IMG/VR virus record: IMGVR_UViG_3300023212_000537
Span: 1-64,000 of that record
DNA from: a virus
Reading direction: 5' to 3' (one strand)
DNA length: 64,000 nt
In this document: positions 1-64,000 of the stretch, piece by piece
How positions within the stretch are numbered: position 1 is the first letter of the stretch
How the letters are laid out: every line of letters starts with the position of its first letter
Made by a program: the position numbers and the translations under genes
The notes under the pieces: model-generated
Databases searched by the model: none
The model's input: only the letters and a program-made list of their open reading frames with translations
What the model was told of the DNA's origin: nothing

Positions 1-218
1 TTTCATGCAGTGTAAGCGTTTCTACTAGATTTCTACAATACCCAAATTTCGCGAAATTTTGCCCCTATTTCAAAAGTTTTTCTCTTTTCCCACCAAATAT
101 ATGTCTTAAAGATTTTTTTGTCTAAAAAGGGGGCAGAACGCACTATAATCGTGAAATAATTATAAACTTGGCTTTTTCGCAGCAGATGATTAAAGTTACC
201 TTGCTATATAATAACACG

Positions 219-446
219 TCATTCCAGTAAATCAAATTCATTTTGTTGATTTAATAAATTTTCGGAATCGCTGACTTCAAATTTCTCATGAAGCTTTTGC
301 AGTATTGTATTTATATTTTGTTTTCTATACCAGTCTGGTAATTGATTCCATTTCCATTTTTCCCATGCAATTAATTTATGCTTTTTATCCACTTTTGGAT
401 CATGAAGAATTTGTAAAATTGCTCTCTTTTTGATAACATTTTTCAT
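219..446 (-). CDS. hypothetical protein (75 aa)
   Basis: ORF track; 4-nt overlap with upstream ORF 443..658 in a leftward operon; no motif recognised. Confidence 0.45.
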   Translation of the reverse strand: MKNVIKKRAILQILHDPKVDKKHKLIAWEKWKWNQLPDWYRKQNINTILQKLHEKFEVSDSENLLNQQNEFDLLE

Positions 447-658
447 AAAAGTTTTTGTAATTCACTAGTAATTGTTTCAATAGCGATATCATTCTCCGTT
501 TTCTCGATAATTTTTTCATCCGATCTTGAAAGTATGATTGGATCAATTTCCTTATTTTCTAAAAAAGGACGTTGTTTAATAAACAAATCAATTTTTTTCT
601 CAAGTCTGATAGATAACTGGTCGCAGAGATTTATAATTCTTTTAGTAGTTCTTTTCAT
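443..658 (-). CDS. hypothetical protein (71 aa)
   Basis: ORF track; 4-nt overlaps on both sides (helicase ORF upstream, 219..446 downstream). Confidence 0.45.
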   Translation of the reverse strand: MKRTTKRIINLCDQLSIRLEKKIDLFIKQRPFLENKEIDPIILSRSDEKIIEKTENDIAIETITSELQKLL

Positions 659-1479
659 ATACTCTCATAAATAAGTCCTCCTGGATGCTCATAGACAAAA
701 GAATAGGTATGTCCAGATATTCCTCGCCTGTTTTTCAAAACAGTCAATTTTACTAATTGTTTACCTACAGGATTTCCTTCTGTATCAAGTGCTTGAACTT
801 GATCACGTTGAATCATAAAACATAAATCAGCAACCATTGCAATTGATCCTGAACCTTTATATTCAAGATCTTTTGATCCATCCTTTGCCACTTTATTTGA
901 AATTTGCGATAATACCAAAATACAGCAATTCATTTCTTTTGCTAGTTTTTGTAATTCAATGGCAATATATGAAAGTCTCGCGTATTCATCAAGATTTCTT
1001 TTCAATTGAATATTCTGAATAAAATCAATAACAATGAATTCATACTCATTTTCGCGTATAGTCTTTTCCAGATCTTCGAGCAAATATATATCATCATAAA
1101 AATCCATATCCGCATCATACATAGCTACTTTCGCTTTTGCTTCACCTTTCCTATCGAACTCATCTGGCTTTAACAGCCCAGCAATAATTCTTGTCGGTTT
1201 AATATTGCACAATTGTCCCACAAGTCTTGCTACCAATAGTTCTCCTGATATTTCAAGTGAAAAATATGCGGTCTTAAATCCTTTTGAGGCTATCTGGTAA
1301 AGAATTTGTCCACCGAAAACAGATTTACCAATACCCGTAAACGCTCCTATTACAATCATTTCTTTTCGTAAAAACCCTCCGTCAAGAAATGTATCAAGAG
1401 CGATAAATCCTGTCGGAAGAAACTCAAGATTCTTTTTATTTTGCTCAATAGATTGTAAAATTTCTGATGCTTTTCTCAT
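655..1479 (-). CDS. DnaB-family replicative helicase, C-terminal RecA-fold ATPase domain only
   Basis: Walker A GAFTGIGKSVF, Walker B-like EFIVIDFIQ, then LVLSQISNK, in the order typical of the DnaB/RepA C-terminal domain; only 274 aa, no N-terminal DnaB domain. Confidence 0.7.
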   Translation of the reverse strand: MRKASEILQSIEQNKKNLEFLPTGFIALDTFLDGGFLRKEMIVIGAFTGIGKSVFGGQILYQIASKGFKTAYFSLEISGELLVARLVGQLCNIKPTRIIAGLLKPDEFDRKGEAKAKVAMYDADMDFYDDIYLLEDLEKTIRENEYEFIVIDFIQNIQLKRNLDEYARLSYIAIELQKLAKEMNCCILVLSQISNKVAKDGSKDLEYKGSGSIAMVADLCFMIQRDQVQALDTEGNPVGKQLVKLTVLKNRRGISGHTYSFVYEHPGGLIYESI

Positions 1480-1488
1480 TTTTAAAAT

Positions 1489-2253
1489 CTAAAAACTCTG
1501 ACCATGAAAGGAAAATTTTTCAATAAAACCTTTTTTTTTAGGATAATCCTTTCGAAGCGCATTTCTTAAAAATGCTTTATAGTTTTTATAGCGGCGGCCT
1601 TTAGCTATGCAGTAATCATTTAACTCAAGTCCCTTTGCTCGTATTTGCTCTTCTGTTGCTGTGATGGCGGCATTTTCTTGAAGTTCCCGAATATCTTCTA
1701 AGGGAATTTTTTTTAAAAATTCCTGAGATGAGTAAGGCGTTAATTTTTTAACGCCTTCGTCTCTCTTTATCTTATTTTCATTTATCTTATTATAGTTTGT
1801 TAGTGGTTTTTTAGTAGTTAGACTACTAGGTTTTAGTAGTTGGAATACTGAATTTTGGGAGTTGGGTATGACAAATCTAATCTGTCCTCCTCCTGATCTT
1901 ATTCGTCTGGAAGTTTTAATAAATTCCATTTTTTCCAATTTAGAGATAGCATTTGTGATCGAAGCTCTTGAGATATAGAGCATGTTTGCTATTTGATCAT
2001 TGGTAAAATAAAAACGTGCTGAGGCATTGCTAGTATAAAAATCTATGAATCCAAATACCAAAGCCTCGATAATCGTTAATCCTTTTTCTAATAAAACAGG
2101 GTAAACAGGAATAAATTTAGGGGAGAAAACCAGCTTTGCGTTAGAAGTATTTATTTCTATTTCTTGTTTCTCATTCTCATCATAGGTGAAGAGAAAATCT
2201 TGTGTGCTAGTTATATTTTCTTCCGTCGTGATTAATCCATTTGTTTTTTCCAT
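1489..2253 (-). CDS. replication-initiator-like winged-helix DNA-binding protein
   Basis: wHTH-like segment NDQIANMLYISRASITNAISKLEKMEFI; sits directly upstream of the helicase gene as in phage initiator/helicase-loader pairs; function inferred from context. Confidence 0.4.
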   Translation of the reverse strand: MEKTNGLITTEENITSTQDFLFTYDENEKQEIEINTSNAKLVFSPKFIPVYPVLLEKGLTIIEALVFGFIDFYTSNASARFYFTNDQIANMLYISRASITNAISKLEKMEFIKTSRRIRSGGGQIRFVIPNSQNSVFQLLKPSSLTTKKPLTNYNKINENKIKRDEGVKKLTPYSSQEFLKKIPLEDIRELQENAAITATEEQIRAKGLELNDYCIAKGRRYKNYKAFLRNALRKDYPKKKGFIEKFSFHGQSF

Positions 2254-2259
2254 AAAAAA

Positions 2260-2314
2260 ACACCGACTGGTGAAAGCGGTGTTTTATGTGGTTAGTATAC
2301 CACACTTCACCAGT
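2260..2314 (-). promoter_or_regulatory. leftward promoter plus leader hairpin/U-tract and inverted operator-like half-sites
   Basis: minus-strand extended -10 TGGTATACT (2294-2302). Leader hairpin ACACCG/CGGTGT (2260-2282) followed by U7 running into the ATG at 2253. ACTGGTGAA (2266-2274) and its inverse TTCACCAGT (2306-2314) bracket the -10. Confidence 0.5.
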
Positions 2315-2404
2315 TTTTAAAATATAGTGTTTTTTTTAAACAATGTAAATATATCAGACTATACCAAAAAAATGCGAGTTAACACATGATTTCGTGCGTA
2401 TCAA

Positions 2405-2433
2405 TTGACCAAAACGCTGCTATATATTATAAT
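2405..2433 (+). promoter_or_regulatory. sigma70-like promoter of the Fic gene (leaderless configuration)
   Basis: TTGACC (2405-2410), 17 nt, TATAAT (2428-2433); ATG at 2441, only 7 nt after the -10. Confidence 0.6.
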
Positions 2434-2440
2434 TTCTCTA

Positions 2441-2944
2441 ATGGAGAATCTGGATCTATTCCTCAAAGAAAGCAATGCCATTGAAGACGTGTGGGATGAA
2501 GGATCGCTTTTACAGGCTAAAAGAGCATGGAATTTCCTCATCCGTTCAAAAAAGCTTTCAGAAAAAAATATTTTATGGATGCACCGAATTCTTATGAAAG
2601 ATCATTTGCCCAAAAAGAATCGCGGCGCATACAGGCGGCAGGCAGTTTATGTCGGGGGAAAGGAAAAACTGTTTTATCAGGAAATTCCCCGCGCTATAAC
2701 CGAATGGATAGAAAAAGCAAATAAATCAATAAGCGAATCTGAAATACTTGCCGATCATATTGCGTTTGAAGAAATTCATCCGTTTATTGATGGAAACGGA
2801 AGAAGCGGGCGGATTTTTTTAAATTACATGCGAGTGAAAAGAGGATTGCCTGTTTTTGTTTTTTATGAAAAGACAAAACAGACAGCCTATTATCCTTTAT
2901 TTCGAAAACGGGAAATTCTTGTTTCCCATATGCCTTTTATATAA
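2441..2944 (+). CDS. Fic/DOC family protein
   Basis: HPFIDGNGRSGR matches the Fic motif HxFx(D/E)GNGRxxR; start moved from TTG 2405 to ATG 2441 (MENLDLF) because 2405-2433 is a promoter. Confidence 0.85.
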   Translation: MENLDLFLKESNAIEDVWDEGSLLQAKRAWNFLIRSKKLSEKNILWMHRILMKDHLPKKNRGAYRRQAVYVGGKEKLFYQEIPRAITEWIEKANKSISESEILADHIAFEEIHPFIDGNGRSGRIFLNYMRVKRGLPVFVFYEKTKQTAYYPLFRKREILVSHMPFI

Positions 2945-3486
2945 TGTTGACAAAAGTCATTCCTAACAAACAACTTCCCAACGCTTTGGCCGCCTATGTA
3001 CGAAATTTGAAAAAAAGTGAAGAAAAAACACAAAAAGTGCCCTTACTTCCTATTGATCCCAAGCTTCCCTTTTGCATTATTATTGACATTGATCAAACGC
3101 TTGCAATTCGGGGGAATCGAGGCATATTTGAGTTTGAAAAAGCATTAGAGGATACGATCAATCCGTATCTTGTTCAATTACTTATTTATCTTTCCAAAGG
3201 AAGAGACCCCAATTACTTTTTGTTTTTATTTTTTTTCACAGGAAGAGAAGGAAAATATCGGGAAGTAACAACGAACTGGCTGCATAAAAACAATATTGCT
3301 TTTGACCAGTTATACATGCGCGAAACAGGAGATCTGAAAACAAAAGCAGCAGATTTAAAAGAAAATCTCTATATTACCCATATCGCGCATAAATATAATG
3401 TATTGTGCGCTATTGATGATGATTTGTCGGTAATAGATAAATTCCAAAGTTTAGGAATATATACTATGCTTGTAGATCCGCAGTAA
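2944..3486 (+). CDS. HAD-superfamily phosphatase-like protein
   Basis: IIIDIDQTLA (DxDxT), FFTGREG, a lysine, then AIDDD, in the canonical HAD motif I-IV order; TAATG overlap with Fic. Confidence 0.5.
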   Translation: MLTKVIPNKQLPNALAAYVRNLKKSEEKTQKVPLLPIDPKLPFCIIIDIDQTLAIRGNRGIFEFEKALEDTINPYLVQLLIYLSKGRDPNYFLFLFFFTGREGKYREVTTNWLHKNNIAFDQLYMRETGDLKTKAADLKENLYITHIAHKYNVLCAIDDDLSVIDKFQSLGIYTMLVDPQ

Positions 3487-3502
3487 CAATTAAATAAAGT
3501 GC

Positions 3503-4039
3503 TTATTCTTTAACTTTCTTCATTAAATCATTCATTTGCTCACTATATTTTTGCAGATTCTCCTGCATTTGGTTTAGTTGATGTTCTATGATAGTTGTAG
3601 AAACCTGAGCAACTGCATTTACTTTCGCAATCTGCGCAGTACCTTGTGAAAGGGCGGAAATCGCCATGCTGTTCCACGCAAGAAATGATTGCCAGCGTGC
3701 TTTCTCATCAAGGCTCATTACTTTTGTATTAAGATTAACTGCTTCAAAATTAGCCATTTGTATCTGTCTATTTGCGAGATCATGCCTTGATTCAGCATGA
3801 CGAAGTTGATCTACTCCCTCAACTACTTTATAGCCAACTTGATGTTCTGAAATAAGATATCTTTGTTTTTCTTTTGCCAACTTCATGCGGGCTTTATATA
3901 TAGAACTTCTATTTTTTAAAATATCCTCATGAATAGCTTGCGATAATTCTTCAAATGATATAATAGTTCCTGCTTCTTTATCTTTTATATAGTCGTAGAT
4001 TAACTTCCATAAAGCTATATTTCCTTTTGGTGTAAACAT
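3503..4039 (-). CDS. hypothetical protein (178 aa)
   Basis: ORF track; AGGAAGGAA-type SD 6-14 nt upstream of the ATG; coiled-coil-like C-terminus. Confidence 0.6.
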   Translation of the reverse strand: MFTPKGNIALWKLIYDYIKDKEAGTIISFEELSQAIHEDILKNRSSIYKARMKLAKEKQRYLISEHQVGYKVVEGVDQLRHAESRHDLANRQIQMANFEAVNLNTKVMSLDEKARWQSFLAWNSMAISALSQGTAQIAKVNAVAQVSTTIIEHQLNQMQENLQKYSEQMNDLMKKVKE

Positions 4040-4060
4040 ATATATTCCTTCCTTTTTTTT

Positions 4061-4219
4061 AAATACCTAACCCAACTTGACTCGACCTAGCCAAACGCAA
4101 CATAACGAAACCTACCATAACCTAACTGAACGCTACAGAACTAAACTAACCCTAACTCAACACAACACAACTTAACACAACGAAACTCGATTCAACTCAA
4201 CTCAACATAACACAAAAAC
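4061..4219. repeat. strand-asymmetric low-complexity tract (A/C-rich and G-poor on +, G/U-rich and C-poor on -)
   Basis: runs such as caacacaacacaacttaacacaacgaaactcgattcaactcaactcaacataacac; lies between two leftward genes, so it would be the 5' leader of 3503..4039. Confidence 0.7.
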
Positions 4220-4636
4220 TTATATAGATTCGAAAGTTTGAATTTCAAATCTTCCATAAGGGCCTGGTTTGCGAGGAGAAGAAGGACGTGAATCCCCAAG
4301 TCCCGCTACAAAACCAGCATTTTTTAAAATATCAAATATATCTTGTTTTGTAAGCTGTTCATTTATAAGACTTAGATTAAATTCAATTGTCCATCCAGAA
4401 GGTAATGTTGTTCTTGTTCTATCTATTCTTCGTCCCAAAACTACTGCTCCAACTGTTGATGTCCATCCATTTTTCTCAACATCATCCAAAGTAATTTTTG
4501 CATTATTAACTTTAATCTCCGCTTCAAAAGAATCAATTAAAATACTTGGATAAATCAAGCGAGACATAAAATATTTTCCCTTTTTAATTCCTTTACTACC
4601 ATTAAAAAGACAAGCAAGTATATTCATTGTTGGCAT
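4220..4636 (-). CDS. hypothetical protein; frame stays open 57 codons upstream without a start (probable frameshifted gene 4220..4809)
   Basis: ORF track 138 aa. The same frame is open to 4816. An ATG at 4809 (MEK..) is in the -1-related frame across an A7 run (4799-4805 on +). Confidence 0.55.
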   Translation of the reverse strand: MPTMNILACLFNGSKGIKKGKYFMSRLIYPSILIDSFEAEIKVNNAKITLDDVEKNGWTSTVGAVVLGRRIDRTRTTLPSGWTIEFNLSLINEQLTKQDIFDILKNAGFVAGLGDSRPSSPRKPGPYGRFEIQTFESI

Positions 4637-4882
4637 TACAAGATTGCCTTGTAAATTAAGATGTGTGGTTTTTTTCCATTCTTCCGAATATTTTTTATAA
4701 ACATTTCCTCTAGATGATGTTGTTATAGGAATAGAAACAGTTCCTGTTATATATTTGTGAATAATAAGAGGCGCAGTACCTTTTAAAACAATTCTATATT
4801 TTTTTCCATTATTAAATCAATATTAACACAATTTTATCAAATAGCAAGTGGTATTTTACTCATAGAAGTCTAAAAAGGGAGG

Positions 4883-4911
4883 TTGACAAACAAGGAAAAA
4901 TTATTTATAAG
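4883..4911 (+). promoter_or_regulatory. sigma70-like promoter
   Basis: TTGACA (4883-4888), 17 nt, TATAAG (4906-4911), upstream of the small ORF at 4955. Confidence 0.5.
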
Positions 4912-4954
4912 AGAAAGACTTGGGAAGCCATCTTGTTAGATAGGAGGTGAATAT

Positions 4955-5134
4955 ATGACTGTTGAGGATGTCGTATTGGGATCGATACAATCGCCTTTTG
5001 GAAAATTTTTACTTACCCTTATTGCGCTTGGTTTGGGACTGCTTTTACTTACTTTTCTGCCTGAGATTATCGGTATTATTGTTATCGGCATTGGGATATA
5101 TATTGCCCTTCATTATCTAGGGCATTTTTTATAA
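4955..5134 (+). CDS. small membrane protein (59 aa, two hydrophobic helices)
   Basis: below the ORF-track cutoff; GGAGGTG SD 6 nt upstream of the ATG; MTVEDVVLGSIQSPFGKFLLTLIALGLGLLLLTFLPEIIGIIVIGIGIYIALHYLGHFL; TAATG overlap with the next gene. Confidence 0.6.
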   Translation: MTVEDVVLGSIQSPFGKFLLTLIALGLGLLLLTFLPEIIGIIVIGIGIYIALHYLGHFL

Positions 5135-5469
5135 TGCGAAGAATAGGAATTGATTATTGGGAAACAATTTCCCAAGATCCGAAATTGTATTGTGATTTTA
5201 CTCAGGCGCTTATTGATAATCTGTGGGAAGTGTATATTATATCTGCCACTTCAGAGGCGGATGAAAAAAGAATTTTTCATGAAATTAGCGCTCTTTTTAT
5301 TCCTCATACAGTCATATCTGTTATCGTTTGTGAGGGCGAGGAGGTTATTTCCGAAAAACTCGCATATGCGCAGAATTACAACTTAGATATGTTTATTGAT
5401 AACAGAGAAGATGTTTGCGCAGTACTTCGTAAACACGGGATTCTTACTTTTCACGCGATAGCACTTTAA
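5134..5469 (+). CDS. hypothetical protein (111 aa)
   Basis: ORF track; translationally coupled to 4955..5134. Confidence 0.55.
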   Translation: MRRIGIDYWETISQDPKLYCDFTQALIDNLWEVYIISATSEADEKRIFHEISALFIPHTVISVIVCEGEEVISEKLAYAQNYNLDMFIDNREDVCAVLRKHGILTFHAIAL

Positions 5470-5637
5470 AAAAAACATGGATGTATATTATAGGCAAACA
5501 CAGGTTCATAAAAACGACTATTTTGAAAAAAATATTACTCTGCTTCTTATTCTTATAATCGTTATTGCTTTTTTTCTTCTTTTATACGGAATTCCCTAAA
5601 GATAAAATAAGCAATTTCCTAAAAGCCATATATGGAA

Positions 5638-5882
5638 TTATTACAATCCGAAGTTGCGAGCCATTTATGAATTTATTACATATACAACATGCGAGAAAAA
5701 AGCCGAATCAGTTTTTTTTACAGTCAAGAAATGCGAAGTCAGGTTAAATTTTATTACAGGTAGATATTGCGAGCCAAGTATGTTTTTATTACGGACACCT
5801 CACGCGAGCCAAAAGTATAGTTTATTACAATTGCGGTATGCGAGCCATAAGAATATTTATTACAACTGTATAATGCGATACT
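5638..5882 (+). repeat. bipartite-repeat array 1 (7 units, ~35-bp period)
   Basis: units TTATTACA-N9-TGCGAGCC-N9. For example, 5638-5645 TTATTACA and 5655-5662 TGCGAGCC. Unit 2 has TGCGAG-AAAAAA-GCC. The last box TGCGATAC ends 1 nt before the ATG at 5883. Confidence 0.9.
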
Positions 5883-6266
5883 ATGAAAGTATATGAAGAA
5901 GTATCAGGGAAGGTGCGAGACAGCGAAGATATTGCTTTGGCTGAGAAAATTGTGTATTTGCGGAAAAAGAATGATCCCTGGCTTGTTATTGATGTATTGA
6001 TTACCGCATGGGCAAAACGATTCCCCGATGAACAGGAAGCACTTATGGTTTCTATTAAAGATCAGAAAGAAACGCTTTTTGATCCAAAATTTGCCCAAAC
6101 AAAAGAAGGAAAAGCTATGGAAAGACGGTTTATTTTGATTTTTCCTCTACGGCTTCAGAGTATGATCAGAACGCAATATAACAGGGAAGAACTTCCGTTT
6201 GATTCAGCCTTTTTCAAGAAATTTGCATTAAAGTACAAAGCGTTTCAATTGCCTGAAAAGTTGTAA
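5883..6266 (+). CDS. hypothetical protein (127 aa)
   Basis: ORF track; no SD; TATAAT (5869-5874) lies 8 nt before the ATG, suggesting a leaderless mRNA. Confidence 0.6.
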   Translation: MKVYEEVSGKVRDSEDIALAEKIVYLRKKNDPWLVIDVLITAWAKRFPDEQEALMVSIKDQKETLFDPKFAQTKEGKAMERRFILIFPLRLQSMIRTQYNREELPFDSAFFKKFALKYKAFQLPEKL

Positions 6267-6273
6267 ATATCCT

Positions 6274-6702
6274 TTAGGGATTTTCCTGTAAAAATGTTAG
6301 AAAATCCTCCTTTTTTACATAATATTTACCTTCGAATATTCCTCCTGTTTTTCCTTGATACCACGCATCAAAAAGAGATTTTCTTTCTCCTAAAAAGGAG
6401 AGAATATCAGAAAGATAATATCCTCTTATTCCTTTGTCATCAATTTCCAAAAGGGCACCAGGAGGCGATTTTCGTAAAAGTGTATTTATCTCCGCGATTT
6501 TTGCGTTAAGCGTATGAATTTCTTTTAGCACTTCCTGTAATTTTTCTTCCAGAGTTTCTTTTTTTCTCTGTTTTTCCCAACGGACAGCAACAGCCTTTTT
6601 AGCTATTGCACTACGTTGTTCTGCGCTTAATTTTTCAGCTCGCGCTTGCCCCCCATGTACTCCGCCAAGACGACGACTTGCGAGAGCTTTCTCATCTAGC
6701 AT
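6274..6702 (-). CDS. hypothetical protein (142 aa)
   Basis: ORF track; basic N-terminus GGVHGGQARAEKLSAEQRSAIAKKAVAVRW followed by a coiled coil. Confidence 0.6.
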   Translation of the reverse strand: MLDEKALASRRLGGVHGGQARAEKLSAEQRSAIAKKAVAVRWEKQRKKETLEEKLQEVLKEIHTLNAKIAEINTLLRKSPPGALLEIDDKGIRGYYLSDILSFLGERKSLFDAWYQGKTGGIFEGKYYVKKEDFLTFLQENP

Positions 6703-6733
6703 AATTTGTTTTCAATGGGCAGGAGAGAAACCG

Positions 6734-7330
6734 TTAATAGAGCCGTTTCTGCAATAAAACAGGAACACGAAAATTCAGTACATCTTCAAATTGTCGAAGA
6801 TAATCCCTTACCGATGTTCTTCTTGTTAAAGAAAGCGAATTTTTTTCCAGTTTTTCCAGAAACTTCTTTTGATCTATTTTAGAAAAAATCTGAGAAAGTG
6901 CTCTTAGAAAATCCCGATCCCGCCATGCAAATCCTTCACAGTGTTTTCGCAGCTCATTTACAAATGATGCCATGTTTTCTGCCTTTTCGTGATTTTCAAA
7001 AGCAAACTTTCCCTGACGAAATTCCCGTATGTGTTTTTGGGGCGACATAAAATTACCCGTTGCATAAAGCAGCGCATACGGCACTGAGAAAGAATACGTT
7101 TTTGCAAATTCCGATAAATCAATATATTGACTATATCCTAAACTTATATACGAATGAAGATAGTCTCCCGTTGTCCACGGGCGGATATTCTGGTTTAACA
7201 AACGTACTTCATGTAAAGACGCACTATCATCAATAATATAATAAATAGGAATATGCAGTTCTTTTGCCACTTCCAGTCGGTGTTGTCCGTCAATGACTTC
7301 AAACTTGGCGATATATCCTAGGCTGGGAAC
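6734..7330 (-). pseudogene. 5'-truncated paralog of the ParB/Srx-like gene 10622..11368
   Basis: the frame reads VPSLGYIAKFEVIDGQHRLEVAKELHIPIYYII.., colinear with residues ~50 onward of the 248-aa paralog (GEIIDGQHRLLAAKALAIPIYYII). A stop lies at 7331-7333. There is no ATG/GTG/TTG before the GTG at 7270, which is downstream of the DGQHR motif. Confidence 0.6.
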
Positions 7331-7350
7331 CTAGCATACTAAAATATCTA

Positions 7351-7379
7351 TTGACAACCAATAATTTTTAAGCTAAGAT
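7351..7379 (+). promoter_or_regulatory. sigma70-like promoter (orphan, rightward)
   Basis: TTGACA (7351-7356), 17 nt, TAAGAT (7374-7379); the ATCTATTGACAA context is shared with the leftward promoter at 12350. Confidence 0.5.
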
Positions 7380-7385
7380 GTGAAT

Positions 7386-7536
7386 GATTACTTCACCCGC
7401 CAAAAAAGGCGGGGTCTTTGTAAATAAAGCTACTACTTGTAATTTATTTCCTTCTCTTTTATACTTTTTTTGTCTGTTTGTTATGGCGCGTAACACAGAT
7501 TAAGGAGAGCTTTTTTATGGCTCTCCTTATTTTTCC
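7386..7536 (+). ncRNA. candidate ~150-nt small RNA (promoter to intrinsic terminator, no ORF)
   Basis: predicted TSS ~7386. 5' hairpin CCCGCC-A6-GGCGGG (7396-7413). Terminator AAGGAGAGC/GCTCTCCTT (7502-7528) followed by ATTTTT. No + strand coding gene lies upstream. Confidence 0.35.
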
Positions 7537-7909
7537 TCGCATACTTGCTATGTAATAAATTACTATGTTGGCTTGCATGAGCGACGTGTAGTAAAGTTAG
7601 TTGTGGCTCGCAACAATCTCCTGAAGCAATCCTACTCATGGCTACACGCATACGATTTGCGTAATAAATGTCACTATGGCTCGCATGAAGTACCTGTTTA
7701 TAAAAGTTTGTTCTGGCTTACGCAATTTGTTAGTGTAATAAAGCTAGCTTTGGCTTTTTACGCAATAATAGTATGAAATAATTTTGGTTATGGCTTTTCG
7801 CATGAGTCAAGTGTAATAAAAATCCTTATGGCTCGCAAAATAGGTTTGAAACAATACTTCTATTGGCTACGCAAAATTATTGTTGTAGTAATTTTTGCTT
7901 TGGCTTCTA
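7535..7909 (-). repeat. bipartite-repeat array 2 (~12 units, minus orientation)
   Basis: on + it reads GGCT(N0-5)CGCA-N9-TGTAATAA-N9, e.g. 7604-7611 ggctcgca and 7551-7558 tgtaataa. The first AGCC box overlaps the recG stop codon (7907-7909). Inserts between the half-boxes include T, TA, AAA, TAAAA, TGT. Confidence 0.9.
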
Positions 7910-9868
7910 ATCGGGAAAAACAGGAAACCTAAGTAGTGGTATTCTATTCTCAGAGGGCAATGCCGCAACTGCTTTTGTTTTGGCAATAAGAGACGTATCG
8001 GAAAGAGAGGCAAATCGCAGGGGAACTGTTCCATGCTGGTTTTTCCCGTAAATATTTCCTGATCCTCTTTTCTTCTGGTCAAATTCAGAAAGCATAAGTC
8101 CAGAAAGCGGATAAGTAAATGGCACAAGTCGTTTTGTGTTTGTTCCTTCGGTAAATAAAAAACAGGATGATTCGTCTTTTCCCCTACCCACTCTGCCGCG
8201 TAATTGATGCAGTCCTGCACTACCGAATCGTTGACTTGATCTGATGACAATACTTGTGGCATTTGGCGCGTCAATTCCTACCTCGATAAGAGGCGTTGCG
8301 ACAAGAAGGGAAATCTCTTTTTTATGAAACGCTTCCATAATCTTTCTTTTTGTACAAGGTTTCATTTTCCCGTGAATAAATGCTATTTTATAGTCGGGAA
8401 ACCGCTTTATCATCTGTATGTACTGCGGAAGAACTGCTGAAACGTTTGCAAGATTGCTTGAGGGAATAATAAACGGACATACATAATATACCTGCTTGCC
8501 CTGTTTCATTTCTTTTTCAAGTCGCGCCCATACTTCTTCTTCCTGCTTTTGTGTGGTAATAATATGCGTTTTAATTGCTTTTCTGCCTTTGGGCATTGTT
8601 TCTATCTTTGAAACAGATAAAAAGCCGTATTTTGTTATCGCAAGCGTTCTTGGAATTGGTGTTGCGGTCATGGTGAGTAAATGCGGAAAACCTGCCTTTG
8701 TTCTAAGAATTCCCCGTTGTACTACGCCAAATCGCTGTTGTTCATCAATAACTACCATACCAGTCTCCCCTCTTATATACGTTTTGTCCGATAGTAATGC
8801 GTGCGTACCTACGAGAATAGTATTTGCCGCTATTTGTTTTCGTTTCTTTTCGGTTATATTACCCGTAATAAGTCCGATTGTAAGAGGTAGATGCGTAAAT
8901 ACGCTGGTTAAGGTAGTGTAATGCTGTTGCGCTAAAATTTCTGTCGGACATAAAAGAAGCGATTGTTTTCCTGCTAAAAAACACATATACATAGCAATAG
9001 CTGCAACAATTGTTTTTCCGCTTCCTACATCTCCTGTTAACAATCTATTCATTGGTGTTTCTTTTTCTATATCCCCCGTTATTGAAAGCACCGCTTTTTG
9101 TTGTCCTGAAGTTAATGCGTAAGGAAGCTTTGCAATAAAAGAAGCAAGTTTTTTCTGTTGCCGCTTCATCGGGAAAGCATTTTTTTGCCTAGCCCACTGG
9201 TTTCTTATCATCTGTCCCTGTTTTTGTACCATTACCAGTTCATCAAACGCAAGTCTTTTCCATGCCTCACGTATAGATTCTTCCGAAGCGGGAAAATGAA
9301 GCGCGTATAAAGCATCGCGTCGAGACAAAAGATTATTTGCGGCAATCACCAAAGGCGTAAGTGTTTCAGGAATATCAGTTGTTTTAAGAAGGAGGGCAAT
9401 TGTTCTTCGTAAAAAAAGGCTGGTAATTTGTCTTGTTCCAGGATAAACAGGAAGCAGTCTTCTGGTATGCAAGGGTCGGGTTTGCGCTTCTTCATAAAGT
9501 GGATTCTGCATACGACGTATACCTTGTCTCATTTCTATTTTTCCAGAAAACGCATATGCTTTGCCTTTAAGAAAGCAGGGGGTATAGCCAAAGAAAACAA
9601 GTTGCATAGTCATTCCCTGATTTATTATCCATACAATTGCATATCTTTTGCCTTTCCCCGTTTGGGAACAAGAAAGAGATACGGGCGTTCCTATAACTGT
9701 TACAAATGTTTCCTCTTGTATATTTCCTATTGGAACTGTTTCTGAAACATCAATATATTTAAAAGGAGGATAGAGTAAAAAATCAGAAACAGTAAGTAAA
9801 CCTAAACGTTTGAGATTTTCAGAAAGCCCTTTGTATTGTGGTTTGCGATCTAAAAATTGCAGATCCAT
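7907..9868 (-). CDS. recG: ATP-dependent DNA helicase RecG
   Basis: 653 aa; GDVGSGKT (motif I), VVIDEQQRFGV (motif II), TATPIPRTL, HQLRGRVGRG, plus an N-terminal wedge-sized region, in RecG order. Confidence 0.9.
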   Translation of the reverse strand: MDLQFLDRKPQYKGLSENLKRLGLLTVSDFLLYPPFKYIDVSETVPIGNIQEETFVTVIGTPVSLSCSQTGKGKRYAIVWIINQGMTMQLVFFGYTPCFLKGKAYAFSGKIEMRQGIRRMQNPLYEEAQTRPLHTRRLLPVYPGTRQITSLFLRRTIALLLKTTDIPETLTPLVIAANNLLSRRDALYALHFPASEESIREAWKRLAFDELVMVQKQGQMIRNQWARQKNAFPMKRQQKKLASFIAKLPYALTSGQQKAVLSITGDIEKETPMNRLLTGDVGSGKTIVAAIAMYMCFLAGKQSLLLCPTEILAQQHYTTLTSVFTHLPLTIGLITGNITEKKRKQIAANTILVGTHALLSDKTYIRGETGMVVIDEQQRFGVVQRGILRTKAGFPHLLTMTATPIPRTLAITKYGFLSVSKIETMPKGRKAIKTHIITTQKQEEEVWARLEKEMKQGKQVYYVCPFIIPSSNLANVSAVLPQYIQMIKRFPDYKIAFIHGKMKPCTKRKIMEAFHKKEISLLVATPLIEVGIDAPNATSIVIRSSQRFGSAGLHQLRGRVGRGKDESSCFLFTEGTNTKRLVPFTYPLSGLMLSEFDQKKRGSGNIYGKNQHGTVPLRFASLSDTSLIAKTKAVAALPSENRIPLLRFPVFPD

Positions 9869-9871
9869 TTT

Positions 9872-10138
9872 TTACCAGGCGAGGTTTCGCGTATGATGCA
9901 AATACATAAGAAGCAATTCTTCATTTGATACCGCTTTTTGTTCCCATTTTATTTTTTCCTTTTTATGAATTTTTGAGGCAAAACGTACAAGATGAATAGC
10001 CACTTTTTCAAGCATCTTTTGTCCTCTTTCACAATCAAATGAAATAATCTCGGAAAACCAGTTTTTATACGAACAATAACGGAATTCCCGTTTCCAAGGG
10101 TCAACAACAAATCCCTTATAGGTGTAAAATCGCTTCAT
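9872..10138 (-). CDS. hypothetical protein (88 aa)
   Basis: ORF track; 3-nt gap to recG in the same operon. Confidence 0.5.
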   Translation of the reverse strand: MKRFYTYKGFVVDPWKREFRYCSYKNWFSEIISFDCERGQKMLEKVAIHLVRFASKIHKKEKIKWEQKAVSNEELLLMYLHHTRNLAW

Positions 10139-10166
10139 ACCCCCGTCTTCTCCTTTCTTTTATATA

Positions 10167-10625
10167 CTATTTTCGGGCAGAAGAAAACTCTTTTTCTTCT
10201 TCCTTATATTTAAATACCCACCCTTTTGCTCCATAATCATACACCTGTTCTTTCAATCCGCAGAAACAGGAATTTAATCCTTTTTTTGAGGTATCGGTAA
10301 AAGGGTATACGTGGTGAGATAATTCTTTTTCGTCAAAATAACACCATCGTTTCGGCTTATCCTGTTTGAGTGTCATATACCGATCTAAGCATATTTGACT
10401 GTCAAGTAAAACTCCCTGAAATTGAACAACATTCCCTTCTTGTATTCGTTCTTTCCTATTCGGACAATCTTTGAATGGACAAGGGTTTTTAGAAAGTCTG
10501 ACTTTTGCGATTCGTTCTAAAACAGCTTCAAATCGTTTCATTGGCGTTTTATATTTATCAAAAAAAGCGTCTGTTTCCTCGTCGGTTGGGAATAGGGAAT
10601 AAGGATATTTTCTTTTTTTTATCAT
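10167..10625 (-). CDS. hypothetical protein (152 aa, Cys-containing)
   Basis: ORF track; 4-nt overlap with the ParB-like gene. Confidence 0.5.
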   Translation of the reverse strand: MIKKRKYPYSLFPTDEETDAFFDKYKTPMKRFEAVLERIAKVRLSKNPCPFKDCPNRKERIQEGNVVQFQGVLLDSQICLDRYMTLKQDKPKRWCYFDEKELSHHVYPFTDTSKKGLNSCFCGLKEQVYDYGAKGWVFKYKEEEKEFSSARK

Positions 10626-11368
10626 ACTGTTAATACATTTGTTATATCGCTTTGCTTTTTAATACTCATTAGTTCGCTGAATTGTTTAAGGTAATCTGCT
10701 TTTGTTATTCTTTCTGTTATAACAAGCTGGTATTTTTCCAGTTGTTTTACTAAAAGACGAGGGTTATTTTGCGTTCTGAATATATCAAGAGCCTGTAAAA
10801 ATTCTCTTTTATGCCATGATACAGAGTAAAATTTAAAATCAGAAAGCAGCGTTGCCATTTCACAAGCTATCTCATAATCAAGAATTTTAAATTTCCCTTC
10901 TTTGAAATCTTTGTAAATCGAATTCGTATGCACATAATTTTGCGTTAACAAAATAATGGACATGCCAAGAGAAAATTTATAGGTTTCTATAAACTGTTTC
11001 AATTTCAAATATTCTATTTTCTCAAGCGCAACATAACTATGAAAGTAATCGGTGGTATTCCAGTTCCTCAATGAAGTATTAAGCGTTATAGCATCAGCAA
11101 GCGAAGCCTCTTCCCGAATAATATAATAAATGGGAATAGCAAGGGCTTTTGCCGCAAGTAAGCGGTGCTGGCCGTCAATAATTTCCCCTTCTCCGCTAAT
11201 AACTATCGGTTCTTGCGGTAAAAAGTTTTTTTTACCAATTGAGGAAATCAGTTCTTTTACATGATAGGAAGAAATTGTTCTGTTTCCTGTAATAAAAATA
11301 AATTTATCGTATTCAGTTGTTTCATATACTTGGATATGCGTTGGTTTTCCTATCAATTCCGCTTTCAT
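10622..11368 (-). CDS. ParB/sulfiredoxin N-terminal-domain protein
   Basis: GEGEIIDGQHRLLAAK carries the ParB/Srx DGxHR signature; 248 aa; no ParA partner seen in the window. Confidence 0.7.
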   Translation of the reverse strand: MKAELIGKPTHIQVYETTEYDKFIFITGNRTISSYHVKELISSIGKKNFLPQEPIVISGEGEIIDGQHRLLAAKALAIPIYYIIREEASLADAITLNTSLRNWNTTDYFHSYVALEKIEYLKLKQFIETYKFSLGMSIILLTQNYVHTNSIYKDFKEGKFKILDYEIACEMATLLSDFKFYSVSWHKREFLQALDIFRTQNNPRLLVKQLEKYQLVITERITKADYLKQFSELMSIKKQSDITNVLTV

Positions 11369-11595
11369 TGTCTCTCTCTTTCTTTAATCGCTTCTCTTAT
11401 CTCTTTGGATAACGCTTTTAACGCTATTTCTTCTCCCAGCGCGGCGTGATTATAGTCTTTTGCCTTTCCCAAATAGGTAGTATACCCAAGAGGGCTTTTA
11501 GGATTATGGCTCATGCCGTATGCATCACTGCCAATAATTATTGTATAACGATCAAATGATTTTCCTTTATTATCAAATACCACAACATTTTTCAT
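11365..11595 (-). CDS. hypothetical protein (76 aa)
   Basis: ORF track; 4-nt overlap with the downstream ParB-like gene. Confidence 0.5.
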   Translation of the reverse strand: MKNVVVFDNKGKSFDRYTIIIGSDAYGMSHNPKSPLGYTTYLGKAKDYNHAALGEEIALKALSKEIREAIKERERQ

Positions 11596-11698
11596 AAATT
11601 ACCAACTTGCGTGATAATAAAAATCTCCGTCTGCTTCTTCGGCCAAAAGTTTCTCAAGCGTTTCCTTTGTATACACAAGATCGTTATAATAATACTGG

Positions 11699-12145
11699 TC
11701 ATAGTCCTGGCTCCCAAAGAAAAATCCCTCCTGGTAATAGTTGTCTGGCAACTGTTGGATCTTTAATGATTTTTCCAATCCCTGTCATTGAGATTTTCTT
11801 TCCGTTTTCGCCGTAGTAATACCCGTTGATAACATCCCCAACAACCAGCTCTGAACTCTCAATAACTTTGGTAACTGTCTTACGAAGCTTTTGCAGTTGT
11901 TCCTTACTTACATAATAAGATCCACAATCGTCTTTTCCCTTTTGTATTGTTGTAACAAACCAGTTATGAATAGCGTTTGCTTTTCTCCAATACATTACTT
12001 CCTCAGTAATCTCACTGATACGTTCATTCTTAATACTTCCTAAAGGAAAGCAAACGCCTGTTTGCTCTTTTAGTACAGTAACCTTTACCTGTTTTTCGCT
12101 CTCTTTCCACTTATTGCCTATATAGTGTTTTTTGTGCAAAAACAT
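11699..12145 (-). CDS. hypothetical protein (148 aa)
   Basis: ORF track; YWRKANAIHNWFV..GKDDCGSYYVSKEQL looks like a recurrent phage family of unknown function (recalled from memory, not searched). Confidence 0.55.
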   Translation of the reverse strand: MFLHKKHYIGNKWKESEKQVKVTVLKEQTGVCFPLGSIKNERISEITEEVMYWRKANAIHNWFVTTIQKGKDDCGSYYVSKEQLQKLRKTVTKVIESSELVVGDVINGYYYGENGKKISMTGIGKIIKDPTVARQLLPGGIFLWEPGL

Positions 12146-12325
12146 ATCGAGTCCTATGATACTACCCTTGCTTTCTGCTCTTGTATGGCAATATATGCCA
12201 ATAACTGCGAAAGTGAAAAACTCTCAATCCTTTTATGAAAAGGAACAATCAAAAACCATTTTCTTTTCTGTCTGAATAATTTGTATCTCATGTCTTTCTT
12301 TTTCTTATCCTTATAATTACTAAGT

Positions 12326-12355
12326 ATTGTATCATATTAAGTTAATACTTGTCAA
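12326..12355 (-). promoter_or_regulatory. sigma70-like leftward promoter at the distal end of array 3
   Basis: minus strand TTGACA (12350-12355), 18 nt, TACAAT (12326-12331); context ATCTATTGACAA. Confidence 0.55.
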
Positions 12356-12360
12356 TAGAT

Positions 12361-12625
12361 AACGCAATGCTTTTATGTAAAAATTCCAGTATAGGCTTAC
12401 GCAATTATTTTGTGTAATAACTCGCACAATGGCTACGCAACCTTTTTATGTAATAATTCTGCTCACGGCTTTACGCAATATATTTGTGTAATAATCTCAA
12501 GTATGGCTCGCATGACTTATTTGTTATAAAAAACTTTTTTGGCTGTGCGCAAAAAATGGGCTGAAACAATTTCACCTCTGGCTAACTACGCATATTGTAA
12601 GTGTAATAAACTCTTCTATGGCTTA
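12361..12625 (-). repeat. bipartite-repeat array 3 (8 units, minus orientation)
   Basis: on + it reads ggcttacgca..tgtgtaataa, ggctacgca..tgtaataa, ggctcgca..tgttataa, ggctaactacgca..tgtaataa. The first AGCC box lies inside the last codons of ORF 12616..12840. The last box, TGCGTTATC, abuts the promoter. Confidence 0.9.
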
Positions 12626-12840
12626 TACTGATTGCGATTTTCTTCTCTTTCCTTCATTGAGGATACTAATGTATTCCCCTCTTTTGTTACTTCCCATTTA
12701 TAAAATTGATCTAAAAGATTTTTAACTTCATTTATCGGTTTCCATATTTTTCCCCTCTTATAATACCAATAATTTATATGTACTGTTTGATATATTTCTT
12801 TATTTATATATACAGTAACAGCGACTTTTATCTTTCTCAT
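12616..12840 (-). CDS. hypothetical protein (74 aa)
   Basis: ORF track. Confidence 0.45.
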   Translation of the reverse strand: MRKIKVAVTVYINKEIYQTVHINYWYYKRGKIWKPINEVKNLLDQFYKWEVTKEGNTLVSSMKEREENRNQYKP

Positions 12841-12845
12841 ATAGG

Positions 12846-13184
12846 TTAATTTGCCGATAACTCTTTACTTTTTTTTATTTCCGCTATTTTTGTCATCATA
12901 ATCGTATTGATTTTTTTCTCAAGCGTTCTTTGTAGGTGTTTTTTATATAAAAAGATAGCCTTTTTTCCTATGCCTGAAAGTCTTTTAGAAGACATAGAGG
13001 GCATATCTTTGTAAATAGTTTCTTTCTTGACAATACTCATTATTTCATTGCAACAAGTGAAAATATGCGTATTGGGCAAATAAAAGTAATCATCATAGGA
13101 GGCTGAATACTCACTGAAACAATCAAAACATAAAAGCATATATGGATTGTTTCCCTTTGGCAGATTTTTTTTAATTGCTAACAT
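12846..13184 (-). CDS. hypothetical Cys-rich protein (112 aa)
   Basis: ORF track; CFDCF..CCNEIM suggests a small zinc-binding module. Confidence 0.45.
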   Translation of the reverse strand: MLAIKKNLPKGNNPYMLLCFDCFSEYSASYDDYFYLPNTHIFTCCNEIMSIVKKETIYKDMPSMSSKRLSGIGKKAIFLYKKHLQRTLEKKINTIMMTKIAEIKKSKELSAN

Positions 13185-13305
13185 ATTTCATCCCTAAATT
13201 ACCGTTGTTCTAACAATGTTTTATGCATATTCTTTATATTCATTTCTTCTTTGTATTTTATACTGTTTTCCATTTTTTATTTGTTCTTTTTGTTGCGTAT
13301 TCATA

Positions 13306-13542
13306 TTATCTTGTTACTTCTTCATGCATCTGAGCAAGTAACCTTTGTCCTTTTTTACTCGCAAACTCGATAAACTCAGGGTAAAAACCATCATACCCGA
13401 TATGAAGCTTGCGAAATTGTTGTAACCGCAAATCTAGCGTATATCCTTTAAATTCCTTGAGTTCTCTTATTATGCCTTTTCCTTTCTCCCTAGGCTCATA
13501 CGCTTGTAAACAAAGTTCACAAATATATACTTGTTCATTCAT
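13306..13542 (-). CDS. hypothetical protein (78 aa)
   Basis: ORF track; 4-nt overlap with the upstream ORF; N-terminal CELC pair. Confidence 0.5.
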   Translation of the reverse strand: MNEQVYICELCLQAYEPREKGKGIIRELKEFKGYTLDLRLQQFRKLHIGYDGFYPEFIEFASKKGQRLLAQMHEEVTR

Positions 13543-13952
13543 ATTTGTATTCCGTGTTTTGCTAACAGATTTTTCGCTTTCTCTATATCGCTATCTCTTT
13601 GAAGACTCGCCTCCACTTTTTCCACATGAGCCTTATTCTCCCTGGCAATTTCTTTTATCGCAATTAAAATATTGTCATGACTTGCGCAATACTCTTGTCC
13701 CAAGCTTTCAATAAAATACGCATCCTGTAAATAATAGGGTTGATCACTTTCCAGAATGTCTTTTGTTAATAATCGCAAATCTTGATAATAATATTTAAAT
13801 CCGTTTATATCATAATGAGCAATAAATCCACTTAAAAGATGTAAAAACGTATAGCTTGCTTGTGTTAGCCTCTCTATATCCATTGTTTTATACACATTTT
13901 CAATGTTTTTTATTATTGCCCGATTGTTATATGGCGTTAATGGTTTATTCAT
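13539..13952 (-). CDS. hypothetical protein (137 aa)
   Basis: ORF track; overlapping start/stop on both sides. Confidence 0.5.
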   Translation of the reverse strand: MNKPLTPYNNRAIIKNIENVYKTMDIERLTQASYTFLHLLSGFIAHYDINGFKYYYQDLRLLTKDILESDQPYYLQDAYFIESLGQEYCASHDNILIAIKEIARENKAHVEKVEASLQRDSDIEKAKNLLAKHGIQI

Positions 13953-14440
13953 ATCTTTAGTTGTTCTAATGCTTGTTTTACGCTATAAAAAACTTCCCTG
14001 TATGCGTCTTGATACCCAAATTGCCCCGCCTGAATAACTGATCTTCCTACTCCTTCCCACCCGTAATTATTTATTGCATCATCTACAAAACATTCATTGC
14101 CTTTATTGATCCACTCAAGAATATCACTGTTATATACCGACGCTTCAATATTGCTGTTTTCCGAATCATTCAGGTCTTCTTCGCTTGTGCCATTCTTTAA
14201 TAACTCAATTATTGCCTCTATCGACAAAACAACAAACTCATAGCTACTATCTTCATCCAGTCCTGATTCTCTGATAACTTTGGATAACGCGTTGTAATAT
14301 GGGTTATGATCTCTTATTGCTTCATGCTTAAAAGAATAAAAAGATTCACGCACTACGCGCTCTTTATCATCTTTTGATGCGCCGTGAAATACAAAAACTT
14401 CCCGTGCCTCTTTTGCTTTTTCTAACAATGTTTTATTCAT
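13949..14440 (-). CDS. hypothetical protein (163 aa; start moved to MNKTLLEK)
   Basis: the ORF-track start at 14467 would overlap a coupled small ORF; the ATG at 14440 forms an ATGAATAA overlap with the stop of 14433..14591. Confidence 0.5.
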   Translation of the reverse strand: MNKTLLEKAKEAREVFVFHGASKDDKERVVRESFYSFKHEAIRDHNPYYNALSKVIRESGLDEDSSYEFVVLSIEAIIELLKNGTSEEDLNDSENSNIEASVYNSDILEWINKGNECFVDDAINNYGWEGVGRSVIQAGQFGYQDAYREVFYSVKQALEQLKI

Positions 14441-14591
14441 AAAATAAAAGACTATCAATCTCCTCATTCATGCTATAAGGTAAATCTCTCTCACAATCAG
14501 AACAAGTATACGTCTCAAAATCTCCCCCCTCCTGATCATATTCTTCACTCTCTTTTGTCCCTAAATCATACATATACCCGTAATAACTCAT
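14433..14591 (-). CDS. small acidic protein (52 aa)
   Basis: below the ORF-track cutoff; MSYYGYMYDLGTKESEEYDQEGGDFETYTCSDCERDLPYSMNEEIDSLLFYE; stop overlaps the next start. Confidence 0.35.
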   Translation of the reverse strand: MSYYGYMYDLGTKESEEYDQEGGDFETYTCSDCERDLPYSMNEEIDSLLFYE

Positions 14592-14896
14592 AATCCCTTT
14601 TTATCATAGTTTCTTTCTTCTTACTTAATTTAAAAGAACTTACGTAATCCCTATCTGGTACATAGTAACGTAATCCCTATGCTTTATCGTCTATTCACAA
14701 GCAAGATCACGACCCGATAAGCACTACGTAACTTCTTTTAAATTATCAATGTACTTTACTCTAGGTTAGATTTATAGTTTCCCCAGTGTCGCTGTATACC
14801 CGATAAACATACATAATGTCCCAAAGAAAAAACATATAACTAAAGTGGTGTAAAATATACTCTCTTTCATATACTGTCTTCTTCTTATCCTCTTGT

Positions 14897-14925
14897 ATAA
14901 TACCACAAGAAAACCTGAATGTCAA
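14897..14925 (-). promoter_or_regulatory. strong sigma70-like leftward promoter inside the 1.2-kb non-coding region
   Basis: minus strand TTGACA (14920-14925), 17 nt, TATTAT (14897-14902); followed by a possible 32-aa hydrophobic ORF (14772..14870). Confidence 0.5.
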
Positions 14926-15418
14926 GGGGTAGTTTTAGTTTGCTTTGACTATATGAAGGTGTTTTTTTAGCAGGTAGCGTTACTTATAAGGAAATGCTCT
15001 TTTGTTGTCTATTACTGTATCTATTACATTTTTCTTTTTTTAAGGTGATTTAGGGTGTTTTTTTCTTTTTCTAAGGTAGGATTCCCGAAGGAGTAAGATT
15101 TACCCACTCTGTCCATTTAAAAATAGGTTTGTGAGTATAAATAAGATTCCCGCTAAAAGGTAGTATGTCAGCTTTATTTAGGCTGCTTTTTTCTTAAATG
15201 ATTTCTAAATTACCCATAGGCTTTAGTATGCCTACGAGGCTAATTCCATTCCCTAAAGTATAGCAACTATCATTAAAGAAAGTTACTTACAAAAAGTATA
15301 GTTACTTCCCTTTTGGAAAGTATGTCATACTATATCAGGGTAGATGATCTGTATAAAGGAAGAATATCCTCAGAGTTTTCTAAGAGTTTTTTTTATTTAT
15401 TTTTAGAGTAAGGGTAGT

Positions 15419-15621
15419 AGGGTTTGGATGTAAGCGCGCTGGCAAAACTCGTATCCTCACAGCAAGCAAACCCTTAAAGGGGATGACTTAACCGACCCCA
15501 TCTCTATGCTTAATCTATTCTAAATAATCAATAATCATAAATCATAATTAAACACTCTAGTATATTTTTTCGTATCTTTTTAATTGATACGAAAAAATAT
15601 TAGGTAGAGTCATCCCCTTTT
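15419..15621. other. nested inverted repeats plus AT-rich heptamer repeats (candidate origin or structured RNA)
   Basis: Three inverted-repeat pairs: GGGTTTG (15419-15425) with CAAACCC (15467-15473); AAAGGGGATGACT (15476-15488) with AGTCATCCCCTTT (15609-15621); and a perfect 15-bp palindrome ATATTTTTTCGTATC/GATACGAAAAAATAT (15562-15600). Also AATAATC AATAATC ATAAATC ATAATTA at 15523-15550. Confidence 0.6.
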
Positions 15622-15783
15622 ATAGAAAAACAGGTACCGTGTTTTTGGGGATTATATATAAAAATTCCCTATAAACAAGGTAAAAGACAAAAGGGAGGTA
15701 TATATCCATGGATAGGAATAAATAAACAAATAAAGAGACGGTCATTTTTACTTTTATGTTATCGTATCACTTGTGATAATTAC

Positions 15784-15981
15784 TTATTCAAGTAGATGGC
15801 GATACCTAACCATCATAAAATACGATATATATCCTGTTTCCCGTTTAGTTGTCATATAAGGAAACTTTTTCGTATCAGTCGTTTCATCTAGCAACGGCGG
15901 TCTTCTTGGTTGCGTTGCGCACACTTGTGACCTCTGACCACAAACAACAATGGCTTTTAACTCTGCCTCTTTACCCAGCAT
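15784..15981 (-). CDS. hypothetical protein (65 aa), weak
   Basis: ORF track only; no SD or motif. Confidence 0.3.
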   Translation of the reverse strand: MLGKEAELKAIVVCGQRSQVCATQPRRPPLLDETTDTKKFPYMTTKRETGYISYFMMVRYRHLLE

Positions 15982-16022
15982 ATGTAAAAAGGATACGTTT
16001 CTTAAGTACCTTGGCGTATCCT

Positions 16023-16235
16023 TTATAGTGAACCAAATAATGCTTTTGGGTTATGATTTTTGTCAATGTCTTTTTGTACCAACTCATGGTTTGATATTTC
16101 CAGCACTTTCCACCAACGTCTCGGTTCATCACTATTTTTCAGTGTTATTCTTATACCGACTTTAATTTTATCAGCATCAAGCCATGCGACTATTCTGCTG
16201 GTACCGCTTTTTATTACACATTGTTTATATCTCAT
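16023..16235 (-). CDS. hypothetical protein (70 aa)
   Basis: ORF track; first gene of the leftward block; no obvious SD. Confidence 0.4.
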   Translation of the reverse strand: MRYKQCVIKSGTSRIVAWLDADKIKVGIRITLKNSDEPRRWWKVLEISNHELVQKDIDKNHNPKALFGSL

Positions 16236-16374
16236 ATCTTTGTGGAGGAGGTAAGGATTTGCGCATATTTCTGCTTGTCACCTTACATGTTTTTAACTTA
16301 AAAACTCTGTTCTATTACCTTACCTCTTTTTTGTATTTTGAGGTCTAGCGTCTACCTATTCCGCCACTCCTCCA

Positions 16375-16444
16375 TAAAAAAACACAGCCCTTGGACAAGC
16401 TGTGTATATAGCCCAAGTATATACACTTAATCACCTTTTGTCAA
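16375..16444 (-). promoter_or_regulatory. leftward promoter firing directly into a hairpin+U7 element
   Basis: minus strand TTGACA (16439-16444), 17 nt, TATACT (16416-21), then hairpin ACACAGC/GCTGTGT (16382-16405) and U-run (16375-16381); TGTCAAG direct repeat at 16439-45 and 16448-54. Confidence 0.5.
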
Positions 16445-16494
16445 GTCTGTCAAGATAGCAAAATAATATCTACGCTTTTGAGCCTATTGAACTA

Positions 16495-16523
16495 TTGACT
16501 CTTATACAATTGTGGTATATAAT
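16495..16523 (+). promoter_or_regulatory. sigma70-like rightward promoter of the RHH operon
   Basis: TTGACT (16495-16500), 17 nt, TATAAT (16518-16523). Confidence 0.6.
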
Positions 16524-16536
16524 TTGAGGTATGGTA

Positions 16537-16704
16537 ATGTCGCAGACGAATATTTCTTTAGGGAGAGATATGTATGAGCAGGTAAGACAATACGCTTTTA
16601 CGAAGCATATTTCCATGAGTCAGGTTGTTCGTCTGGCTTTGCAATTATTTTTGAGTGTAGAAAAAGAGATAGAGATGGAAGGGAAATTAAATAAAGAAAG
16701 GTGA
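16537..16704 (+). CDS. ribbon-helix-helix (CopG/Arc-like) DNA-binding protein, 55 aa
   Basis: below the ORF-track cutoff; MSQTNISLGRDMYEQVRQYAFTKHISMSQVVRLALQLFL has the beta-strand/helix/helix pattern of RHH repressors; GAGG SD 7 nt upstream. Confidence 0.6.
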   Translation: MSQTNISLGRDMYEQVRQYAFTKHISMSQVVRLALQLFLSVEKEIEMEGKLNKER

Positions 16705-16717
16705 TTATGCGTAGTAT

Positions 16718-16912
16718 ATGCAAAAGCAAAAGGCAAAGAAAAGAGTAGCAATTTCTCATACCAGATCCAGTAAATATGAACGATATAAAATGGGGCATAA
16801 GAGAGAGAAAAATAAGATAAACAGATTGTTAAAACATTTAAAGAGCCATCCAAATGATATGAGAACCGTGAGTAGAATAGAGGAATTGAAACAAAAGGCA
16901 GCTATTTCGTAA
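16718..16912 (+). CDS. small basic protein (64 aa)
   Basis: ORF track; lysine/arginine-rich. Confidence 0.4.
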   Translation: MQKQKAKKRVAISHTRSSKYERYKMGHKREKNKINRLLKHLKSHPNDMRTVSRIEELKQKAAIS

Positions 16913-16938
16913 CTAGGAGTTTTATTTTCCCAAATAAT

Positions 16939-23628: not shown

Positions 23629-25829
23629 TTTATTACAAAGAATTCATTGAAGATAATTTCCTTATTCTTGATAAAGATACCCAGCAACCAGTTCCTTTTA
23701 CTTTTAAGCCTGTTCAAGATAAATACTATCAAATATTACAGGAAGAATATAAAACCATGGAAGGATTGCGGGAGTTAATCTTGAAAGCAAGGCAAGAGGG
23801 ATTTTCTTCCATTATTCTTGCTCTTTTTACTGTAGATTTTATTTTTGTTCCGTATTCTATTTCTATTTGTATTGCCCATCGCAAAGATATTACAGAACTT
23901 TTATTTAAAAAAGTAAAATTTTATCTTGAATCTTATTGCACAAAAAACAAATTAAACATTCGCGAGTATTTAAAAACAGATAATAAAAACTTCATTGAAT
24001 CACGGGTAAAAAACTCTATTTTTTATATCGGAACCGCAGGCTCAAAAGTTGGAGGAAGAGGAGGTTCGGCAAGAAACCTGCATTTCAGTGAGGCAGCTTG
24101 GTACCAGGATACGGAACTTATTACAGCCTCAGAAATTGTTGAAGGAACAAGTCAGCAAGTACCGCAGGGGAAAGGAATGATTTTTATCGAATCGTGTGTC
24201 TCGGGAGATACTTTGGTGAATACTTCTTCTGGTTATCATAAAATAAAAGATTTTTTCAAAGATAAAAAAATTGGTTACACAAAGATAAATAATCTGCAAT
24301 TATTGGGTAGATACGGTTATCAGCCTGTTTCTCATTTATATTATAATGGTGAAACAAAAAACTTGAGAATTGAAACGCAAAGCGGATATTCATTAATCGC
24401 AACAAAAGAACATCCCCTATTATCCCTTGATAAAAATGGCATAAAAAAAAGCCAAGTTGGTAATCTACAAATAGGTAATTATGTTTGTATTTATGGAGGA
24501 GAAAGTAGTTTTGGTAATTATGATTTACAAAATAACTTCCATTCAGAATCCAGAAAAGGTACGCGGTATAATATAAATAAATTTAATCCTAAGCAGGTAA
24601 GTTCCCAGAATTTAGCCTATTTCTTGGGATTATTTTTGGCCGAAGGATATGCAAGGCTTAAAAAAAGTGGTTCTTATATTACATTATCCAGTGGCGATAA
24701 TGAAATTCATGAATCATTACAAAAGATAACGGGAATAAATTGGGTAAGAAATGATATATTTCATTCACGATGTATGAAAAGATCATTGGTCGAATTTATA
24801 TCATTTCTTGGTTTTTCTTTCGAAAAAGCTCCTTATAAAATTATTCCTGATATAGTATTAATATTATCCCAAGAAAATTTAAAAGCATTTATCCAAGGCA
24901 TGTTTGATGGTGATGGATGTTCTGAGAAAACGCATGGTGACATATCCTATGTAACAACAAGTAAAAAAATAGTTGAAACATTGCAAATCCTTTTATTAAA
25001 GTTTGGTATTTATAGCGCCATCAGAACGCATCCGCCGCATACGGGAGGAAAAATTTATGAAAGACAAATCGGACAAGGACGACAACCTTCTTATCAATTG
25101 GAATTATCAGGAAGAAACAGTTTTCTTTTTTATGAAAAAATAGGATTTAAGTTACAAAGAAAACAACAAAATAAAGATAAATTGCCTAAGAATTTTAATA
25201 ATGAATCAATCCCTTTAATAAGCCAAGGACTATTAAAAGAGTATATAAAAGAACATGAAGCTTCTTATAATTCTTTGCATAAAAGACTATCTACAGCAAG
25301 ATTATATTGGGGAGGAGGAATTACTCAAAAGAAATTAAAAAAGATATTACATGTAATAGGAGGAGAAAATATCATGCTTAATGAATTGGCATATGCTCCT
25401 TATCGATGGGAAAAAATTAAGAAAATAAATTCAATTACATGTGAAACATATGATGTGACTATTCCCAATGGACATACATTTGTCAGTAATGGAATACTTG
25501 GTTTCAATACAGCAAATGGCGTAGATAACTTTTATCAAAAAGAGTGGGAACGCGCGCATGAATTTGATAAATACGGCAAAAGGAAAAGTACCTATATACC
25601 ACGGTTTTTTGGTTGGCAGGAATTCTATACGAAAGAATGGGTTGAGCAGAAAAAAGGTGATTTTGCAACAGAAGCGAAGTGGATGCAAGAATACCCAGGT
25701 GATCCCCAGCAGGCTTTTATAGCTTCGGGAACTCCCTTTTTTGATAATCTTATTTTAGAAGAAATGAAGAAAAAAGCGCCAAAGCCTATTTATCAGGGAC
25801 GGCTTGCTCCTGATGGTATGTTCTTATAA
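23625..25829 (+). CDS. terminase large subunit, ATPase part, interrupted by an intein
   Basis: LKARQEGFSS (Walker A-like), GGSARNLHFSEAAWY, GMIFIES then CVSGDTLV..; exteins 23625-24194 and 25509-25829. Confidence 0.8.
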   Translation: MIYYKEFIEDNFLILDKDTQQPVPFTFKPVQDKYYQILQEEYKTMEGLRELILKARQEGFSSIILALFTVDFIFVPYSISICIAHRKDITELLFKKVKFYLESYCTKNKLNIREYLKTDNKNFIESRVKNSIFYIGTAGSKVGGRGGSARNLHFSEAAWYQDTELITASEIVEGTSQQVPQGKGMIFIESCVSGDTLVNTSSGYHKIKDFFKDKKIGYTKINNLQLLGRYGYQPVSHLYYNGETKNLRIETQSGYSLIATKEHPLLSLDKNGIKKSQVGNLQIGNYVCIYGGESSFGNYDLQNNFHSESRKGTRYNINKFNPKQVSSQNLAYFLGLFLAEGYARLKKSGSYITLSSGDNEIHESLQKITGINWVRNDIFHSRCMKRSLVEFISFLGFSFEKAPYKIIPDIVLILSQENLKAFIQGMFDGDGCSEKTHGDISYVTTSKKIVETLQILLLKFGIYSAIRTHPPHTGGKIYERQIGQGRQPSYQLELSGRNSFLFYEKIGFKLQRKQQNKDKLPKNFNNESIPLISQGLLKEYIKEHEASYNSLHKRLSTARLYWGGGITQKKLKKILHVIGGENIMLNELAYAPYRWEKIKKINSITCETYDVTIPNGHTFVSNGILGFNTANGVDNFYQKEWERAHEFDKYGKRKSTYIPRFFGWQEFYTKEWVEQKKGDFATEAKWMQEYPGDPQQAFIASGTPFFDNLILEEMKKKAPKPIYQGRLAPDGMFL
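24195..25508 (+). mobile_element. intein with LAGLIDADG homing-endonuclease domain (438 aa) in terL
   Basis: N-terminal splice block C-VSGDTLV; LAGLIDADG blocks LAYFLGLFLAEGYA and FIQGMFDGDGC; C-terminal ..VSNGILGFN followed by the +1 Thr; length is a multiple of 3. Confidence 0.8.
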
Positions 25830-25839
25830 TATATACTAT

Positions 25840-26511
25840 ATGGCAGATTTTAGAGAACCGCAACCTCCTTTTCGATTATATCGGGAACTTGATCGGGGAG
25901 AACAGCTTGTTGTATTTGGTGATCCTGCGGAATCAGGAGATTCTTGTGCAGCGTCAGCTTTTAGTAAAAAATATTTTGATTTTCCTTTTATCTTTAATCA
26001 GGTCATTGAATCCTCGCAATTTGGCTATGAGTTGCATAATATGTGTAAATATATTAATAACAAAACAGAGATTTGGCCAAAACTTGCCGTAGAACGAAAT
26101 ACAGGACAAGCAACAATTTTTGTTTTGAAAACGCTTAATTATTCTAATCTTTTTCGTATGGTTGATTTTACCGCACTTGATTCCCATGAAGGAGGAGGAA
26201 TCGGATGGGTAACAACAGGGTATATGCGAGGTGGAGAATTACAGGGAACAAGAAAAAAAATGCTTGATGATCTGGCACTTGCCTTAAAACAAGGCCAAGT
26301 TAAATTATATGATCTGGAGCAGATTGAGCAAATGCAATCATTTATTATTGCCAAAGGAGGAAGAATGCAGGCAAAAGCAAATAAGCATGATGATCTAGTC
26401 TTCTCTTCAGCAGGAGCCTGGCAAATTCATTTGGTAACGCCAACGGAATATTTAGACGAATATGATGAACAGTGGGCATGGGAAAACAGACAAAAATGGC
26501 GTTTTAAGTAA
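25840..26511 (+). CDS. terminase large subunit, RNase H-like nuclease domain (separate ORF)
   Basis: LVVFGDPAESGDSCA and KHDDLVFSSAGAW are the first and last acidic nuclease motifs of terL; the ATG at 25840 is in the +1 frame relative to 23625..25829, which stops at 25827-29. Confidence 0.7.
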   Translation: MADFREPQPPFRLYRELDRGEQLVVFGDPAESGDSCAASAFSKKYFDFPFIFNQVIESSQFGYELHNMCKYINNKTEIWPKLAVERNTGQATIFVLKTLNYSNLFRMVDFTALDSHEGGGIGWVTTGYMRGGELQGTRKKMLDDLALALKQGQVKLYDLEQIEQMQSFIIAKGGRMQAKANKHDDLVFSSAGAWQIHLVTPTEYLDEYDEQWAWENRQKWRFK

Positions 26512-26603
26512 CTTATAGTAATATGGAGATTTATCAATTGGATGGTACTAATAAAAGTATTGCAAATATATTAATTAAATATTTTCAAAGAAAGGAGGGG
26601 AAA

Positions 26604-26819
26604 ATGGATCCAACACGAATTGATAAATGCAGGGAGCTTATGGCGCAGGTATTAACGCTTCTTCGTGCGGAGAAAAGAGAAAAGGCGGAAGTTGATGGAG
26701 CGCGGGAAGTATCACTTGCGCTCACAAAATTTGAAGAGGGATGCATGTGGATGAGGCGATCTCAATTTGCAGAAAAACCATACAATCCATTATTAAACTT
26801 GCAGGAAAAGAAGGAATAA
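26604..26819 (+). CDS. hypothetical protein (71 aa)
   Basis: start moved to the ATG at 26604 (AAAGGAGGGG SD 3-4 nt upstream). Confidence 0.5.
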   Translation: MDPTRIDKCRELMAQVLTLLRAEKREKAEVDGAREVSLALTKFEEGCMWMRRSQFAEKPYNPLLNLQEKKE

Positions 26820-27110
26820 ATGGGTAAACTGCCTGAACCAACATACGAGGAACAGAAAAAACATAATGAATTACTATTTAAGGAACACTTAAAGAAAGTG
26901 CGTCCTGAACTTTTTGTGCTTATGGATATTCTTGATACAACAAATGTAAATCCTCTTATTGTATGGAAAGTAATCAGGCAATTAAATATGATTGCTATCG
27001 GAAGTAAATTTGGTGTTATTACTATTGAAATTAAAAATGGCATAGTAACTTTTGTGCGCGGAGAAGAACATGATAAAGTAAATGAAGAAATTATAAGAAA
27101 AGAAGAATGA
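26820..27110 (+). CDS. hypothetical protein (96 aa)
   Basis: ORF track; abuts neighbours. Confidence 0.5.
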   Translation: MGKLPEPTYEEQKKHNELLFKEHLKKVRPELFVLMDILDTTNVNPLIVWKVIRQLNMIAIGSKFGVITIEIKNGIVTFVRGEEHDKVNEEIIRKEE

Positions 27111-27850
27111 AGAAAAAACAACAGGCAAGAATATTTGCTATTTCAGATATTCATGGAAACTTTGATGAATTTTATAAACTTTTAGATCTACTTTATAAGA
27201 AGGCAGTATTCAATCCATCTTATGAGCATTTGGTGCTTCTTGGCGATTTAGTTGATAGCGGTCCTAAAGTTAAAGATCTTATTAATTGGTGTATTGATTG
27301 TCAGAAATCTTTTCCAGATACTTTTCATGTACTGAAAGGTAATCATGAAAGCATATTACTTGATGCATTACGATATAAAAATATATTGTATGGCGATTAT
27401 TATGTCTGGTGGGATCAAGGAGGTCGTGAAACAATAAGAAGTTATCAATCAAAAGACGCAAATAAATATGAAAAATTGGATTGGCAACAGGCAGAGGAAC
27501 TTATTGGTCGCAAGCATCTTGATTGGCTTGATGCATTGCCGCTATATTGGGAAACAGATAACTTCTTTTTTGTTCATGGCGGTGTATTGCCAGATATTAA
27601 ATTAGCAGATCATGATTTTAATGATTCTCATACACAATTTGAAATGATCTGGATTCGTGATGAATTTATTGATAGTAAATTCAACTGGGAAAAAAAGATA
27701 ATCTTTGGTCATTCCTCAAGAAGGGATAGATTTGGAATGCCACAACCAATTGTTATGAAAAATAAAATAGGCATTAATACTCAACCTCGTTTTGGCTGTG
27801 GATATATAACGGCATTGGAATTACCAAAAGAAAAATTCTGGAAATTATAG
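27107..27850 (+). CDS. calcineurin-like metallophosphoesterase (lambda PPase/ApaH-like)
   Basis: ISDIHGN, LGDLVDSGP, KGNHE, FVHGG, GHS, the canonical PPP-family motif series. Confidence 0.85.
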   Translation: MKKKQQARIFAISDIHGNFDEFYKLLDLLYKKAVFNPSYEHLVLLGDLVDSGPKVKDLINWCIDCQKSFPDTFHVLKGNHESILLDALRYKNILYGDYYVWWDQGGRETIRSYQSKDANKYEKLDWQQAEELIGRKHLDWLDALPLYWETDNFFFVHGGVLPDIKLADHDFNDSHTQFEMIWIRDEFIDSKFNWEKKIIFGHSSRRDRFGMPQPIVMKNKIGINTQPRFGCGYITALELPKEKFWKL

Positions 27851-27858
27851 TCTCCTTA

Positions 27859-27888
27859 TTGACAAAACAACATAAATAGTAGTAAAGT
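27859..27888 (+). promoter_or_regulatory. sigma70-like promoter
   Basis: TTGACA (27859-64), 18 nt, TAAAGT (27883-88); ATG at 27898, 9 nt downstream. Confidence 0.45.
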
Positions 27889-27897
27889 TACTATTAA

Positions 27898-28431
27898 ATG
27901 AACAAATTACCCTCGAAAATAAATGAATTTATTATCACATCAAAAGTGGTAAACTTATGTAATAACCTTGGTATTCCTATACCATCAAGATCACAGACTC
28001 TTGGTATCTACGGAGAAATATATGCATATGCCTATTTTCAAGGTAAAGCCGATTTTGTTGAGCCAATTTTTCTTAATGAAACAAAAGGAAGAGAAGACCT
28101 CCTTCTTAATAAAAAAATAAAAGTTGAAGTAAAAACAGCATTAAAAAATAAAGCTGGGAAGTATAGCCTTATATTAGTAAAAAATAAAAAAAATGGTGAA
28201 AACAATTTTGATATACTTTTTTGCCTTTTATTTGATGATATAAATAGCGAACCAACTCTTATAAAAATTCCTCAAGAAAGAATTAAGAAAATCAAAGGAT
28301 TAAATACAAAAAAAGAATACATTATGTCTCTTGCTAAACAAGAATATATACAACAGAAACCTCTTAATCTTATTGTTTGTACAAAACATGGAGCTTATGA
28401 AAAAAGCTGTGGATGTTGGAGAAAAAATTAA
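27898..28431 (+). CDS. hypothetical protein, possible PD-(D/E)xK nuclease fold
   Basis: GREDLLL..KIKVEVKTA could be a D..ExK motif; weak. Confidence 0.4.
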   Translation: MNKLPSKINEFIITSKVVNLCNNLGIPIPSRSQTLGIYGEIYAYAYFQGKADFVEPIFLNETKGREDLLLNKKIKVEVKTALKNKAGKYSLILVKNKKNGENNFDILFCLLFDDINSEPTLIKIPQERIKKIKGLNTKKEYIMSLAKQEYIQQKPLNLIVCTKHGAYEKSCGCWRKN

Positions 28432-28453
28432 TGAAAGGAGGTGAATAAAAATT

Positions 28454-29497
28454 ATGTTGGTTAAAAGTTTTCTTGATGACATTAGAGGAGAAAAAAACGG
28501 ATTCAAATTTGGTCGGCCATGGCACTACCATAAAAATTCTCTTGCTGCGATTCTTCCTATTATCCGCAAATCAGAAGAACAGCGTTCCTATATTACGCTT
28601 GTAGAAGCAGCAAATAAAGTAATTATAGAAGATAGCGGATCAATTTCTGAAGCTATTGTTACTAATAAGGGAGATAAACCAGTTTTTATCAGAGCTGGTG
28701 AAATTCTCAAAGGATCAACACAGACAAGGGCAGTTGTTATTTCAAGAATTGTTATGCCAAAACAGACTGCGCGAGTTAAAATTGTTTGTGTTTATGCAAG
28801 TAAAGGAATTAGTCGGGGTGCAACATTTGCCCATGCTGGATATGCGCCTTCATCTGTTGAGAATATTATTATCAACGAAGCTTATAGGGGTAGAGGTGTA
28901 AACGTTAATCAGAGTCAAGTTTGGCAAGGTGTTACCAGTTATTCAGCAAATATTGCTAATTATTCAGATCCTTCAATACGTAGATCATCATCTCAGGATA
29001 TAAAACGAGGAATAATGGATACTCTTTCTGGGATAGGAGGTGCTGCAGGAGGTGCAGGAGGATTTATTGGATATACTGCTGCCGATACTTCCGATGATTT
29101 GGAAGGAACGATGAAAAAATTCAGCATGACTATGCAGGATATTTTCAAATCACTTCCAAAAGTTGATTGGCAAACAGGAGCTGTACTTCTTGGAGTAGAT
29201 GGCGTGATAGGACTTGAGGTATTTGATCTTCCCGACTCATGGACAGCAATGAAAAAAGAACTTGCCGAAAAAGAAGCAGAACATTTGGTAAAAGAAAACC
29301 AGGAAAATGCATTTGAGTTTAAAGAGGAAAAAGCAAAAGGAATGGCAACAAAAATTCTTGAAAAAAAGTTTTCTGAAAAAGATTTATATAAAGATGAAAA
29401 AACGAAAACTATTGGTATAGAACTTGCTACCTATCTTGGACAGGTAACATTTCTTGGAGATCATATTATTCATCTGAATATTACGTCAAAAATGTGA
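28454..29497 (+). CDS. hypothetical protein (347 aa), possibly ARPP-1/DUF6569-like
   Basis: ITLVEAANKVIIEDSGSISEAIVTNKGDKPVFIRAGEILKGSTQTRAVVISRIV..VKIVCV resembles, from memory, the L.EA...V.E.G.V..L.V.N....PV....GE.L.G..Q.R core; not searched. Confidence 0.5.
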   Translation: MLVKSFLDDIRGEKNGFKFGRPWHYHKNSLAAILPIIRKSEEQRSYITLVEAANKVIIEDSGSISEAIVTNKGDKPVFIRAGEILKGSTQTRAVVISRIVMPKQTARVKIVCVYASKGISRGATFAHAGYAPSSVENIIINEAYRGRGVNVNQSQVWQGVTSYSANIANYSDPSIRRSSSQDIKRGIMDTLSGIGGAAGGAGGFIGYTAADTSDDLEGTMKKFSMTMQDIFKSLPKVDWQTGAVLLGVDGVIGLEVFDLPDSWTAMKKELAEKEAEHLVKENQENAFEFKEEKAKGMATKILEKKFSEKDLYKDEKTKTIGIELATYLGQVTFLGDHIIHLNITSKM

Positions 29498-29520
29498 TAT
29501 AATGCTTATGGACGCAAGAT

Positions 29521-29552
29521 AAAAAAAGAGCAAGTAACTTTGCTCTTTTTTT
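29521..29552. terminator. bidirectional intrinsic terminator
   Basis: A7-GAGCAA-gtaac-TTTGCTC-T7. Confidence 0.7.
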
Positions 29553-29560
29553 ATTCTCTA

Positions 29561-29696
29561 TTGACAAGAGAAAAACTATTTGTTAATAATGAGGTCAGGA
29601 TACGACAGGGGAAATACCTCAGCGTAACCGCTAACTTATAAAGAGTTCCAGAATTATTTTGGAACTCCTTTTTTTTGTGGCGGTTTTTTTTATTAT
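29561..29696 (+). promoter_or_regulatory. late promoter plus structured leader ending in hairpin/U-tracts before the portal ATG
   Basis: TTGACA (29561-66), 17 nt, TAATAA (29584-89); leader hairpin GAGGT..ACCTC; GAGTTCCA/TGGAACTC (29643-67) then T8, then GTGGCGG-T8, ATG at 29697. Confidence 0.55.
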
Positions 29697-31841
29697 ATGG
29701 CCGAGATTGCTGTAAATCGAGATAGTGCTAACGCGAATGTGTTGCCAAATGCGCGTGATGAATTAACCGTCTTTACCGAAGTTCGCAGACACGCTGATAT
29801 TGGATTTAATGATACACAGAGACGAACGCTCGGCAAGCAACGGATTGGTTCTATTTCTTTTAATGAAGCGGATGAAATGTTTCGTTCTTGGATAGAAGAA
29901 AATAATTGGCCATATGATGCATTGCTTTTTGATCCTCGCATCTTTACTTTTATTTTTGAAAAAACTTCCCGTCTTATTGCAGCTAAACCAAGAGGAAAAC
30001 TGCAACCTCGAACTTCCTCTGATATTATTGCGGCAAAAATTAATAATGCAATTCTTGATTCTCAATGGGATTTGGCAAATTATGGAGGAACCATGATTTC
30101 CAAATGGTCAATGATGGATATGAATACCCGTAAATACGGTGCTGCTTTCGGACTTAATAAATGGCGATATGAATTAGGAGAAGAAGGAAGAATCCTGTAT
30201 GACGGACCTGAAATGAAAGTATTAAATAATCGGGATTGCGCATTCGATTTAACAGCGACCACGATTGAAAGTTGTAATTGGTTTCAGGTACGCGAGTATC
30301 CAACATTTCAGCAATTGGAAGCAATTAATGATCGCGCAAAAGGAAAACCTGTCTATAAAAATCTGGAAAGACTTCGTGAAGCAATTCTAAAAGGATCACT
30401 CGCAGGAGGAGATACAAGGGGAGTAAATTGGATTTCACGAAATCGTCAGATCTCTCGTATTGAACAGGATCCAACAGGAAAAGATTTTGTTTTCAAAACA
30501 GTTGAACTTGTTACCGAATATAGAAGGGATAGATGGATTACTTTTGCTCCACGACATGGCGTTGTTATTAGAGATATTCCTAACCCCTATAAAAATTATG
30601 AAATTCCTATTGTCATGCTTCGCTATTATGCCATTGATGATGATCTCTATGGTTTATCAGAGATTGAACCTGTAAAAGGACTACAAAAAGCGATCAATGC
30701 GCTTTTATGTCAATACGTTGATGAAGTAAATCAAAAATTATATACGCCAATTGCTGTAGGGCCTGGTGTTCGGCAGCATACATTGGAATGGGGAAAAGGT
30801 GCTCGTTGGCAAATGAATAATCCTATGACTGATTTTCGATTAGTGGAACCAAATTCCAATGCGGCGCAACTATTTAATCCGACCTATTCTATGCTTGTTT
30901 CTGCGATGCAAAATGCATTAGGAGAATCATCGCTTGGTATTTCCAATATGGCTCCATTTCAAAGAGATAAAACGGCAACAGAAGTAAGGCAGATTTCCAA
31001 TCAATCAAATGCTCGCGATAATTATAATCAGATTTTTCTTGCAGAGGCAATTGAGCGGCAAATGAAACTTTGGTATTCCATGAATCAAACACTTCTTTTT
31101 ACTGATGAAAAGAAAAAATATTATGTTATGCGAGTTGTAGGAAAGGAAACATTGCAGGATTTGCAGCAGGAAGGATTATCGGAAATGGTTGTTCCTGATG
31201 AAGCGTACATGATGCTTCTTGCTCAAGGATCAACAGATACAGGAGCAGGTGTTGCGAACGCAAAAAAAATACCAAAAGTTGCGGTGAATATCGGTAATGA
31301 AAAAAACCCGAATTTCGTACCAAAACTAAAAATGCTTCCTGATCAAAAAAGCGCTGAATTATATATTGAGCCACAGGATATGGAAGGAACATTCGATTTT
31401 GTTGCCGATGTTGAGACAATGACAAACAATGCAGATGATATGCGTAAGCAGGCAAGACAGGCAGCAATTTCTCTGATTGTTTCTAATCCTAATGTTACAG
31501 CACTTTTACAGCAAGAAGGATTCCAGCCAAAATTTAAAGAATTATTTGTGGAATGGTTAGAGGATATGGGATTTAAAGATGCAGATAAATTCTTTGGGCC
31601 TGTTGGTCAAAATCCAATACAGCATCCAAATCTTCCCACAAACGGACAACAACAACAGGCAAATGGACAAGCTCCTCCTCCTGAAACGGGAAGTCCGCAA
31701 GTAGCAACGCCTAATGGAATGAGACCGACATTTCCACTTGATCGTAATGCGAACGTTTATAGTCCATTTAGTCAATTCGGACAATTTGCGCCAGCACCTG
31801 TTGCGCCAGCGCCAAAAGCACAGCAGCAAGGAGGATATTAA
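29697..31841 (+). CDS. portal (head-to-tail connector) protein
   Basis: 714 aa; position after terminase and before scaffold/capsid; Q/P-rich C-terminal tail; call by size and synteny. Confidence 0.6.
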   Translation: MAEIAVNRDSANANVLPNARDELTVFTEVRRHADIGFNDTQRRTLGKQRIGSISFNEADEMFRSWIEENNWPYDALLFDPRIFTFIFEKTSRLIAAKPRGKLQPRTSSDIIAAKINNAILDSQWDLANYGGTMISKWSMMDMNTRKYGAAFGLNKWRYELGEEGRILYDGPEMKVLNNRDCAFDLTATTIESCNWFQVREYPTFQQLEAINDRAKGKPVYKNLERLREAILKGSLAGGDTRGVNWISRNRQISRIEQDPTGKDFVFKTVELVTEYRRDRWITFAPRHGVVIRDIPNPYKNYEIPIVMLRYYAIDDDLYGLSEIEPVKGLQKAINALLCQYVDEVNQKLYTPIAVGPGVRQHTLEWGKGARWQMNNPMTDFRLVEPNSNAAQLFNPTYSMLVSAMQNALGESSLGISNMAPFQRDKTATEVRQISNQSNARDNYNQIFLAEAIERQMKLWYSMNQTLLFTDEKKKYYVMRVVGKETLQDLQQEGLSEMVVPDEAYMMLLAQGSTDTGAGVANAKKIPKVAVNIGNEKNPNFVPKLKMLPDQKSAELYIEPQDMEGTFDFVADVETMTNNADDMRKQARQAAISLIVSNPNVTALLQQEGFQPKFKELFVEWLEDMGFKDADKFFGPVGQNPIQHPNLPTNGQQQQANGQAPPPETGSPQVATPNGMRPTFPLDRNANVYSPFSQFGQFAPAPVAPAPKAQQQGGY

Positions 31842-31844
31842 TAT

Positions 31845-32222
31845 ATGCAGGATCAGATTCCTGATTTTGACATTGATAGTGAATACAGAGAAGAAAGAAA
31901 TAATACGAGGAAAAAAGGAAGAGAATTATCCGCAGAGGAAGAAAAAGAATATCAGGAGGGAATGGCACTTGAAGAAATGATAAAAACAAATACGGGGTGG
32001 CAAATTGTTGCGAAATGGCTTGATAGTTTTGCTCATCATACGTGGGCAGATCCTAGAGGAACAAAAGATGAAAAAGAATGGGCATGGCAGGAATTAAATG
32101 CATTTCATGCGGCAAATAATGCACGGATATTACTTGATGATATTAGAAAGGCAATTGCCAGAGCCGATTATTTAGGACGAGTAAAAAGAGGAGAAATCGT
32201 AACAAAAAGTTTCAAAATATGA
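31845..32222 (+). CDS. hypothetical protein (125 aa)
   Basis: ORF track. Confidence 0.55.
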   Translation: MQDQIPDFDIDSEYREERNNTRKKGRELSAEEEKEYQEGMALEEMIKTNTGWQIVAKWLDSFAHHTWADPRGTKDEKEWAWQELNAFHAANNARILLDDIRKAIARADYLGRVKRGEIVTKSFKI

Positions 32223-32317
32223 CAAATATACTCACAACATATCAGGATAGTACGCGAAGGGAAGATATCGCTCAAGGAAGAAAAAAAAGAATAAAAAAGA
32301 AAGGAAAAAAGAAGTGA
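32219..32317 (+). CDS. mini-ORF (32 aa) resembling the capsid N-terminus plus a poly-Lys tail
   Basis: MTNILTTYQDSTRREDIAQGRKKRIKKKGKKK versus capsid exon 1 MAWGLITYQDAGRRED-L; ATGA overlap with the upstream stop. Confidence 0.3.
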   Translation: MTNILTTYQDSTRREDIAQGRKKRIKKKGKKK

Positions 32318-32380
32318 ATATATTTTATTTGCCTCAGAGTACTAATAACTCAATATATGAGGAGAAAAGGGGTGAATGCA

Positions 32381-32581
32381 ATGGCCTTTGGGACAGGAAA
32401 CGCTGGTTCGGCTCCCATTCCTAACCCTTCTATGATTGTTGGAAAATCAAATGCTGATTGGGTAAAAACTTTTACTGTTGGGCAAAGAGCTGCTGTGAAA
32501 ACAGGGCTTAGTGAAGTAAGTAGTGATCAGCCAGGGCAAAGAGTGGGAAATCAGGATACAAGCCAACCATCGCACGGCTAA
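32381..32581 (+). CDS. hypothetical protein (66 aa)
   Basis: start moved to ATGGCC at 32381 after a GAGGAGAAAAGGGG SD. Confidence 0.45.
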   Translation: MAFGTGNAGSAPIPNPSMIVGKSNADWVKTFTVGQRAAVKTGLSEVSSDQPGQRVGNQDTSQPSHG

Positions 32582-32586
32582 AGATA

Positions 32587-32790
32587 ATGCCATACGTGAG
32601 AAAGGTTGTTGAAAACTTTCGAAAAGAATATGGCGCAAGAGAAGGATTGCGTAGATTCTTTGCGTGGAAAGGTGCAAATCCAAGTAAATACCAGAAGGGA
32701 ATTGCAACAGCACGAAGAAAAGGAGACAACATTATCCGTTCATTGGCAAAAGGAACAAAAGGCAAAATATATGGAAGGAGATCAAAGTAA
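32587..32790 (+). CDS. small basic protein (67 aa)
   Basis: ORF track. Confidence 0.45.
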   Translation: MPYVRKVVENFRKEYGAREGLRRFFAWKGANPSKYQKGIATARRKGDNIIRSLAKGTKGKIYGRRSK

Positions 32791-33061
32791 TACGCTTCCT
32801 CCATTGCCACCAAGTGATAGCGCGAACTTGAATAAAAATACCTATATTGGTGTTTATGAAATTGGCGCAAAAGATTTCTGGGGGAAAAATGAAGTCACGT
32901 ATCATGAAGTAAAACCATTTTCCCTCTGTGAGCATACATTTATGTTTGCGGAAGAGGGAATAGTATGTAGGAAATGTCATATGGGACTTATTGGAACATG
33001 TGATATTCATGACGGAACTCTTTTTATCGCGGGGAAACCAGTCCGCTTTATAAAAGAATAG
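32771..33061 (+). CDS. hypothetical protein (96 aa; internal start of ORF 32606..33061)
   Basis: the 5' part of the tracked ORF overlaps 32587..32790 in another frame; MEGDQSN.. start chosen; CEH..CRKCH Cys/His cluster. Confidence 0.4.
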   Translation: MEGDQSNTLPPLPPSDSANLNKNTYIGVYEIGAKDFWGKNEVTYHEVKPFSLCEHTFMFAEEGIVCRKCHMGLIGTCDIHDGTLFIAGKPVRFIKE

Positions 33062-33163
33062 CACATTTACATCTTGAAGCTAAAAAACAAAATTCACAAC
33101 CTGCAGTGGATGGTTGCCCCCGCCACTTTTATAAACAAGAGGGCATGATAGAAAGGAGGTGAA

Positions 33164-34078
33164 GTGAATATGGCAGATCCAGTACCAGCGCAACAACCTG
33201 TGCAGCCAGCACAACAGCCAATACAGCCAGTTGCTCCCGTATCTGTCCAGCCAGAATTACCAGCACAGCAGCCAGTACCGCAAGCACCAGTACAGGTGGT
33301 TTCGGAACAACCGCAAGTAGTGCAACGGCCAGTGGAGACGGAAGACAAAACGAGGTATGGGCAAGAAATGGATAAATTGAAAGAACATAATCGAAGACTG
33401 TTTGAAACAAATCAATTATTACAAACAGAGATTCAACGAAGAATGCAATTTAACCAGCAATTTGCTCCTATCCAACAGCAAGGACAAGTAGTGCCACAGC
33501 AACAATTAAATGAAGAAGATTTTGTCACAATAGATCCTTTGACAGGAGATCGATTTATTGATGAGCCAAAATTACGTCAAGCATTAACGCAAGCGCGGCA
33601 GGAAGCAACAACGGCACGTACAGTTGTGCAAAATTATATTAATTCATCTGAGCAACGGGAAGTACAACGGCAGGAGAAAGAGACATTCGCAGTTTATCCA
33701 GAATTAAATCCTAATTCGCAAAATTTTAATGCGAATATGTCAAATCAGGCAAGTGCATTGATCTTTCATTCGCTTGTTGCTCCGCAGAATTATGGTGGTC
33801 GCCCGCTTACTTTTTTAGAAGCGGCCAATATAGTAACAGGCGGACAACAAAAGGGAGTGCCACAGTTACAACCTGTACAGCAAAAAGCGCAACAACAAGG
33901 ATCACAAGCTCAAGAAGCAAAAGAGCAAGCATCAGTAACGTTGCAATCGCAACCACAACAAGTTCTTCCTTCAAATAATCCAGAACTGGAAACATTGCGA
34001 ATGCGAACACGACTTGGTGATGAAGAAGCACTTGCTAAAAGAATTTTAAATACTGATCATGTAATGAAACATGAATAG
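33164..34078 (+). CDS. scaffolding-like protein
   Basis: 304 aa; Q/P-rich N-terminal repeats (QQPVQPAQQPIQP), coiled-coil centre; located between portal and capsid; GGAGGTG SD. Confidence 0.5.
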   Translation: MNMADPVPAQQPVQPAQQPIQPVAPVSVQPELPAQQPVPQAPVQVVSEQPQVVQRPVETEDKTRYGQEMDKLKEHNRRLFETNQLLQTEIQRRMQFNQQFAPIQQQGQVVPQQQLNEEDFVTIDPLTGDRFIDEPKLRQALTQARQEATTARTVVQNYINSSEQREVQRQEKETFAVYPELNPNSQNFNANMSNQASALIFHSLVAPQNYGGRPLTFLEAANIVTGGQQKGVPQLQPVQQKAQQQGSQAQEAKEQASVTLQSQPQQVLPSNNPELETLRMRTRLGDEEALAKRILNTDHVMKHE

Positions 34079-34160
34079 TGTTGGGATCCACACCCCACGC
34101 TATGAGAAGTTTTTTCTTCTCTAAAGAAAAATCTAGTGTGGGGTAGGAGGTGAATGATGA

Positions 34161-34208
34161 ATGGCGTGGGGTTTAATTACGTATCAAGATGCGGGACGTA
34201 GAGAGGAT
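34161..34208 (+). CDS. major capsid protein, exon 1 (16 codons)
   Basis: MAWGLITYQDAGRRED; GGAGGTG SD 10 nt upstream; joins in frame to LMDVLADVSPDETP at 35100, restoring the ..TY....REDL.D....SP..TP N-terminal pattern I recall for this capsid family. Confidence 0.65.
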
Positions 34209-35099
34209 TAAATTAAGATATTTGCACTTTGACAACTGAAAGGAACTTGATTATAATAATCACATGAATTTTATCTGCTTGATTTGCAAGAAAAGTTTTT
34301 TTTCTTACAACAAAAAGAGAAAAACATGTTCTAAGAAATGTTCTGCAATTAATCAACAGAGCAGAATTATTAGGCAATGCGATTTTTGTAAAAAGAATAT
34401 TTCTAGAGTACCAAATGAATTAAAATATAAAAACATTTTTTGCGATAAAGTATGTCAACATAAATGGCAGAGACAGCATAAAATGAGGTTCTTTCAATTG
34501 AGGAATAAGAAATGGTGCATGGAGAAATATAAGGAAAAATCTCTAAAACAGATAGCAGAGGAAATAGGATGTGGAGAAACGATCATATATAAATACTTCA
34601 AAATTCATGGGATTAAATTAAACAGAGAACAATGGATTTCAGGCGATAAACATTATCTATGGAAAAATGGCATAACGCCATTTTATAAAATGATTCGTAA
34701 TCGGAGAAAATACTTTCATTGGCGACAGGAAGTTTTGAAGAATAATTTGTTGCAATGCATTTCATGCGGATCAATTAAAAACCTTGAAGTAGATCATATT
34801 AAAAAATTAAAATTTATTCTTGTCGATAATACTATTAAAACTATAGATGATGCGATGCGGTGTGAAGAGTTATGGGATATAAAAAATGGAAGAATTCTTT
34901 GTAGATCATGTAATCTTTTACGCGAGAAAAAATACATCTAAAATGGTCCTCTATAAAGCAGGCTAAACGGCGAACGGAAGAACTCCCAACGTCGTACCAA
35001 ATAAAAAAGGTCTAGAGACTATACACCTGCTGCTATAAATTAAATAATATATAGTAATGAAATAGTCCGATACTCTTAGGAATAGGAGATTAACAATCG
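34209..35099 (+). mobile_element. group I intron (891 nt) carrying an HNH homing endonuclease
   Basis: exon 1 ends in U (gaT) and the intron ends in G (aatcG). An in-frame TAA follows the 5' splice site directly. The 158-nt 3' core has GCAGG (34958-62) pairing with CCTGC (35026-30). CTAAACGGCGAAC..GGTCTAGAGAC resembles the T4 td intron core from memory. Confidence 0.65.
34264..34941 (+). CDS. HNH homing endonuclease (intron-encoded)
   Basis: N-terminal Cys-rich zinc fingers; C-terminal LEVDHIKKL..NGRILCRSCN HNH motif; own promoter TTGACA (34229-34), 17 nt, TATAAT (34252-57), with the ATG 6 nt downstream. Confidence 0.85.
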   Translation: MNFICLICKKSFFSYNKKRKTCSKKCSAINQQSRIIRQCDFCKKNISRVPNELKYKNIFCDKVCQHKWQRQHKMRFFQLRNKKWCMEKYKEKSLKQIAEEIGCGETIIYKYFKIHGIKLNREQWISGDKHYLWKNGITPFYKMIRNRRKYFHWRQEVLKNNLLQCISCGSIKNLEVDHIKKLKFILVDNTIKTIDDAMRCEELWDIKNGRILCRSCNLLREKKYI

Positions 35100-35960
35100 C
35101 TTATGGATGTACTCGCAGATGTCTCGCCAGATGAAACTCCGCTTTTAACACTCTTTGCCACAAGTACGGCAAGAGGGACGTTACATGAATGGTTAAAATA
35201 CAATATCACCAGACCAACAACGGTTTCGGCAGATGTTGAAGGTGCGGATATTACGTTCTCTGATTTAACACAACCATCAAGAACAAATAATATCACTCAA
35301 ATTATCAATCAGGCAGTTCAGGTTTCCAGAACTGAACGCAAAGTAAATGTTGCTGCAATGGGAGATCCATATGCATTCCAAAAAGCAGATGCATTAAGAC
35401 AGTTGAAAATGAAAATGGAATATGCAATTCTTAATGCGGCAAAAGCATCAGGAGCATCAGGATCGGCAAGACAAATGCAAGGCGTGGATGCCTTTATTGC
35501 AACACTTGTGACTGCGAGAAATTCAGGAACATCCTATTCTGAACAGGAACTGAATGATATGGCATCTGATTCATTCAATACAGTGCGTGCAGATAAAGTG
35601 TTTGATATGTTACTGTGTACAGTAAAAATCAAGCAGGCAATCGCAGGATTCGCGGGAAATTCAACAAGATATATTGATGCAGCGGATAGACGCTTAACAA
35701 AAGATATCTTGGTCTATGATTCAGCCGTTGGTTCTCATAGAATCATGCATCATAGAGATGTCCGTAATAATGCGGGATCAACAACTGTATATGGATTAAG
35801 AGAGGATATGCACCGAGTGGCATATCTTGATAAACCATTATTTGATGAATTAGCAAAAGTCGGCGATGCAGATCGCGGACGCTGGGTAACTGAGTTTACA
35901 TTGGAAGTTCTTGAAGAAAGAAGTGACCAAAAAAGAACGGGGTACGCACAATCAGGATGA
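35100..35960 (+). CDS. major capsid protein, exon 2 (HK97 fold, DUF5309/SU10-like)
   Basis: DVLADVSPDETPLLTLFATSTARGTLHEWLKYN.. is the family N-terminal signature; 285 aa; downstream of scaffold. Confidence 0.8.
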   Translation, partial: LMDVLADVSPDETPLLTLFATSTARGTLHEWLKYNITRPTTVSADVEGADITFSDLTQPSRTNNITQIINQAVQVSRTERKVNVAAMGDPYAFQKADALRQLKMKMEYAILNAAKASGASGSARQMQGVDAFIATLVTARNSGTSYSEQELNDMASDSFNTVRADKVFDMLLCTVKIKQAIAGFAGNSTRYIDAADRRLTKDILVYDSAVGSHRIMHHRDVRNNAGSTTVYGLREDMHRVAYLDKPLFDELAKVGDADRGRWVTEFTLEVLEERSDQKRTGYAQSG

Positions 35961-36101
35961 TGGGTGATGGTCTGTAATGGCAAATGGGGTTATATAAAAC
36001 GCAAACTTGCTCTTTGGAATGCTTCCCCAAGATATAAAAGAGACACAGGCGAGATGATTGCCAAAATCAGTTTCGCCTACACAAGAAAGGGAAATAAAAA
36101 T

Positions 36102-36431
36102 ATGCCTGCTGTTGGTTTTAAAAAAGATGTACAATTTAAATTCTATGCGACTCGTTCGGGACTCACGAACGTAAAATCGCTTCGCGATCATATGCGTGCT
36201 TATTATGTATTACGGATTGGTGGGCCTGCTGCAAGTGTTAAAACACTTTCGGATTTGGAAAAACAATGGCTTCGTCTTGTTATTACCACGGCAGGTGGAA
36301 CACCTGTAAGTAATTATTTATCTATGTTATGGAAACAGGCAGTTGCAATAAAAGGATTAACAGCAACAAATATGGTTGAGGAAAATCAAATTACTTACTG
36401 GTCATTAGTAACATCAGTAAATGGATTATGA
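36102..36431 (+). CDS. hypothetical head-associated protein (109 aa), paralog of 36428..36751
   Basis: start moved to MPAVGF; shares DLE.QWL..G..SNY.SMLWK..G....N.I.YW with the next ORF. Confidence 0.5.
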   Translation: MPAVGFKKDVQFKFYATRSGLTNVKSLRDHMRAYYVLRIGGPAASVKTLSDLEKQWLRLVITTAGGTPVSNYLSMLWKQAVAIKGLTATNMVEENQITYWSLVTSVNGL

Positions 36432-36751
36432 GTGCGACATTTTTACGAAATATTCAACGAAAGTTTTGGATGACTCATACAACAGGCGTTACTGCGCAAA
36501 CGCCTTTTGGATTACTTGCGCGTATGTATTGGACGCAGTATCTTGCTGATCCGACAATTACTATTGCTAATACCACTTATGCAGATCTACAGATTCGTTG
36601 GATGAAAAAATGGATGAATGATCATGGCGTAGCGCCGCCTAATACAAAATATATGCAAGTATTATGGAAATATCTTGTGGGATCAGCAGGAATTGCCCCA
36701 AGCAATTTCACCAGAGATAATGAAATTCAATTTTATTTAAACGCGCCGTAA
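36428..36751 (+). CDS. hypothetical head-associated protein (107 aa), paralog of 36102..36431
   Basis: ORF track; 4-nt overlap. Confidence 0.5.
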   Translation: MSATFLRNIQRKFWMTHTTGVTAQTPFGLLARMYWTQYLADPTITIANTTYADLQIRWMKKWMNDHGVAPPNTKYMQVLWKYLVGSAGIAPSNFTRDNEIQFYLNAP

Positions 36752-36754
36752 GTA

Positions 36755-36784
36755 TTGACAACAATAATAAAAGAATGATTTAAT
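36755..36784 (+). promoter_or_regulatory. late-type promoter (TTGACA..TTTAAT class)
   Basis: TTGACA (36755-60), 18 nt, TTTAAT (36779-84); ~200-nt leader with hairpin TAGTCG/CGACTA (36794-36816). Confidence 0.45.
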
Positions 36785-36982
36785 AGAAGTATAGTCGCTT
36801 TAGTAGAACGACTACAAAGTGATCAATAGAAGTTTTCTTTTATCTCTCCAATGATAAAGGATGGACTGTTTTATTGGTCGCTTTTTTTGTGGGATATATA
36901 AAGGGTCATTCCCTCGTCGGCGCACGTTCCATACGAACAAGTCGGGAGGTATGTATTTCATAAGAAGAGGCAGGTGAAATCT

Positions 36983-37204
36983 ATGGCAACAAATATTCCT
37001 GTAAATAAAAACAATCCAAGTATTAAACCTACAGATCAACCTCTTGGAAAAAATGCGCAAATTGGCACAGCCAATAAAGATGCATTAACAAAAAAAGCAC
37101 CAGCGTCTATGGGATATAACGTTTTTGATTATACTGATTATTTTAATCCTGATGCTGGTATATATGGAGGGTTTCGTGGTTTTACTGATAAGAAAGGATA
37201 TTAA
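36983..37204 (+). CDS. hypothetical protein with C-terminal YGGFRG motif
   Basis: ..FDYTDYFNPDAGIYGGFRGFTDKKGY; paralogous C-terminus in the next ORF. Confidence 0.5.
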   Translation: MATNIPVNKNNPSIKPTDQPLGKNAQIGTANKDALTKKAPASMGYNVFDYTDYFNPDAGIYGGFRGFTDKKGY

Positions 37205-37512
37205 TGGCATTACTAGATAAAAGCAAACTTCCTGCATATGGTAAAAGTCGATGGGCAATGCGTGGGCAATTGCCAAAAGCAGTTAAAAAAGGAACGGCTA
37301 TACAAAACGTTCGTAGTGTAAAAACTCCTGTTGGGCAAGCAAAAGCACTAGGTAAAGTACGTCCTGTAAATGGAACAACAAAAAGAAAAGGACAGGCAAA
37401 TGCACCATTGCCGTCAACAACAAAAAAGAAATTTGGGTATCAAGACTACTTTGATCAAACGGGAAATCCATATGGAGGTTTCCGCGGAATTACTGTTCGA
37501 GGGAAAAAGTAG
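37204..37512 (+). CDS. hypothetical basic protein with C-terminal YGGFRG motif
   Basis: ..FGYQDYFDQTGNPYGGFRGITVRGKK. Confidence 0.5.
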   Translation: MALLDKSKLPAYGKSRWAMRGQLPKAVKKGTAIQNVRSVKTPVGQAKALGKVRPVNGTTKRKGQANAPLPSTTKKKFGYQDYFDQTGNPYGGFRGITVRGKK

Positions 37513-37572
37513 GGATTTGCCAATCGCATACAAACAAGCTATATCTTTTGCAGAATACTTGTTGTGGTATTT

Positions 37573-40023
37573 ATGGAGCAGAAACCAAAATTATATTTAT
37601 CGATGATCATTAAAGATGATGAGCCTATTGCCATCGTTAAACGATCACTTGATAGCGTTAAAGCATTTGTTGATGCTGTTTATGTAGCAGTTACCTATAC
37701 AAAAGTTCAACCTTCTGATTCTCCTTTGCTTACTTTCTTACAAGAAGAAAAAGTACATCTTTCTTTTTTCCAATGGATAGATGATTTTGCTGCTGCGCGC
37801 AATTTTGCCATAAATCAAGTGCCGAAGGGGTCTGACTGTTTTATTTATTGGCATGATGCAGATGATATTGTTGATAAACCTGCCCTTCTTCCTCAAATTG
37901 CTTCTGAAATGTATGCAAATAATGTAGCTGCATATTTTTTCCCTTATTTATATATGGTTGAGCTTGATAAAGAAGGAAATATTAGAGAAATATTAGTGGA
38001 GCATAAACGAGAACGGTTAATTAGAAACGATGATACATTCAAATGGATTGGCGAACTTCATGAAACGCTTATTGAACAACGACAGGAGAATGTACAGAAA
38101 TATATGCGTCCAGATATCAGCGTTATTCATTTATCTGATGATAAACGGATTATGACAAATTTAGAACGTAATATTCGCATTTTAGAAAAAAAATTGAAAA
38201 AAGAAGAACATCGTGATCCGCGAACGGTTATTTACCTTGCGAAAGCATATTTTGATAAAGGAAAAGGTCTTGAAGATCGCAATGAACGAAAAATGTGGAT
38301 TGATCTTTCTCTTGTTTTATTTCGGGAATATTTGGAAGGGGAAGGAAAACCAGGAACAAAAGAGTATCGGGAAGGATCGGGATGGGCAGAGGAACGCTCA
38401 ACTGCATGGGCATATGTTGCGGATATATTTCGTATGTATAATAAACTGGATCAGGCAATCGAAGCAATTAATTATGCAATTGATGAGGCACCGCAATTTC
38501 CTTCTTATTATGTTGACAAAGCAGCATTATATGTTATGAAACAAGATATTTCTCGCGCGCAACATTGGTTACTTTTAGCAACGAATGTAAAAGAACCAGA
38601 AACAACAATTGTTACTATGCCTCGTGATTTGAAAGTAAAAGCATTAGAAGTTGATTATCATGTTGCGCTTGCTTCTCAAAAACTGGAAAAAGCACAGCAG
38701 GATTTAGAGCTGCTTCTTTCCATTTTGCCAGGAAACGTAGCATTTGAAGAAAGACTTGCGCAAGTAAAAAAACTTATTATGGCAAATCGAGCGTCCCAAT
38801 CGATTGTTTTTTTAGGAAAATATCTGGAAGAAACGAAAGAGGAAGAAAAAGTTCCCTATTTAATTCGGGCAATCCCTAAAGATTTAGAAGTTGAAAAATT
38901 TTCTTCAGAAATGCGTCATCGATTTATGCAACCGCGTCTTTGGGAAAAAAATGAAATTGCTATGCTTTGTGGACCTGGATGGGAAACATGGAGTCCAAAA
39001 AGTATTGCAACAGGACTGGGTGGATCAGAAGAAGCAATTGTATATATGAGCCAGGAATTAACAAAGCTGGGATGGAAAGTAACTGTCTATGCTAATCCAG
39101 CAGAACATTCGGGAGAATATGATGGAGTAGTATATAAGCAGTGGTATGATCTAAATCCAAAAGATCACTTTAATATTTTGTTTTTATGGCGCGCTGTTGG
39201 ATTTGTTGACGTTTCACCAAAAGCAAAATACAGCGTACTTTGGATGCACGATATTCCTAATAATCCAGATTTTACACAGGAACGAATTGAAAAAATTAAT
39301 AAAATTGCTGTGCTTTCCGATTATCATAAATCTCTTTTCAGAATGCAGAAAAAAGACGGCTCTTTTGTAAAAATTCCTGATGAAAAGTTTTTCCGTACTG
39401 CTAATGGTATTTCTTTGCAAGATCCGAAAGATTGGAACGGTGATTCCCATAAAATGATTTATGCATCCAGTCCTGATCGGGGACTTATATATCTGTTAAA
39501 TAACTGGAAAACAATTAAAGAAGCGGTGCCAGATGCAACGCTTGATATCTATTATGGATTTGCTATTTTTGATCGAATATTTGCCAATAATCCAGGACGA
39601 ATGGCATGGAAACAACAGATGATGCAGTTAATGGAACAGGATGGTATTACCTATCATGGCCGAGTGGGACATAAAGAACTGGAAGATGCTTTTGCGAAAG
39701 CGGGTATATATGCATATCCAAGTGACTTCCAAGAAATCTCGTGTATTTCTTTAATGAAAGCGCAAGCGTTGGGTGCAGTACCAGTTGTTACAAATTATGC
39801 AGCGTTAAAAGAAACAGTGCAAAATGGAGTAAAAGTTGATTGCGATATTACTACTTCAGAGGGACAGAAAATATATATACAAGCACTTATTGATATGCTC
39901 AAAAATGAAGAAGAGCAGAAAGAGATTAGAAAGACAATGGTACCATGGGCGCGTGAATATTTTCCATGGAATAAAGTTGCGCATGATTGGGATAGTTTAT
40001 TTACCAAGGAGGTGAAAGAATAA
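37573..40023 (+). CDS. multidomain glycosyltransferase (GT2-like N-terminus, TPR-like middle, GT4/GT1-like C-terminus)
   Basis: LSMIIKDDEP..WHDADD (GT-A DxD); helical repeats; GGSEEAIVYMSQELTKLGWKV..EISCISLMKAQALG (GT-B). Confidence 0.65.
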   Translation: MEQKPKLYLSMIIKDDEPIAIVKRSLDSVKAFVDAVYVAVTYTKVQPSDSPLLTFLQEEKVHLSFFQWIDDFAAARNFAINQVPKGSDCFIYWHDADDIVDKPALLPQIASEMYANNVAAYFFPYLYMVELDKEGNIREILVEHKRERLIRNDDTFKWIGELHETLIEQRQENVQKYMRPDISVIHLSDDKRIMTNLERNIRILEKKLKKEEHRDPRTVIYLAKAYFDKGKGLEDRNERKMWIDLSLVLFREYLEGEGKPGTKEYREGSGWAEERSTAWAYVADIFRMYNKLDQAIEAINYAIDEAPQFPSYYVDKAALYVMKQDISRAQHWLLLATNVKEPETTIVTMPRDLKVKALEVDYHVALASQKLEKAQQDLELLLSILPGNVAFEERLAQVKKLIMANRASQSIVFLGKYLEETKEEEKVPYLIRAIPKDLEVEKFSSEMRHRFMQPRLWEKNEIAMLCGPGWETWSPKSIATGLGGSEEAIVYMSQELTKLGWKVTVYANPAEHSGEYDGVVYKQWYDLNPKDHFNILFLWRAVGFVDVSPKAKYSVLWMHDIPNNPDFTQERIEKINKIAVLSDYHKSLFRMQKKDGSFVKIPDEKFFRTANGISLQDPKDWNGDSHKMIYASSPDRGLIYLLNNWKTIKEAVPDATLDIYYGFAIFDRIFANNPGRMAWKQQMMQLMEQDGITYHGRVGHKELEDAFAKAGIYAYPSDFQEISCISLMKAQALGAVPVVTNYAALKETVQNGVKVDCDITTSEGQKIYIQALIDMLKNEEEQKEIRKTMVPWAREYFPWNKVAHDWDSLFTKEVKE

Positions 40024-40229
40024 TGGATACATTTGTAAAATTGCCAAGAGGTAAATGTTTTGTTTGCGGAAAAGAAGTTCCGATTAGATCGATTCGAGAA
40101 AAAAATAAAGCGGTATTTTGTTCGCGAAGTCATGCATCGCTAGGGAAATATAAAGCACGATATTCGGGAGCAAATGCAGGGCCAAGTGATCGGCCTGAAA
40201 ATATTTTAGATAAAGCAAAACAATTATGA
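40023..40229 (+). CDS. small hypothetical protein (68 aa)
   Basis: ORF track; CFVC..CSRSH. Confidence 0.45.
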   Translation: MDTFVKLPRGKCFVCGKEVPIRSIREKNKAVFCSRSHASLGKYKARYSGANAGPSDRPENILDKAKQL

Positions 40230-40245
40230 GAAAGGAGGCGCATTT

Positions 40246-40467
40246 ATGGTAGGTCCTAATGAGATAACTTCTACTGATGTTTTGCAAATTGCAAACGCAC
40301 TCGCTGTTGCAACAGGAAGTAGAATAATGTCGCAGGAATATGCAAAGGAAATATGGATGCAATATCTGAAAAAAGCAGGATACGCTACTGTTCGTGAAAA
40401 AAATACGATGACGGTAACAGGAACAAGAATGGAAGGAAATGAAGTAACGGTAATAAAACAGGGATGA
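40246..40467 (+). CDS. hypothetical protein (73 aa)
   Basis: ORF track; AAAGGAGG SD. Confidence 0.5.
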   Translation: MVGPNEITSTDVLQIANALAVATGSRIMSQEYAKEIWMQYLKKAGYATVREKNTMTVTGTRMEGNEVTVIKQG

Positions 40468-40479
40468 AAGGAGGTGACT

Positions 40480-40878
40480 ATGGCACGATTAAAAAAACTT
40501 GATCCTGAATGGAAACCAGCAGAAAATCCATATTTAAAAGTTGGAGGAATAATTGAAATCACTGATTATTCACAGCTTGTAAGGCAATCAAAAGCAATTC
40601 TTGTTGACGAGAGAGGAAATGAAATTCCTCTTCCTGATGAGATATTAGTTTGTCCTGTGTGTTTCAGAAAAATTCAAGGATCACTTAATGAATTTAGTAA
40701 ACATATTCAAGTGGATCATGCACCAAAATCAAAAACAGGAATGATGGTAGTAGAAGAAATAAAAGAAGAGGAAACAGAAACAACGCAAGCACCTTCTCCT
40801 CTAATGAAATCGGCAGTAGAAATTGCAAAGGAAAGAAGATTAGAAGCACTCGCTGTGGCGAGAGGAAAAACAATATAG
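40480..40878 (+). CDS. hypothetical protein with C2H2-like zinc finger
   Basis: CPVCFRKIQGSLNEFSKHIQVDH; GGAGGTG SD. Confidence 0.5.
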   Translation: MARLKKLDPEWKPAENPYLKVGGIIEITDYSQLVRQSKAILVDERGNEIPLPDEILVCPVCFRKIQGSLNEFSKHIQVDHAPKSKTGMMVVEEIKEEETETTQAPSPLMKSAVEIAKERRLEALAVARGKTI

Positions 40879-40879
40879 T

Positions 40880-41674
40880 ATGGAGAAAAAACTCCTTTTC
40901 GTTTTTGATTTTAAATATCCCGAAACTTTCTTAATGGGTAGTGGATTATGGGCGGCAATAGAATTATTGCAACAGGATTTTGCTATCGAGAAAATAAATA
41001 TAGCGGTTGAAAAACCACATGAAACACTTTCAGATTTTGTTTTGGGCTGGGGAGCATTTAATAGTCGGGTAGATCGTATGTTACAGACTTTGCCTTCTGA
41101 TATTCCCAAAGGTCTTTGTATCGCAGGCAATTCTTTTCCTCCTGATGGCATGGAAAAATATAATGTATTATTCCATGAAACGATGTTTGGAAAAGAACAG
41201 ATTAAAAATCATCCACATACTGTTCATGCATTTGGCGTGAACACCGATATTTATTGGGGACATTCATCAGTGAAAATTTGGGATTATCTTACTGTTGGCG
41301 CATTCGCTTCTTGGAAGCGGCAAAATCTTCTGATAAAAAAAACAGGAACACGCTTTGCAATCGGGGAAATTCAAAAAGGAAATATTTCAGAATCCATGAA
41401 TATTATTGCAGAATTGTTATTAGAGGGAATCGGAATAAGTGATATGGTAATGCCTGAAAATTTGGCAAAAATATATAAGTTAGCAAAAGTAGTATATATT
41501 CCTGCTAACAGCAATGGAGGAGGAGAACGAGCAGTCCTTGAAGCACGCGCTTGTCGTATTCCTGTAGAGGTAGAATCCGATAATCCAAAACTTATAGAAT
41601 TGACAAAATCCCCTTTGTGGGATCAATGGTATTACATGGAGCAATTAAAAAAAGGAATAAGTAATTATGTATGA
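40880..41674 (+). CDS. glycosyltransferase-like protein (GT-B C-terminal half)
   Basis: VYIPANSNGGGERAVLEARACRIPV resembles the E(x7)E region of GT4 enzymes. Confidence 0.45.
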   Translation: MEKKLLFVFDFKYPETFLMGSGLWAAIELLQQDFAIEKINIAVEKPHETLSDFVLGWGAFNSRVDRMLQTLPSDIPKGLCIAGNSFPPDGMEKYNVLFHETMFGKEQIKNHPHTVHAFGVNTDIYWGHSSVKIWDYLTVGAFASWKRQNLLIKKTGTRFAIGEIQKGNISESMNIIAELLLEGIGISDMVMPENLAKIYKLAKVVYIPANSNGGGERAVLEARACRIPVEVESDNPKLIELTKSPLWDQWYYMEQLKKGISNYV

Positions 41675-42051
41675 AAATAGCATTTGATTTTAATGGTGTT
41701 ATGGATACATATCAGCAGATATTACTTCCTTTTATTGTCTTATTAAAACAATCGGGCCATCAGGTAGGATTATGTACGGGAAATGCTAGTGGGGTATTTC
41801 CCAAAGAATATAAAAATTTTTGGGATTTTACTATTTTTTGTGAAGGACCAGAAGAAGAGATGCGATTAAGCAAGAGAGTTGCAACGACACATGAAGAGAA
41901 AATGAAATATTGGAAATCAAAAGCACTACAAGAACAAAAAGTTGATCTTATTTTTGAAGATCATGCAAAACAAATAGAAGGAGTAACGGCAGTTCAGATT
42001 GGAATGCCGCAGAAAACAACCTATGATACCGCTTCTAAGACCGACAATTGA
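41671..42051 (+). CDS. HAD-like hydrolase (126 aa)
   Basis: MKIAFDFNGVMD (motif I with Asn at the second acidic position), GLCTG, FEDH. Confidence 0.4.
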   Translation: MKIAFDFNGVMDTYQQILLPFIVLLKQSGHQVGLCTGNASGVFPKEYKNFWDFTIFCEGPEEEMRLSKRVATTHEEKMKYWKSKALQEQKVDLIFEDHAKQIEGVTAVQIGMPQKTTYDTASKTDN

Positions 42052-43132
42052 TGAGCAAACAAAGCAGGAATTATTGCAGGTTCTTGATTCTGGCTGGTGG
42101 GGTCAAGGGCCAAAAACTTTTGAATTTGAGAAAAAATTTGCTGATTATGTTGGGGCAAAGTTTGCTATCGCAACAAATTCAGGAACAGCAGCTCTTGATT
42201 TATGCCTGAAAGCATATGGAATAAAAGGCGGAGAACTTATCACAAGTCCTATGACATTTGTTGCTGATGCCATTGTAGGAGAATGGAATGGAATGGATGT
42301 GACATTTGCCGATATTGATGAAGATTCATTATGTCTTTCTCCAAAAACACTTGAAATAACGCAAGAAACAAAAGCAATCATTGTTATTAATTCTCATGGA
42401 AGACTTGCTGATATTGACGCAATCCGAGAAAAAGCAACAATAGCTGATCCTAATGGCATTGCAACGTTTTGTCCTCTTATTATTGAAGATTGCGCTCATG
42501 CAATGTATACGCCTTCTGCTGGACAAAAAGGAGATATTGCTATATGGTCTTTTCAGGCAGTAAAAACTTTACCCACAGGCGACGGAGGCATGATTTCAAC
42601 AAATGATGAAAAAATCTATCAAAGATTACGAACGCTTACATGGCTTGGTATTGAAAAATCAACATATGAACGAGTGGAGAAAAAACGCTATACATGGGAT
42701 TATGATATTATACAAGCAGAGGGTACAAAAGCATATATGAATGATTTAACAGCGGTAATTGGTATTGGGCAATTAAGACGCTTAGAAGAAACGAATGCAA
42801 AGCGCCGCGCAATTCAGCAAATGTATAATACTGCTTTTTGTGATATCCCCCAGATTACTATTCCTATGTATTCGCATACTGTGCAATATTATACAATGCA
42901 ATGCGATAATCGGGATGAGTTATCAAATTATTTAGCAGGAAAAGGATACGCAACATCAGTGCATTTTAAGGTATTGCATAAAATGACATATTGGCGTAAA
43001 GCTATGAAGAAACCACTGCCAGTTGCAGATAAGGTATGGAAAAGATTATTGACATTACCCGTTCATAATGCATTGACATTTCAACAAGTTGAAGAGATTA
43101 TTACCCATGTAAAAACATTTTATAAACAATGA
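42023..43132 (+). CDS. DegT/DnrJ/EryC1/StrS-family sugar aminotransferase (PLP)
   Basis: IPLLRPTIDEQTK..SGWWGQGPK..FEKKFADYVG..NSGTAALDL..SFQAVKTLPTGDGG (Lys in the SFxxxK context). Confidence 0.8.
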   Translation: MIPLLRPTIDEQTKQELLQVLDSGWWGQGPKTFEFEKKFADYVGAKFAIATNSGTAALDLCLKAYGIKGGELITSPMTFVADAIVGEWNGMDVTFADIDEDSLCLSPKTLEITQETKAIIVINSHGRLADIDAIREKATIADPNGIATFCPLIIEDCAHAMYTPSAGQKGDIAIWSFQAVKTLPTGDGGMISTNDEKIYQRLRTLTWLGIEKSTYERVEKKRYTWDYDIIQAEGTKAYMNDLTAVIGIGQLRRLEETNAKRRAIQQMYNTAFCDIPQITIPMYSHTVQYYTMQCDNRDELSNYLAGKGYATSVHFKVLHKMTYWRKAMKKPLPVADKVWKRLLTLPVHNALTFQQVEEIITHVKTFYKQ

Positions 43133-43782
43133 ACAATATTCTTTTTACTGGCGCTCATGGATTATTGGGAAATTATATGCTTCCGCTTCTTGAGGAGCTT
43201 GTTGATGGAAAAATAATTACTCCAACGCATCAGGAATATGATCTTTCACATCCCATTCTTCCTGTATATAAAGATCTTGCTTTTATTATCCATGCTGGCG
43301 CATATACATCTGTTATTGGCGCAGAAACAGAAGCAGCTATTTGTTTTGAAACAAATGTGGGAGGAACATTGCGATTGCGTCATGCATATAAGGATACTCC
43401 TTTTATATATATATCAACAGAATATGCAGCGCATCCAGAATTGAATATTTATAGTTGGACAAAAGAACTTGGCGAAGAAATAGTAATGCGCATTGCCACT
43501 GCTCCTTATTTAATTATCCGCACTTTATTTAAGCCTGTTCCTTTTCCTTTTGAAAAAGCATATGGTGATCAATGGACGCAGGGAGATGAAATAACAACGA
43601 TTGCGCCGCTTCTTGTCGGGAAAATTACGCAATGGTATAAAAATGATTTTCCCAACGAATTCTGTTACATTGGCACAGGAAGAAAGCGGATTATAGATAT
43701 AGCGCGAAAGAGTAACCACGCAATAGAAGAAAATTCTATTCATGATATAGAAGGAGTAACTCTACAAAGCGATTATGAATAA
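43129..43782 (+). CDS. NAD(P)-dependent sugar epimerase/reductase (RmlD-like short SDR)
   Basis: ILFTGAHGLLGNY Rossmann GxxGxxG; YSWTK (YxxxK). Confidence 0.6.
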   Translation: MNNILFTGAHGLLGNYMLPLLEELVDGKIITPTHQEYDLSHPILPVYKDLAFIIHAGAYTSVIGAETEAAICFETNVGGTLRLRHAYKDTPFIYISTEYAAHPELNIYSWTKELGEEIVMRIATAPYLIIRTLFKPVPFPFEKAYGDQWTQGDEITTIAPLLVGKITQWYKNDFPNEFCYIGTGRKRIIDIARKSNHAIEENSIHDIEGVTLQSDYE

Positions 43783-44344
43783 AGAACCAAGAATTTCTAT
43801 TGTTATTCCTCATGTGCCTGCAAGCAAACAATTGGAGGAGTTATTGCAGAATTGCATAAAAAGTTTAGAAAATCAATCATATCATAGATTGATTATTGTA
43901 GTGAATGATGCAATTGGATATGGCGCAGCTTTTAACCGCGGATTTTCTGTGGCACAGGAAGATTTTATTATTGGTGTGTCAAATGATACAGAACTTATTG
44001 ACGGGAATTTGCAGGATATGTGTGATCCCAAAGCAGTTACCTATGCTTCTGATGCGCAATGGGGATGTTTTTTCTGTCTTCCTCGTTTTGTTCTTTCTAC
44101 AATTGGAGGATTTGATACCCGAATTGGAAAAGCATATTTCGAAGATGATAATTATTTAAGCCGTCTTAAGCGTGCTGGCATTCCTGTTAGGCGAATACCT
44201 ACTATTAAAGTATTTCATATAGGAGGAGTGACAGTAAAAACAATTGGGAATGAAAATGAATTTATGAATAAGGCGCGTCCTATTTATGAACAAATTGAAA
44301 AAGAATTAGATAAAGGTATGTCACTTTTTGTTCCATTAATATAA
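43775..44344 (+). CDS. family-2 glycosyltransferase
   Basis: ISIVIPHV.. VNDA..; FEDDNY (DxD-like). Confidence 0.6.
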   Translation: MNKEPRISIVIPHVPASKQLEELLQNCIKSLENQSYHRLIIVVNDAIGYGAAFNRGFSVAQEDFIIGVSNDTELIDGNLQDMCDPKAVTYASDAQWGCFFCLPRFVLSTIGGFDTRIGKAYFEDDNYLSRLKRAGIPVRRIPTIKVFHIGGVTVKTIGNENEFMNKARPIYEQIEKELDKGMSLFVPLI

Positions 44345-45118
44345 ATGTCCGCATCAAAAATATCATTATCGATAATCACCCCAACGATTAGACCAGCTCG
44401 TTTACAAATTAACCTTACGGCATTACAAAAACAGTCATTTAAAGCATGGGAATGGATTATTTGTGCACCTGCTACATTAGAAGATGAAATTAAAAAAGTC
44501 CTGGGAACAACTGTTACTTATTCTTTCTTAGGTAATCCACCTTTACAAAAAGGACAAGTTTGGGATTTAAACTTTTCATATAATAAACTTTTTAAAGCAG
44601 CAAAAGCGGAATTAATCGTGAGTTGGCAAGATAGTATTTGGGTTCCTTCCACTGGATTACAGCAATTTTGGGATGCATATCAAAAGACAAAAGGCGCAAT
44701 AAGCGGAGTTGGTGATCAATATGAGACAGTTGATGAATTCGGAAAACCAATTATCAAAATATGGTCTGATCCTCGCAAAAGACAGGATTTGGGAAGTTAC
44801 TATGAAATTAATTGGATTGATTGTGAATGGAATTGGTGTTGTGTTCCAACAAAAGATATTTTCGCCGTTGGAGGCTGTGATGAAAATTTAGATTTTATGG
44901 GATATGGAGGAGATACATTCCAGTTAACAGAACGATTACATGAACAAGGAACACGTTTTTGGATTGACCAATCCAATGAATCATTTACTCTTCGTCATAC
45001 ACGAGAACGATCTGATTGGGATCAAAATTATGTTCTTTTTACAGGCGCATATCAAAAGCGCAAGCAGGAATTAAAGCAGCAAAATAAATGGCCGATTCTT
45101 GACTTCTTAAAAGAGTAA
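44345..45118 (+). CDS. family-2 glycosyltransferase-like protein
   Basis: LSIITPTIRPARL.. GT-A N-terminal pattern. Confidence 0.5.
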   Translation: MSASKISLSIITPTIRPARLQINLTALQKQSFKAWEWIICAPATLEDEIKKVLGTTVTYSFLGNPPLQKGQVWDLNFSYNKLFKAAKAELIVSWQDSIWVPSTGLQQFWDAYQKTKGAISGVGDQYETVDEFGKPIIKIWSDPRKRQDLGSYYEINWIDCEWNWCCVPTKDIFAVGGCDENLDFMGYGGDTFQLTERLHEQGTRFWIDQSNESFTLRHTRERSDWDQNYVLFTGAYQKRKQELKQQNKWPILDFLKE

Positions 45119-45198
45119 GTTATAATCACAATAGCTTTAAAGCAAAGTACTTGCAGGAGCTGATAACTGTTTAATGTCTTTTATCAGCTCTTTTTTTT
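45099..45198 (+). promoter_or_regulatory. promoter -> leader -> hairpin+U8 cassette
   Basis: TTGACT (45099-104), 16 nt, TATAAT (45121-26); hairpin GAGCTGATAA/TTATCAGCTC (45158-90) then T8; ATG at 45204. Confidence 0.55.
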
Positions 45199-45203
45199 AT
45201 TGT

Positions 45204-45674
45204 ATGACTGATACTACAACTTTAGCAAAAGAAGAACAAAAAATACCGCCTCAATCTTCTTCTGTGGAAACAAAAGAACCACAACAGCAAAAAGAAGAAG
45301 TAAAATCAGAAGAAAAAAAAGAAACAAAAGAACAAGTTCTGGAACAAAAAGAAAAAGAAGAAAATATAGAAAATCTTATTCCTATTGAGCCGTATCGCCT
45401 TTCCCCTTTATTTTATGAAATTGCTCATTATTTTGGCATTGAAGAAAGAGATTATGATGGAGCAAAAGATGCACTTTCTCTTATTACTGAATGGGCAATT
45501 CATGAAACAAAAACAAATAGATCAGAAGAATTGCTCTTAAAGATTCGGGAACTTGAAGATGCAATTCGGAAACCCGAATGGGGAGAAAGACGATATGCAA
45601 ATGTTTATCGGTATTTACGACTTGAATTGCAACAACAAGCATTGAATAAAGCAAAAGCAGCATATAAAAGATAA
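45204..45674 (+). CDS. hypothetical acidic protein (156 aa)
   Basis: start moved from 45174 to 45204 because the first 10 tracked codons are the terminator hairpin. Confidence 0.5.
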   Translation: MTDTTTLAKEEQKIPPQSSSVETKEPQQQKEEVKSEEKKETKEQVLEQKEKEENIENLIPIEPYRLSPLFYEIAHYFGIEERDYDGAKDALSLITEWAIHETKTNRSEELLLKIRELEDAIRKPEWGERRYANVYRYLRLELQQQALNKAKAAYKR

Positions 45675-45682
45675 GGAGAAAA

Positions 45683-46240
45683 ATGGCAACTCCCTATGGA
45701 AGAATTCCAACTCGCAATACAAATGCACAGGCGCAGCCAGTAACAATTTCTGGAAATATTACGCTTGTTGCAAATTCAACAATTAATCTTAATCAAGTAG
45801 GAGGCATTGGTATTACACTGGGACAGAAGGTAATGGCTTCTTCAATTCCTGTTGTTATTGCTTCTGATCAAGGTACTCTTACAGTTTCTCAGACACCAAT
45901 GGCAACAGGTGGAAATACGCTTTCAACCAATTTTGTTGATGCTGTTACAGCAAAGACACAGGTAAAAGGATCAGCGGGAAGACTATATGGTTGGCATTTA
46001 TATAATCCAAATACAAGCACTGTTTATGTGCAAATGTTTGATAATATTTCTACAGGAGTTACGTTAGGAACGACAACGCCAACGTGGGTAATAATTATTC
46101 CAGCAGGAGGAGTAATTGATGATCCAACGCTTAGCATTCCTTATCCGTTTGGAACAGGATTTACTTATGCGGTAACAACAACATCAAAAGGAAGCATAGC
46201 GCCATCATCGGGAATAACAGGAAATTGGAATTTTATGTAA
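45683..46240 (+). CDS. virion structural protein (185 aa)
   Basis: ORF track; T/S/G-rich beta-type composition; AAGGAGAA SD. Confidence 0.5.
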   Translation: MATPYGRIPTRNTNAQAQPVTISGNITLVANSTINLNQVGGIGITLGQKVMASSIPVVIASDQGTLTVSQTPMATGGNTLSTNFVDAVTAKTQVKGSAGRLYGWHLYNPNTSTVYVQMFDNISTGVTLGTTTPTWVIIIPAGGVIDDPTLSIPYPFGTGFTYAVTTTSKGSIAPSSGITGNWNFM

Positions 46241-46241
46241 T

Positions 46242-47237
46242 ATGGGATTATATGTACCACCAGCCATAGGAGGATCTTTAGTTGGATCAACGCCTGGATC
46301 TGTTATTTTTGCTGATGCAAATAATAATTTTGGGCAAAATAATAGTAATTTATTTTGGGATAATACAAATAGCAGATTAGGTATTTCTACAAATAATCCC
46401 TTAGCTCCTATACATATTATTCTTCCCAGTGATACGACAGCGCAAATTATTAGAGCATTTTCTACCCAAACGAATATTATTTCTCAATGGCAAAATTCTG
46501 CGGGGAATAGTATGGTGGAAGTTGATAGGGATGGAACAGTGCGTGTTCTTTCTGATGGAACCAATGGATTTATTCTTGATGGTTCAAGATTAAGTCCAGC
46601 AAGAAATGTGTGGAATATTAAGCAAGGATCTGATGGGACATTTCTCTTTGACCAGAACGGACAAATGTCAGGACGATTCAAACTTGGTGGTGCATCTTCT
46701 TCCTATTATTTTGATTGGACTCCTGATTATTCAACAAGTTATTTTAAAGTTAGAGGCGATAAACAGGTTACTACTGCAAATAATACGGTAGATGACAATT
46801 CAGGCAATGCTGGCTTGAAGGGTAAGATGAATACATATAATAATATAAGCACTACAGGGTGGGGTACTCCTGCTATCTATGGACAGGGAAGACAAACAGC
46901 ACAAGCAGGGGCAATTGCTTCGTTAGCATCCTATACAGTGGGTGCTTCTGATGGGAGTTTCATTGTTTCAGGAAACATTCTTATTACCGCTTTTACTGCT
47001 GGCACAATCTCAATGACAGTTGCATATACAGATGAAGGAAATACAGCCAGAACTCTCACGCTTAATTTTTCATCAGTAGGAGGAGTATTAGCTACAACAG
47101 CAGGAGCCGCAGGAGCATTTGAGGGTGTACCACTTCATATACGGGCAAAGGCATCTACCGCAATTACTGTAGCGACGACTGTTTCTGTGTTCACTGGAAC
47201 ATATAACTGTGAATCTGTAATTGCTCAAATTGCATAA
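46242..47237 (+). CDS. tail fiber-like protein
   Basis: NLFWDNTNSRLGISTNNPLAPIHI is a common fiber N-terminal motif; G/S/T-rich. Confidence 0.55.
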   Translation: MGLYVPPAIGGSLVGSTPGSVIFADANNNFGQNNSNLFWDNTNSRLGISTNNPLAPIHIILPSDTTAQIIRAFSTQTNIISQWQNSAGNSMVEVDRDGTVRVLSDGTNGFILDGSRLSPARNVWNIKQGSDGTFLFDQNGQMSGRFKLGGASSSYYFDWTPDYSTSYFKVRGDKQVTTANNTVDDNSGNAGLKGKMNTYNNISTTGWGTPAIYGQGRQTAQAGAIASLASYTVGASDGSFIVSGNILITAFTAGTISMTVAYTDEGNTARTLTLNFSSVGGVLATTAGAAGAFEGVPLHIRAKASTAITVATTVSVFTGTYNCESVIAQIA

Positions 47238-47271
47238 TGTTCCTGTAAATGTTATTGTGTAGAATAAGAAC

Positions 47272-47478
47272 ATGAATTATTATCTAATTTCTGAGATTCT
47301 TGCGAATCAATTACTTGCCTATTTAGTGAAACGTCCTTATGAGGATGTTAATAGTTTTATTCTTCAATTACAGCAATTGCAAAAAGTTACCATTAATCAA
47401 GAGAAAGATAATCAAAATAACAAAAGTCTGGAAAAAGAAAAAGATAAAATGATCTCGAAGAATATTGACAAGCAATAA
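47272..47478 (+). CDS. hypothetical protein (68 aa)
   Basis: ORF track. Confidence 0.45.
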   Translation: MNYYLISEILANQLLAYLVKRPYEDVNSFILQLQQLQKVTINQEKDNQNNKSLEKEKDKMISKNIDKQ

Positions 47479-47565
47479 TTGGTGTGTTTTAATCACACAA
47501 GAAGTCTAACGACAGGCAAAATCTGCCGCGTAAGATCCTATTTTTTAAAATAGGGTCTTTTTTTT
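47465..47565 (+). promoter_or_regulatory. promoter -> leader -> hairpin+U8 cassette preceding an HNH gene
   Basis: TTGACA (47465-70), 17 nt, TTTAAT (47488-93); hairpin GATCCTATTTT/AAAATAGGGTC (47534-57), T8 (47558-65), ATG at 47566 with no SD. Confidence 0.6.
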
Positions 47566-48258
47566 ATGAAAAAGCATTGTAAACAATGTAAAAAAATATT
47601 GTATGGGCGGAATAAAGATTTTTGTTCACGTATATGTCGGGGAGAATCACAAAAATTGGGTAAATGGATTATTTGTAAGACATGTGAGAAAGAAATTCGT
47701 TTGCCTTTATTCCGACTAAGAAAAGGTGCGAAATTTTGTGGAATAAATTGTTATGGTGCATGGAGAAGAACAATTACATTGTCAAAAGAGCATAAAAGAA
47801 GAATAGGTATAGCTGGTAAAGGAAGAATTGTCGCAAAAGAAACTAGAGAAAAAATAAGACAAGCTAATATGGGGAAAACATGGTCTGAGGAGAAGAAAAA
47901 GAAAATGAGCATGATTAAGCAAGGTGTTAAAGATAAGAAAACTTGGAAAGGATTTAAAAATTCTCTTAATAGAAGAGATAGATTAAAATTTCAGAGAGAA
48001 ATACAAAAACAAATATTTCAACGAGATAATTATACTTGTCAAATATGTGAAAAAAAAGGAGGCATTCTTCATGTGGATCATATTCAGTCTTGGTCAGAAT
48101 ATATTGAACTTAGATTTAGTATGAAAAATTTAAGAACACTTTGTCGATCTTGTCACTATTTAATTACTTTTGGGAAAATTATGCCCCTTGAGAGTAAATG
48201 GGGTATTTCTTTTATGCCTCATAACGAAAAGTTAAATCATGAGGAGAAAGGAGCGTGA
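47566..48258 (+). CDS. HNH homing endonuclease (free-standing)
   Basis: N-terminal CxxC fingers, NUMOD-like KEHKRRIG/ETREKIRQANMG repeats, ILHVDHIQS..NLRTLCRSCH. Confidence 0.85.
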   Translation: MKKHCKQCKKILYGRNKDFCSRICRGESQKLGKWIICKTCEKEIRLPLFRLRKGAKFCGINCYGAWRRTITLSKEHKRRIGIAGKGRIVAKETREKIRQANMGKTWSEEKKKKMSMIKQGVKDKKTWKGFKNSLNRRDRLKFQREIQKQIFQRDNYTCQICEKKGGILHVDHIQSWSEYIELRFSMKNLRTLCRSCHYLITFGKIMPLESKWGISFMPHNEKLNHEEKGA

Positions 48259-48312
48259 TTTTTTACGGCGACGCGTATCGTTAACATTTGGGCAAATACG
48301 GGAGCAGATGTA

Positions 48313-48627
48313 ATGTCATCGGATTCTGCCCCTACCCAACGATTCTGGAATACAGGAACAGGACAGGCATTGCAGGCAGATGGAGAAGGAGTTGTTGAAT
48401 CGCTTTTAGTAACGCAAAGATCTTCCATGATTAGTACTAATGCGACAATTGCACCTTTGAGAATTATTGCCTCTATGGCTTCTCAAGCAGTATTTTCCGT
48501 TGGAGGCGTGTTTATTTCAACCGCATCCATGAATCTTTCGGCAGGACAAACGGCATTTCATATTCCTGTCTATCATGATTCTCAGAAAATCTGGGGATTT
48601 ATTGCAGTTTCAAAAGGAGTTGCCTAA
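48313..48627 (+). CDS. virion protein (104 aa), paralog of 55587..56039
   Basis: TIAPLRIIASMASQAVFSVGGVFISTASMNLSAGQ versus TVAPLQMIASSASQAFFDFQGAVISTASLNLSAGQ; GGGAG SD 8 nt upstream. Confidence 0.55.
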   Translation: MSSDSAPTQRFWNTGTGQALQADGEGVVESLLVTQRSSMISTNATIAPLRIIASMASQAVFSVGGVFISTASMNLSAGQTAFHIPVYHDSQKIWGFIAVSKGVA

Positions 48628-48695
48628 TAAATATTACAAAAAAATATTGTGTTTTTACTCTGTCTCACCAGTTGGGACAGGAATAAGGACAAAAT

Positions 48696-48878
48696 ATGGT
48701 AGAAAGAAGATGTATTATTTGCGGCAGATTATTTTTAGCAAGACGTAATCATGTAAGAGATGGTGGGGGGAAATACTGTACGAAACGATGTTACTGGGTA
48801 ACGTATAGAAATCAGAAAAAACCGCCAAGTGATCTTATGTGGCGACTTCATAAAATAAAAGAAGAAGGATTTATTTAG
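48696..48878 (+). CDS. zinc-finger fragment resembling HNH-endonuclease N-termini
   Basis: CIICGRLF..GGGKYCTKRCYW parallels CLLCKKEF..GKGKYCSKVCCR of 49607..50179, but lacks the HNH domain. Confidence 0.45.
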   Translation: MVERRCIICGRLFLARRNHVRDGGGKYCTKRCYWVTYRNQKKPPSDLMWRLHKIKEEGFI

Positions 48879-48894
48879 AAAAGGAAAATAATAT

Positions 48895-49593
48895 ATGGCT
48901 CAGATGACTGTTTCACAAATTATGTCCGCAATTGCTGCAACGGTTAATCAGGATCCGACAGCTCCTGCATCAGGAAGCACTGATTATACGTTGTGGATCT
49001 ATTTTATGCAGCGCGCGCAACATGAATGGCAGGAGGCTCATGATTGGGAAGAAACGCGGAAAGGTTTTTTTCCTGTTATTACTTCGACTTCTGTTGCTAC
49101 TGGTTCCAGTTTAACCATTCCTATGCCGACTGATTTTTATAGGCTGGCAGGGCCACCGATTCTCTGGACAAATTTTCAAAGCGGAAAACCATGGCCAGAA
49201 ATTATTCCTGAAAAAAGAACTATGCAATCATTTTCTGATAGTTATTTTTATATGCTTGGCGATTTAAATAATGGATATAACATGATCTGGAATCCAGGAA
49301 CATTATCTTCAGGTGTGTCAGTTGAGGTTCCCTATTTCTATATTGCACCTTCTTTGGCCTCAAGTGGACAAATTCCTGTTATGCAAAATCCTGAATTTTT
49401 AGTTGATAGAACAATTGCCTATGTATTAGAAGCACGATATGATCCCAGATTTCAGGAAATAGAAACAAAAGCGCGAGAAAAATTGTTACTAATGATTTCA
49501 AATCATGATGCGAGAAAGTATTCTTCTTTTGCAACGCCTGATTATGTAAGTAATGCTGGAAGAAAAATGGGTTTCCGCCTAGGTCGAGATTGA
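48895..49593 (+). CDS. virion structural protein (232 aa), possible adaptor/tail tubular A analogue
   Basis: ORF track; position in the tail module; role from synteny only. Confidence 0.45.
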   Translation: MAQMTVSQIMSAIAATVNQDPTAPASGSTDYTLWIYFMQRAQHEWQEAHDWEETRKGFFPVITSTSVATGSSLTIPMPTDFYRLAGPPILWTNFQSGKPWPEIIPEKRTMQSFSDSYFYMLGDLNNGYNMIWNPGTLSSGVSVEVPYFYIAPSLASSGQIPVMQNPEFLVDRTIAYVLEARYDPRFQEIETKAREKLLLMISNHDARKYSSFATPDYVSNAGRKMGFRLGRD

Positions 49594-49606
49594 ACTATAG
49601 GATATT

Positions 49607-50179
49607 ATGATATGCTTACGATACTGTTTATTGTGCAAAAAGGAATTTAAGAGGCAACTATCTCCTGATAATATAAAAAGGGGGAAAGGGAAATATTGTA
49701 GTAAAGTATGCTGCCGTAAACATTTTGATCTTTTAAGAAAAGAGGGGAAAATTAAAATATATTATGAAGGATTAAAATTTGGCAGATTGGGTAAAAATAT
49801 CTTGGATAAAGAATCTTTTCGAGAGAAAATTTCTAAATCGCTTTTAGGGAAAACTGGAGAATTATCAAGAAACTGGAAAGGCGGAGTTAATCCCATCAAC
49901 AATAGTATTCGAAGAAGAAAAATATATAAAGAATGGAGAAAGATGGTATATGAACGCGATAATTATACTTGCCAAATATGCGGAATAAGAGGAATAGAAC
50001 TCCACGCAAATCATATTAAGAAATTTTCAGATTATCCAGATTTACGTTTTGAAATTAATAATGGAATAACATTATGTAAACGATGTCATCAATTAGTAAC
50101 ATGGAATGAGCAAGAGTGGGAAAGTTATTTTAATTTTTGCTGGGAGAATAAATTTCTACAAAAAGGAGGAATAATTTAA
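49607..50179 (+). CDS. HNH homing endonuclease (free-standing)
   Basis: ERDNYTCQICG..ELHANHIKK..NGITLCKRCH. Confidence 0.85.
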   Translation: MICLRYCLLCKKEFKRQLSPDNIKRGKGKYCSKVCCRKHFDLLRKEGKIKIYYEGLKFGRLGKNILDKESFREKISKSLLGKTGELSRNWKGGVNPINNSIRRRKIYKEWRKMVYERDNYTCQICGIRGIELHANHIKKFSDYPDLRFEINNGITLCKRCHQLVTWNEQEWESYFNFCWENKFLQKGGII

Positions 50180-52131
50180 TGCTTTCAGCTCTCAAGGAGC
50201 CACCCTTTAAGGTTCCAAAACAAAATACCATTAGCTGGAATACATGGAGAAAGGGATTAAATACACTTTTCCGCGAAACAGAAATTGATGCCGCAGAAGT
50301 TGTGCAAGCTACTAATTTACTTCTTGTTGGCTCTGGCGTACCGACAAAAAGATGGGGATCCCAAAATGCGTTTCTTGCTGGGGCTACAGGTTATGGAAGA
50401 TTTGTTTTCTTCGCAAAAGATGCCAATGAGAATATTCAGATTCTTGCAATGACTGATTGGGGATTTCTTGTTAAGCAGACAAATGCTTCCTACACCATGT
50501 TAACGGGAGTGTCATGGGCATCAGGATATAACTTAGAAGGTGCACAATTAGGAGGAAATGTTTATCTGGCCAATCAAAATCGGAGTTGGGTTCGTTATGA
50601 TTTTACTTCGCTTATTAATTTTCCAACACTTGCTATTCCAACAAGCCTTTCTGCAACAATGCTATCTCTTGCATCGGGTCCACTTACTGTTTCATGGCGA
50701 GTTACGGCTGTTTCAAAATCAGGAGGAGAAACAATTGGATCAAGCGTTATTCTCGCATCTATTATGCCGCAAGATCAAACAGCAACGCGAATGCGGTTGA
50801 ATTGGATAGCGACAAGTGCTGCTTCTGGTGATTTAGTCGGATACAATGTTTATCGGGGACCACAGGGAAGTGAAACATGGATTGGAGGCGTTGCAGGAAC
50901 AACGACAACATTTGATGACTTAGGAACATTAAGTACGCAGCCGTTTCGTACTGTTCCGCTTTCTGATACTACAGGAGGTCCTGTTGCAAAATATATTATT
51001 CGCTTTCAGGATCGATTAATTATGGCAGGTATTCCAGGTGCTCCGACAAAAGTGCTTATTTCAGGCCGTTTTCCTCAACAGGAACGCTTTGATTGGTTTG
51101 CAGGCGGAGGATTTATTCTTATTGAGCCTGATAGCGGTGAGTCGATTACAGGCATTGCTGTTTACTATAGATCGCAAACATCAACGCAAACTATTGTGGT
51201 ATTTAAAGAACGATCAGTATGGGAATTATCACTTGATAGTATTCAATTCGGTAGTTATTTAATTCTTAACCCAACATATAGATTGTTAACGCTTTCACAG
51301 GGATGTACTTCGCATCGTTCTATTCAACCTGTAGAAAATGATTTAATGTTTGTTAATAGACGAGGCATATATATCTTGCGGTATGAACCGCAATTGTTAA
51401 ATGTTATTAACGCAAATGAAATTTCAGCAAAAATACGGCCTTTTTTTGAAGGATTATCTAATGCCGATTTGACAACAGCCTGCGCAATCTATGCGGATAA
51501 AAAATATGTTCTCGCATTTCCTTCAAGTCTGCAAGCAATTATGTATGATCGGGAACGGTTATGTTTCTTAGGGCCATGGATAACACCCTTTGGTATTAAT
51601 CAATGGGCGCAATATGTAGATTCGGGAGGAGTAATGCGTTGGCTTGCTTCTGATTCAAATGATCAACAAGTAACAGAATTTCGAAAAACACTTCCTGATG
51701 ATAAAGGTACAGCAATGCGCACTGTTTTTAGAAGCCGTAAAGAAGATTTTGGTAACTGGAATATTTTTAAAACTATTAATACATTGTTTCTTCTGTTTAG
51801 AAATGTGCAAGGATCGGTGAATGTCAATATTTATCTGGAACAACGAAGCGGAGCAGTATTATTGACAAAAGCATTTACTATTACCTCAGCGCAGGGAGCA
51901 AGCGGATTTGGAACAAATGAATTTGGATTAACAGAATTTGGGTTATCAAGTACAAATCCCGCTGTTTCTTCAACGGAATTACCAAAAAAATCATTTTTAT
52001 ATAAAACGGCGCGGACAATTCAAATTGAAATTATTACAACAGGTAATACCGATTTATATGAACTATTGGGAGTGCGCAGTTACGCAATCCTTCAACCACA
52101 AGAGAATTCGCCAAGTGCATGGATAGCGTAA
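50179..52131 (+). CDS. large tail structural protein (650 aa)
   Basis: ORF track; the SD GGAGG lies inside the HNH 3' end; size and position suggest a tail tube/nozzle-type protein. Confidence 0.5.
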   Translation: MLSALKEPPFKVPKQNTISWNTWRKGLNTLFRETEIDAAEVVQATNLLLVGSGVPTKRWGSQNAFLAGATGYGRFVFFAKDANENIQILAMTDWGFLVKQTNASYTMLTGVSWASGYNLEGAQLGGNVYLANQNRSWVRYDFTSLINFPTLAIPTSLSATMLSLASGPLTVSWRVTAVSKSGGETIGSSVILASIMPQDQTATRMRLNWIATSAASGDLVGYNVYRGPQGSETWIGGVAGTTTTFDDLGTLSTQPFRTVPLSDTTGGPVAKYIIRFQDRLIMAGIPGAPTKVLISGRFPQQERFDWFAGGGFILIEPDSGESITGIAVYYRSQTSTQTIVVFKERSVWELSLDSIQFGSYLILNPTYRLLTLSQGCTSHRSIQPVENDLMFVNRRGIYILRYEPQLLNVINANEISAKIRPFFEGLSNADLTTACAIYADKKYVLAFPSSLQAIMYDRERLCFLGPWITPFGINQWAQYVDSGGVMRWLASDSNDQQVTEFRKTLPDDKGTAMRTVFRSRKEDFGNWNIFKTINTLFLLFRNVQGSVNVNIYLEQRSGAVLLTKAFTITSAQGASGFGTNEFGLTEFGLSSTNPAVSSTELPKKSFLYKTARTIQIEIITTGNTDLYELLGVRSYAILQPQENSPSAWIA

Positions 52132-52242
52132 TTGACAACTTCTTTTGTTTGTGTTTTAATCAAGAAAATTCTTAAAGAAAAGCGAAATACGCTTTATGAG
52201 AAGACCAATTTGTAAAACGTAAAACAAGTTGGTCTTTTTTTT
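52132..52242 (+). promoter_or_regulatory. promoter -> leader -> hairpin+U8 cassette preceding an HNH gene
   Basis: TTGACA (52132-37), 17 nt, TTTAAT (52155-60); small hairpin GCGaaataCGC; GACCAA../..TTGGTC (52203-34), T8, ATG at 52243. Confidence 0.6.
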
Positions 52243-53130
52243 ATGAAAAAGAATTGTCGGATTTGCAATAAAGAAATCATAAAAGTTTCTAAAATTAGTA
52301 AAAAACAGTGGAATTCCAAAAAATATTATTCATGGAGTTGCCGTGCAAAAGGAGTTGGTTTAGATCAAACAGGTAAAAATAATCCCCATTATGATAAGCA
52401 TAATAGTTCTTGGAATAAAGGGAAAAGTTGGTCTAATGAATCAAGAAAAAAAATGAGTATAGCGCATATCGGAATGATTTCACCACTTAGGGGACGAAAA
52501 AAGAAAAATACAGTATGGAATAAAAATAAAATTGAATGGAAGAAATGTATGGAATGTGGAGAATTAACTAGAAAATGGAAAAAATATTGTTCTTTGGATT
52601 GTGCTAAAAAAAGAGAACCATGGAATAAACAAAAATCAATTGATAAAAATTGTATTATTTGTCAAAAATTATTTCAAACCACAGGAAAAAATAAAAATAA
52701 GATATGTTGTTCGGATACTTGTTCAAAAATTCAATCAGGAAAAACAAAAAGTGGAAAAAACCATCCAATGTTTGGAAAAACTCATACAAAAGAAGCTCGA
52801 GAAAAGATAAGCCAAGCACATAAAGGAAAACGTGGTTGGAATTATAAAGGAATAACGCCGATTAATAAACTAGAACGGAGAAAATTTAGAACAGAAATGC
52901 AACATCTTGTTTTTGAAAGAGATAACTATACTTGCCAGCTTTGTGGAACAACACAAGATTTGCAAGTAGATCACATTCAACCGTGGGCAGAATACGTAGA
53001 ACTCCGATTTAAAATGGAAAACTGTAGAACAGTTTGTGCAAAATGCCATTATTTTATAACTTTTGGTAAACCAATGCCTAAGGAAGTAAAAGGATGGGGA
53101 CATAATTTATTAAAGAAAGGAGGAAATTAA
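52243..53130 (+). CDS. HNH homing endonuclease with NUMOD3-like repeats
   Basis: GKNNPHY, GKNHPMFGKTHTKEAREKISQAHKG; ERDNYTCQLCG..LQVDHIQP..NCRTVCAKCH. Confidence 0.85.
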   Translation: MKKNCRICNKEIIKVSKISKKQWNSKKYYSWSCRAKGVGLDQTGKNNPHYDKHNSSWNKGKSWSNESRKKMSIAHIGMISPLRGRKKKNTVWNKNKIEWKKCMECGELTRKWKKYCSLDCAKKREPWNKQKSIDKNCIICQKLFQTTGKNKNKICCSDTCSKIQSGKTKSGKNHPMFGKTHTKEAREKISQAHKGKRGWNYKGITPINKLERRKFRTEMQHLVFERDNYTCQLCGTTQDLQVDHIQPWAEYVELRFKMENCRTVCAKCHYFITFGKPMPKEVKGWGHNLLKKGGN

Positions 53131-53182
53131 TATTTCTCAAAAACTTTGGAGCGCGGCCCTAGCAAACGCAATAAATACAACT

Positions 53183-53953
53183 TTGAATGGTAGCATCGGT
53201 TCAGCAGATGCAACAGTCACGCTTAATTCTGTTGCAAATCTGCAATCTCCTGGTGTTGGCGTTATCGATAGAACTGATGGTGCGGGAAATGCGACTCCTT
53301 CACTTCGGGAATATATTACCTATACGGGTATATCTGGCAATCAATTAACAGGAGTGACAAGAGGTGTTGCGTCATCAACAGCACAAGCGCATAATTCAGG
53401 CGCGCAATTTGAAGAAGTCATGTCTATTACTCATTGGAATGATATGGTTTCTTTCATGCAAAATGAACATGATGCAACAGGAAAACATGTTATTGCCACA
53501 GCAACAATTAATTACACAGAGACAAAACAATTAGTTGCTACTTCTCTTGCATCTCTTGTTGTTATGCATACATCAACATGGTTTGATGTATCAGGCGCAT
53601 CAGTAAATGGATTATTTCCTCTCCATCCGACATTTGTTGTCACAGGACCTTTATCGCTTGCGACAACTGGCGTTGGTCCTGCTCTTCCTATGCCTCAGCC
53701 TGCAATGTTTAAATTTTTATCAGCATCGCTTAATATTCCTCCGTCAACTTCCTCTTTAGTATTAAACTGGAAGAAAAACGGTACCTCTATTATCGCTTCT
53801 AGTAATGTCCTGGCAATTTTAGCAGGAGGTACTTATGTCTCTACCTCTTCAATCGCAACGCCATTTTTTGTAGCGGGCGATATTATGACGCTTGACATTT
53901 CAAACGGAGGTGGGGGAAGTTTAGGGTTAAGTGTTCTGGGTCGTGCTCAATAG
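53183..53953 (+). CDS. tail fiber-like protein; true start probably upstream
   Basis: the tracked start is a TTG with no SD. The frame is open from 53114 (..ISQKLWSAALANAINTTL..). AGGAGG (53118-23) is followed 8 nt later by an in-frame ATT at 53132. Confidence 0.55.
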   Translation: MNGSIGSADATVTLNSVANLQSPGVGVIDRTDGAGNATPSLREYITYTGISGNQLTGVTRGVASSTAQAHNSGAQFEEVMSITHWNDMVSFMQNEHDATGKHVIATATINYTETKQLVATSLASLVVMHTSTWFDVSGASVNGLFPLHPTFVVTGPLSLATTGVGPALPMPQPAMFKFLSASLNIPPSTSSLVLNWKKNGTSIIASSNVLAILAGGTYVSTSSIATPFFVAGDIMTLDISNGGGGSLGLSVLGRAQ

Positions 53954-53962
53954 TATAAAAAT

Positions 53963-54829
53963 ATGGCATTAAGTTTACAACAACTGGTTATTGCAGGTGG
54001 CGGTGGAGGCGGAGCAGATGCTTTTGGTGCTGGTGGTCGTTCCGCAGGCGGAGGAGGAGCAGGAGGATTTCAATATAACGCGGCTGCTACAATAAATCCA
54101 GGTACATATACAGTTACTGTTGGTGGAGGTGGAGCAGGAGGAGTAAATGCTCAAGGCTCAGGTACAAAAGGAACGCAAGGCAGCAATTCTTCTTTTAATA
54201 GCGTTACTTCAACTGGTGGCGGTGGAGGCGGAGGCTCTGATAGCAGTGCTGTTTATGCTCCTACTACTGGCGGATCAGGAGGAGGAGCAGATCATGCAGA
54301 TACAGGTGCTGCTGGAACAGGCGGACAAGGAAATGCAGGAGGAAACGGATTTGGTTCTAGTCCCTTTAATGGTGGTGGTGGAGGAGGATCAAGTGCAGTA
54401 GGAGCAAATGCAAGTAGTGGTGTAAATGGAGCAGGCGGAGCAGGTACATCTAATTCAATTACTGGCTCTGCCACTACTTATGCAGGCGGTGGTGGCGCAA
54501 CAGGATCAAATGGCGCAGGTGGAGCAGGCGGATCAGGCGGTGGAGGAGGGGGAGCAGCAGGCGGAGGTGGCGGAGCAGGTACAGGCGGAACTGCAAATCT
54601 TGGTGGAGGAGGCGGAGGAGGCTCCGCAGGAAATGGTGGAGCAGGAGGAGCAGGAGTTGTAATTATTTCTTATGTTACTGCTGATTGGTCTGCTTATACA
54701 ATTACCAACGCAGGTGGATCAGTAAGCATATCGGGAGCAAATACAATTATAACATGGAATAGTAGCGGGTCGCTTACTATAGCAACACCAGGAGTTACAT
54801 TCAGTCAATCATATTCTTTTCTTATGTAA
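53963..54829 (+). CDS. glycine-rich tail fiber-like protein
   Basis: long GGxGG/GGAGG tracts ending ..GGAGGAGVVIISY, as in glycine-rich phage minor tail proteins. Confidence 0.6.
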   Translation: MALSLQQLVIAGGGGGGADAFGAGGRSAGGGGAGGFQYNAAATINPGTYTVTVGGGGAGGVNAQGSGTKGTQGSNSSFNSVTSTGGGGGGGSDSSAVYAPTTGGSGGGADHADTGAAGTGGQGNAGGNGFGSSPFNGGGGGGSSAVGANASSGVNGAGGAGTSNSITGSATTYAGGGGATGSNGAGGAGGSGGGGGGAAGGGGGAGTGGTANLGGGGGGGSAGNGGAGGAGVVIISYVTADWSAYTITNAGGSVSISGANTIITWNSSGSLTIATPGVTFSQSYSFLM

Positions 54830-54841
54830 AAGAAAAAACTA

Positions 54842-54941
54842 TTGACAAGATACATTGATTATGTTTTAATCAAAAAAGAAACTTACCAAGAGGCGAAAAC
54901 GCTTTGGCAAGACCAATTTTTCATAATTGGTCTTTTTTTTT
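54842..54941 (+). promoter_or_regulatory. promoter -> leader -> hairpin+U9 cassette (homologous to 52132-52242)
   Basis: TTGACA (54842-47), 17 nt, TTTAAT (54865-70); GGCGaaaaCGCT; GACCAATT/AATTGGTC, T9; ATG at 54951. Confidence 0.6.
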
Positions 54942-54950
54942 GGAAAAAAT

Positions 54951-55388
54951 ATGAATCCGAATAATCCATATCTACAAGTACTTTCACAAATGCAGCAAGG
55001 ACAATCAGCGAATGTCGGCGGACCAACTGGTCCTGCGACACTTGGCCGAATGGCACCTCAAGGAGCACCTGCAATGCAAGGAGGAATGCCAGGCGGAGCA
55101 GCACTTGGGGGCACTCCTGCTGTTCCTGGTAGAGGACAAACTGCCCCAACTAAATTTCTTCTTTCCGCGCTGCAAGCACTTCATTTATTTTCTCAGCAAG
55201 TTACTGATCCGCAGGAGGCACAAATTATTAGAAGTATTATTGTTTTATTATCTGGTCTTATTCAAAGAGATCAACAAAGACAACAGCAAACAGGCGGTGC
55301 TGGGATGGGAGGTTTCCCGCGAGGAGGACTTGCAGGAGGCAATCCAGGAATGACTCCTCAAGGAACAGCAGCTCCAATGATGCGATAA
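54951..55388 (+). CDS. G/P/Q-rich virion protein (145 aa)
   Basis: start moved to the ATG at 54951, downstream of the U-tract. Confidence 0.5.
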   Translation: MNPNNPYLQVLSQMQQGQSANVGGPTGPATLGRMAPQGAPAMQGGMPGGAALGGTPAVPGRGQTAPTKFLLSALQALHLFSQQVTDPQEAQIIRSIIVLLSGLIQRDQQRQQQTGGAGMGGFPRGGLAGGNPGMTPQGTAAPMMR

Positions 55389-55396
55389 AGGAACAT

Positions 55397-55573
55397 ATGG
55401 CTAAAAAGTGGATTCAAGCGGCGACGGCAAAGATGGCAGCAAAAGGAACACTTGGCAGTTTTGGGAAAGCGACAACAAGTAAAATTGCTGCTGCTAAAAA
55501 AAGAGGCGGTCTTGCAAAAAAGAAAGCTATATTCGCAGAAAATATGCGCAAAATATCAAGAAGAAGAAAATAA
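55397..55573 (+). CDS. small basic protein (58 aa)
   Basis: below the ORF-track cutoff; MAKKWIQAATAKMAAKGTLGSFGKATTSKIAAAKKRGGLAKKKAIFAENMRKISRRRK; AAGGAA SD. Confidence 0.5.
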   Translation: MAKKWIQAATAKMAAKGTLGSFGKATTSKIAAAKKRGGLAKKKAIFAENMRKISRRRK

Positions 55574-55586
55574 ATGAAACGAGAAT

Positions 55587-56039
55587 ATGGGAGATTATAT
55601 ACAAGGCTTAAGCCAAACAGCAAGAGATTCATTGGAAGATGTTCTTTTAAAAATTAGAGATGGGTTGCAACCAACAACTTCTACAACATCGGGAACATTA
55701 GTTGGTACAGGAGCACTTACTTTAACGGGTAATTATACAGGGACAGGAATTCTTGGAGCTAGCCTAGCAAGTATTGCAGGAGCGCAAGTATATTCAACGG
55801 CATCCCTACAAAATGCGTTAGTTTTAACAAATAATGTGCTTTCCAGCCCGACAGTTGCGCCCTTACAAATGATTGCATCAAGTGCATCGCAAGCCTTTTT
55901 TGATTTTCAGGGAGCAGTAATTTCAACAGCATCCTTGAATTTATCAGCAGGACAACTTGCAGGAATGGTTCAGGTGCGTTTTATTGGAACAGGTGGACAA
56001 GGACAAGGCTACATTCCGATTTTTAAGGGAATAGTATGA
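55587..56039 (+). CDS. virion protein (150 aa), paralog of 48313..48627
   Basis: ORF track; shared C-terminal 60 residues. Confidence 0.55.
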   Translation: MGDYIQGLSQTARDSLEDVLLKIRDGLQPTTSTTSGTLVGTGALTLTGNYTGTGILGASLASIAGAQVYSTASLQNALVLTNNVLSSPTVAPLQMIASSASQAFFDFQGAVISTASLNLSAGQLAGMVQVRFIGTGGQGQGYIPIFKGIV

Positions 56040-56043
56040 CTAT

Positions 56044-56160
56044 ATGCCAACAATAAAAACAAAATCAGGAGTAAAACATTTTCCCTATACGCCTAAAGGG
56101 AAAAAGGCAGCAAAAGCCTTTGCTAAAAAAACTGGAAACAAGATAGTTTATGGAAAATGA
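56044..56160 (+). CDS. tiny basic protein (38 aa)
   Basis: MPTIKTKSGVKHFPYTPKGKKAAKAFAKKTGNKIVYGK; ATGA overlap with the next ORF. Confidence 0.4.
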   Translation: MPTIKTKSGVKHFPYTPKGKKAAKAFAKKTGNKIVYGK

Positions 56161-56291
56161 AAATATTTAGAAAAAATGTAAAACAGAGAACAGGTCGTGT
56201 ACGCGGACAAAAAAACCCTTACCATAAGCGTCCGCATAAAACGCCGTATGGAGCAAAAGCGCAATCTATTACATCGGGAACAGCATATTAG
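56157..56291 (+). CDS. tiny basic protein (44 aa)
   Basis: MKIFRKNVKQRTGRVRGQKNPYHKRPHKTPYGAKAQSITSGTAY. Confidence 0.35.
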   Translation: MKIFRKNVKQRTGRVRGQKNPYHKRPHKTPYGAKAQSITSGTAY

Positions 56292-56307
56292 AAAAAGAGG
56301 TAAAAAT

Positions 56308-56496
56308 ATGGCAGGAGTTGTACCAGCAACAAAAAGAGGAAAAGCAATGGTTGCAAAATTAGGAAGAACAAAAAAAACTGGGGGATTTGCCAGAATTGCA
56401 GCGAAAGCAGGAAAGCGGTATGGATCAGCGGCAGCAGGAAAAAGAGTCGCAGGGAAAATTTTTCAAGCTATGGTAAGAGCAAGAGGAGGAGGTTGA
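56308..56496 (+). CDS. small basic protein (62 aa)
   Basis: start moved to MAGVVPATKRGK after an AGAGG SD. Confidence 0.45.
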   Translation: MAGVVPATKRGKAMVAKLGRTKKTGGFARIAAKAGKRYGSAAAGKRVAGKIFQAMVRARGGG

Positions 56497-56502
56497 TTCT
56501 TT

Positions 56503-56634
56503 ATCCCTTTTCGTAGTAGAGCACAAGCAAAATGGATGTTTTCAAATAAACCTGCTATGGCAAAAGAATGGGCAAGTAAAACAGGGAATATAAAACAATT
56601 ACCAAATAGAGCAAAAAAGAAAAGGAGAAAATAG
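56503..56634 (+). CDS. small basic protein with FRSRAQAKWMF motif; start codon unresolved
   Basis: the frame is open from 56497, directly after an in-frame TGA. There is no ATG/GTG/TTG before the conserved-looking FRSRAQAKW. GGAGGAGG SD sits 10 nt before the ATC at 56503. The first ATG is at 56536. Confidence 0.35.
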   Translation: MPFRSRAQAKWMFSNKPAMAKEWASKTGNIKQLPNRAKKKRRK

Positions 56635-56650
56635 AGAAAGGAGGAAATAT

Positions 56651-56791
56651 ATGAAATCTATGAAATCATATAAAGATACAGATATGGATGCAGATGATAT
56701 GGGTATGAAAAAAGCAATTAAAGGAAAAGTAAAAATGACAAAGAAAACAGTAAAGGGTATGGTGAAGATGAAAAAGAAAGGAAGAAGATAA
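56651..56791 (+). CDS. tiny Lys-rich protein (46 aa)
   Basis: AAAGGAGGAAA SD; MKSMKSYKDTDMDADDMGMKKAIKGKVKMTKKTVKGMVKMKKKGRR. Confidence 0.45.
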   Translation: MKSMKSYKDTDMDADDMGMKKAIKGKVKMTKKTVKGMVKMKKKGRR

Positions 56792-56792
56792 T

Positions 56793-57314
56793 ATGAATCC
56801 ATCTGCTCCCGTCAATCCTCAAGGAGGATTGGGACAATTAGTACAACAGATAAATCCTTTAAATAATCCAGCGCAAAATTCTGCATTCTTACGAGCGGGT
56901 ATAGCAGGACCAATGGGAGAATTTATCGGAGGAGGACCAGGCCCAGAGATAGTAAAAGGCGCACCAGATCCAAATGTATTCAATTATAATACTGTTCCTT
57001 ATGAGAGACCAAGTCCAGATGTATTAGGAATACCAACGCTTCCTTATACGCAAGCCTTTAGTACTATTGGTAATTTCCTAAGTCAAATCGGGCATCCATT
57101 AGCTGGTTTTTTTACTCCTTATGGGCATCAAATGCTTATGAATTCCATAAATCAGGGACAAAACAGATCAACGCTTGCCCCAGTAAATTCGGTAAGTCCA
57201 GAACAATTAATGAGGCTTGGATTACCACCCACTAAATTTCCGCCTGGATATCCTTCTCCTAATCCTTATGGAAATTCACAAGCAGGACAACAACAGAAAG
57301 GAGGAAGAAAATAA
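56793..57314 (+). CDS. P/G-rich virion protein (173 aa)
   Basis: ORF track. Confidence 0.5.
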   Translation: MNPSAPVNPQGGLGQLVQQINPLNNPAQNSAFLRAGIAGPMGEFIGGGPGPEIVKGAPDPNVFNYNTVPYERPSPDVLGIPTLPYTQAFSTIGNFLSQIGHPLAGFFTPYGHQMLMNSINQGQNRSTLAPVNSVSPEQLMRLGLPPTKFPPGYPSPNPYGNSQAGQQQKGGRK

Positions 57315-57589
57315 TGGCAAGAGCATCTTTAGGAAATGCAAGCGATAAAGTTATTAAAAGAAGAACAACAATGCGAGGTGCAGTACCTGGATTCAGAAAA
57401 CAAGTGGCAAGACGACCGATTCGTCAAAAAGCTGGATTTGCAGGGAAATTAATCAATTCAGCAAATCCGAAAATGAAAAAACAATTACCTGTGGGACGCG
57501 ATACCTATCAATATAGAGGGACTCTAGTGAATACTGCAAAACCAACACGCCCAAGAAAAGAGAAAATTGGGGCAAAAGCAGTATTGTAA
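57314..57589 (+). CDS. basic protein (91 aa)
   Basis: ORF track; TAATG overlap. Confidence 0.5.
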   Translation: MARASLGNASDKVIKRRTTMRGAVPGFRKQVARRPIRQKAGFAGKLINSANPKMKKQLPVGRDTYQYRGTLVNTAKPTRPRKEKIGAKAVL

Positions 57590-57656
57590 GTAAGGGGTAA
57601 TTGCGTGCCAACCTGTCTGTTTATTGGGAGGCAGGCAGGATGGCTGTTTAAAATAT

Positions 57657-57770
57657 ATGGCAAAACAAGGAAAAGGAAAGAAAAAAATAAAAAGATTGAC
57701 ACCAAAATCGCCATTGTATCTGGGAAAGAAAAGAGATTTAAAAATGTCTTATCCAAATCAAACATTTTAA
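57657..57770 (+). CDS. tiny Lys-rich protein (37 aa)
   Basis: MAKQGKGKKKIKRLTPKSPLYLGKKRDLKMSYPNQTF. Confidence 0.3.
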   Translation: MAKQGKGKKKIKRLTPKSPLYLGKKRDLKMSYPNQTF

Positions 57771-57771
57771 T

Positions 57772-57900
57772 ATGGGAAAAAATAAATTTGCAAAGAAAGC
57801 AAATAAGTTACAGTTAAAAGCGAAAAAATTGAAAATGAAAAGAAGATCTTTCCATAATGATGAGATGGGAACATTAAAAGGAAGAAATCCAAATTATTAA
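57772..57900 (+). CDS. tiny Lys-rich protein (42 aa)
   Basis: MGKNKFAKKANKLQLKAKKLKMKRRSFHNDEMGTLKGRNPNY; starts 1 nt after the previous stop. Confidence 0.3.
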   Translation: MGKNKFAKKANKLQLKAKKLKMKRRSFHNDEMGTLKGRNPNY

Positions 57901-57901
57901 T

Positions 57902-58027
57902 ATGGCACGGCGTGATTATCAAAAAAAAGAAAAAAAGAAAAAATCCCAAGTAAAACAGGCAAAAGAATTTGTAAAACAAAGAAAAGGCAGTATTCTTCTG
58001 CAACCAGGAGCTGGGTTTGGAGGATAA
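57902..58027 (+). CDS. tiny Lys-rich protein (41 aa)
   Basis: MARRDYQKKEKKKKSQVKQAKEFVKQRKGSILLQPGAGFGG; starts 1 nt after the previous stop. Confidence 0.3.
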   Translation: MARRDYQKKEKKKKSQVKQAKEFVKQRKGSILLQPGAGFGG

Positions 58028-58147
58028 ATGAAAGTAAAAAGTAAAATAAAAAATAGACGATTGAGAGATAAAAGAAAAAGACAAAAATTTCCTGTTCCAA
58101 TGCATTTGCAAACATGGACTGCTGAAGGAGGAATTAATAAACCATGA
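58028..58147 (+). CDS. tiny Lys/Arg-rich protein (39 aa)
   Basis: MKVKSKIKNRRLRDKRKRQKFPVPMHLQTWTAEGGINKP; abuts the previous stop, with an ATGA overlap into the next gene. Confidence 0.3.
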   Translation: MKVKSKIKNRRLRDKRKRQKFPVPMHLQTWTAEGGINKP

Positions 58148-59487
58148 TTATACAAAAAGATTTTCAAAAAGCACATATAAATCCTTTTTCTTATGGATTT
58201 GACGCAAAGTATGCGAATCTTCCCCATCAGTTTATTCCTGTTGGACAAATTCAAAGTGCATTTGGTGGCCAGAATGCACCATTAAGTTATGGAAATCAGT
58301 CTCCAAGTAATCCGAATGCACTCTATAACGCGGGAACTCCGCAATATAGTCTTCCTAATCCTGGAAATGTACAAATCAATTCGCAGGGAAATCTTCCATC
58401 AAGTTCTTATTCTGCTCCATCTGGTGGAGGAGGTACTGATTATCAGGCGCAATGGAAAGCAGCAGGTCATGCAGGAACAGCACCTGTTGGCTATCATGGA
58501 GAATCGACGGGAGGAGGCGGAGGTTCTGGAATTGGATCAAATTATAATGCGACAAGAGCTGCAATGCAATCAGGGCAAATTCCTTGGGATGATAATGTAT
58601 TATCACGGATATGGCAATCTGACCCAGCACAACAGCAACAATTAGCACAGCAAATTGAAAATGTTTTTACTCCCTACTCACAATATTTGAGTAATCTTGC
58701 AACAAATATTATTCCTCAAGGTGCTGCTGAATCAACACAGAATGTACAAAATCAATATCAGTCACAAGTTGGGCTTTTACCAGGACAGCAACAGGAATTA
58801 TTAAATCCTATTCAAATCGGTGAACAACAGGTAGGGCAACGAGTTACATCAGCAGCCGATCAAGCACTTCAGGCATTTCGAGCACTTGGCCAACAGGCAC
58901 AAGCTGGATTTGGAGGACAAACATCAACAGGTGGTGCGCTTTCTGAACTTGCACAACAGGAATATCTTCGTGGCGCAAGAGAAAGAGAAAATTTTCAAAA
59001 TACCGCAGGACTTACTTTTGAAGGACAGCGCACGCAAGTCGCTAACTTCATTGCGCAAAAACACGCAGATTTAGATAACTGGTTAAATGAAGCAAAATTA
59101 TCAATTCAATCTAATATGCGTAATCAGCTTGGCCAGATTAATCAACTACAGGCATTAACAGAGCAGCAAAAACAACAGGCAAAACTGGAAGCATTACAAA
59201 ATACCGTTAATCAGAATCGTGCAATTGAACTTGCCGATAGACAATTCAGACGACAAATTGAATTATTCGGTGGATTAGGAGGGGGAGGACAATCAGCAGC
59301 GCAAATCGGCGGTACGCAATATAATATGCAGCCATTCCAGAATCAGCTTGGCTATCTTTTATTGAATTCGCAAACACCGAATGTTCCTTTGAATTTCCAG
59401 TTTCAAAATACCATTCCGCAAGCGCAACAACTCGCAGGAGGTATTGGTCAACCGATGAGATTTGATGAAACAGCTTTGCAATATTAA
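58144..59487 (+). CDS. Q/G/N-rich internal virion-like protein (447 aa)
   Basis: ORF track; low-complexity N-terminal half, coiled-coil C-terminal half. Confidence 0.55.
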   Translation: MIIQKDFQKAHINPFSYGFDAKYANLPHQFIPVGQIQSAFGGQNAPLSYGNQSPSNPNALYNAGTPQYSLPNPGNVQINSQGNLPSSSYSAPSGGGGTDYQAQWKAAGHAGTAPVGYHGESTGGGGGSGIGSNYNATRAAMQSGQIPWDDNVLSRIWQSDPAQQQQLAQQIENVFTPYSQYLSNLATNIIPQGAAESTQNVQNQYQSQVGLLPGQQQELLNPIQIGEQQVGQRVTSAADQALQAFRALGQQAQAGFGGQTSTGGALSELAQQEYLRGARERENFQNTAGLTFEGQRTQVANFIAQKHADLDNWLNEAKLSIQSNMRNQLGQINQLQALTEQQKQQAKLEALQNTVNQNRAIELADRQFRRQIELFGGLGGGGQSAAQIGGTQYNMQPFQNQLGYLLLNSQTPNVPLNFQFQNTIPQAQQLAGGIGQPMRFDETALQY

Positions 59488-59496
59488 CGAATATGT

Positions 59497-62400
59497 ATGG
59501 ATTTCAATTTACCTTCAGCAGTAGGATCAGCATTTAATGCATTTAAAAATATTGGCAGCAATATTGAAGATACTATTGGCAATGCCGCAAGTGCTTTTGG
59601 TCAATCTCTACAAAATGAATACCAGCAACAGATTCAACCCGCAATACAACAGGGAATAAATAATTTTACAGGAAATCTTGCTGATCTTTCTGTTCCTTAT
59701 TTTGCCGAGCAATTTCCTCAAACGACTGAAGATGTAACAAGAAATATTGTTAATCAAGTAGGGCAAACAGGAATACTTGGCCCAATTGGCACAAATCCTG
59801 TAACAAGAGATTTCTTAGGAAGAACAGTTGGTGGATTGGAAAAAGGATTTGCTCAGGGAGTAACAGCACCATTGACAAATAAACCTCTCATTGAGAAGGT
59901 AGGGGATGTGGCAAGTGGCGTTGGTGCTATTGGGTATCCATTACAGTCAGCAGAGATGGGTGTTATCAATCCTGTTTTGACTACAGCAGGAGATCTTTTG
60001 CAAAGAAAATTACCAACAGGAGAAGAATTAGGCGAATCATATTCGCAAGGATTGCAAATGGGAACACAACTTGGTCCTCTTTCTGATATTGCTGCTCCAT
60101 TCTTAACGCCTCTTACTGCACGTTTGGCACCAGAAGGATTAACAGGCGTTGGTTCTGTATTAAGACCAGCACTTGCTCAGGGAATAACAGGAGGCGTTGG
60201 TATGGGAGCATATGGAGCAATGCTTCCTGCGACAAATACACAGGGAAGATTGCAAAATGCGCTTTCTAATTTCATTCAGGGATTTGCTCTTTCCGCAGGA
60301 GGAAGTTTACTTGCTTCAGGATTTAAAGGAGTAAACCGTATAATGCAGCCTGATGATGTTATTGAAACACCAAACGGCATGAAAATCAAAAAAAGCGGCA
60401 TAGATTATTATGCGCAAGTAAAACCCCAAATTGATGCAAATGACGAGGAATATCGAACAGATCCGCAGGTATGGGGTAAACTTATGCCACAGGACAGCTA
60501 TGAGGATTGGTATAAAACCATGGATATGAATCATAGTCTCAAAGGATCGGAAACATTGAAGAATGCGAAAGGATATTTTGCAATGGTTGATCCAAATAGT
60601 ATTCCAAAACATGCTGAAGACAGTACGGGCGTTTTTGATGAACGGCCAATTAGTCAATTCGTTAAAAATAACGGACTGATGGATTTACCCGTTATTCGGC
60701 AAACCTATGATGAGACAGGAAACCCTAATGCTCCTGTTATTACTGATGGGCATCATAGATTTCCTCTTGCAAAAGAATTCAGTGTCACACGGATTCCCGC
60801 AGTTATTTTAGATAACACAAAAGGTCTTCTTTCTGATGCGTTTTATCAAGCAAAAAATAATCCGCAGGCAGGTGAAATTGCGCTTGGCGCAGTTGTTGGA
60901 GGAGGAGGTAAACAAGCTCCTGCTGCTTCTTTACCAATAGAGGAAGCGGGGCGGTCAATAAAATACAATAGCGCATTGCAGGCAGAGCACGTAGGCGCAT
61001 CAAAAGCAACGGTTGATGCAATCAGAAATGCTGATTTATCAAAAGCAAAATCTCTTGATGATATACAAAATAAACTATTACGAACATTAACATCAGAAGA
61101 AAAAAATAATAGAGATATCACTTCCTCAATTACCAACTGGACAGATAACTGGAAAAATTCTTTATTGCAATTTAGAAATAATAAGTTTACCCAGACTGCA
61201 TTAGGAATTACTCCTTTATCAGAAGAAGGAAAAATTTTAACAAAAATGCAAGAAAAAGGGGTAAATGCGCTTTCGCCTACAGAACAGGATACATTAAATA
61301 AAACATTTATGACAAGAATTAAGACGTTGCAACAGCAAGTAAATCCACAGGCAGTTGCCGAGAATTTCTTAGGAATTCCTCTTAGTAGAATGGTAGGTCA
61401 GGGAGGACAATCAGGAAGAGTTAATTTTAATGCAAAAGTCGGTCCTACGATTGTTGGAAAAAATGGGAAAAGCGTTTCTTTATTCGGGGTAAATCAAGCA
61501 GTTGAAAATGCAAAAACTGCGGCTCCTGATGCGGTTGCTGTTGCACAGGATGCGGCAGATACTGTAGGGGGTCGTGTGCAACTTCGTATAAAAAATAGAG
61601 GCGGTCTTGCAGATAAAGTTCTTTCTGATCGTGGACGAACACTTGCTAATAATCCTGATACACTGGCAACAACAGTAATCGCACAGGATAAAAAAGGAAT
61701 CAATCAGGCGCTTGATCAGATAAAACAGGATCCCAGAGTACAAACAGTATTAAAAGATAAAATAAGAACAAATCCCGACACAGGATATGAAGCACGTCAT
61801 CTTCAGGTAAAACTGCAAAATGGACAAACAGAAGAAGTGCAGGGACATACAGAAACATCCGCTGCGCTTCGTGAACAGGGACACGCAAAATATAAAGGAG
61901 GAGAACAAGCACCATTGACAGGACAAGGACCAGGTGAGACAGGAGGAAAAACACCTGCTCCTCCATTTATCGGTGGACAAGCAACAATTAAAGACGCAGA
62001 AAGTCTTCGTTTTGCGACCATGCAAAATATTGAACAACGGGCGCGTATTGCGCAAGATGCAGTAAATAGAGGCGTGCACGGAGCAGATGAAACAGAATTA
62101 TTCAGACAGGCAATTGAACATCCGCAAACATTACCAAAAGCATTGCAGCAAGTTTCCGATCCGCAAAGGTTTCAAAATGCATTAACGGCACACAATAACT
62201 TTTTTGATTATGCGCATAATCTGGCAACACAAAATGGCATGGATATGGGACATATAAAAAATTATTACACGCATATTGTTGATCTTTCAGATCCTGCCAA
62301 AGCAAAACAATTTGAAACACTTTTAGCACAAAGAAGAATCAGCAATTATAGTCCGTTTTTTACTAAAGAAAGAATTTTTAATGATATTAATCAAATGCGT

Positions 62401-64000
62401 GCAGCAGGATTTGATTTGAAAAATCCAACAGTTTCTCAGGATATTCAGGATTATGCAAACGCAGCACGGCTTGGTATTGGCAATCAGGCATTTTTAGCAA
62501 AATTACAACAGGCAGCACCAGGCGAAGTACAACAACTTTCTCATGGTATCCCAATGGATGCGGAAGGAAAACCATTTAATCAATTCAAAGCACCAGGTCT
62601 TCAAAATTGGGGAGCATCGCAGCGAGTATATGATTCAGTGAAAAATGAAATTGAGCCAATGGATATGAATCGTATCACGAAAATAGGAGACGACTTGAAT
62701 ACAGGAATAAAACAATGGAAACTTGCATTGGGAGGATTTCATCCAATTAATATTACAACAAGCGCCATTGGCAATGAAGTAGCAAATTTGCATGTTCCTC
62801 GCCTAGATGAAGGAGCAGCGGCGTTTATGTCGCCGCATTTTATGGCTAATTACCGCGCAAACGCACTGGATAATGGCACTATTGATAAAGCATCAATAAT
62901 GAATGTCTTTCTCTCAAGAAATCCTGATGTGCAGCAAATGGGTGCTGAAACAATGCTTGGGGCAATTCCTGTTGGGAAAATGGGAAAAGCGGCGCAAAAA
63001 TTCAGTCCTATTGATCGATTGAATAACGCAATTTTTGACCGTTTAACAGATTTTTATAAACTTGAGGCAGTCAAACACGCGAATGTTGATCTTTCTACTC
63101 CTGAAGGAGTGAGATCGGCGCAGAAAATCGGTGCGCAAATTAATGATATGTTTTCAGGACCAAACCGCGCAGTGGGCGATTCTATTTTCAGGTCAAAACT
63201 ATCTCAATTATTTGCCCGCACTGTTGCCCTTGCTCCTTCCTATCAGGAAGGAAGATTTCATCAAACAATTTCTGCAATTCGCGCTCCATTAACAGGAAAT
63301 CCTGCTGATTGGTATGCGGCGCGCGCGACTATTGGAAAAATTGCCGCAACTGCGGTTTTGGCAGAAGCGGGAAATTATGTATTCAATCATAAATTGGATA
63401 CAAATTTAAAGGATTTGTATCAAAATGCTTTTTTAAATCCAGGATTTAAACTTCCTTGGCAATCGCCGCAAGGCAAACAGCAATTCGGCACATTACCAGC
63501 AAGCAATCCTTCTGATGTAGTTCGTATTCTAACCGATCCTGAGTATCGAGCACATTTTCCTATTTCCCATTTAGGAGCTGGACTTTCTGAGTTATATCAG
63601 GGGGTGACAGGAAAAGATTATTATGGTCATGATCTCGTTGATCCATTTCAGCAGCCCGATACACCACTTAATCGGGTGAAAGCACTTATTCCCTCATCAC
63701 TTCCTATCGCAGGAGTACAGGCGATTCGTGCACAACCGATTAATCAATTCCTGCAGCCTTATGCACAGCAATTTGGTATTCCTATTGGAAAACCAGAAGA
63801 TGTCAGGTCTGCTCTATTAAATGTTGCAGGGCTTCGTGTCGGAACAGCAAAAACTGATCCAAGCGTTATTTATGCGACAAGCGTTGACAAAATGCTGCAA
63901 GGATTAAATCCAAATGATCAGGCAGCATGGCACACGCTTCATCCACAATCAAAAGACAGTAGCGGCAATAGCGTTCGGGATGCAAATCTTTATACGAAAT
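59497..64000 (+). CDS. giant virion/ejection-type protein (more than 1500 aa, 3' end outside the window) with an embedded ParB/Srx-like motif
   Basis: I read the frame from the ATG at 59497 to the window end without a stop (not in the ORF track because it is open-ended); NPNAPVITDGHHRFPLAKEF at 60721-60780. Confidence 0.7.
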   Translation, partial: MDFNLPSAVGSAFNAFKNIGSNIEDTIGNAASAFGQSLQNEYQQQIQPAIQQGINNFTGNLADLSVPYFAEQFPQTTEDVTRNIVNQVGQTGILGPIGTNPVTRDFLGRTVGGLEKGFAQGVTAPLTNKPLIEKVGDVASGVGAIGYPLQSAEMGVINPVLTTAGDLLQRKLPTGEELGESYSQGLQMGTQLGPLSDIAAPFLTPLTARLAPEGLTGVGSVLRPALAQGITGGVGMGAYGAMLPATNTQGRLQNALSNFIQGFALSAGGSLLASGFKGVNRIMQPDDVIETPNGMKIKKSGIDYYAQVKPQIDANDEEYRTDPQVWGKLMPQDSYEDWYKTMDMNHSLKGSETLKNAKGYFAMVDPNSIPKHAEDSTGVFDERPISQFVKNNGLMDLPVIRQTYDETGNPNAPVITDGHHRFPLAKEFSVTRIPAVILDNTKGLLSDAFYQAKNNPQAGEIALGAVVGGGGKQAPAASLPIEEAGRSIKYNSALQAEHVGASKATVDAIRNADLSKAKSLDDIQNKLLRTLTSEEKNNRDITSSITNWTDNWKNSLLQFRNNKFTQTALGITPLSEEGKILTKMQEKGVNALSPTEQDTLNKTFMTRIKTLQQQVNPQAVAENFLGIPLSRMVGQGGQSGRVNFNAKVGPTIVGKNGKSVSLFGVNQAVENAKTAAPDAVAVAQDAADTVGGRVQLRIKNRGGLADKVLSDRGRTLANNPDTLATTVIAQDKKGINQALDQIKQDPRVQTVLKDKIRTNPDTGYEARHLQVKLQNGQTEEVQGHTETSAALREQGHAKYKGGEQAPLTGQGPGETGGKTPAPPFIGGQATIKDAESLRFATMQNIEQRARIAQDAVNRGVHGADETELFRQAIEHPQTLPKALQQVSDPQRFQNALTAHNNFFDYAHNLATQNGMDMGHIKNYYTHIVDLSDPAKAKQFETLLAQRRISNYSPFFTKERIFNDINQMRAAGFDLKNPTVSQDIQDYANAARLGIGNQAFLAKLQQAAPGEVQQLSHGIPMDAEGKPFNQFKAPGLQNWGASQRVYDSVKNEIEPMDMNRITKIGDDLNTGIKQWKLALGGFHPINITTSAIGNEVANLHVPRLDEGAAAFMSPHFMANYRANALDNGTIDKASIMNVFLSRNPDVQQMGAETMLGAIPVGKMGKAAQKFSPIDRLNNAIFDRLTDFYKLEAVKHANVDLSTPEGVRSAQKIGAQINDMFSGPNRAVGDSIFRSKLSQLFARTVALAPSYQEGRFHQTISAIRAPLTGNPADWYAARATIGKIAATAVLAEAGNYVFNHKLDTNLKDLYQNAFLNPGFKLPWQSPQGKQQFGTLPASNPSDVVRILTDPEYRAHFPISHLGAGLSELYQGVTGKDYYGHDLVDPFQQPDTPLNRVKALIPSSLPIAGVQAIRAQPINQFLQPYAQQFGIPIGKPEDVRSALLNVAGLRVGTAKTDPSVIYATSVDKMLQGLNPNDQAAWHTLHPQSKDSSGNSVRDANLYTK

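Follow-up and report, generated by a model that had tools for sequence, protein, structure and literature searches.

A probable mobile group I intron with a promoter and an HNH endonuclease gene in its P1 loop interrupts the SU10-type capsid gene of an uncultivated phage

Group I introns are known from the major capsid genes of phages. In mycobacteriophage LittleE (Cluster J), the capsid gene carries a group I intron with an HNH gene, and its splicing was demonstrated by RT-PCR and protein sequencing (PMC3706429). A capsid-gene intron of lactococcal phage Tuc2009 is cited in the same paper (PMC3706429), in agreement with the original prediction, which held that such introns were already known. 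In phage T4, splicing suffers when an intron ORF is translated, the ORF is kept silent at the level of translation on read-through transcripts, and the intron endonuclease genes have promoters inside the intron (PMC2988022). The locus described here lies in a 64-kb stretch of DNA (the window; all features are on the plus strand) from an uncultivated phage of ~93 kb, the capsid gene of which is broken after codon 16 by an 891-nt insert. It is highly probable that the capsid gene has two exons and that the insert between them is a mobile group I intron with a promoter and an HNH cassette in its P1 loop. As capsid-gene introns with HNH genes are known already, the regulatory twist would be the P1-loop promoter and the predicted leaderless ORF.

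Exon 1 (34161..34208) comprises 16 codons (MAWGLITYQDAGRRED) with U34208 as the last base, as judged by the N-terminus of homologues and by a gain in Pfam score. Its ATG at 34161 immediately follows an in-frame TGA, and a Shine-Dalgarno (SD) sequence, AGGAGGTG (34145..34152), is read 8 nt before it; GGAGGTG or GGAGATG boxes precede exon 1 in loci L001, L005 and L011 too. Exon 2 (35100..35960; 286 codons and stop; Pfam SU10_MCP 2.5e-60) begins LMDVLADVSPDETP and reads CTT ATG GAT... from 35100, in frame with exon 1. The short exon with its SD sequence and the in-frame join at 35100 are thus present as had been proposed. Joined at the predicted junction, ...AGAGAGGAT|CTTATGGATG..., the two exons encode a 302-aa SU10-type capsid protein.

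The length of 302 aa and the N-terminus MAWGLITYQDxxRREDL(M/L)DV are shared by more than 100 uninterrupted homologues (75-87% identity), which run on unbroken past the exon 1 residues as ...REDL(M/L)DV.... Nearly all of the best 120 homologues are exactly 302 aa long, with alignments that cover 100% of the spliced protein. As these proteins begin MAWGLITYQDxxRRED, the capsid ORF called from 35103 does start inside the conserved N-terminus. The suggested comparison with SU10-type capsids gave the same result, since joining the exon 1 residues raised the SU10_MCP score from 204.9 to 213 bits and moved the start of the match from profile position 16 back to 7. The spliced protein matches SU10_MCP (PF17236; cut-off 24.1 bits) over profile positions 7-283 of 292, and PHROG 1328 'major head protein' at 1.4e-58. 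In the closest intronless DNA, from L005, the gene is contiguous over the site (...GAGGAC|TTGATGGAC). The exact 24-nt spliced junction had no match in the metagenome contigs, in which neither an intronless twin nor a cDNA-like contig was found, and the 64-kb window contained no tRNA genes.

No capsid homologue was found to begin naturally at MDVLADVSP, the start of the 35103 product. The three short homologues are interrupted genes or lie on a cut contig: P0002, whose capsid shares 94% identity with that of the window, is interrupted at the window's site, P0084 has a different intron 33 nt downstream, and the contig of P0101 ends 55 nt upstream of the gene and includes the 3' tail of the window's intron. 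Standard gene calling cuts 17 residues off the window capsid protein, and the public calls for P0002, P0084 and P0101 show the same error, as had been foreseen. The 271-279 aa calls made for other intron-bearing loci seem to be wrong in the same way, and the call for L057 runs into the intron. Given that capsid genes serve as phage markers, such misannotation affects phylogeny and structure prediction.

The 891-nt insert (34209..35099) has the boundaries of a group I intron. It starts with an in-frame TAA (34209-34211) directly after the 5' splice site and ends with G35099 (omega-G), and exon 1 ends with U (T34208), all of which had been noted in the original prediction. A U precedes the 5' splice site in 9/9 copies of the intron, each of which has G as its terminal base, as does the L004 fragment. 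The 5' strand of P1, AGAGGAU|U (34202..34209; RNAalifold columns 6-13/27-34), would be cut between 34208 and 34209. Its partner is the internal guide sequence GGUCCUCU (34945..34952), located 4 nt past the stop codon of the intron ORF. P1 of the window consists of a U34208•G34946 wobble, kept in 9/9 copies, and six Watson-Crick pairs. In the RNAalifold alignment, position -7 of P1 covaries (A-U in five copies, U-A in two and G•U in one), and the switch from A-U to U-A coincides with a synonymous change of an Arg codon.

The catalytic core P3-P9 (34958..35088) was delineated from the Rfam alignment, a single-sequence fold and covariation. It includes P3 (34958-62/35026-30), P4 (34967-72/34990-95), P5 (34976-78/34984-86), P6 (34996-98/35009-11), P7 (35017-22/35062-67), P8 (35031-37/35050-56) and P9 (35073-78/35083-88) with a GGAA loop. 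The GCAGG/CCTGC pairing (34958-34962 with 35026-35030) noticed earlier in the 158-nt tail is P3, and the stretch likened earlier to the T4 td intron corresponds to the conserved core that group I introns have in general (J3/4-P4 and J6/7-P7). When a 1.1-kb segment was scanned, Rfam RF00028 (Intron_gpI) matched 34897-35089 with 44.8 bits and E 6.1e-10, below the gathering cut-off of 50, because P1 is displaced and P2 is missing. At the gathering threshold, the whole window gave no Rfam match. An E-value scan of L001, L002, L004 and L005 together was also empty, although L001 has an intron nearly like that of the window; the blank result reflects filtering and is no evidence of absence. In the RF00028 alignment, P3, P4, P5, P6, P7, P8 and P9 were placed at high posterior probability, and J6/7-P7 (AGACUA) and P7' (AUAGUC) agree with the consensus. 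The P1 and P2 of the model were forced onto the end of the ORF, since the real P1 5' strand lies 737 nt upstream and P2 is absent.

Folding of the single sequence recovered P1, P3, P4, P5, P8 and P9 (z = -2.47), and RNAalifold on nine copies recovered P1, P3, P4, P5 and P9 unaided, with 14 compensatory pairs. Across a set of 20 related introns, counted with their P7 pseudoknot, 99.5% of cells were paired, as compared with 78% after shuffling and 29-42% when the partners were slid, and the cells with double changes numbered 118 vs 36. Compensatory changes were present in 15 of 28 pairs. The P8 hairpin occurs in 20/20 introns, their sequences differing, and P7 is invariant and so supplies no covariation evidence. 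The RF00028 match and this covariation together support the identification of the 891-nt insert as a group I intron, as had been proposed, and it would be removed by splicing.

The core is small, measuring 155 nt from the guide sequence to the terminal G, and is devoid of P2, P5abc and P7.1/7.2. A custom covariance model found only 34945-35099 in the window and no further introns of the same class. Neither megablast of 33100-37000 nor blastn of the 158-nt intron tail gave a match among 50,697 annotated phage records. The 205-nt Azoarcus intron has been cited as the smallest self-splicing group I intron, and both the 155-nt core and the 169-nt form of the intron found in L020 fall below this size. 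A literature search yielded no citable statement on the smallest group I intron.

The intron is found at an identical codon boundary in the window, L001, L011-L016, L020, L039, L056 and L057. The site is uninterrupted in P0001, P0003-P0081 and L005, and the nearest capsid relatives are without the intron. All nine endonuclease homologues that could be placed on a contig lie within the same capsid intron, and all those examined are at the same site in capsid genes that have otherwise diverged. Such presence/absence polymorphism at one conserved site is what marks an intron as mobile, and by this measure the window's intron appears to be so. The capsid genes of related phages have up to three introns in their first 81 nt, and there is a fourth intron site at the 3' end of the gene. 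The clustering near the start of the gene suggests that the intron family colonised one hot spot there in these phages.

In every ORF-bearing copy, the guide sequence stands 3' of the ORF, and the promoter and HNH cassette consequently lie inside the P1 loop (L1). The L020 intron is the same intron at the same site without the ORF, and in its 169 nt the P1 loop is 14 nt long, with the guide sequence 14 nt past the 5' splice site. This ORF-less form confirms that the ORF is housed in the P1 loop, not in a downstream peripheral loop. It also bears on the reading that no splicing occurs and that a free-standing HNH gene has split the capsid gene, leaving as capsid the 285-aa product from ATG 35103, perhaps accompanied by a separate 16-aa peptide. 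Free-standing HNH genes are indeed common in this genome (47566, 49607 and 52243), the ATG at 35103 is present with AGGAG 15 nt upstream, and 285 aa is exactly what the gene callers annotated. However, that AGGAG makes up the 3' strand of P9 and is too distant from the ATG, and the 155 nt past the ORF are a covarying group I core, with a U•G pair at the end of exon 1 and a terminal G at the in-frame junction. As every uninterrupted homologue conserves the first 16 residues, and an ORF-less element at the same codon boundary is inexplicable without splicing, this reading is barely tenable.

The intron ORF (34264..34941) encodes a predicted HNH homing endonuclease of 225 aa, assigned by its match to PHROG 1271 'HNH endonuclease' (E 5.1e-13) and its invariant residues. 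Its N-terminal part has CxxC zinc modules, a helix-turn-helix region occupies the centre, and the HNH nuclease, here H-N-N, is C-terminal. Residues C165, C168, D177, H178, N208 and C213 are invariant in 13 relatives, and C216 is nearly so. The last metal ligand is N217 in the window protein, and likewise Asn in the intron-borne members and His in distant ones. In Pfam the window protein has no match, PF01844 included, and PF01844 matches 4 of the 13 relatives (best E 9.9e-7). A PDB sequence search with the family profile returned nothing meaningful. The best PDB fold match of the AlphaFold2 model (pLDDT 83, pTM 0.40) is the T5 SciA HNH endonuclease, a weak one with probability 0.94, E 0.12 and TM 0.23-0.38. 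The family numbers 14 proteins in 5.8 billion clusters, the window's own included, and tblastn against the 50,697 phage records gave one weak partial match, in Bacillus phage Goe17. Elsewhere in the genome, free-standing HNH genes are common (47566, 49607, 52243). The presumed action of the endonuclease is to nick or cut intronless capsid alleles near ...AGAGAGGA(C/T)|(C/T)T..., and the intronless-allele sequence ...AGAGAGGACTTGATGGAC... is its predicted cleavage target.

The state of the ribozyme and of the ORF also allows a judgement on whether this copy is decaying and impaired in splicing, in a defective or mis-assembled metagenomic genome. The source is an uncultivated contig, P6 in the window copy has only 3 bp and L8 is AU-rich in comparison with the relatives, and P10 is weak, with at most one or two pairs. 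Against decay, all core helices are intact, the ORF is open with its putative catalytic residues in place, and the capsid exons are evidently under purifying selection (94% identity to P0002). The P6 of 3 bp and the AU-rich L8 are shared by L001, whose endonuclease is only 67-68% identical to that of the window, and the short form has thus persisted through much divergence. A decaying copy is accordingly very improbable.

Assuming that the host uses sigma-70-type promoters, one is predicted in the P1 loop (34229..34257), with TTGACA (34229-34234), a 17-nt spacer and TATAAT (34252-34257). From the end of the -10 box to the ATG of the ORF there are 6 nt, exactly as first described, and this is the only 12/12 TTGACA-17-TATAAT match on either strand of the window. 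Over nine copies, with endonucleases 46-67% identical to that of the window where aligned, the -10 box and the start codon are separated by 6, 9, 7, 6, 9, 6, 6, 8 and 7 nt, a spacing that stays within 6-9 nt although the intervening sequence is completely different. Where the -35 box is weak, the -10 is extended by TGn, and an unrelated intron ORF at an adjacent site, in L002, is preceded by TTGACA-17-TAACAT-6-ATG. From this promoter geometry, we infer that the endonuclease mRNA would be leaderless. A literature search found no paper on a leaderless homing endonuclease of a group I intron. The promoter region was also considered as a T4-style operator resembling the homing site, and no convincing similarity was seen by eye.

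The same data can be read in a second way, in which the intron is real but TTGACA-17-TATAAT either does not work as a promoter or does not drive expression of the endonuclease. The protein would then come from the pre-mRNA or the excised intron via SD-independent internal initiation, and the conserved element could be, for example, a P1-loop RNA element or a protein operator. Conservation does reach past the hexamers in most copies, where the -35 box is directly flanked by GCAC on its 5' side and by ACT on its 3' side, and the -35 is poor in several copies (AACACA in L015 and TTTACC in L039). The start codon of L056 would be GUG, which work in E. coli has found to be generally poor at leaderless initiation. 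An SD of 4-mer or better precedes 20 of 55 crude ORF starts in the window; with so many ORFs lacking an obvious SD, its absence is not distinctive for the endonuclease gene, and SD-independent internal initiation may be common in the host. A promoter, however, better explains the sole 12/12 match in 64 kb, the TGn extensions that offset a weak -35 as promoter logic predicts, the 6-9 nt spacing kept in nine copies, and the similar arrangement before the unrelated ORF of L002. Given further that T4 intron endonucleases use intron-internal promoters as a rule (PMC2988022), expression by another route is on the whole unlikely, and the element is treated here as a promoter.

Expression of the locus can be pictured as follows. 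Late transcripts from an upstream start would contain exon 1, the intron and exon 2, and ribosomes on the 16-codon exon 1 would halt at the first TAA of the intron. The end of exon 1 (AGAGGAU) would pair with the guide GUCCUCU, 737 nt downstream, to form P1, and the compact P3-P9 core would take up guanosine and cut after U34208. The terminal G35099 would then steer exon ligation, giving the mRNA for the 302-aa capsid protein. Transcription from the P1-loop promoter would start at, or at most 3 nt from, the start codon, and the mRNA of the endonuclease would be leaderless. That AUG would be internal, and poorly used, in the capsid pre-mRNA, and the ribozyme would not be unfolded by ribosomes. 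An intronless allele of a co-infecting relative, once cut, would be repaired by copying the intron in (homing). That the P1-loop cassette represents a route not described before in phage introns, shielding splicing from endonuclease translation by means of a leaderless ORF under a host-type promoter that is silent in the pre-mRNA, is a plausible but tentative proposal, on balance slightly doubtful.

If true, a promoter and leaderless AUG in the P1 loop would be a simple route to reconcile endonuclease expression with the splicing of a very highly expressed late gene. For comparative work on a compact phage group I ribozyme, the at least 20 covarying sequences and the ORF-less 169-nt form provide well-supported material. 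With three intron sites in 81 nt and a fourth at the 3' end, the gene offers a natural setting in which to study how selfish elements compete, and the clustered sites bear on a possible role of intron endonucleases as weapons between co-infecting phages (compare PMC11620839).

Among described proteins, the endonuclease resembles the phage HNH nicking endonucleases (PHROG 1271 and T5 SciA) in its predicted beta-beta-alpha-metal motif, two CxxC pairs, D-H general base, conserved Asn and modular N-terminal DNA-binding parts. It differs from them in the replacement of the final His by Asn in the intron-borne members, and in that the window protein is without a Pfam match. The intron as a whole is like that of LittleE: both lie in a highly expressed phage major capsid gene, begin after a U and end with G, carry a putative HNH homing endonuclease and are missing from close relatives. 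Splicing was shown experimentally in LittleE and is predicted here, and the capsid families are unlike, that of the window being SU10-type. The LittleE endonuclease gene is leftward, opposite to the capsid gene, whereas that of the window is co-oriented and placed in the P1 loop with its own consensus promoter. The introns of T4 are likewise mobile phage group I introns with endonuclease genes under intron-internal promoters; their ORFs are in P6 or P9 loops and their cores have P2 and P7.1/P7.2, in contrast to the P1-loop ORF of the window and a core from which P2 and P7.1/P7.2 are absent. In T4 endonuclease translation is uncoupled from the read-through pre-mRNA, sparing the ribozyme, as it would be in the window. 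T4 uses phage middle or late promoters and an SD sequestered in a hairpin on long transcripts, whereas in the window the consensus promoter is of host type, the SD is missing, and the start codon would lie at the 5' end of the transcript.

The intron-bearing capsid gene lies in the structural module of an uncultivated phage, on a contig that is 93,123 bp long in the public collection, in a region where all genes are on the + strand. A terminase-like gene (23625-25829), a portal gene (29697-31841) and a Q/P-rich ORF at the position of a scaffold gene (33164-34078) precede the capsid gene (34161-35960), and a large glycosyltransferase gene (37564-40023) follows it. The sequence details of the original prediction were all found in place. 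These are a Shine-Dalgarno (SD) sequence AGGAGGTG (34145-34152), the capsid ATG at 34161 immediately preceded by an in-frame TGA, a first exon of 16 codons MAWGLITYQDAGRRED (34161-34208) ending in T34208, and a TAA opening the intron (34209-34211). TTGACA (34229-34234) and TATAAT (34252-34257) follow at a spacing of 17 nt, then, after 6 nt, the ATG (34264) of the 225-codon endonuclease ORF (34264-34941), the last intron base, G35099, and the in-frame second exon CTT ATG GAT..., with its stop codon at 35960. The stretch that separates the scaffold-like gene from the capsid SD also contains a 10-bp hairpin (CCCCACGCUA / UAGUGUGGGG, 34093-34102 with 34134-34143), the 3' strand of which stops one base short of the SD. 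A hairpin of differing sequence is kept there in the related loci L001, L002, L005, L011 and L015 and points to a conserved element with a role in processing, termination or the control of translation.

Pfam SU10_MCP scores 204.9 bits on the 285-aa ORF by itself, with the match beginning at profile position 16, and 213 bits on the joined 302-aa protein, where it begins at position 7; matches to PHROG 1328 ('major head protein') showed the same behaviour. Among 5.8 billion protein clusters, 466 capsid homologues were recovered at E ≤ 1e-10. Nearly all of the best 120 of these are exactly 302 aa long and align over the whole joined protein (100% coverage, 75-87% identity), with the N-terminus MAWGLITYQD..RREDL(M/L)DV(L/I)(A/G)DVSPDETP. 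Alignments to annotated phage capsid proteins (~30% identity) start at query residues 5-12, inside exon 1, and in the DNA of L005, an uninterrupted relative, the site reads through as ...AGAGAGGAC TTG ATG GAC.... The junction cannot be shifted, because the Asp16 codon has to be GAU or GAC and the base preceding exon 2 has to be lost; it is fixed with exon 1 ending in U and the intron in G. Homologues naturally starting at MDVLADVSP would count against an intron, but none was genuine. Three short homologues were considered as natural short capsid forms and rejected, as each is interrupted or has an intron tail upstream: P0002 (L001) carries the window's insertion at the identical position, P0084 (L002/L003) a different insertion 33 nt further on, and P0101 (L004) the 3' tail of the same intron, on a contig that ends 55 nt upstream of the gene.

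No Rfam family matched the window at gathering threshold. In a permissive scan of 34100-35200, the predicted group I match was obtained with RF00028 (Intron_gpI) at 34897-35089 (E 6.1e-10), with high posterior probability across P3 to P9, though its 44.8 bits are below the cut-off of 50 because the model's P1 and P2 had to be placed on the last part of the ORF. An Rfam E-value scan of four loci searched together missed the L001 intron (2854-2997) despite a core nearly identical to that of the window, and a routine scan can easily overlook group I introns as compact as these. By inspection, P1 is formed by exon AGAGGAU (34202-34208) and the guide sequence GUCCUCU (34946-34952) located 3' of the ORF, with a U34208•G34946 pair at the 5' splice site. 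The core comprises P3 (34958-62/35026-30), P4 (34967-72/34990-95), P5 (34976-78/34984-86), P6 (34996-98/35009-11), P7 (35017-22/35062-67), P8 (35031-37/35050-56), P9 (35073-78/35083-88, GGAA loop) and the terminal G at 35099. P2, P5abc, P7.1/7.2 and P9.1 are absent, and P10 has one or two pairs at most. Folded as a single sequence, a 185-nt construct consisting of the intron without the long P1 loop gave P1, P3, P4, P5, P8 and P9 (-41.3 kcal/mol, z = -2.47).

The endonuclease family includes 14 proteins, counting that of the window, and nine homologues were placed on contigs (L001, L011-L016, L056 and L057), all nine with a scaffold-like gene on one side and a 5'-truncated SU10 capsid gene on the other. 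Pattern scans of IMG/VR yielded two more copies, in L039 and L020. The latter (11274-11442 of IMGVR_UViG_3300027819_000054) is an ORF-less 169-nt intron at the same codon boundary, with P1 and P3-P9 present and the guide sequence 14 nt past the 5' splice site; hence, in the ORF-bearing copies the promoter and ORF form a cassette inserted into the P1 loop (L1). Unguided RNAalifold analysis of nine non-redundant copies predicted P1, P3, P4, P5 and P9, with compensatory change in 14 of 34 predicted pairs. At position -7 of P1, five copies have A-U, two have U-A and one has G•U; in the two with U-A, the Arg codon is changed synonymously from AGA to CGU. A custom covariance model built from guide-to-terminal-G segments found one match in the window (34945-35099, 148 bits) and 58 in the fetched loci. 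Among the 20 best matches, assessed over 28 pairs with P7 written as a pseudoknot, 99.5% of cells were standard-paired (78.0% when shuffled, with 0/500 shuffles as high; 29-42% when slid), 118 cells were changed on both sides (36 shuffled, 10-28 slid) and 15 of the 28 pairs showed compensatory change; this alignment was fitted to the model, which biases the counts towards the structure. The MAFFT/RNAalifold result on nine copies is independent of that fitting. P7 (GACUAU/AUAGUC) is invariant and therefore uninformative on covariation. P8 was inspected on its own because it was misaligned by one column, and its hairpin is present in 20/20 sequences, with differing stems and mostly GNRA loops. 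In relatives, P6 has a conserved (G/A)CUAAAU...UAAAUG(U/C) frame enclosing a variable hairpin, which is lost in the window and L001, leaving ACC/GGU alone. The in-frame junction, RF00028 match, covariation and same-site copies support the original prediction, and the capsid gene is very probably split by a group I intron carrying the HNH gene in its P1 loop.

PHROGs assigned the ORF to HNH endonuclease families (phrog_1271, E 5.1e-13). A Pfam search of the window protein found nothing, and 4 of its 13 relatives have a Pfam HNH match. The family alignment includes C165-x2-C168, D177-H178, N208 and C213-x2-C216, as well as N-terminal CxxC pairs and a helix-turn-helix-like central helical region. 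The final metal ligand is Asn in the intron-borne members, that of the window included, and His in distant members. The best PDB match of an AlphaFold2 model (pLDDT 83, pTM 0.40) was the T5 SciA HNH endonuclease, a weak one (probability 0.94, E 0.12), and weak domain-level matches were to Fis/NtrC-type DNA-binding domains and YacG-type zinc fingers (E 0.9-5). Given the PHROGs assignment, family motifs and weak fold match, the product is called a putative HNH-superfamily endonuclease, H-N-N variant. Three free-standing HNH genes (47566-48258, 49607-50179 and 52243-53130, + strand) lie between structural or tail-region genes; two match PHROG 1271, like the intron ORF, and all three have the canonical final His. 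The middle one abuts its neighbours, starting 14 nt past the preceding ORF and sharing its last base with the first base of the following one.

The 12/12 promoter match at 34229-34257 is the sole one on either strand of the 64-kb window and the sole match above 9/12 in a 5-kb scan, for a sigma-70-type consensus that may not be that of the host. A -10-like hexamer (TATAAT, TAATAT, TAAAAT or TATATT) is found in nine copies, 6, 9, 7, 6, 9, 6, 6, 8 and 7 nt from the start codon, and eight of these nine ORF proteins are in the alignment, with 46-67% identity to that of the window. The spacer that separates the -10 box from the start codon shows no sequence conservation, and a TGn extended -10 is present in copies with a poor -35 box. 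Transcription usually starts ~7 nt past the -10 hexamer, and the predicted 5' end of the transcript is therefore the A of the AUG in the window and lies ≤3 nt from it elsewhere. Direct reading upstream of the ORF ATG revealed no in-frame start codon and no SD. The homologous start in L056 is GTG, which counts against uniform leaderless use. In L002, the intron at the neighbouring site carries an unrelated ORF with the arrangement TTGACA-17-TAACAT-6-ATG at its start. There is about an even chance, judged from sequence, that the endonuclease mRNA is leaderless and insulates splicing. At the -35 box (34224-34237, TGCACnTTGACAACT), GCAC just upstream and ACT just downstream are conserved in the window, L001, L011, L012, L013, L056 and L057; this exceeds promoter needs and could reflect a protein operator or RNA element.

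Late capsid transcripts would be spliced by the standard two-step guanosine-initiated pathway, with P1 closed over a 737-nt loop. Ribosomes on exon 1 would terminate at the TAA opening the intron; among nine compared copies, the opening is TAA in six, TGA in two and CAA in L039. The endonuclease would be made from its own leaderless transcript, its AUG being internal on the pre-mRNA and probably poorly translated there, and would attack intronless alleles, leading to homing. In several copies (L001, L039), the ORF extends into the guide sequence or P3, and leaderless expression would matter because ribosomes reaching these elements would break P1. Gene structure, ribozyme architecture and conservation, promoter geometry and patchy distribution are the directly observed parts of this scheme.

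Forty IMG/VR contigs share the core motif TAGAGACUAUAYAC...AUAGUCCGA. In several of these (L021, L026, L031, L032 and L052), the intron interrupts more distant capsid-like genes at what appears to be the equivalent N-terminal site, as judged by eye from downstream translation. In this capsid family, introns insert at three sites in an 81-nt stretch, following nt 14, 48 and 81 of the CDS; all three are occupied in L056, two in L015 and L016, and the middle one alone in the window. The nt-14 site (window 34174|34175, MAWG-L) holds an intron in L056 (600-1323) with a 176-aa ORF and P1 GGGGUUU/GGGACCCC. The nt-81 site (VSPD|ETP), 33 nt downstream of the middle site, has no intron in the window (35132|35133) and a different group I intron in L002 (1840-2743), L003, L015 (2955-3232), L016 and L056 (about 2330-2640), with guide GUCUGG and a terminal G, ORF-less in L015/L016 and with a 198-aa ORF in L002. 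The internal exons of L056, with every site filled, are thus 34 and 33 nt. At the 3' end of the L002 capsid gene, a further group I core (3573-3716, 62 bits, custom model) begins at the annotated stop codon; with splice sites following ...ACTGGGT and preceding ATAACCAGAACGGTTAA, the product would regain the usual family C-terminus RTGYNQNG*, and without splicing the look-alike RTGYNING* results. In L017, L019, L023, L042, L045 and L053, the same J6/7-P7-P9 core is followed by sequence ending GGTTCGA(C/T)TCC, which is tRNA T-arm-like and suggests group I introns in phage tRNA genes of 80-176-kb viral contigs. The 169-nt L020 intron, if active, would be unusually small for group I; the 205-nt Azoarcus intron has been cited as the smallest that self-splices.

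No annotated phage record resembles the window element at the nucleotide level, and a limited literature search, no proof of novelty, found nothing joining leaderless expression with intron endonucleases. The element is a clean and well-supported instance of something already known, and adds a regulatory variant that can be tested as well as a notable hot spot for introns. The conflict between intron ORF translation and splicing is shared with T4, where intron-internal promoters are combined with a hairpin hiding the SD on long transcripts, and td splicing is reduced when this control is lost (PMC2988022). Capsid-gene introns are already known, and the documented ones include one with an HNH gene (PMC3706429); the window element is a further example. 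Splicing of the mycobacteriophage LittleE capsid-gene intron was shown by RT-PCR and protein sequencing (PMC3706429), and the LittleE paper cites another in Tuc2009. Unlike these introns, that of the window has its ORF in the P1 loop, reading in the same direction as the capsid gene, a host-type consensus promoter with a predicted leaderless start, and a very compact core.

Follow-up and report, generated by a model that had tools for sequence, protein, structure and literature searches.

What is known of the timing of phage late genes rests on few paradigms, namely lambda Q and N, phage sigma factors and activators such as RinA or Alt. In the E. coli rnd leader, a terminator-like hairpin followed by a U8 tract is needed for translation. 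The lambda pR'-tR' region carries a strong intrinsic terminator about 60-200 nt after the late promoter; by default a short leader RNA is made, and the late genes need read-through (PMC7547250). In the BglG/SacY/LicT-RAT systems, stabilisation of a leader hairpin makes the decision, and the licS RAT (LicT) shows the canonical design, a protein-stabilised antiterminator hairpin that partly overlaps the terminator, in this case by 8 nt (PMC5393181). ANTAR targets consist of two tandem hairpins; their hexaloops have A at position 1 and G at position 4, and it is the downstream member of the pair that overlaps the terminator (PMC12591593). That publication, a review of RNA-binding antiterminators from 2025, makes no mention of phages, and in this literature leader switches between antiterminator and terminator are described only for bacterial metabolic operons (PMC12591593).

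The window analysed here, a 64,000-nt stretch of viral DNA, contains eight cassettes in which a promoter, a leader and a terminator follow one another (Table 1). Seven of them had been listed in the original prediction, and all seven were recovered (47465, 52132, 54842, 45099 and 29561, and on the minus strand 2349-2254 and 16444-16375); its count of at least seven loci is correct, although the cassette at 36755-36890 was absent from its list. Six of the cassettes in the window are late ones, each with its own promoter and terminator. The gene that follows the 36755 cassette starts near 36974-36983, about 95 nt downstream, with its own Shine-Dalgarno (SD) sequence.

Table 1. Positions of the cassettes and of associated features in the window.
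Feature	Position	Strand	Details
Early-type cassette before the replication initiator (ATG 2253)	2254-2349	-	TTTACA-17-TATATT plus TG-extended TATACT
Hairpin of the 2254 cassette, GUGUGGU..ACCACA	terminator 2282-2261; U7 2260-2254	-	
Early leftward cassette	16375-16444	-	TTGACA-17-TATACT; at about +5, hairpin 16405-16382 and U7
Bidirectional terminator	29521-29552	.	closes the inserted module 27107-29497; directly upstream of the portal cassette
Portal cassette	29561-29691	+	promoter 29561-29590; P0 UACG/CGUA; P1 GGGG[AAAUA]CCUC 29607-29619; ATG 29697
Portal compound terminator	outer stem 29629-29683; U8 29684-29691	+	enclosed inner hairpin 29643-29667; U8 29669-29676
Eighth cassette	36755-36890	+	TTGACAA-N-TGATTTAAT; small hairpin 36792-36814; long hairpin 36816-36884; U7 36884-36890; z -4.9
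Cassette 45099	45099-45198	+	TTGACT-16-TATAAT 45099-45126; terminator 45156-45190; U8 45191-45198; ATG 45204
P1 of the 45099 cassette, GCAA[AGUAC]UUGC	45142-45154	+	P0 AGCU/AGCU, within the terminator arm
Late promoter of the 47465 cassette, TTGACA-17-TTTAAT, TG at -15/-14	47465-47493	+	motif TTGACAA-N14-TGTTTTAATCA; perfect -35, T at -11
P0-P1 leader hairpin of the 47465 cassette	47510-47537	+	outer pairing GUCU/AGAU extends into the terminator 5' arm
P1 of the 47465 cassette, GGCA[AAAUC]UGCC	47515-47527	+	
Predicted intrinsic terminator of the 47465 cassette, 12-bp stem	hairpin 47532-47557; U8 47558-47565	+	U8 abuts ATG 47566
HNH homing endonuclease	47566-48258	+	PHROG HNH match 1.9e-20; between the cassette and the original first gene, 48313
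Cassette 52132	52132-52242	+	promoter 52132-52160; terminator 52202-52234; U8 52235-52242; z -5.8
P1 of the 52132 cassette, AAAGCG[AAAUA]CGCUUU	52179-52195	+	
Second HNH homing endonuclease	52243-53130	+	directly after the U-tract of the 52132 cassette
Cassette 54842	54842-54941	+	promoter 54842-54870; terminator 54909-54932; U9 54933-54941; ATG 54951
P1 of the 54842 cassette, GGCG[AAAA]CGCU	54892-54903	+	

Almost all strong intrinsic terminators of the window are members of cassettes. With a custom terminator finder, the compact coding-strand terminators with T>=7 were almost exclusively those of the cassettes, the exception being the bidirectional terminator upstream of the portal cassette, and between the late operons the cassette terminators were the only ones found. 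They have stems of 9-16 bp, U7-U9 tracts and dG values of -8 to -20 kcal/mol; a hairpin with U7-U9 is the pattern of a canonical intrinsic (Rho-independent) terminator, which is their predicted function. The hairpin and U-tract formerly noted before the portal gene are present, but they form part of a compound terminator whose second U8 ends 5 nt before the ATG. The cassette leaders have folding z-scores of -2.9 to -5.8, and TTGACA-N14-18-TTTAAT occurs four times in the window against 0.24 expected, a number that none of 100 shuffles reached. The cassette architecture is real and non-random.

The same order of promoter, small hairpin (P1, see below), terminator and start codon recurs in about 40 cassettes on more than 25 related metagenomic phage contigs, and the promoter precedes the terminator in every one of them. 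The positions of the cassettes are also conserved, namely before the portal gene, the 819-aa gene cluster and the homolog of gene 48313, and after the homolog of gene 44345 and the 650-aa gene, across phages whose portals are only 40-80% identical. Orthologs of the portal cassette are found in about 20 related lineages (lineages are denoted L), with compensatory changes in the outer stem. In L124, L125 and L126, orthologs of the 52132 cassette follow the 650-aa gene and the position of the 45099 cassette after the 44345 homolog is kept, while the 36755 cassette matches in position the L004 cassette before the homolog of the 819-aa gene. In lineages L134, L135/136 and L141, the portal gene is present and the cassette is absent. 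Among the terminator-like sites of a looser finder, used for this count only, a TTGAC upstream together with a start codon no more than 25 nt downstream was found at 37 of 257 in the related loci versus 0 of 311 in unrelated ones. A further control set consisted of generic terminators from unrelated viral contigs that share the cassette stem AAGACCAA..TTGGTCTTTTTTT; the scan for this stem yielded 107 of them and no relatives. Among 110 such terminators, a promoter matching at least 10 of 12 positions lay upstream in 17% and a start codon within 3 nt in 1%, and promoter, small hairpin and start codon never occurred together. Neither megablast at the DNA level nor tblastn with the portal matched the clade to any of 50,697 deposited phage genomes, a scan of genome contigs returned no relatives and no hint of a host, and Rfam 15 gave no covariance-model match at gathering scores, nor any on a cassette at E<=5.

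Two conserved leader structures, P1 and P0, were absent from the earlier description. P1 is a GC-rich hairpin of 4-5 bp with an A-rich pentaloop, A-R-M-A-M, in which position 1 is A in 22 of 25 cases. Under a strict definition (at least 4 Watson-Crick pairs, ending no more than 10 nt before the terminator), P1 is present in 14 of 24 cassettes, against 1.46 +/- 1.17 in shuffles (maximum 6 in 500). In an alignment registered by hand, for which the shuffle and swap tests are the non-circular complement, 99% of the P1 cells pair and 39 double-sided changes are seen versus 10 +/- 2.4 in shuffled data. For 21 portal leaders aligned with MAFFT, RNAalifold predicted no structure, because P1 was out of register. 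The P1 loops vary within one genome (AAAUC, AAAUA, AAAA and AGUAC), which counts against strict sequence-specific recognition.

P0 is an outer helix in which the first transcribed bases pair with the first nucleotides of the terminator 5' arm, and it covaries cassette by cassette. In folds of truncated leaders, the base of the terminator was sequestered (at least 2 of its first 4 nt) in 27 of 34 cassettes, compared with 12.8 expected. The initial transcribed sequence pairs with its own downstream flank at a mean of -5.27 kcal/mol and with the flanks of other cassettes at -2.52 kcal/mol (0/5000 permutations); for the 47465 cassette, the matched duplex has -6.0 kcal/mol, at rank 0.09. Three-way matches between the initial sequence, the 5' base of the terminator and its 3' end are exemplified by GUUC/GAAC in L115, CAGU/ACUG in L142, AGCU/AGCU in the 45099 cassette and GAU/AUC in L146. 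Since the 3' strand of P0 includes the first nucleotides of the terminator 5' arm, P0 and the terminator base are mutually exclusive, and in full-length minimum-energy folds the two are nearly equal in energy (for example L132 against L129). Because P0-P1 competes with the terminator base, the layout is that of a hairpin-stabilised antiterminator of the LicT/RAT kind and not that of lambda Q.

As in the BglG/SacY/LicT-RAT systems, the promoter is followed by an imperfect hairpin with an internal loop, and the terminator 5' arm overlaps the 3' strand of this hairpin. The predicted overlap, which places the cassettes with RATs in this respect, is only 2-4 nt compared with the 8 nt of licS, and the pairs concerned include weak A-U or G-U ones where the U-tract begins. 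Unlike RATs, the phage cassettes have a single internal loop and the A-R-M-A-M pentaloop, and their leader sequences do not match the RAT consensus. They further differ in that no CAT-domain protein was found in the window and in that the element heads late structural operons, in at least six copies per genome, instead of sugar-utilisation genes.

Taken together, these features suggest conditional leader termination of the late operons, in which every cassette would be a cis-acting leader attenuator heading a late transcription unit. The probability of this reading is put at about one half. Transcription would start at the cassette promoter, and the first 60-100 nt would fold into a single-stranded 5' end, an imperfect hairpin and the terminator. 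The imperfect hairpin would comprise the outer P0, an A-rich asymmetric internal loop, the 4-5 bp P1 and its pentaloop, and the leader RNA would end with the long terminator hairpin and U7-U9. By default, the 3' arm of the terminator would displace P0, the full terminator would form and RNA polymerase would release a short leader RNA. If P0-P1 were held closed, the bottom pairs beside the U-tract would be blocked and read-through into the operon would follow. The holder of P0-P1 would most simply be an RNA-binding protein made earlier by the phage, whose binding to the pentaloop and the A-rich internal loop would prevent formation of the terminator base. The sequences show the architecture, its conservation, the covariation of P1 and of P0 and the overlap of P0 with the terminator; that the terminators work, that P0 serves as antiterminator and that a trans-acting factor exists, we infer. 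In a second role, the same terminator may stop transcription coming from the upstream unit, and at the portal it may separate middle from late genes. The bidirectional terminator at 29521-29552 already ends the module upstream of the portal, which implies that the leader terminator there acts on transcripts from the cassette promoter.

The antitermination-type layout proposed in the original prediction thus agrees with conditional leader termination, given the constant order and the conserved positions, but its comparison with lambda pR'-tR' and Q is not supported. Both have a late promoter followed by a strong intrinsic terminator, as in the 6S or StxS leader RNA. The differences are that no Q homolog was found in the window, that each operon has its own cassette whereas lambda has one late promoter with processive antitermination, and that the conserved, covarying element is an RNA hairpin overlapping the terminator, where lambda has a DNA Q-binding site and a sigma-dependent pause. 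With lambda N/nut, the cassettes share a boxB-sized, GC-rich hairpin with an A-rich pentaloop, transcribed shortly behind the promoter and ahead of a terminator. The P1 loop, however, begins with A and not with G, and is therefore not a GNRA-like boxB loop (GAAAA, GAAGA or GACAA). No convincing boxA was found, the CUUAA-like words upstream of P1 being inconsistent between cassettes, and no arginine-rich N-like protein was identified in the window. Since the hairpin overlaps its own terminator, a local rather than a processive action is expected. ANTAR targets differ in having two hairpins, the phage leader having a single P0-P1 hairpin with a pentaloop, and the put RNA of HK022 consists of two larger stem-loops that act in cis without a protein, in contrast to the one small imperfect hairpin of the phage leader.

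The original prediction had also stated that no antiterminator gene is recognisable, and this was confirmed at the level of Pfam and PHROG profiles: among about 95 scanned ORFs, no antiterminator, Q, N, sigma or NusG-like gene was detected, though very divergent proteins could escape such profiles, and no ORF matched the CAT_RBD domain in Pfam. A scan for arginine-rich motifs matched only 48696-48878, which seems to be the N-terminal portion of an HNH gene, and 56197-56496, a basic protein (pI 12) of the late region; neither is a plausible N. The product of 16718-16912 (64 aa, pI 10.9) is a candidate N-like factor by position and charge only. PDB sequence searches with the giant ORF, 16718-16912 and 16939-17637 found nothing, and a homolog search with 26820-27110 found only one relative, its AlphaFold model being poor (pLDDT 57.6).

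The promoters of the 47465, 52132 and 54842 cassettes had been described as good sigma70-type promoters, a label that their hexamers alone do not justify. Their -10 element is TTTAAT, in which T replaces the near-invariant A at -11, and a consensus promoter scan of the window did not list them. Six cassettes in relatives L124 and L125 have the same 11-nt -10 motif as the 47465 promoter; this region is lineage-specific and strongly conserved, being TGTTTTAATCA in the window, L124 and L125 and TTACTATTA in L126. The initial transcribed sequence ACATAGG(TTA) is conserved among cassettes as well, and ACATAGG is found at a terminator-less early promoter, too. If the late promoters with T at -11 already require an activator, as they may, there would be less need for a second layer of control. 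The two minus-strand cassettes at 2254 and 16405 lack the small hairpin P1 with its ARMAM loop and represent a different subclass. In the former, ACUGGUGAA (approximately 2313-2305, minus strand) is able to pair with the loop of the terminator, and in the latter a structured leader of 140 nt runs to the ATG at 16235. A helicase-based scan for relatives of the early region returned only one distant phage.

Two late cassettes of the window are directly followed by HNH genes; these are homing-endonuclease genes that have inserted behind the U-tract, ahead of the first gene that the operon had originally. In L124 and L125, the cassette immediately precedes the homolog of gene 48313 with no intervening HNH gene, and at the site equivalent to 52243 an HNH gene is present in L125 and absent in L124 and L126. 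The junctions between U8 and ATG at these two genes are due to the insertions. In T4-like phages, the free-standing homing endonuclease genes are the seg and mob genes. Those of T4-like phages and of the window have in common the intergenic insertion, the patchy occurrence among relatives and an expression that depends on read-through; here, in contrast, the insertion point is exactly where the leader U-tract meets the operon's first gene. Homing endonucleases can insert precisely between a leader and its gene and thereby take over the control exerted by the leader.

Other roles of the cassettes were also considered. In constitutive punctuation, leaky terminators would end the upstream operon and fix the expression ratio of the next one without a temporal switch or a dedicated factor, and P0-P1 together with the terminator hairpin would protect the upstream mRNA at its 3' end and the downstream mRNA at its 5' end. 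This is in line with the lack of other terminators between late operons, with the absence of a recognised regulator gene and with the lineages that do without a portal cassette. The early operons, which depend on host polymerase alone, share the promoter-then-terminator layout without P0-P1; as they are necessarily expressed by the unmodified polymerase, the terminators may simply be leaky. Such punctuation is nevertheless unlikely, for it leaves unexplained why the promoter is always upstream, when the opposite order would prevent both waste and occlusion of the promoter, why P0 and the terminator base covary, and why the portal leader terminator stands directly behind an independent one. A general or promoter-coupled antitermination, either Q-like or similar to Xp10 p7 or P23-45 gp39, would not use the leader hairpin for recognition; its factor would load only at the cassette promoter or make the host polymerase ignore the U-tract pauses. 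The consensus -35 and the conserved 11-nt -10 region could hold a binding site for it, and faster elongation would weigh particularly on a terminator that has to displace P0 before it can form. Phages are known to encode small suppressors of pausing and termination that escape detection by homology (PMC3351154 and PMC4513864). The lack of a Q-family match, the separate cassette of each operon in place of one processive late operon, the occurrence of ACATAGG at a terminator-less early promoter and the covariation of P0 and P1, which shows selection on the RNA hairpin itself, make general antitermination quite improbable.

The original prediction had offered as its alternative that the hairpin and U-tract are an SD-independent translation signal, for instance an S1-type U-rich enhancer substituting for the SD. 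At least 12 cassettes have the start codon at 0 nt from the U-tract, and in most cassettes the distance does not exceed 15 nt, versus 1 of 110 controls, and by our count of the per-gene listing an SD is recognisable at one of the seven cassette-proximal genes of the window, compared with 29 of all 63 genes (about 46%). Since about half of the genes in the window lack an SD, its absence does not set the cassette genes apart. The E. coli rnd leader is similar in its hairpin and U8 between promoter and start codon and in its poor or absent SD. It differs in that the phage cassette is retained where such a signal is not needed, before the strong GGAAGGAGGTG that follows the L124b and L125b cassettes and before the gene with its own SD beyond 36755, and in that a conserved upstream hairpin covaries with the terminator base. 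As the HNH junctions are insertion scars, and as the promoter and P0-P1 would remain unaccounted for, translation is very improbable as the primary function. The 60-100-nt terminated transcripts could instead be the functional products, as trans-acting regulators or decoys, with the proximity of genes being secondary. The set of elements, from the promoter and single-stranded 5' end through hairpin and terminator to the U-tail, is the classic layout of an sRNA gene, and in Stx phages the terminated leader from the lambda-type pR' functions as an sRNA (PMC7547250). Each copy of the cassette, however, is the 5' leader of an operon: all of the approximately 40 are co-oriented with the first gene, at a distance of 0-25 nt upstream except for the 36755 cassette, which is further away and likewise co-oriented, and none stands alone. 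Moreover, the single-stranded 5' parts vary between paralogous cassettes, and the 5' end is linked to the terminator base through P0; small-RNA genes are a very improbable reading. Several other candidates were rejected: CRISPR-repeat mimics (RNA anti-CRISPRs) and tracrRNA-like RNAs, given P1 stems that vary in a single genome and too short a 5' part; N4-type DNA hairpin promoters, as neither loop nor stem fits and the sites lie before late genes behind sigma70-type -35 boxes; DNA operators, as the stems covary rather than stay conserved; and a riboswitch, as there is no aptamer-sized conserved core and no Rfam match. K-turn and RNase III sites were considered for the leader and dropped.

As a tentative extension of conditional leader termination, it is possible that this widespread, uncultivated podovirus-like clade times its late genes by RAT-like antitermination, with a small phage protein or a hijacked host protein binding P0-P1 in every late-operon leader. 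If true, phage late genes would have their first described regulon under a local RNA-binding antiterminator, and the terminated leaders might additionally act as sRNAs. If confirmed, the cassettes would represent a new family of RNA motifs whose structure can be tested, a route to an RNA-binding regulator of late genes and a compact, modular promoter-switch-terminator part for synthetic biology.

The original prediction placed a cassette, consisting of a promoter, a short leader, an intrinsic terminator hairpin with a U-tract and a start codon, before genes at no fewer than seven loci of the window. The layout was present at these loci when their sequences were read, and the observation was confirmed and extended. 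Promoter-like sites are no commoner in the whole window than in shuffled sequence. TTGACA-N14-18-TTTAAT occurs four times against 0.24 expected, and the fourth site heads an eighth cassette at 36755, which has a small hairpin of its own and a long one with U7. The three "late" promoters have TTTAAT as -10, with T at the normally invariant -11; the 45099 cassette has TATAAT in the same register. Compact strong coding-strand terminators, located with our own finder, were essentially cassette terminators only (the portal one is compound), the sole exception being a bidirectional terminator at 29521-29552. All leaders folded far better than shuffles (z -2.9 to -5.8). The controls were 110 terminators that share the stem sequence of the cassettes but come from unrelated viral contigs. 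A promoter scoring at least 10/12 lay in the 120 nt upstream of 17% of them, and a start codon within 20 nt of 10% (within 3 nt, 1%); none combined promoter, small hairpin and start codon. With a looser finder, TTGAC upstream and a start codon within 25 nt downstream were found at 37/257 terminator-like sites of related loci versus 0/311 of unrelated ones. The absence of a Shine-Dalgarno sequence at cassette genes is not by itself remarkable, since about half of all window genes lack one.

The window comes from a phage genome of about 35% G+C (own contig 93 kb), whose other features are listed in the table. Neither a DNA match nor a portal-protein match was found in 50,697 deposited phage genomes, nor any relative in 185,579 reference genomes; all relatives are metagenomic only. 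In about 20 related lineages (40-82% protein identity) the portal gene is preceded by the same kind of cassette: TTGACA, a TG-extended weak -10, leader, small hairpin and then a long terminator, often compound, with U6-U9 and the start codon 0-25 nt beyond. Four contigs (L134, L135, L136 and L141) are without it. Ten further cassettes occur in the closer relatives L124 and L125 (71-73% identity) and L126 (57%), which were found via a 650-aa structural protein. The motif TTGACAA-N13/14-TGTTTTAATC[AG] is common to L124, L125 and the window; the -10 region of L126 is unlike that of the window, yet conserved within L126. By synteny, cassette positions are conserved: three precede the portal gene, the 819-aa glycosyltransferase gene cluster and the 48313 homolog, and two follow the 44345 homolog and the 650-aa gene. 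In the relatives, TerL, 25804 and 26820 are directly followed by the portal cassette. The module inserted there in the window (27107-29497) is at this place in no relative and has its own promoter (27859) and the bidirectional terminator; upstream transcription can therefore end without the portal leader terminator.

Features of the phage genome and its relatives
Feature	Position	Strand	Remarks
Minus-strand genes	up to 16.4 kb	minus	Include replication and helicase functions
ACUGGUGAA	2304-2313	minus	Upstream of replication-operon terminator 2261-2282 and complementary to its loop (UUCACCAGU); if the two pair, the terminator could be excluded; depending on which of two candidate promoters is used, transcripts would contain or lack the segment
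Auxiliary genes	2405-3486, 18243-22070		Unusual at this phage size: AdoMet-decarboxylase-like protein, methyltransferase, peptide deformylase, HD-domain protein, Fic/DOC protein, PNKP-type phosphatase
Leftward early leader	16225-16412	minus	Large multi-branch fold (-52 kcal/mol, z -4.9); GGAGGAG just past the terminator-like hairpin pairs with CCUCCUCC just before ATG 16235; no Rfam match
Early rightward promoter	16495-16531		TTGACT-17-TATAAT, 7 nt ahead of the ATG of a gene for a ribbon-helix-helix protein; apparently another leaderless start, as with the capsid-intron HNH ORF
Rightward block	16.5-29.5 kb		Metabolic genes, TerS at 22999, TerL with intein
IS110-family transposase-like gene	19668-20811		Middle region; PHROG 7e-38; next come 253 nt of non-coding sequence in which ..GCG(N)ATAGCC.. 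words recur
TerL	23625-26511		Intein with LAGLIDADG endonuclease (Pfam Intein_splicing, LAGLIDADG_3) in 23625-25829; continuation, with the nuclease part, in separate or overlapping ORF 25804-26511; relatives align to residues 5-195 and 582-734 only
98-aa protein	26523-26819		Acb2/Tad1 hairpin domain (Pfam E 8e-8); may act as a sponge that takes up cyclic-nucleotide immune signals
Three-gene module	27107-29552		Genes for a metallophosphatase, an unknown protein and an ARPP-1 domain protein; inserted after the 26820 gene and ahead of the portal cassette
Late region	from portal gene 29697		Intron-split major capsid gene, glycosyltransferase cluster, SU10-like adaptor, several HNH genes
Major capsid gene	33164-35960		Pieces 33164-34078 and 35103-35960 around a group I intron (Rfam Intron_gpI at 34897-35089, E 3.5e-8, below gathering score); relatives with an unsplit gene include L001
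Capsid-intron HNH ORF	34264-34941		Perfect TTGACA-17-TATAAT upstream; mRNA probably leaderless because the ATG is only 7 nt past the -10
Glycosyltransferases and DegT/DnrJ-type aminotransferase	37564-44344		Amid structural genes, 36755 cassette at head; suggests that virion proteins, or a sugar-modified component, are glycosylated
HNH-type genes or fragments	48696-48878, 49607-50179		Amid structural genes; with 34264, 47566 and 52243, at least five late-region endonuclease genes
ORF of at least 1504 aa	59488-64000		Open at window end, after structural genes of a podovirus-like phage; no match in Pfam, PHROG or PDB sequence searches; candidate giant virion or ejected protein
tRNA-like sequences	13250-13760 of L152 (Logan run SRR33452761)		GGTTCGA T-arms, upstream of the portal cassette; no tRNA found in the window itself

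Two leader structures had been missed in the original prediction. P1 is a small GC-rich hairpin of 4-5 bp, usually with a G-C closing pair, and its pentaloop consensus is A-R-M-A-M. It is immediately preceded by A in 24/25 cassettes and its 3' end lies 1-10 nt ahead of the terminator. A position-free search found strict P1 in 14/24 cassettes versus 1.46 +/- 1.17 in shuffles. When 25 cassettes were aligned with the register set by hand, 99% of cells paired, with several compensatory pair types at all four pairs; double-sided changes numbered 39 versus 10 +/- 2.4 (reached by 0/500 shuffles), a test that leans to structure because the register was chosen by the analyst.

The outer helix P0 appears in folds of the leader cut off after the first 6-8 nt of the terminator 5' arm, and pairs the initial transcribed sequence with the post-P1 spacer and the first 2-4 nt of that arm. 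The terminator base is sequestered in 27/34 cassettes versus 12.8 expected from upstream-of-P1 shuffles (mean energy z-score -1.45). In a swap test that kept all shared motifs and broke only the cassette-specific pairing, matched partners gave -5.27 kcal/mol versus -2.52 for mismatched ones, which was reached by 0/5000 permutations, and 22/34 cassettes ranked within the best 10%. The pairings include GUUC/GAAC (contig L115), CAGU/ACUG (L142), AGCU/AGCU (45099), GAUUAA/UUAAUC (L146), and GUCAA or GUUAA with UUGAC (L126b, L126a). In full-length folds the P0 and terminator states are near in energy.

These results established the architecture and conservation of the cassettes, covariation in both P1 and P0, and the P0/terminator overlap. 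Because a first-formed hairpin overlapping the terminator base is the canonical antiterminator design, we read the cassettes as leader attenuators, with a probability of about 0.5. We infer that termination occurs, that P0 serves as antiterminator and that there is a factor. By default, the terminator 3' arm would displace P0 and a short leader RNA would be set free; if P0-P1 were stabilised, the bottom pairs beside the U-tract would stay open and read-through would follow. The terminators would also end the preceding unit. Weak points of the attenuator reading are the short P0/terminator overlap, P1 loops that differ inside a single genome, and the absence of the cassette from some lineages. 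As originally stated, no antiterminator gene was recognisable: in about 95 ORFs scanned, no antiterminator, sigma factor or NusG-like protein was found. The early cassettes (2349-2254 and 16444-16375) are without P0-P1, though host polymerase alone must express both, which may mean that the terminators leak. An activator may be required anyway at the -11T promoters.

Both the early cassettes and the missing regulator would be accounted for if the terminators, with stabilising hairpins, were constitutive punctuation and no switch. We consider this less likely; it leaves unexplained the invariant promoter-before-terminator order and the P0 covariation. Antitermination may instead be Q-like or general (p7/gp39-like), and faster elongation should readily affect a terminator delayed by P0; however, no Q homolog was found, there is a separate cassette for each operon, and ACATAGG, the conserved initial sequence, recurs at a terminator-less early promoter in L152. 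The interpretation first offered was partly supported. Lambda pR'-tR' would have the short default leader in common, but the analogy with Q fails on the missing homolog and the cassette per operon. The likeness of P1 to boxB is limited to size.

SD-independent translation, the other original suggestion, may be a secondary use of the U-tract, which the start codon abuts in at least 12 cassettes versus 1/110 controls. It cannot explain why the cassette exists. The L124b and L125b cassettes are followed by a strong GGAAGGAGGTG, so that the cassette is retained where translation is independent of it. An HNH gene begins exactly at the U-tract end at 47566 and 52243, and also in L125, with a conserved structural gene next; in L124 and L126 the same cassettes run straight into the structural gene. 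By this comparison, the HNH genes at 47566 and 52243 are homing-endonuclease insertions between leader and first gene, and their U8-ATG junctions are insertion scars, not a designed translation signal. A main function as sRNA genes is unlikely, since every copy is a co-oriented 5' leader, but the terminated leaders could act in trans, as does the StxS leader (PMC7547250).

The cassette element matched no Rfam family. B. subtilis licS has a RAT hairpin that shares 8 nt with the terminator, and the outcome depends on LicT binding (PMC5393181). The working of the cassettes as attenuators would be most alike to this system; they differ in having no CAT protein among the scanned ORFs, no RAT consensus and a shorter overlap, and are not members of the family. 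Phages go unmentioned in a recent review of RNA-binding antiterminators (PMC12591593). The logic is already known; what is new is the motif, its multi-copy use heading every late operon, and the phage clade.
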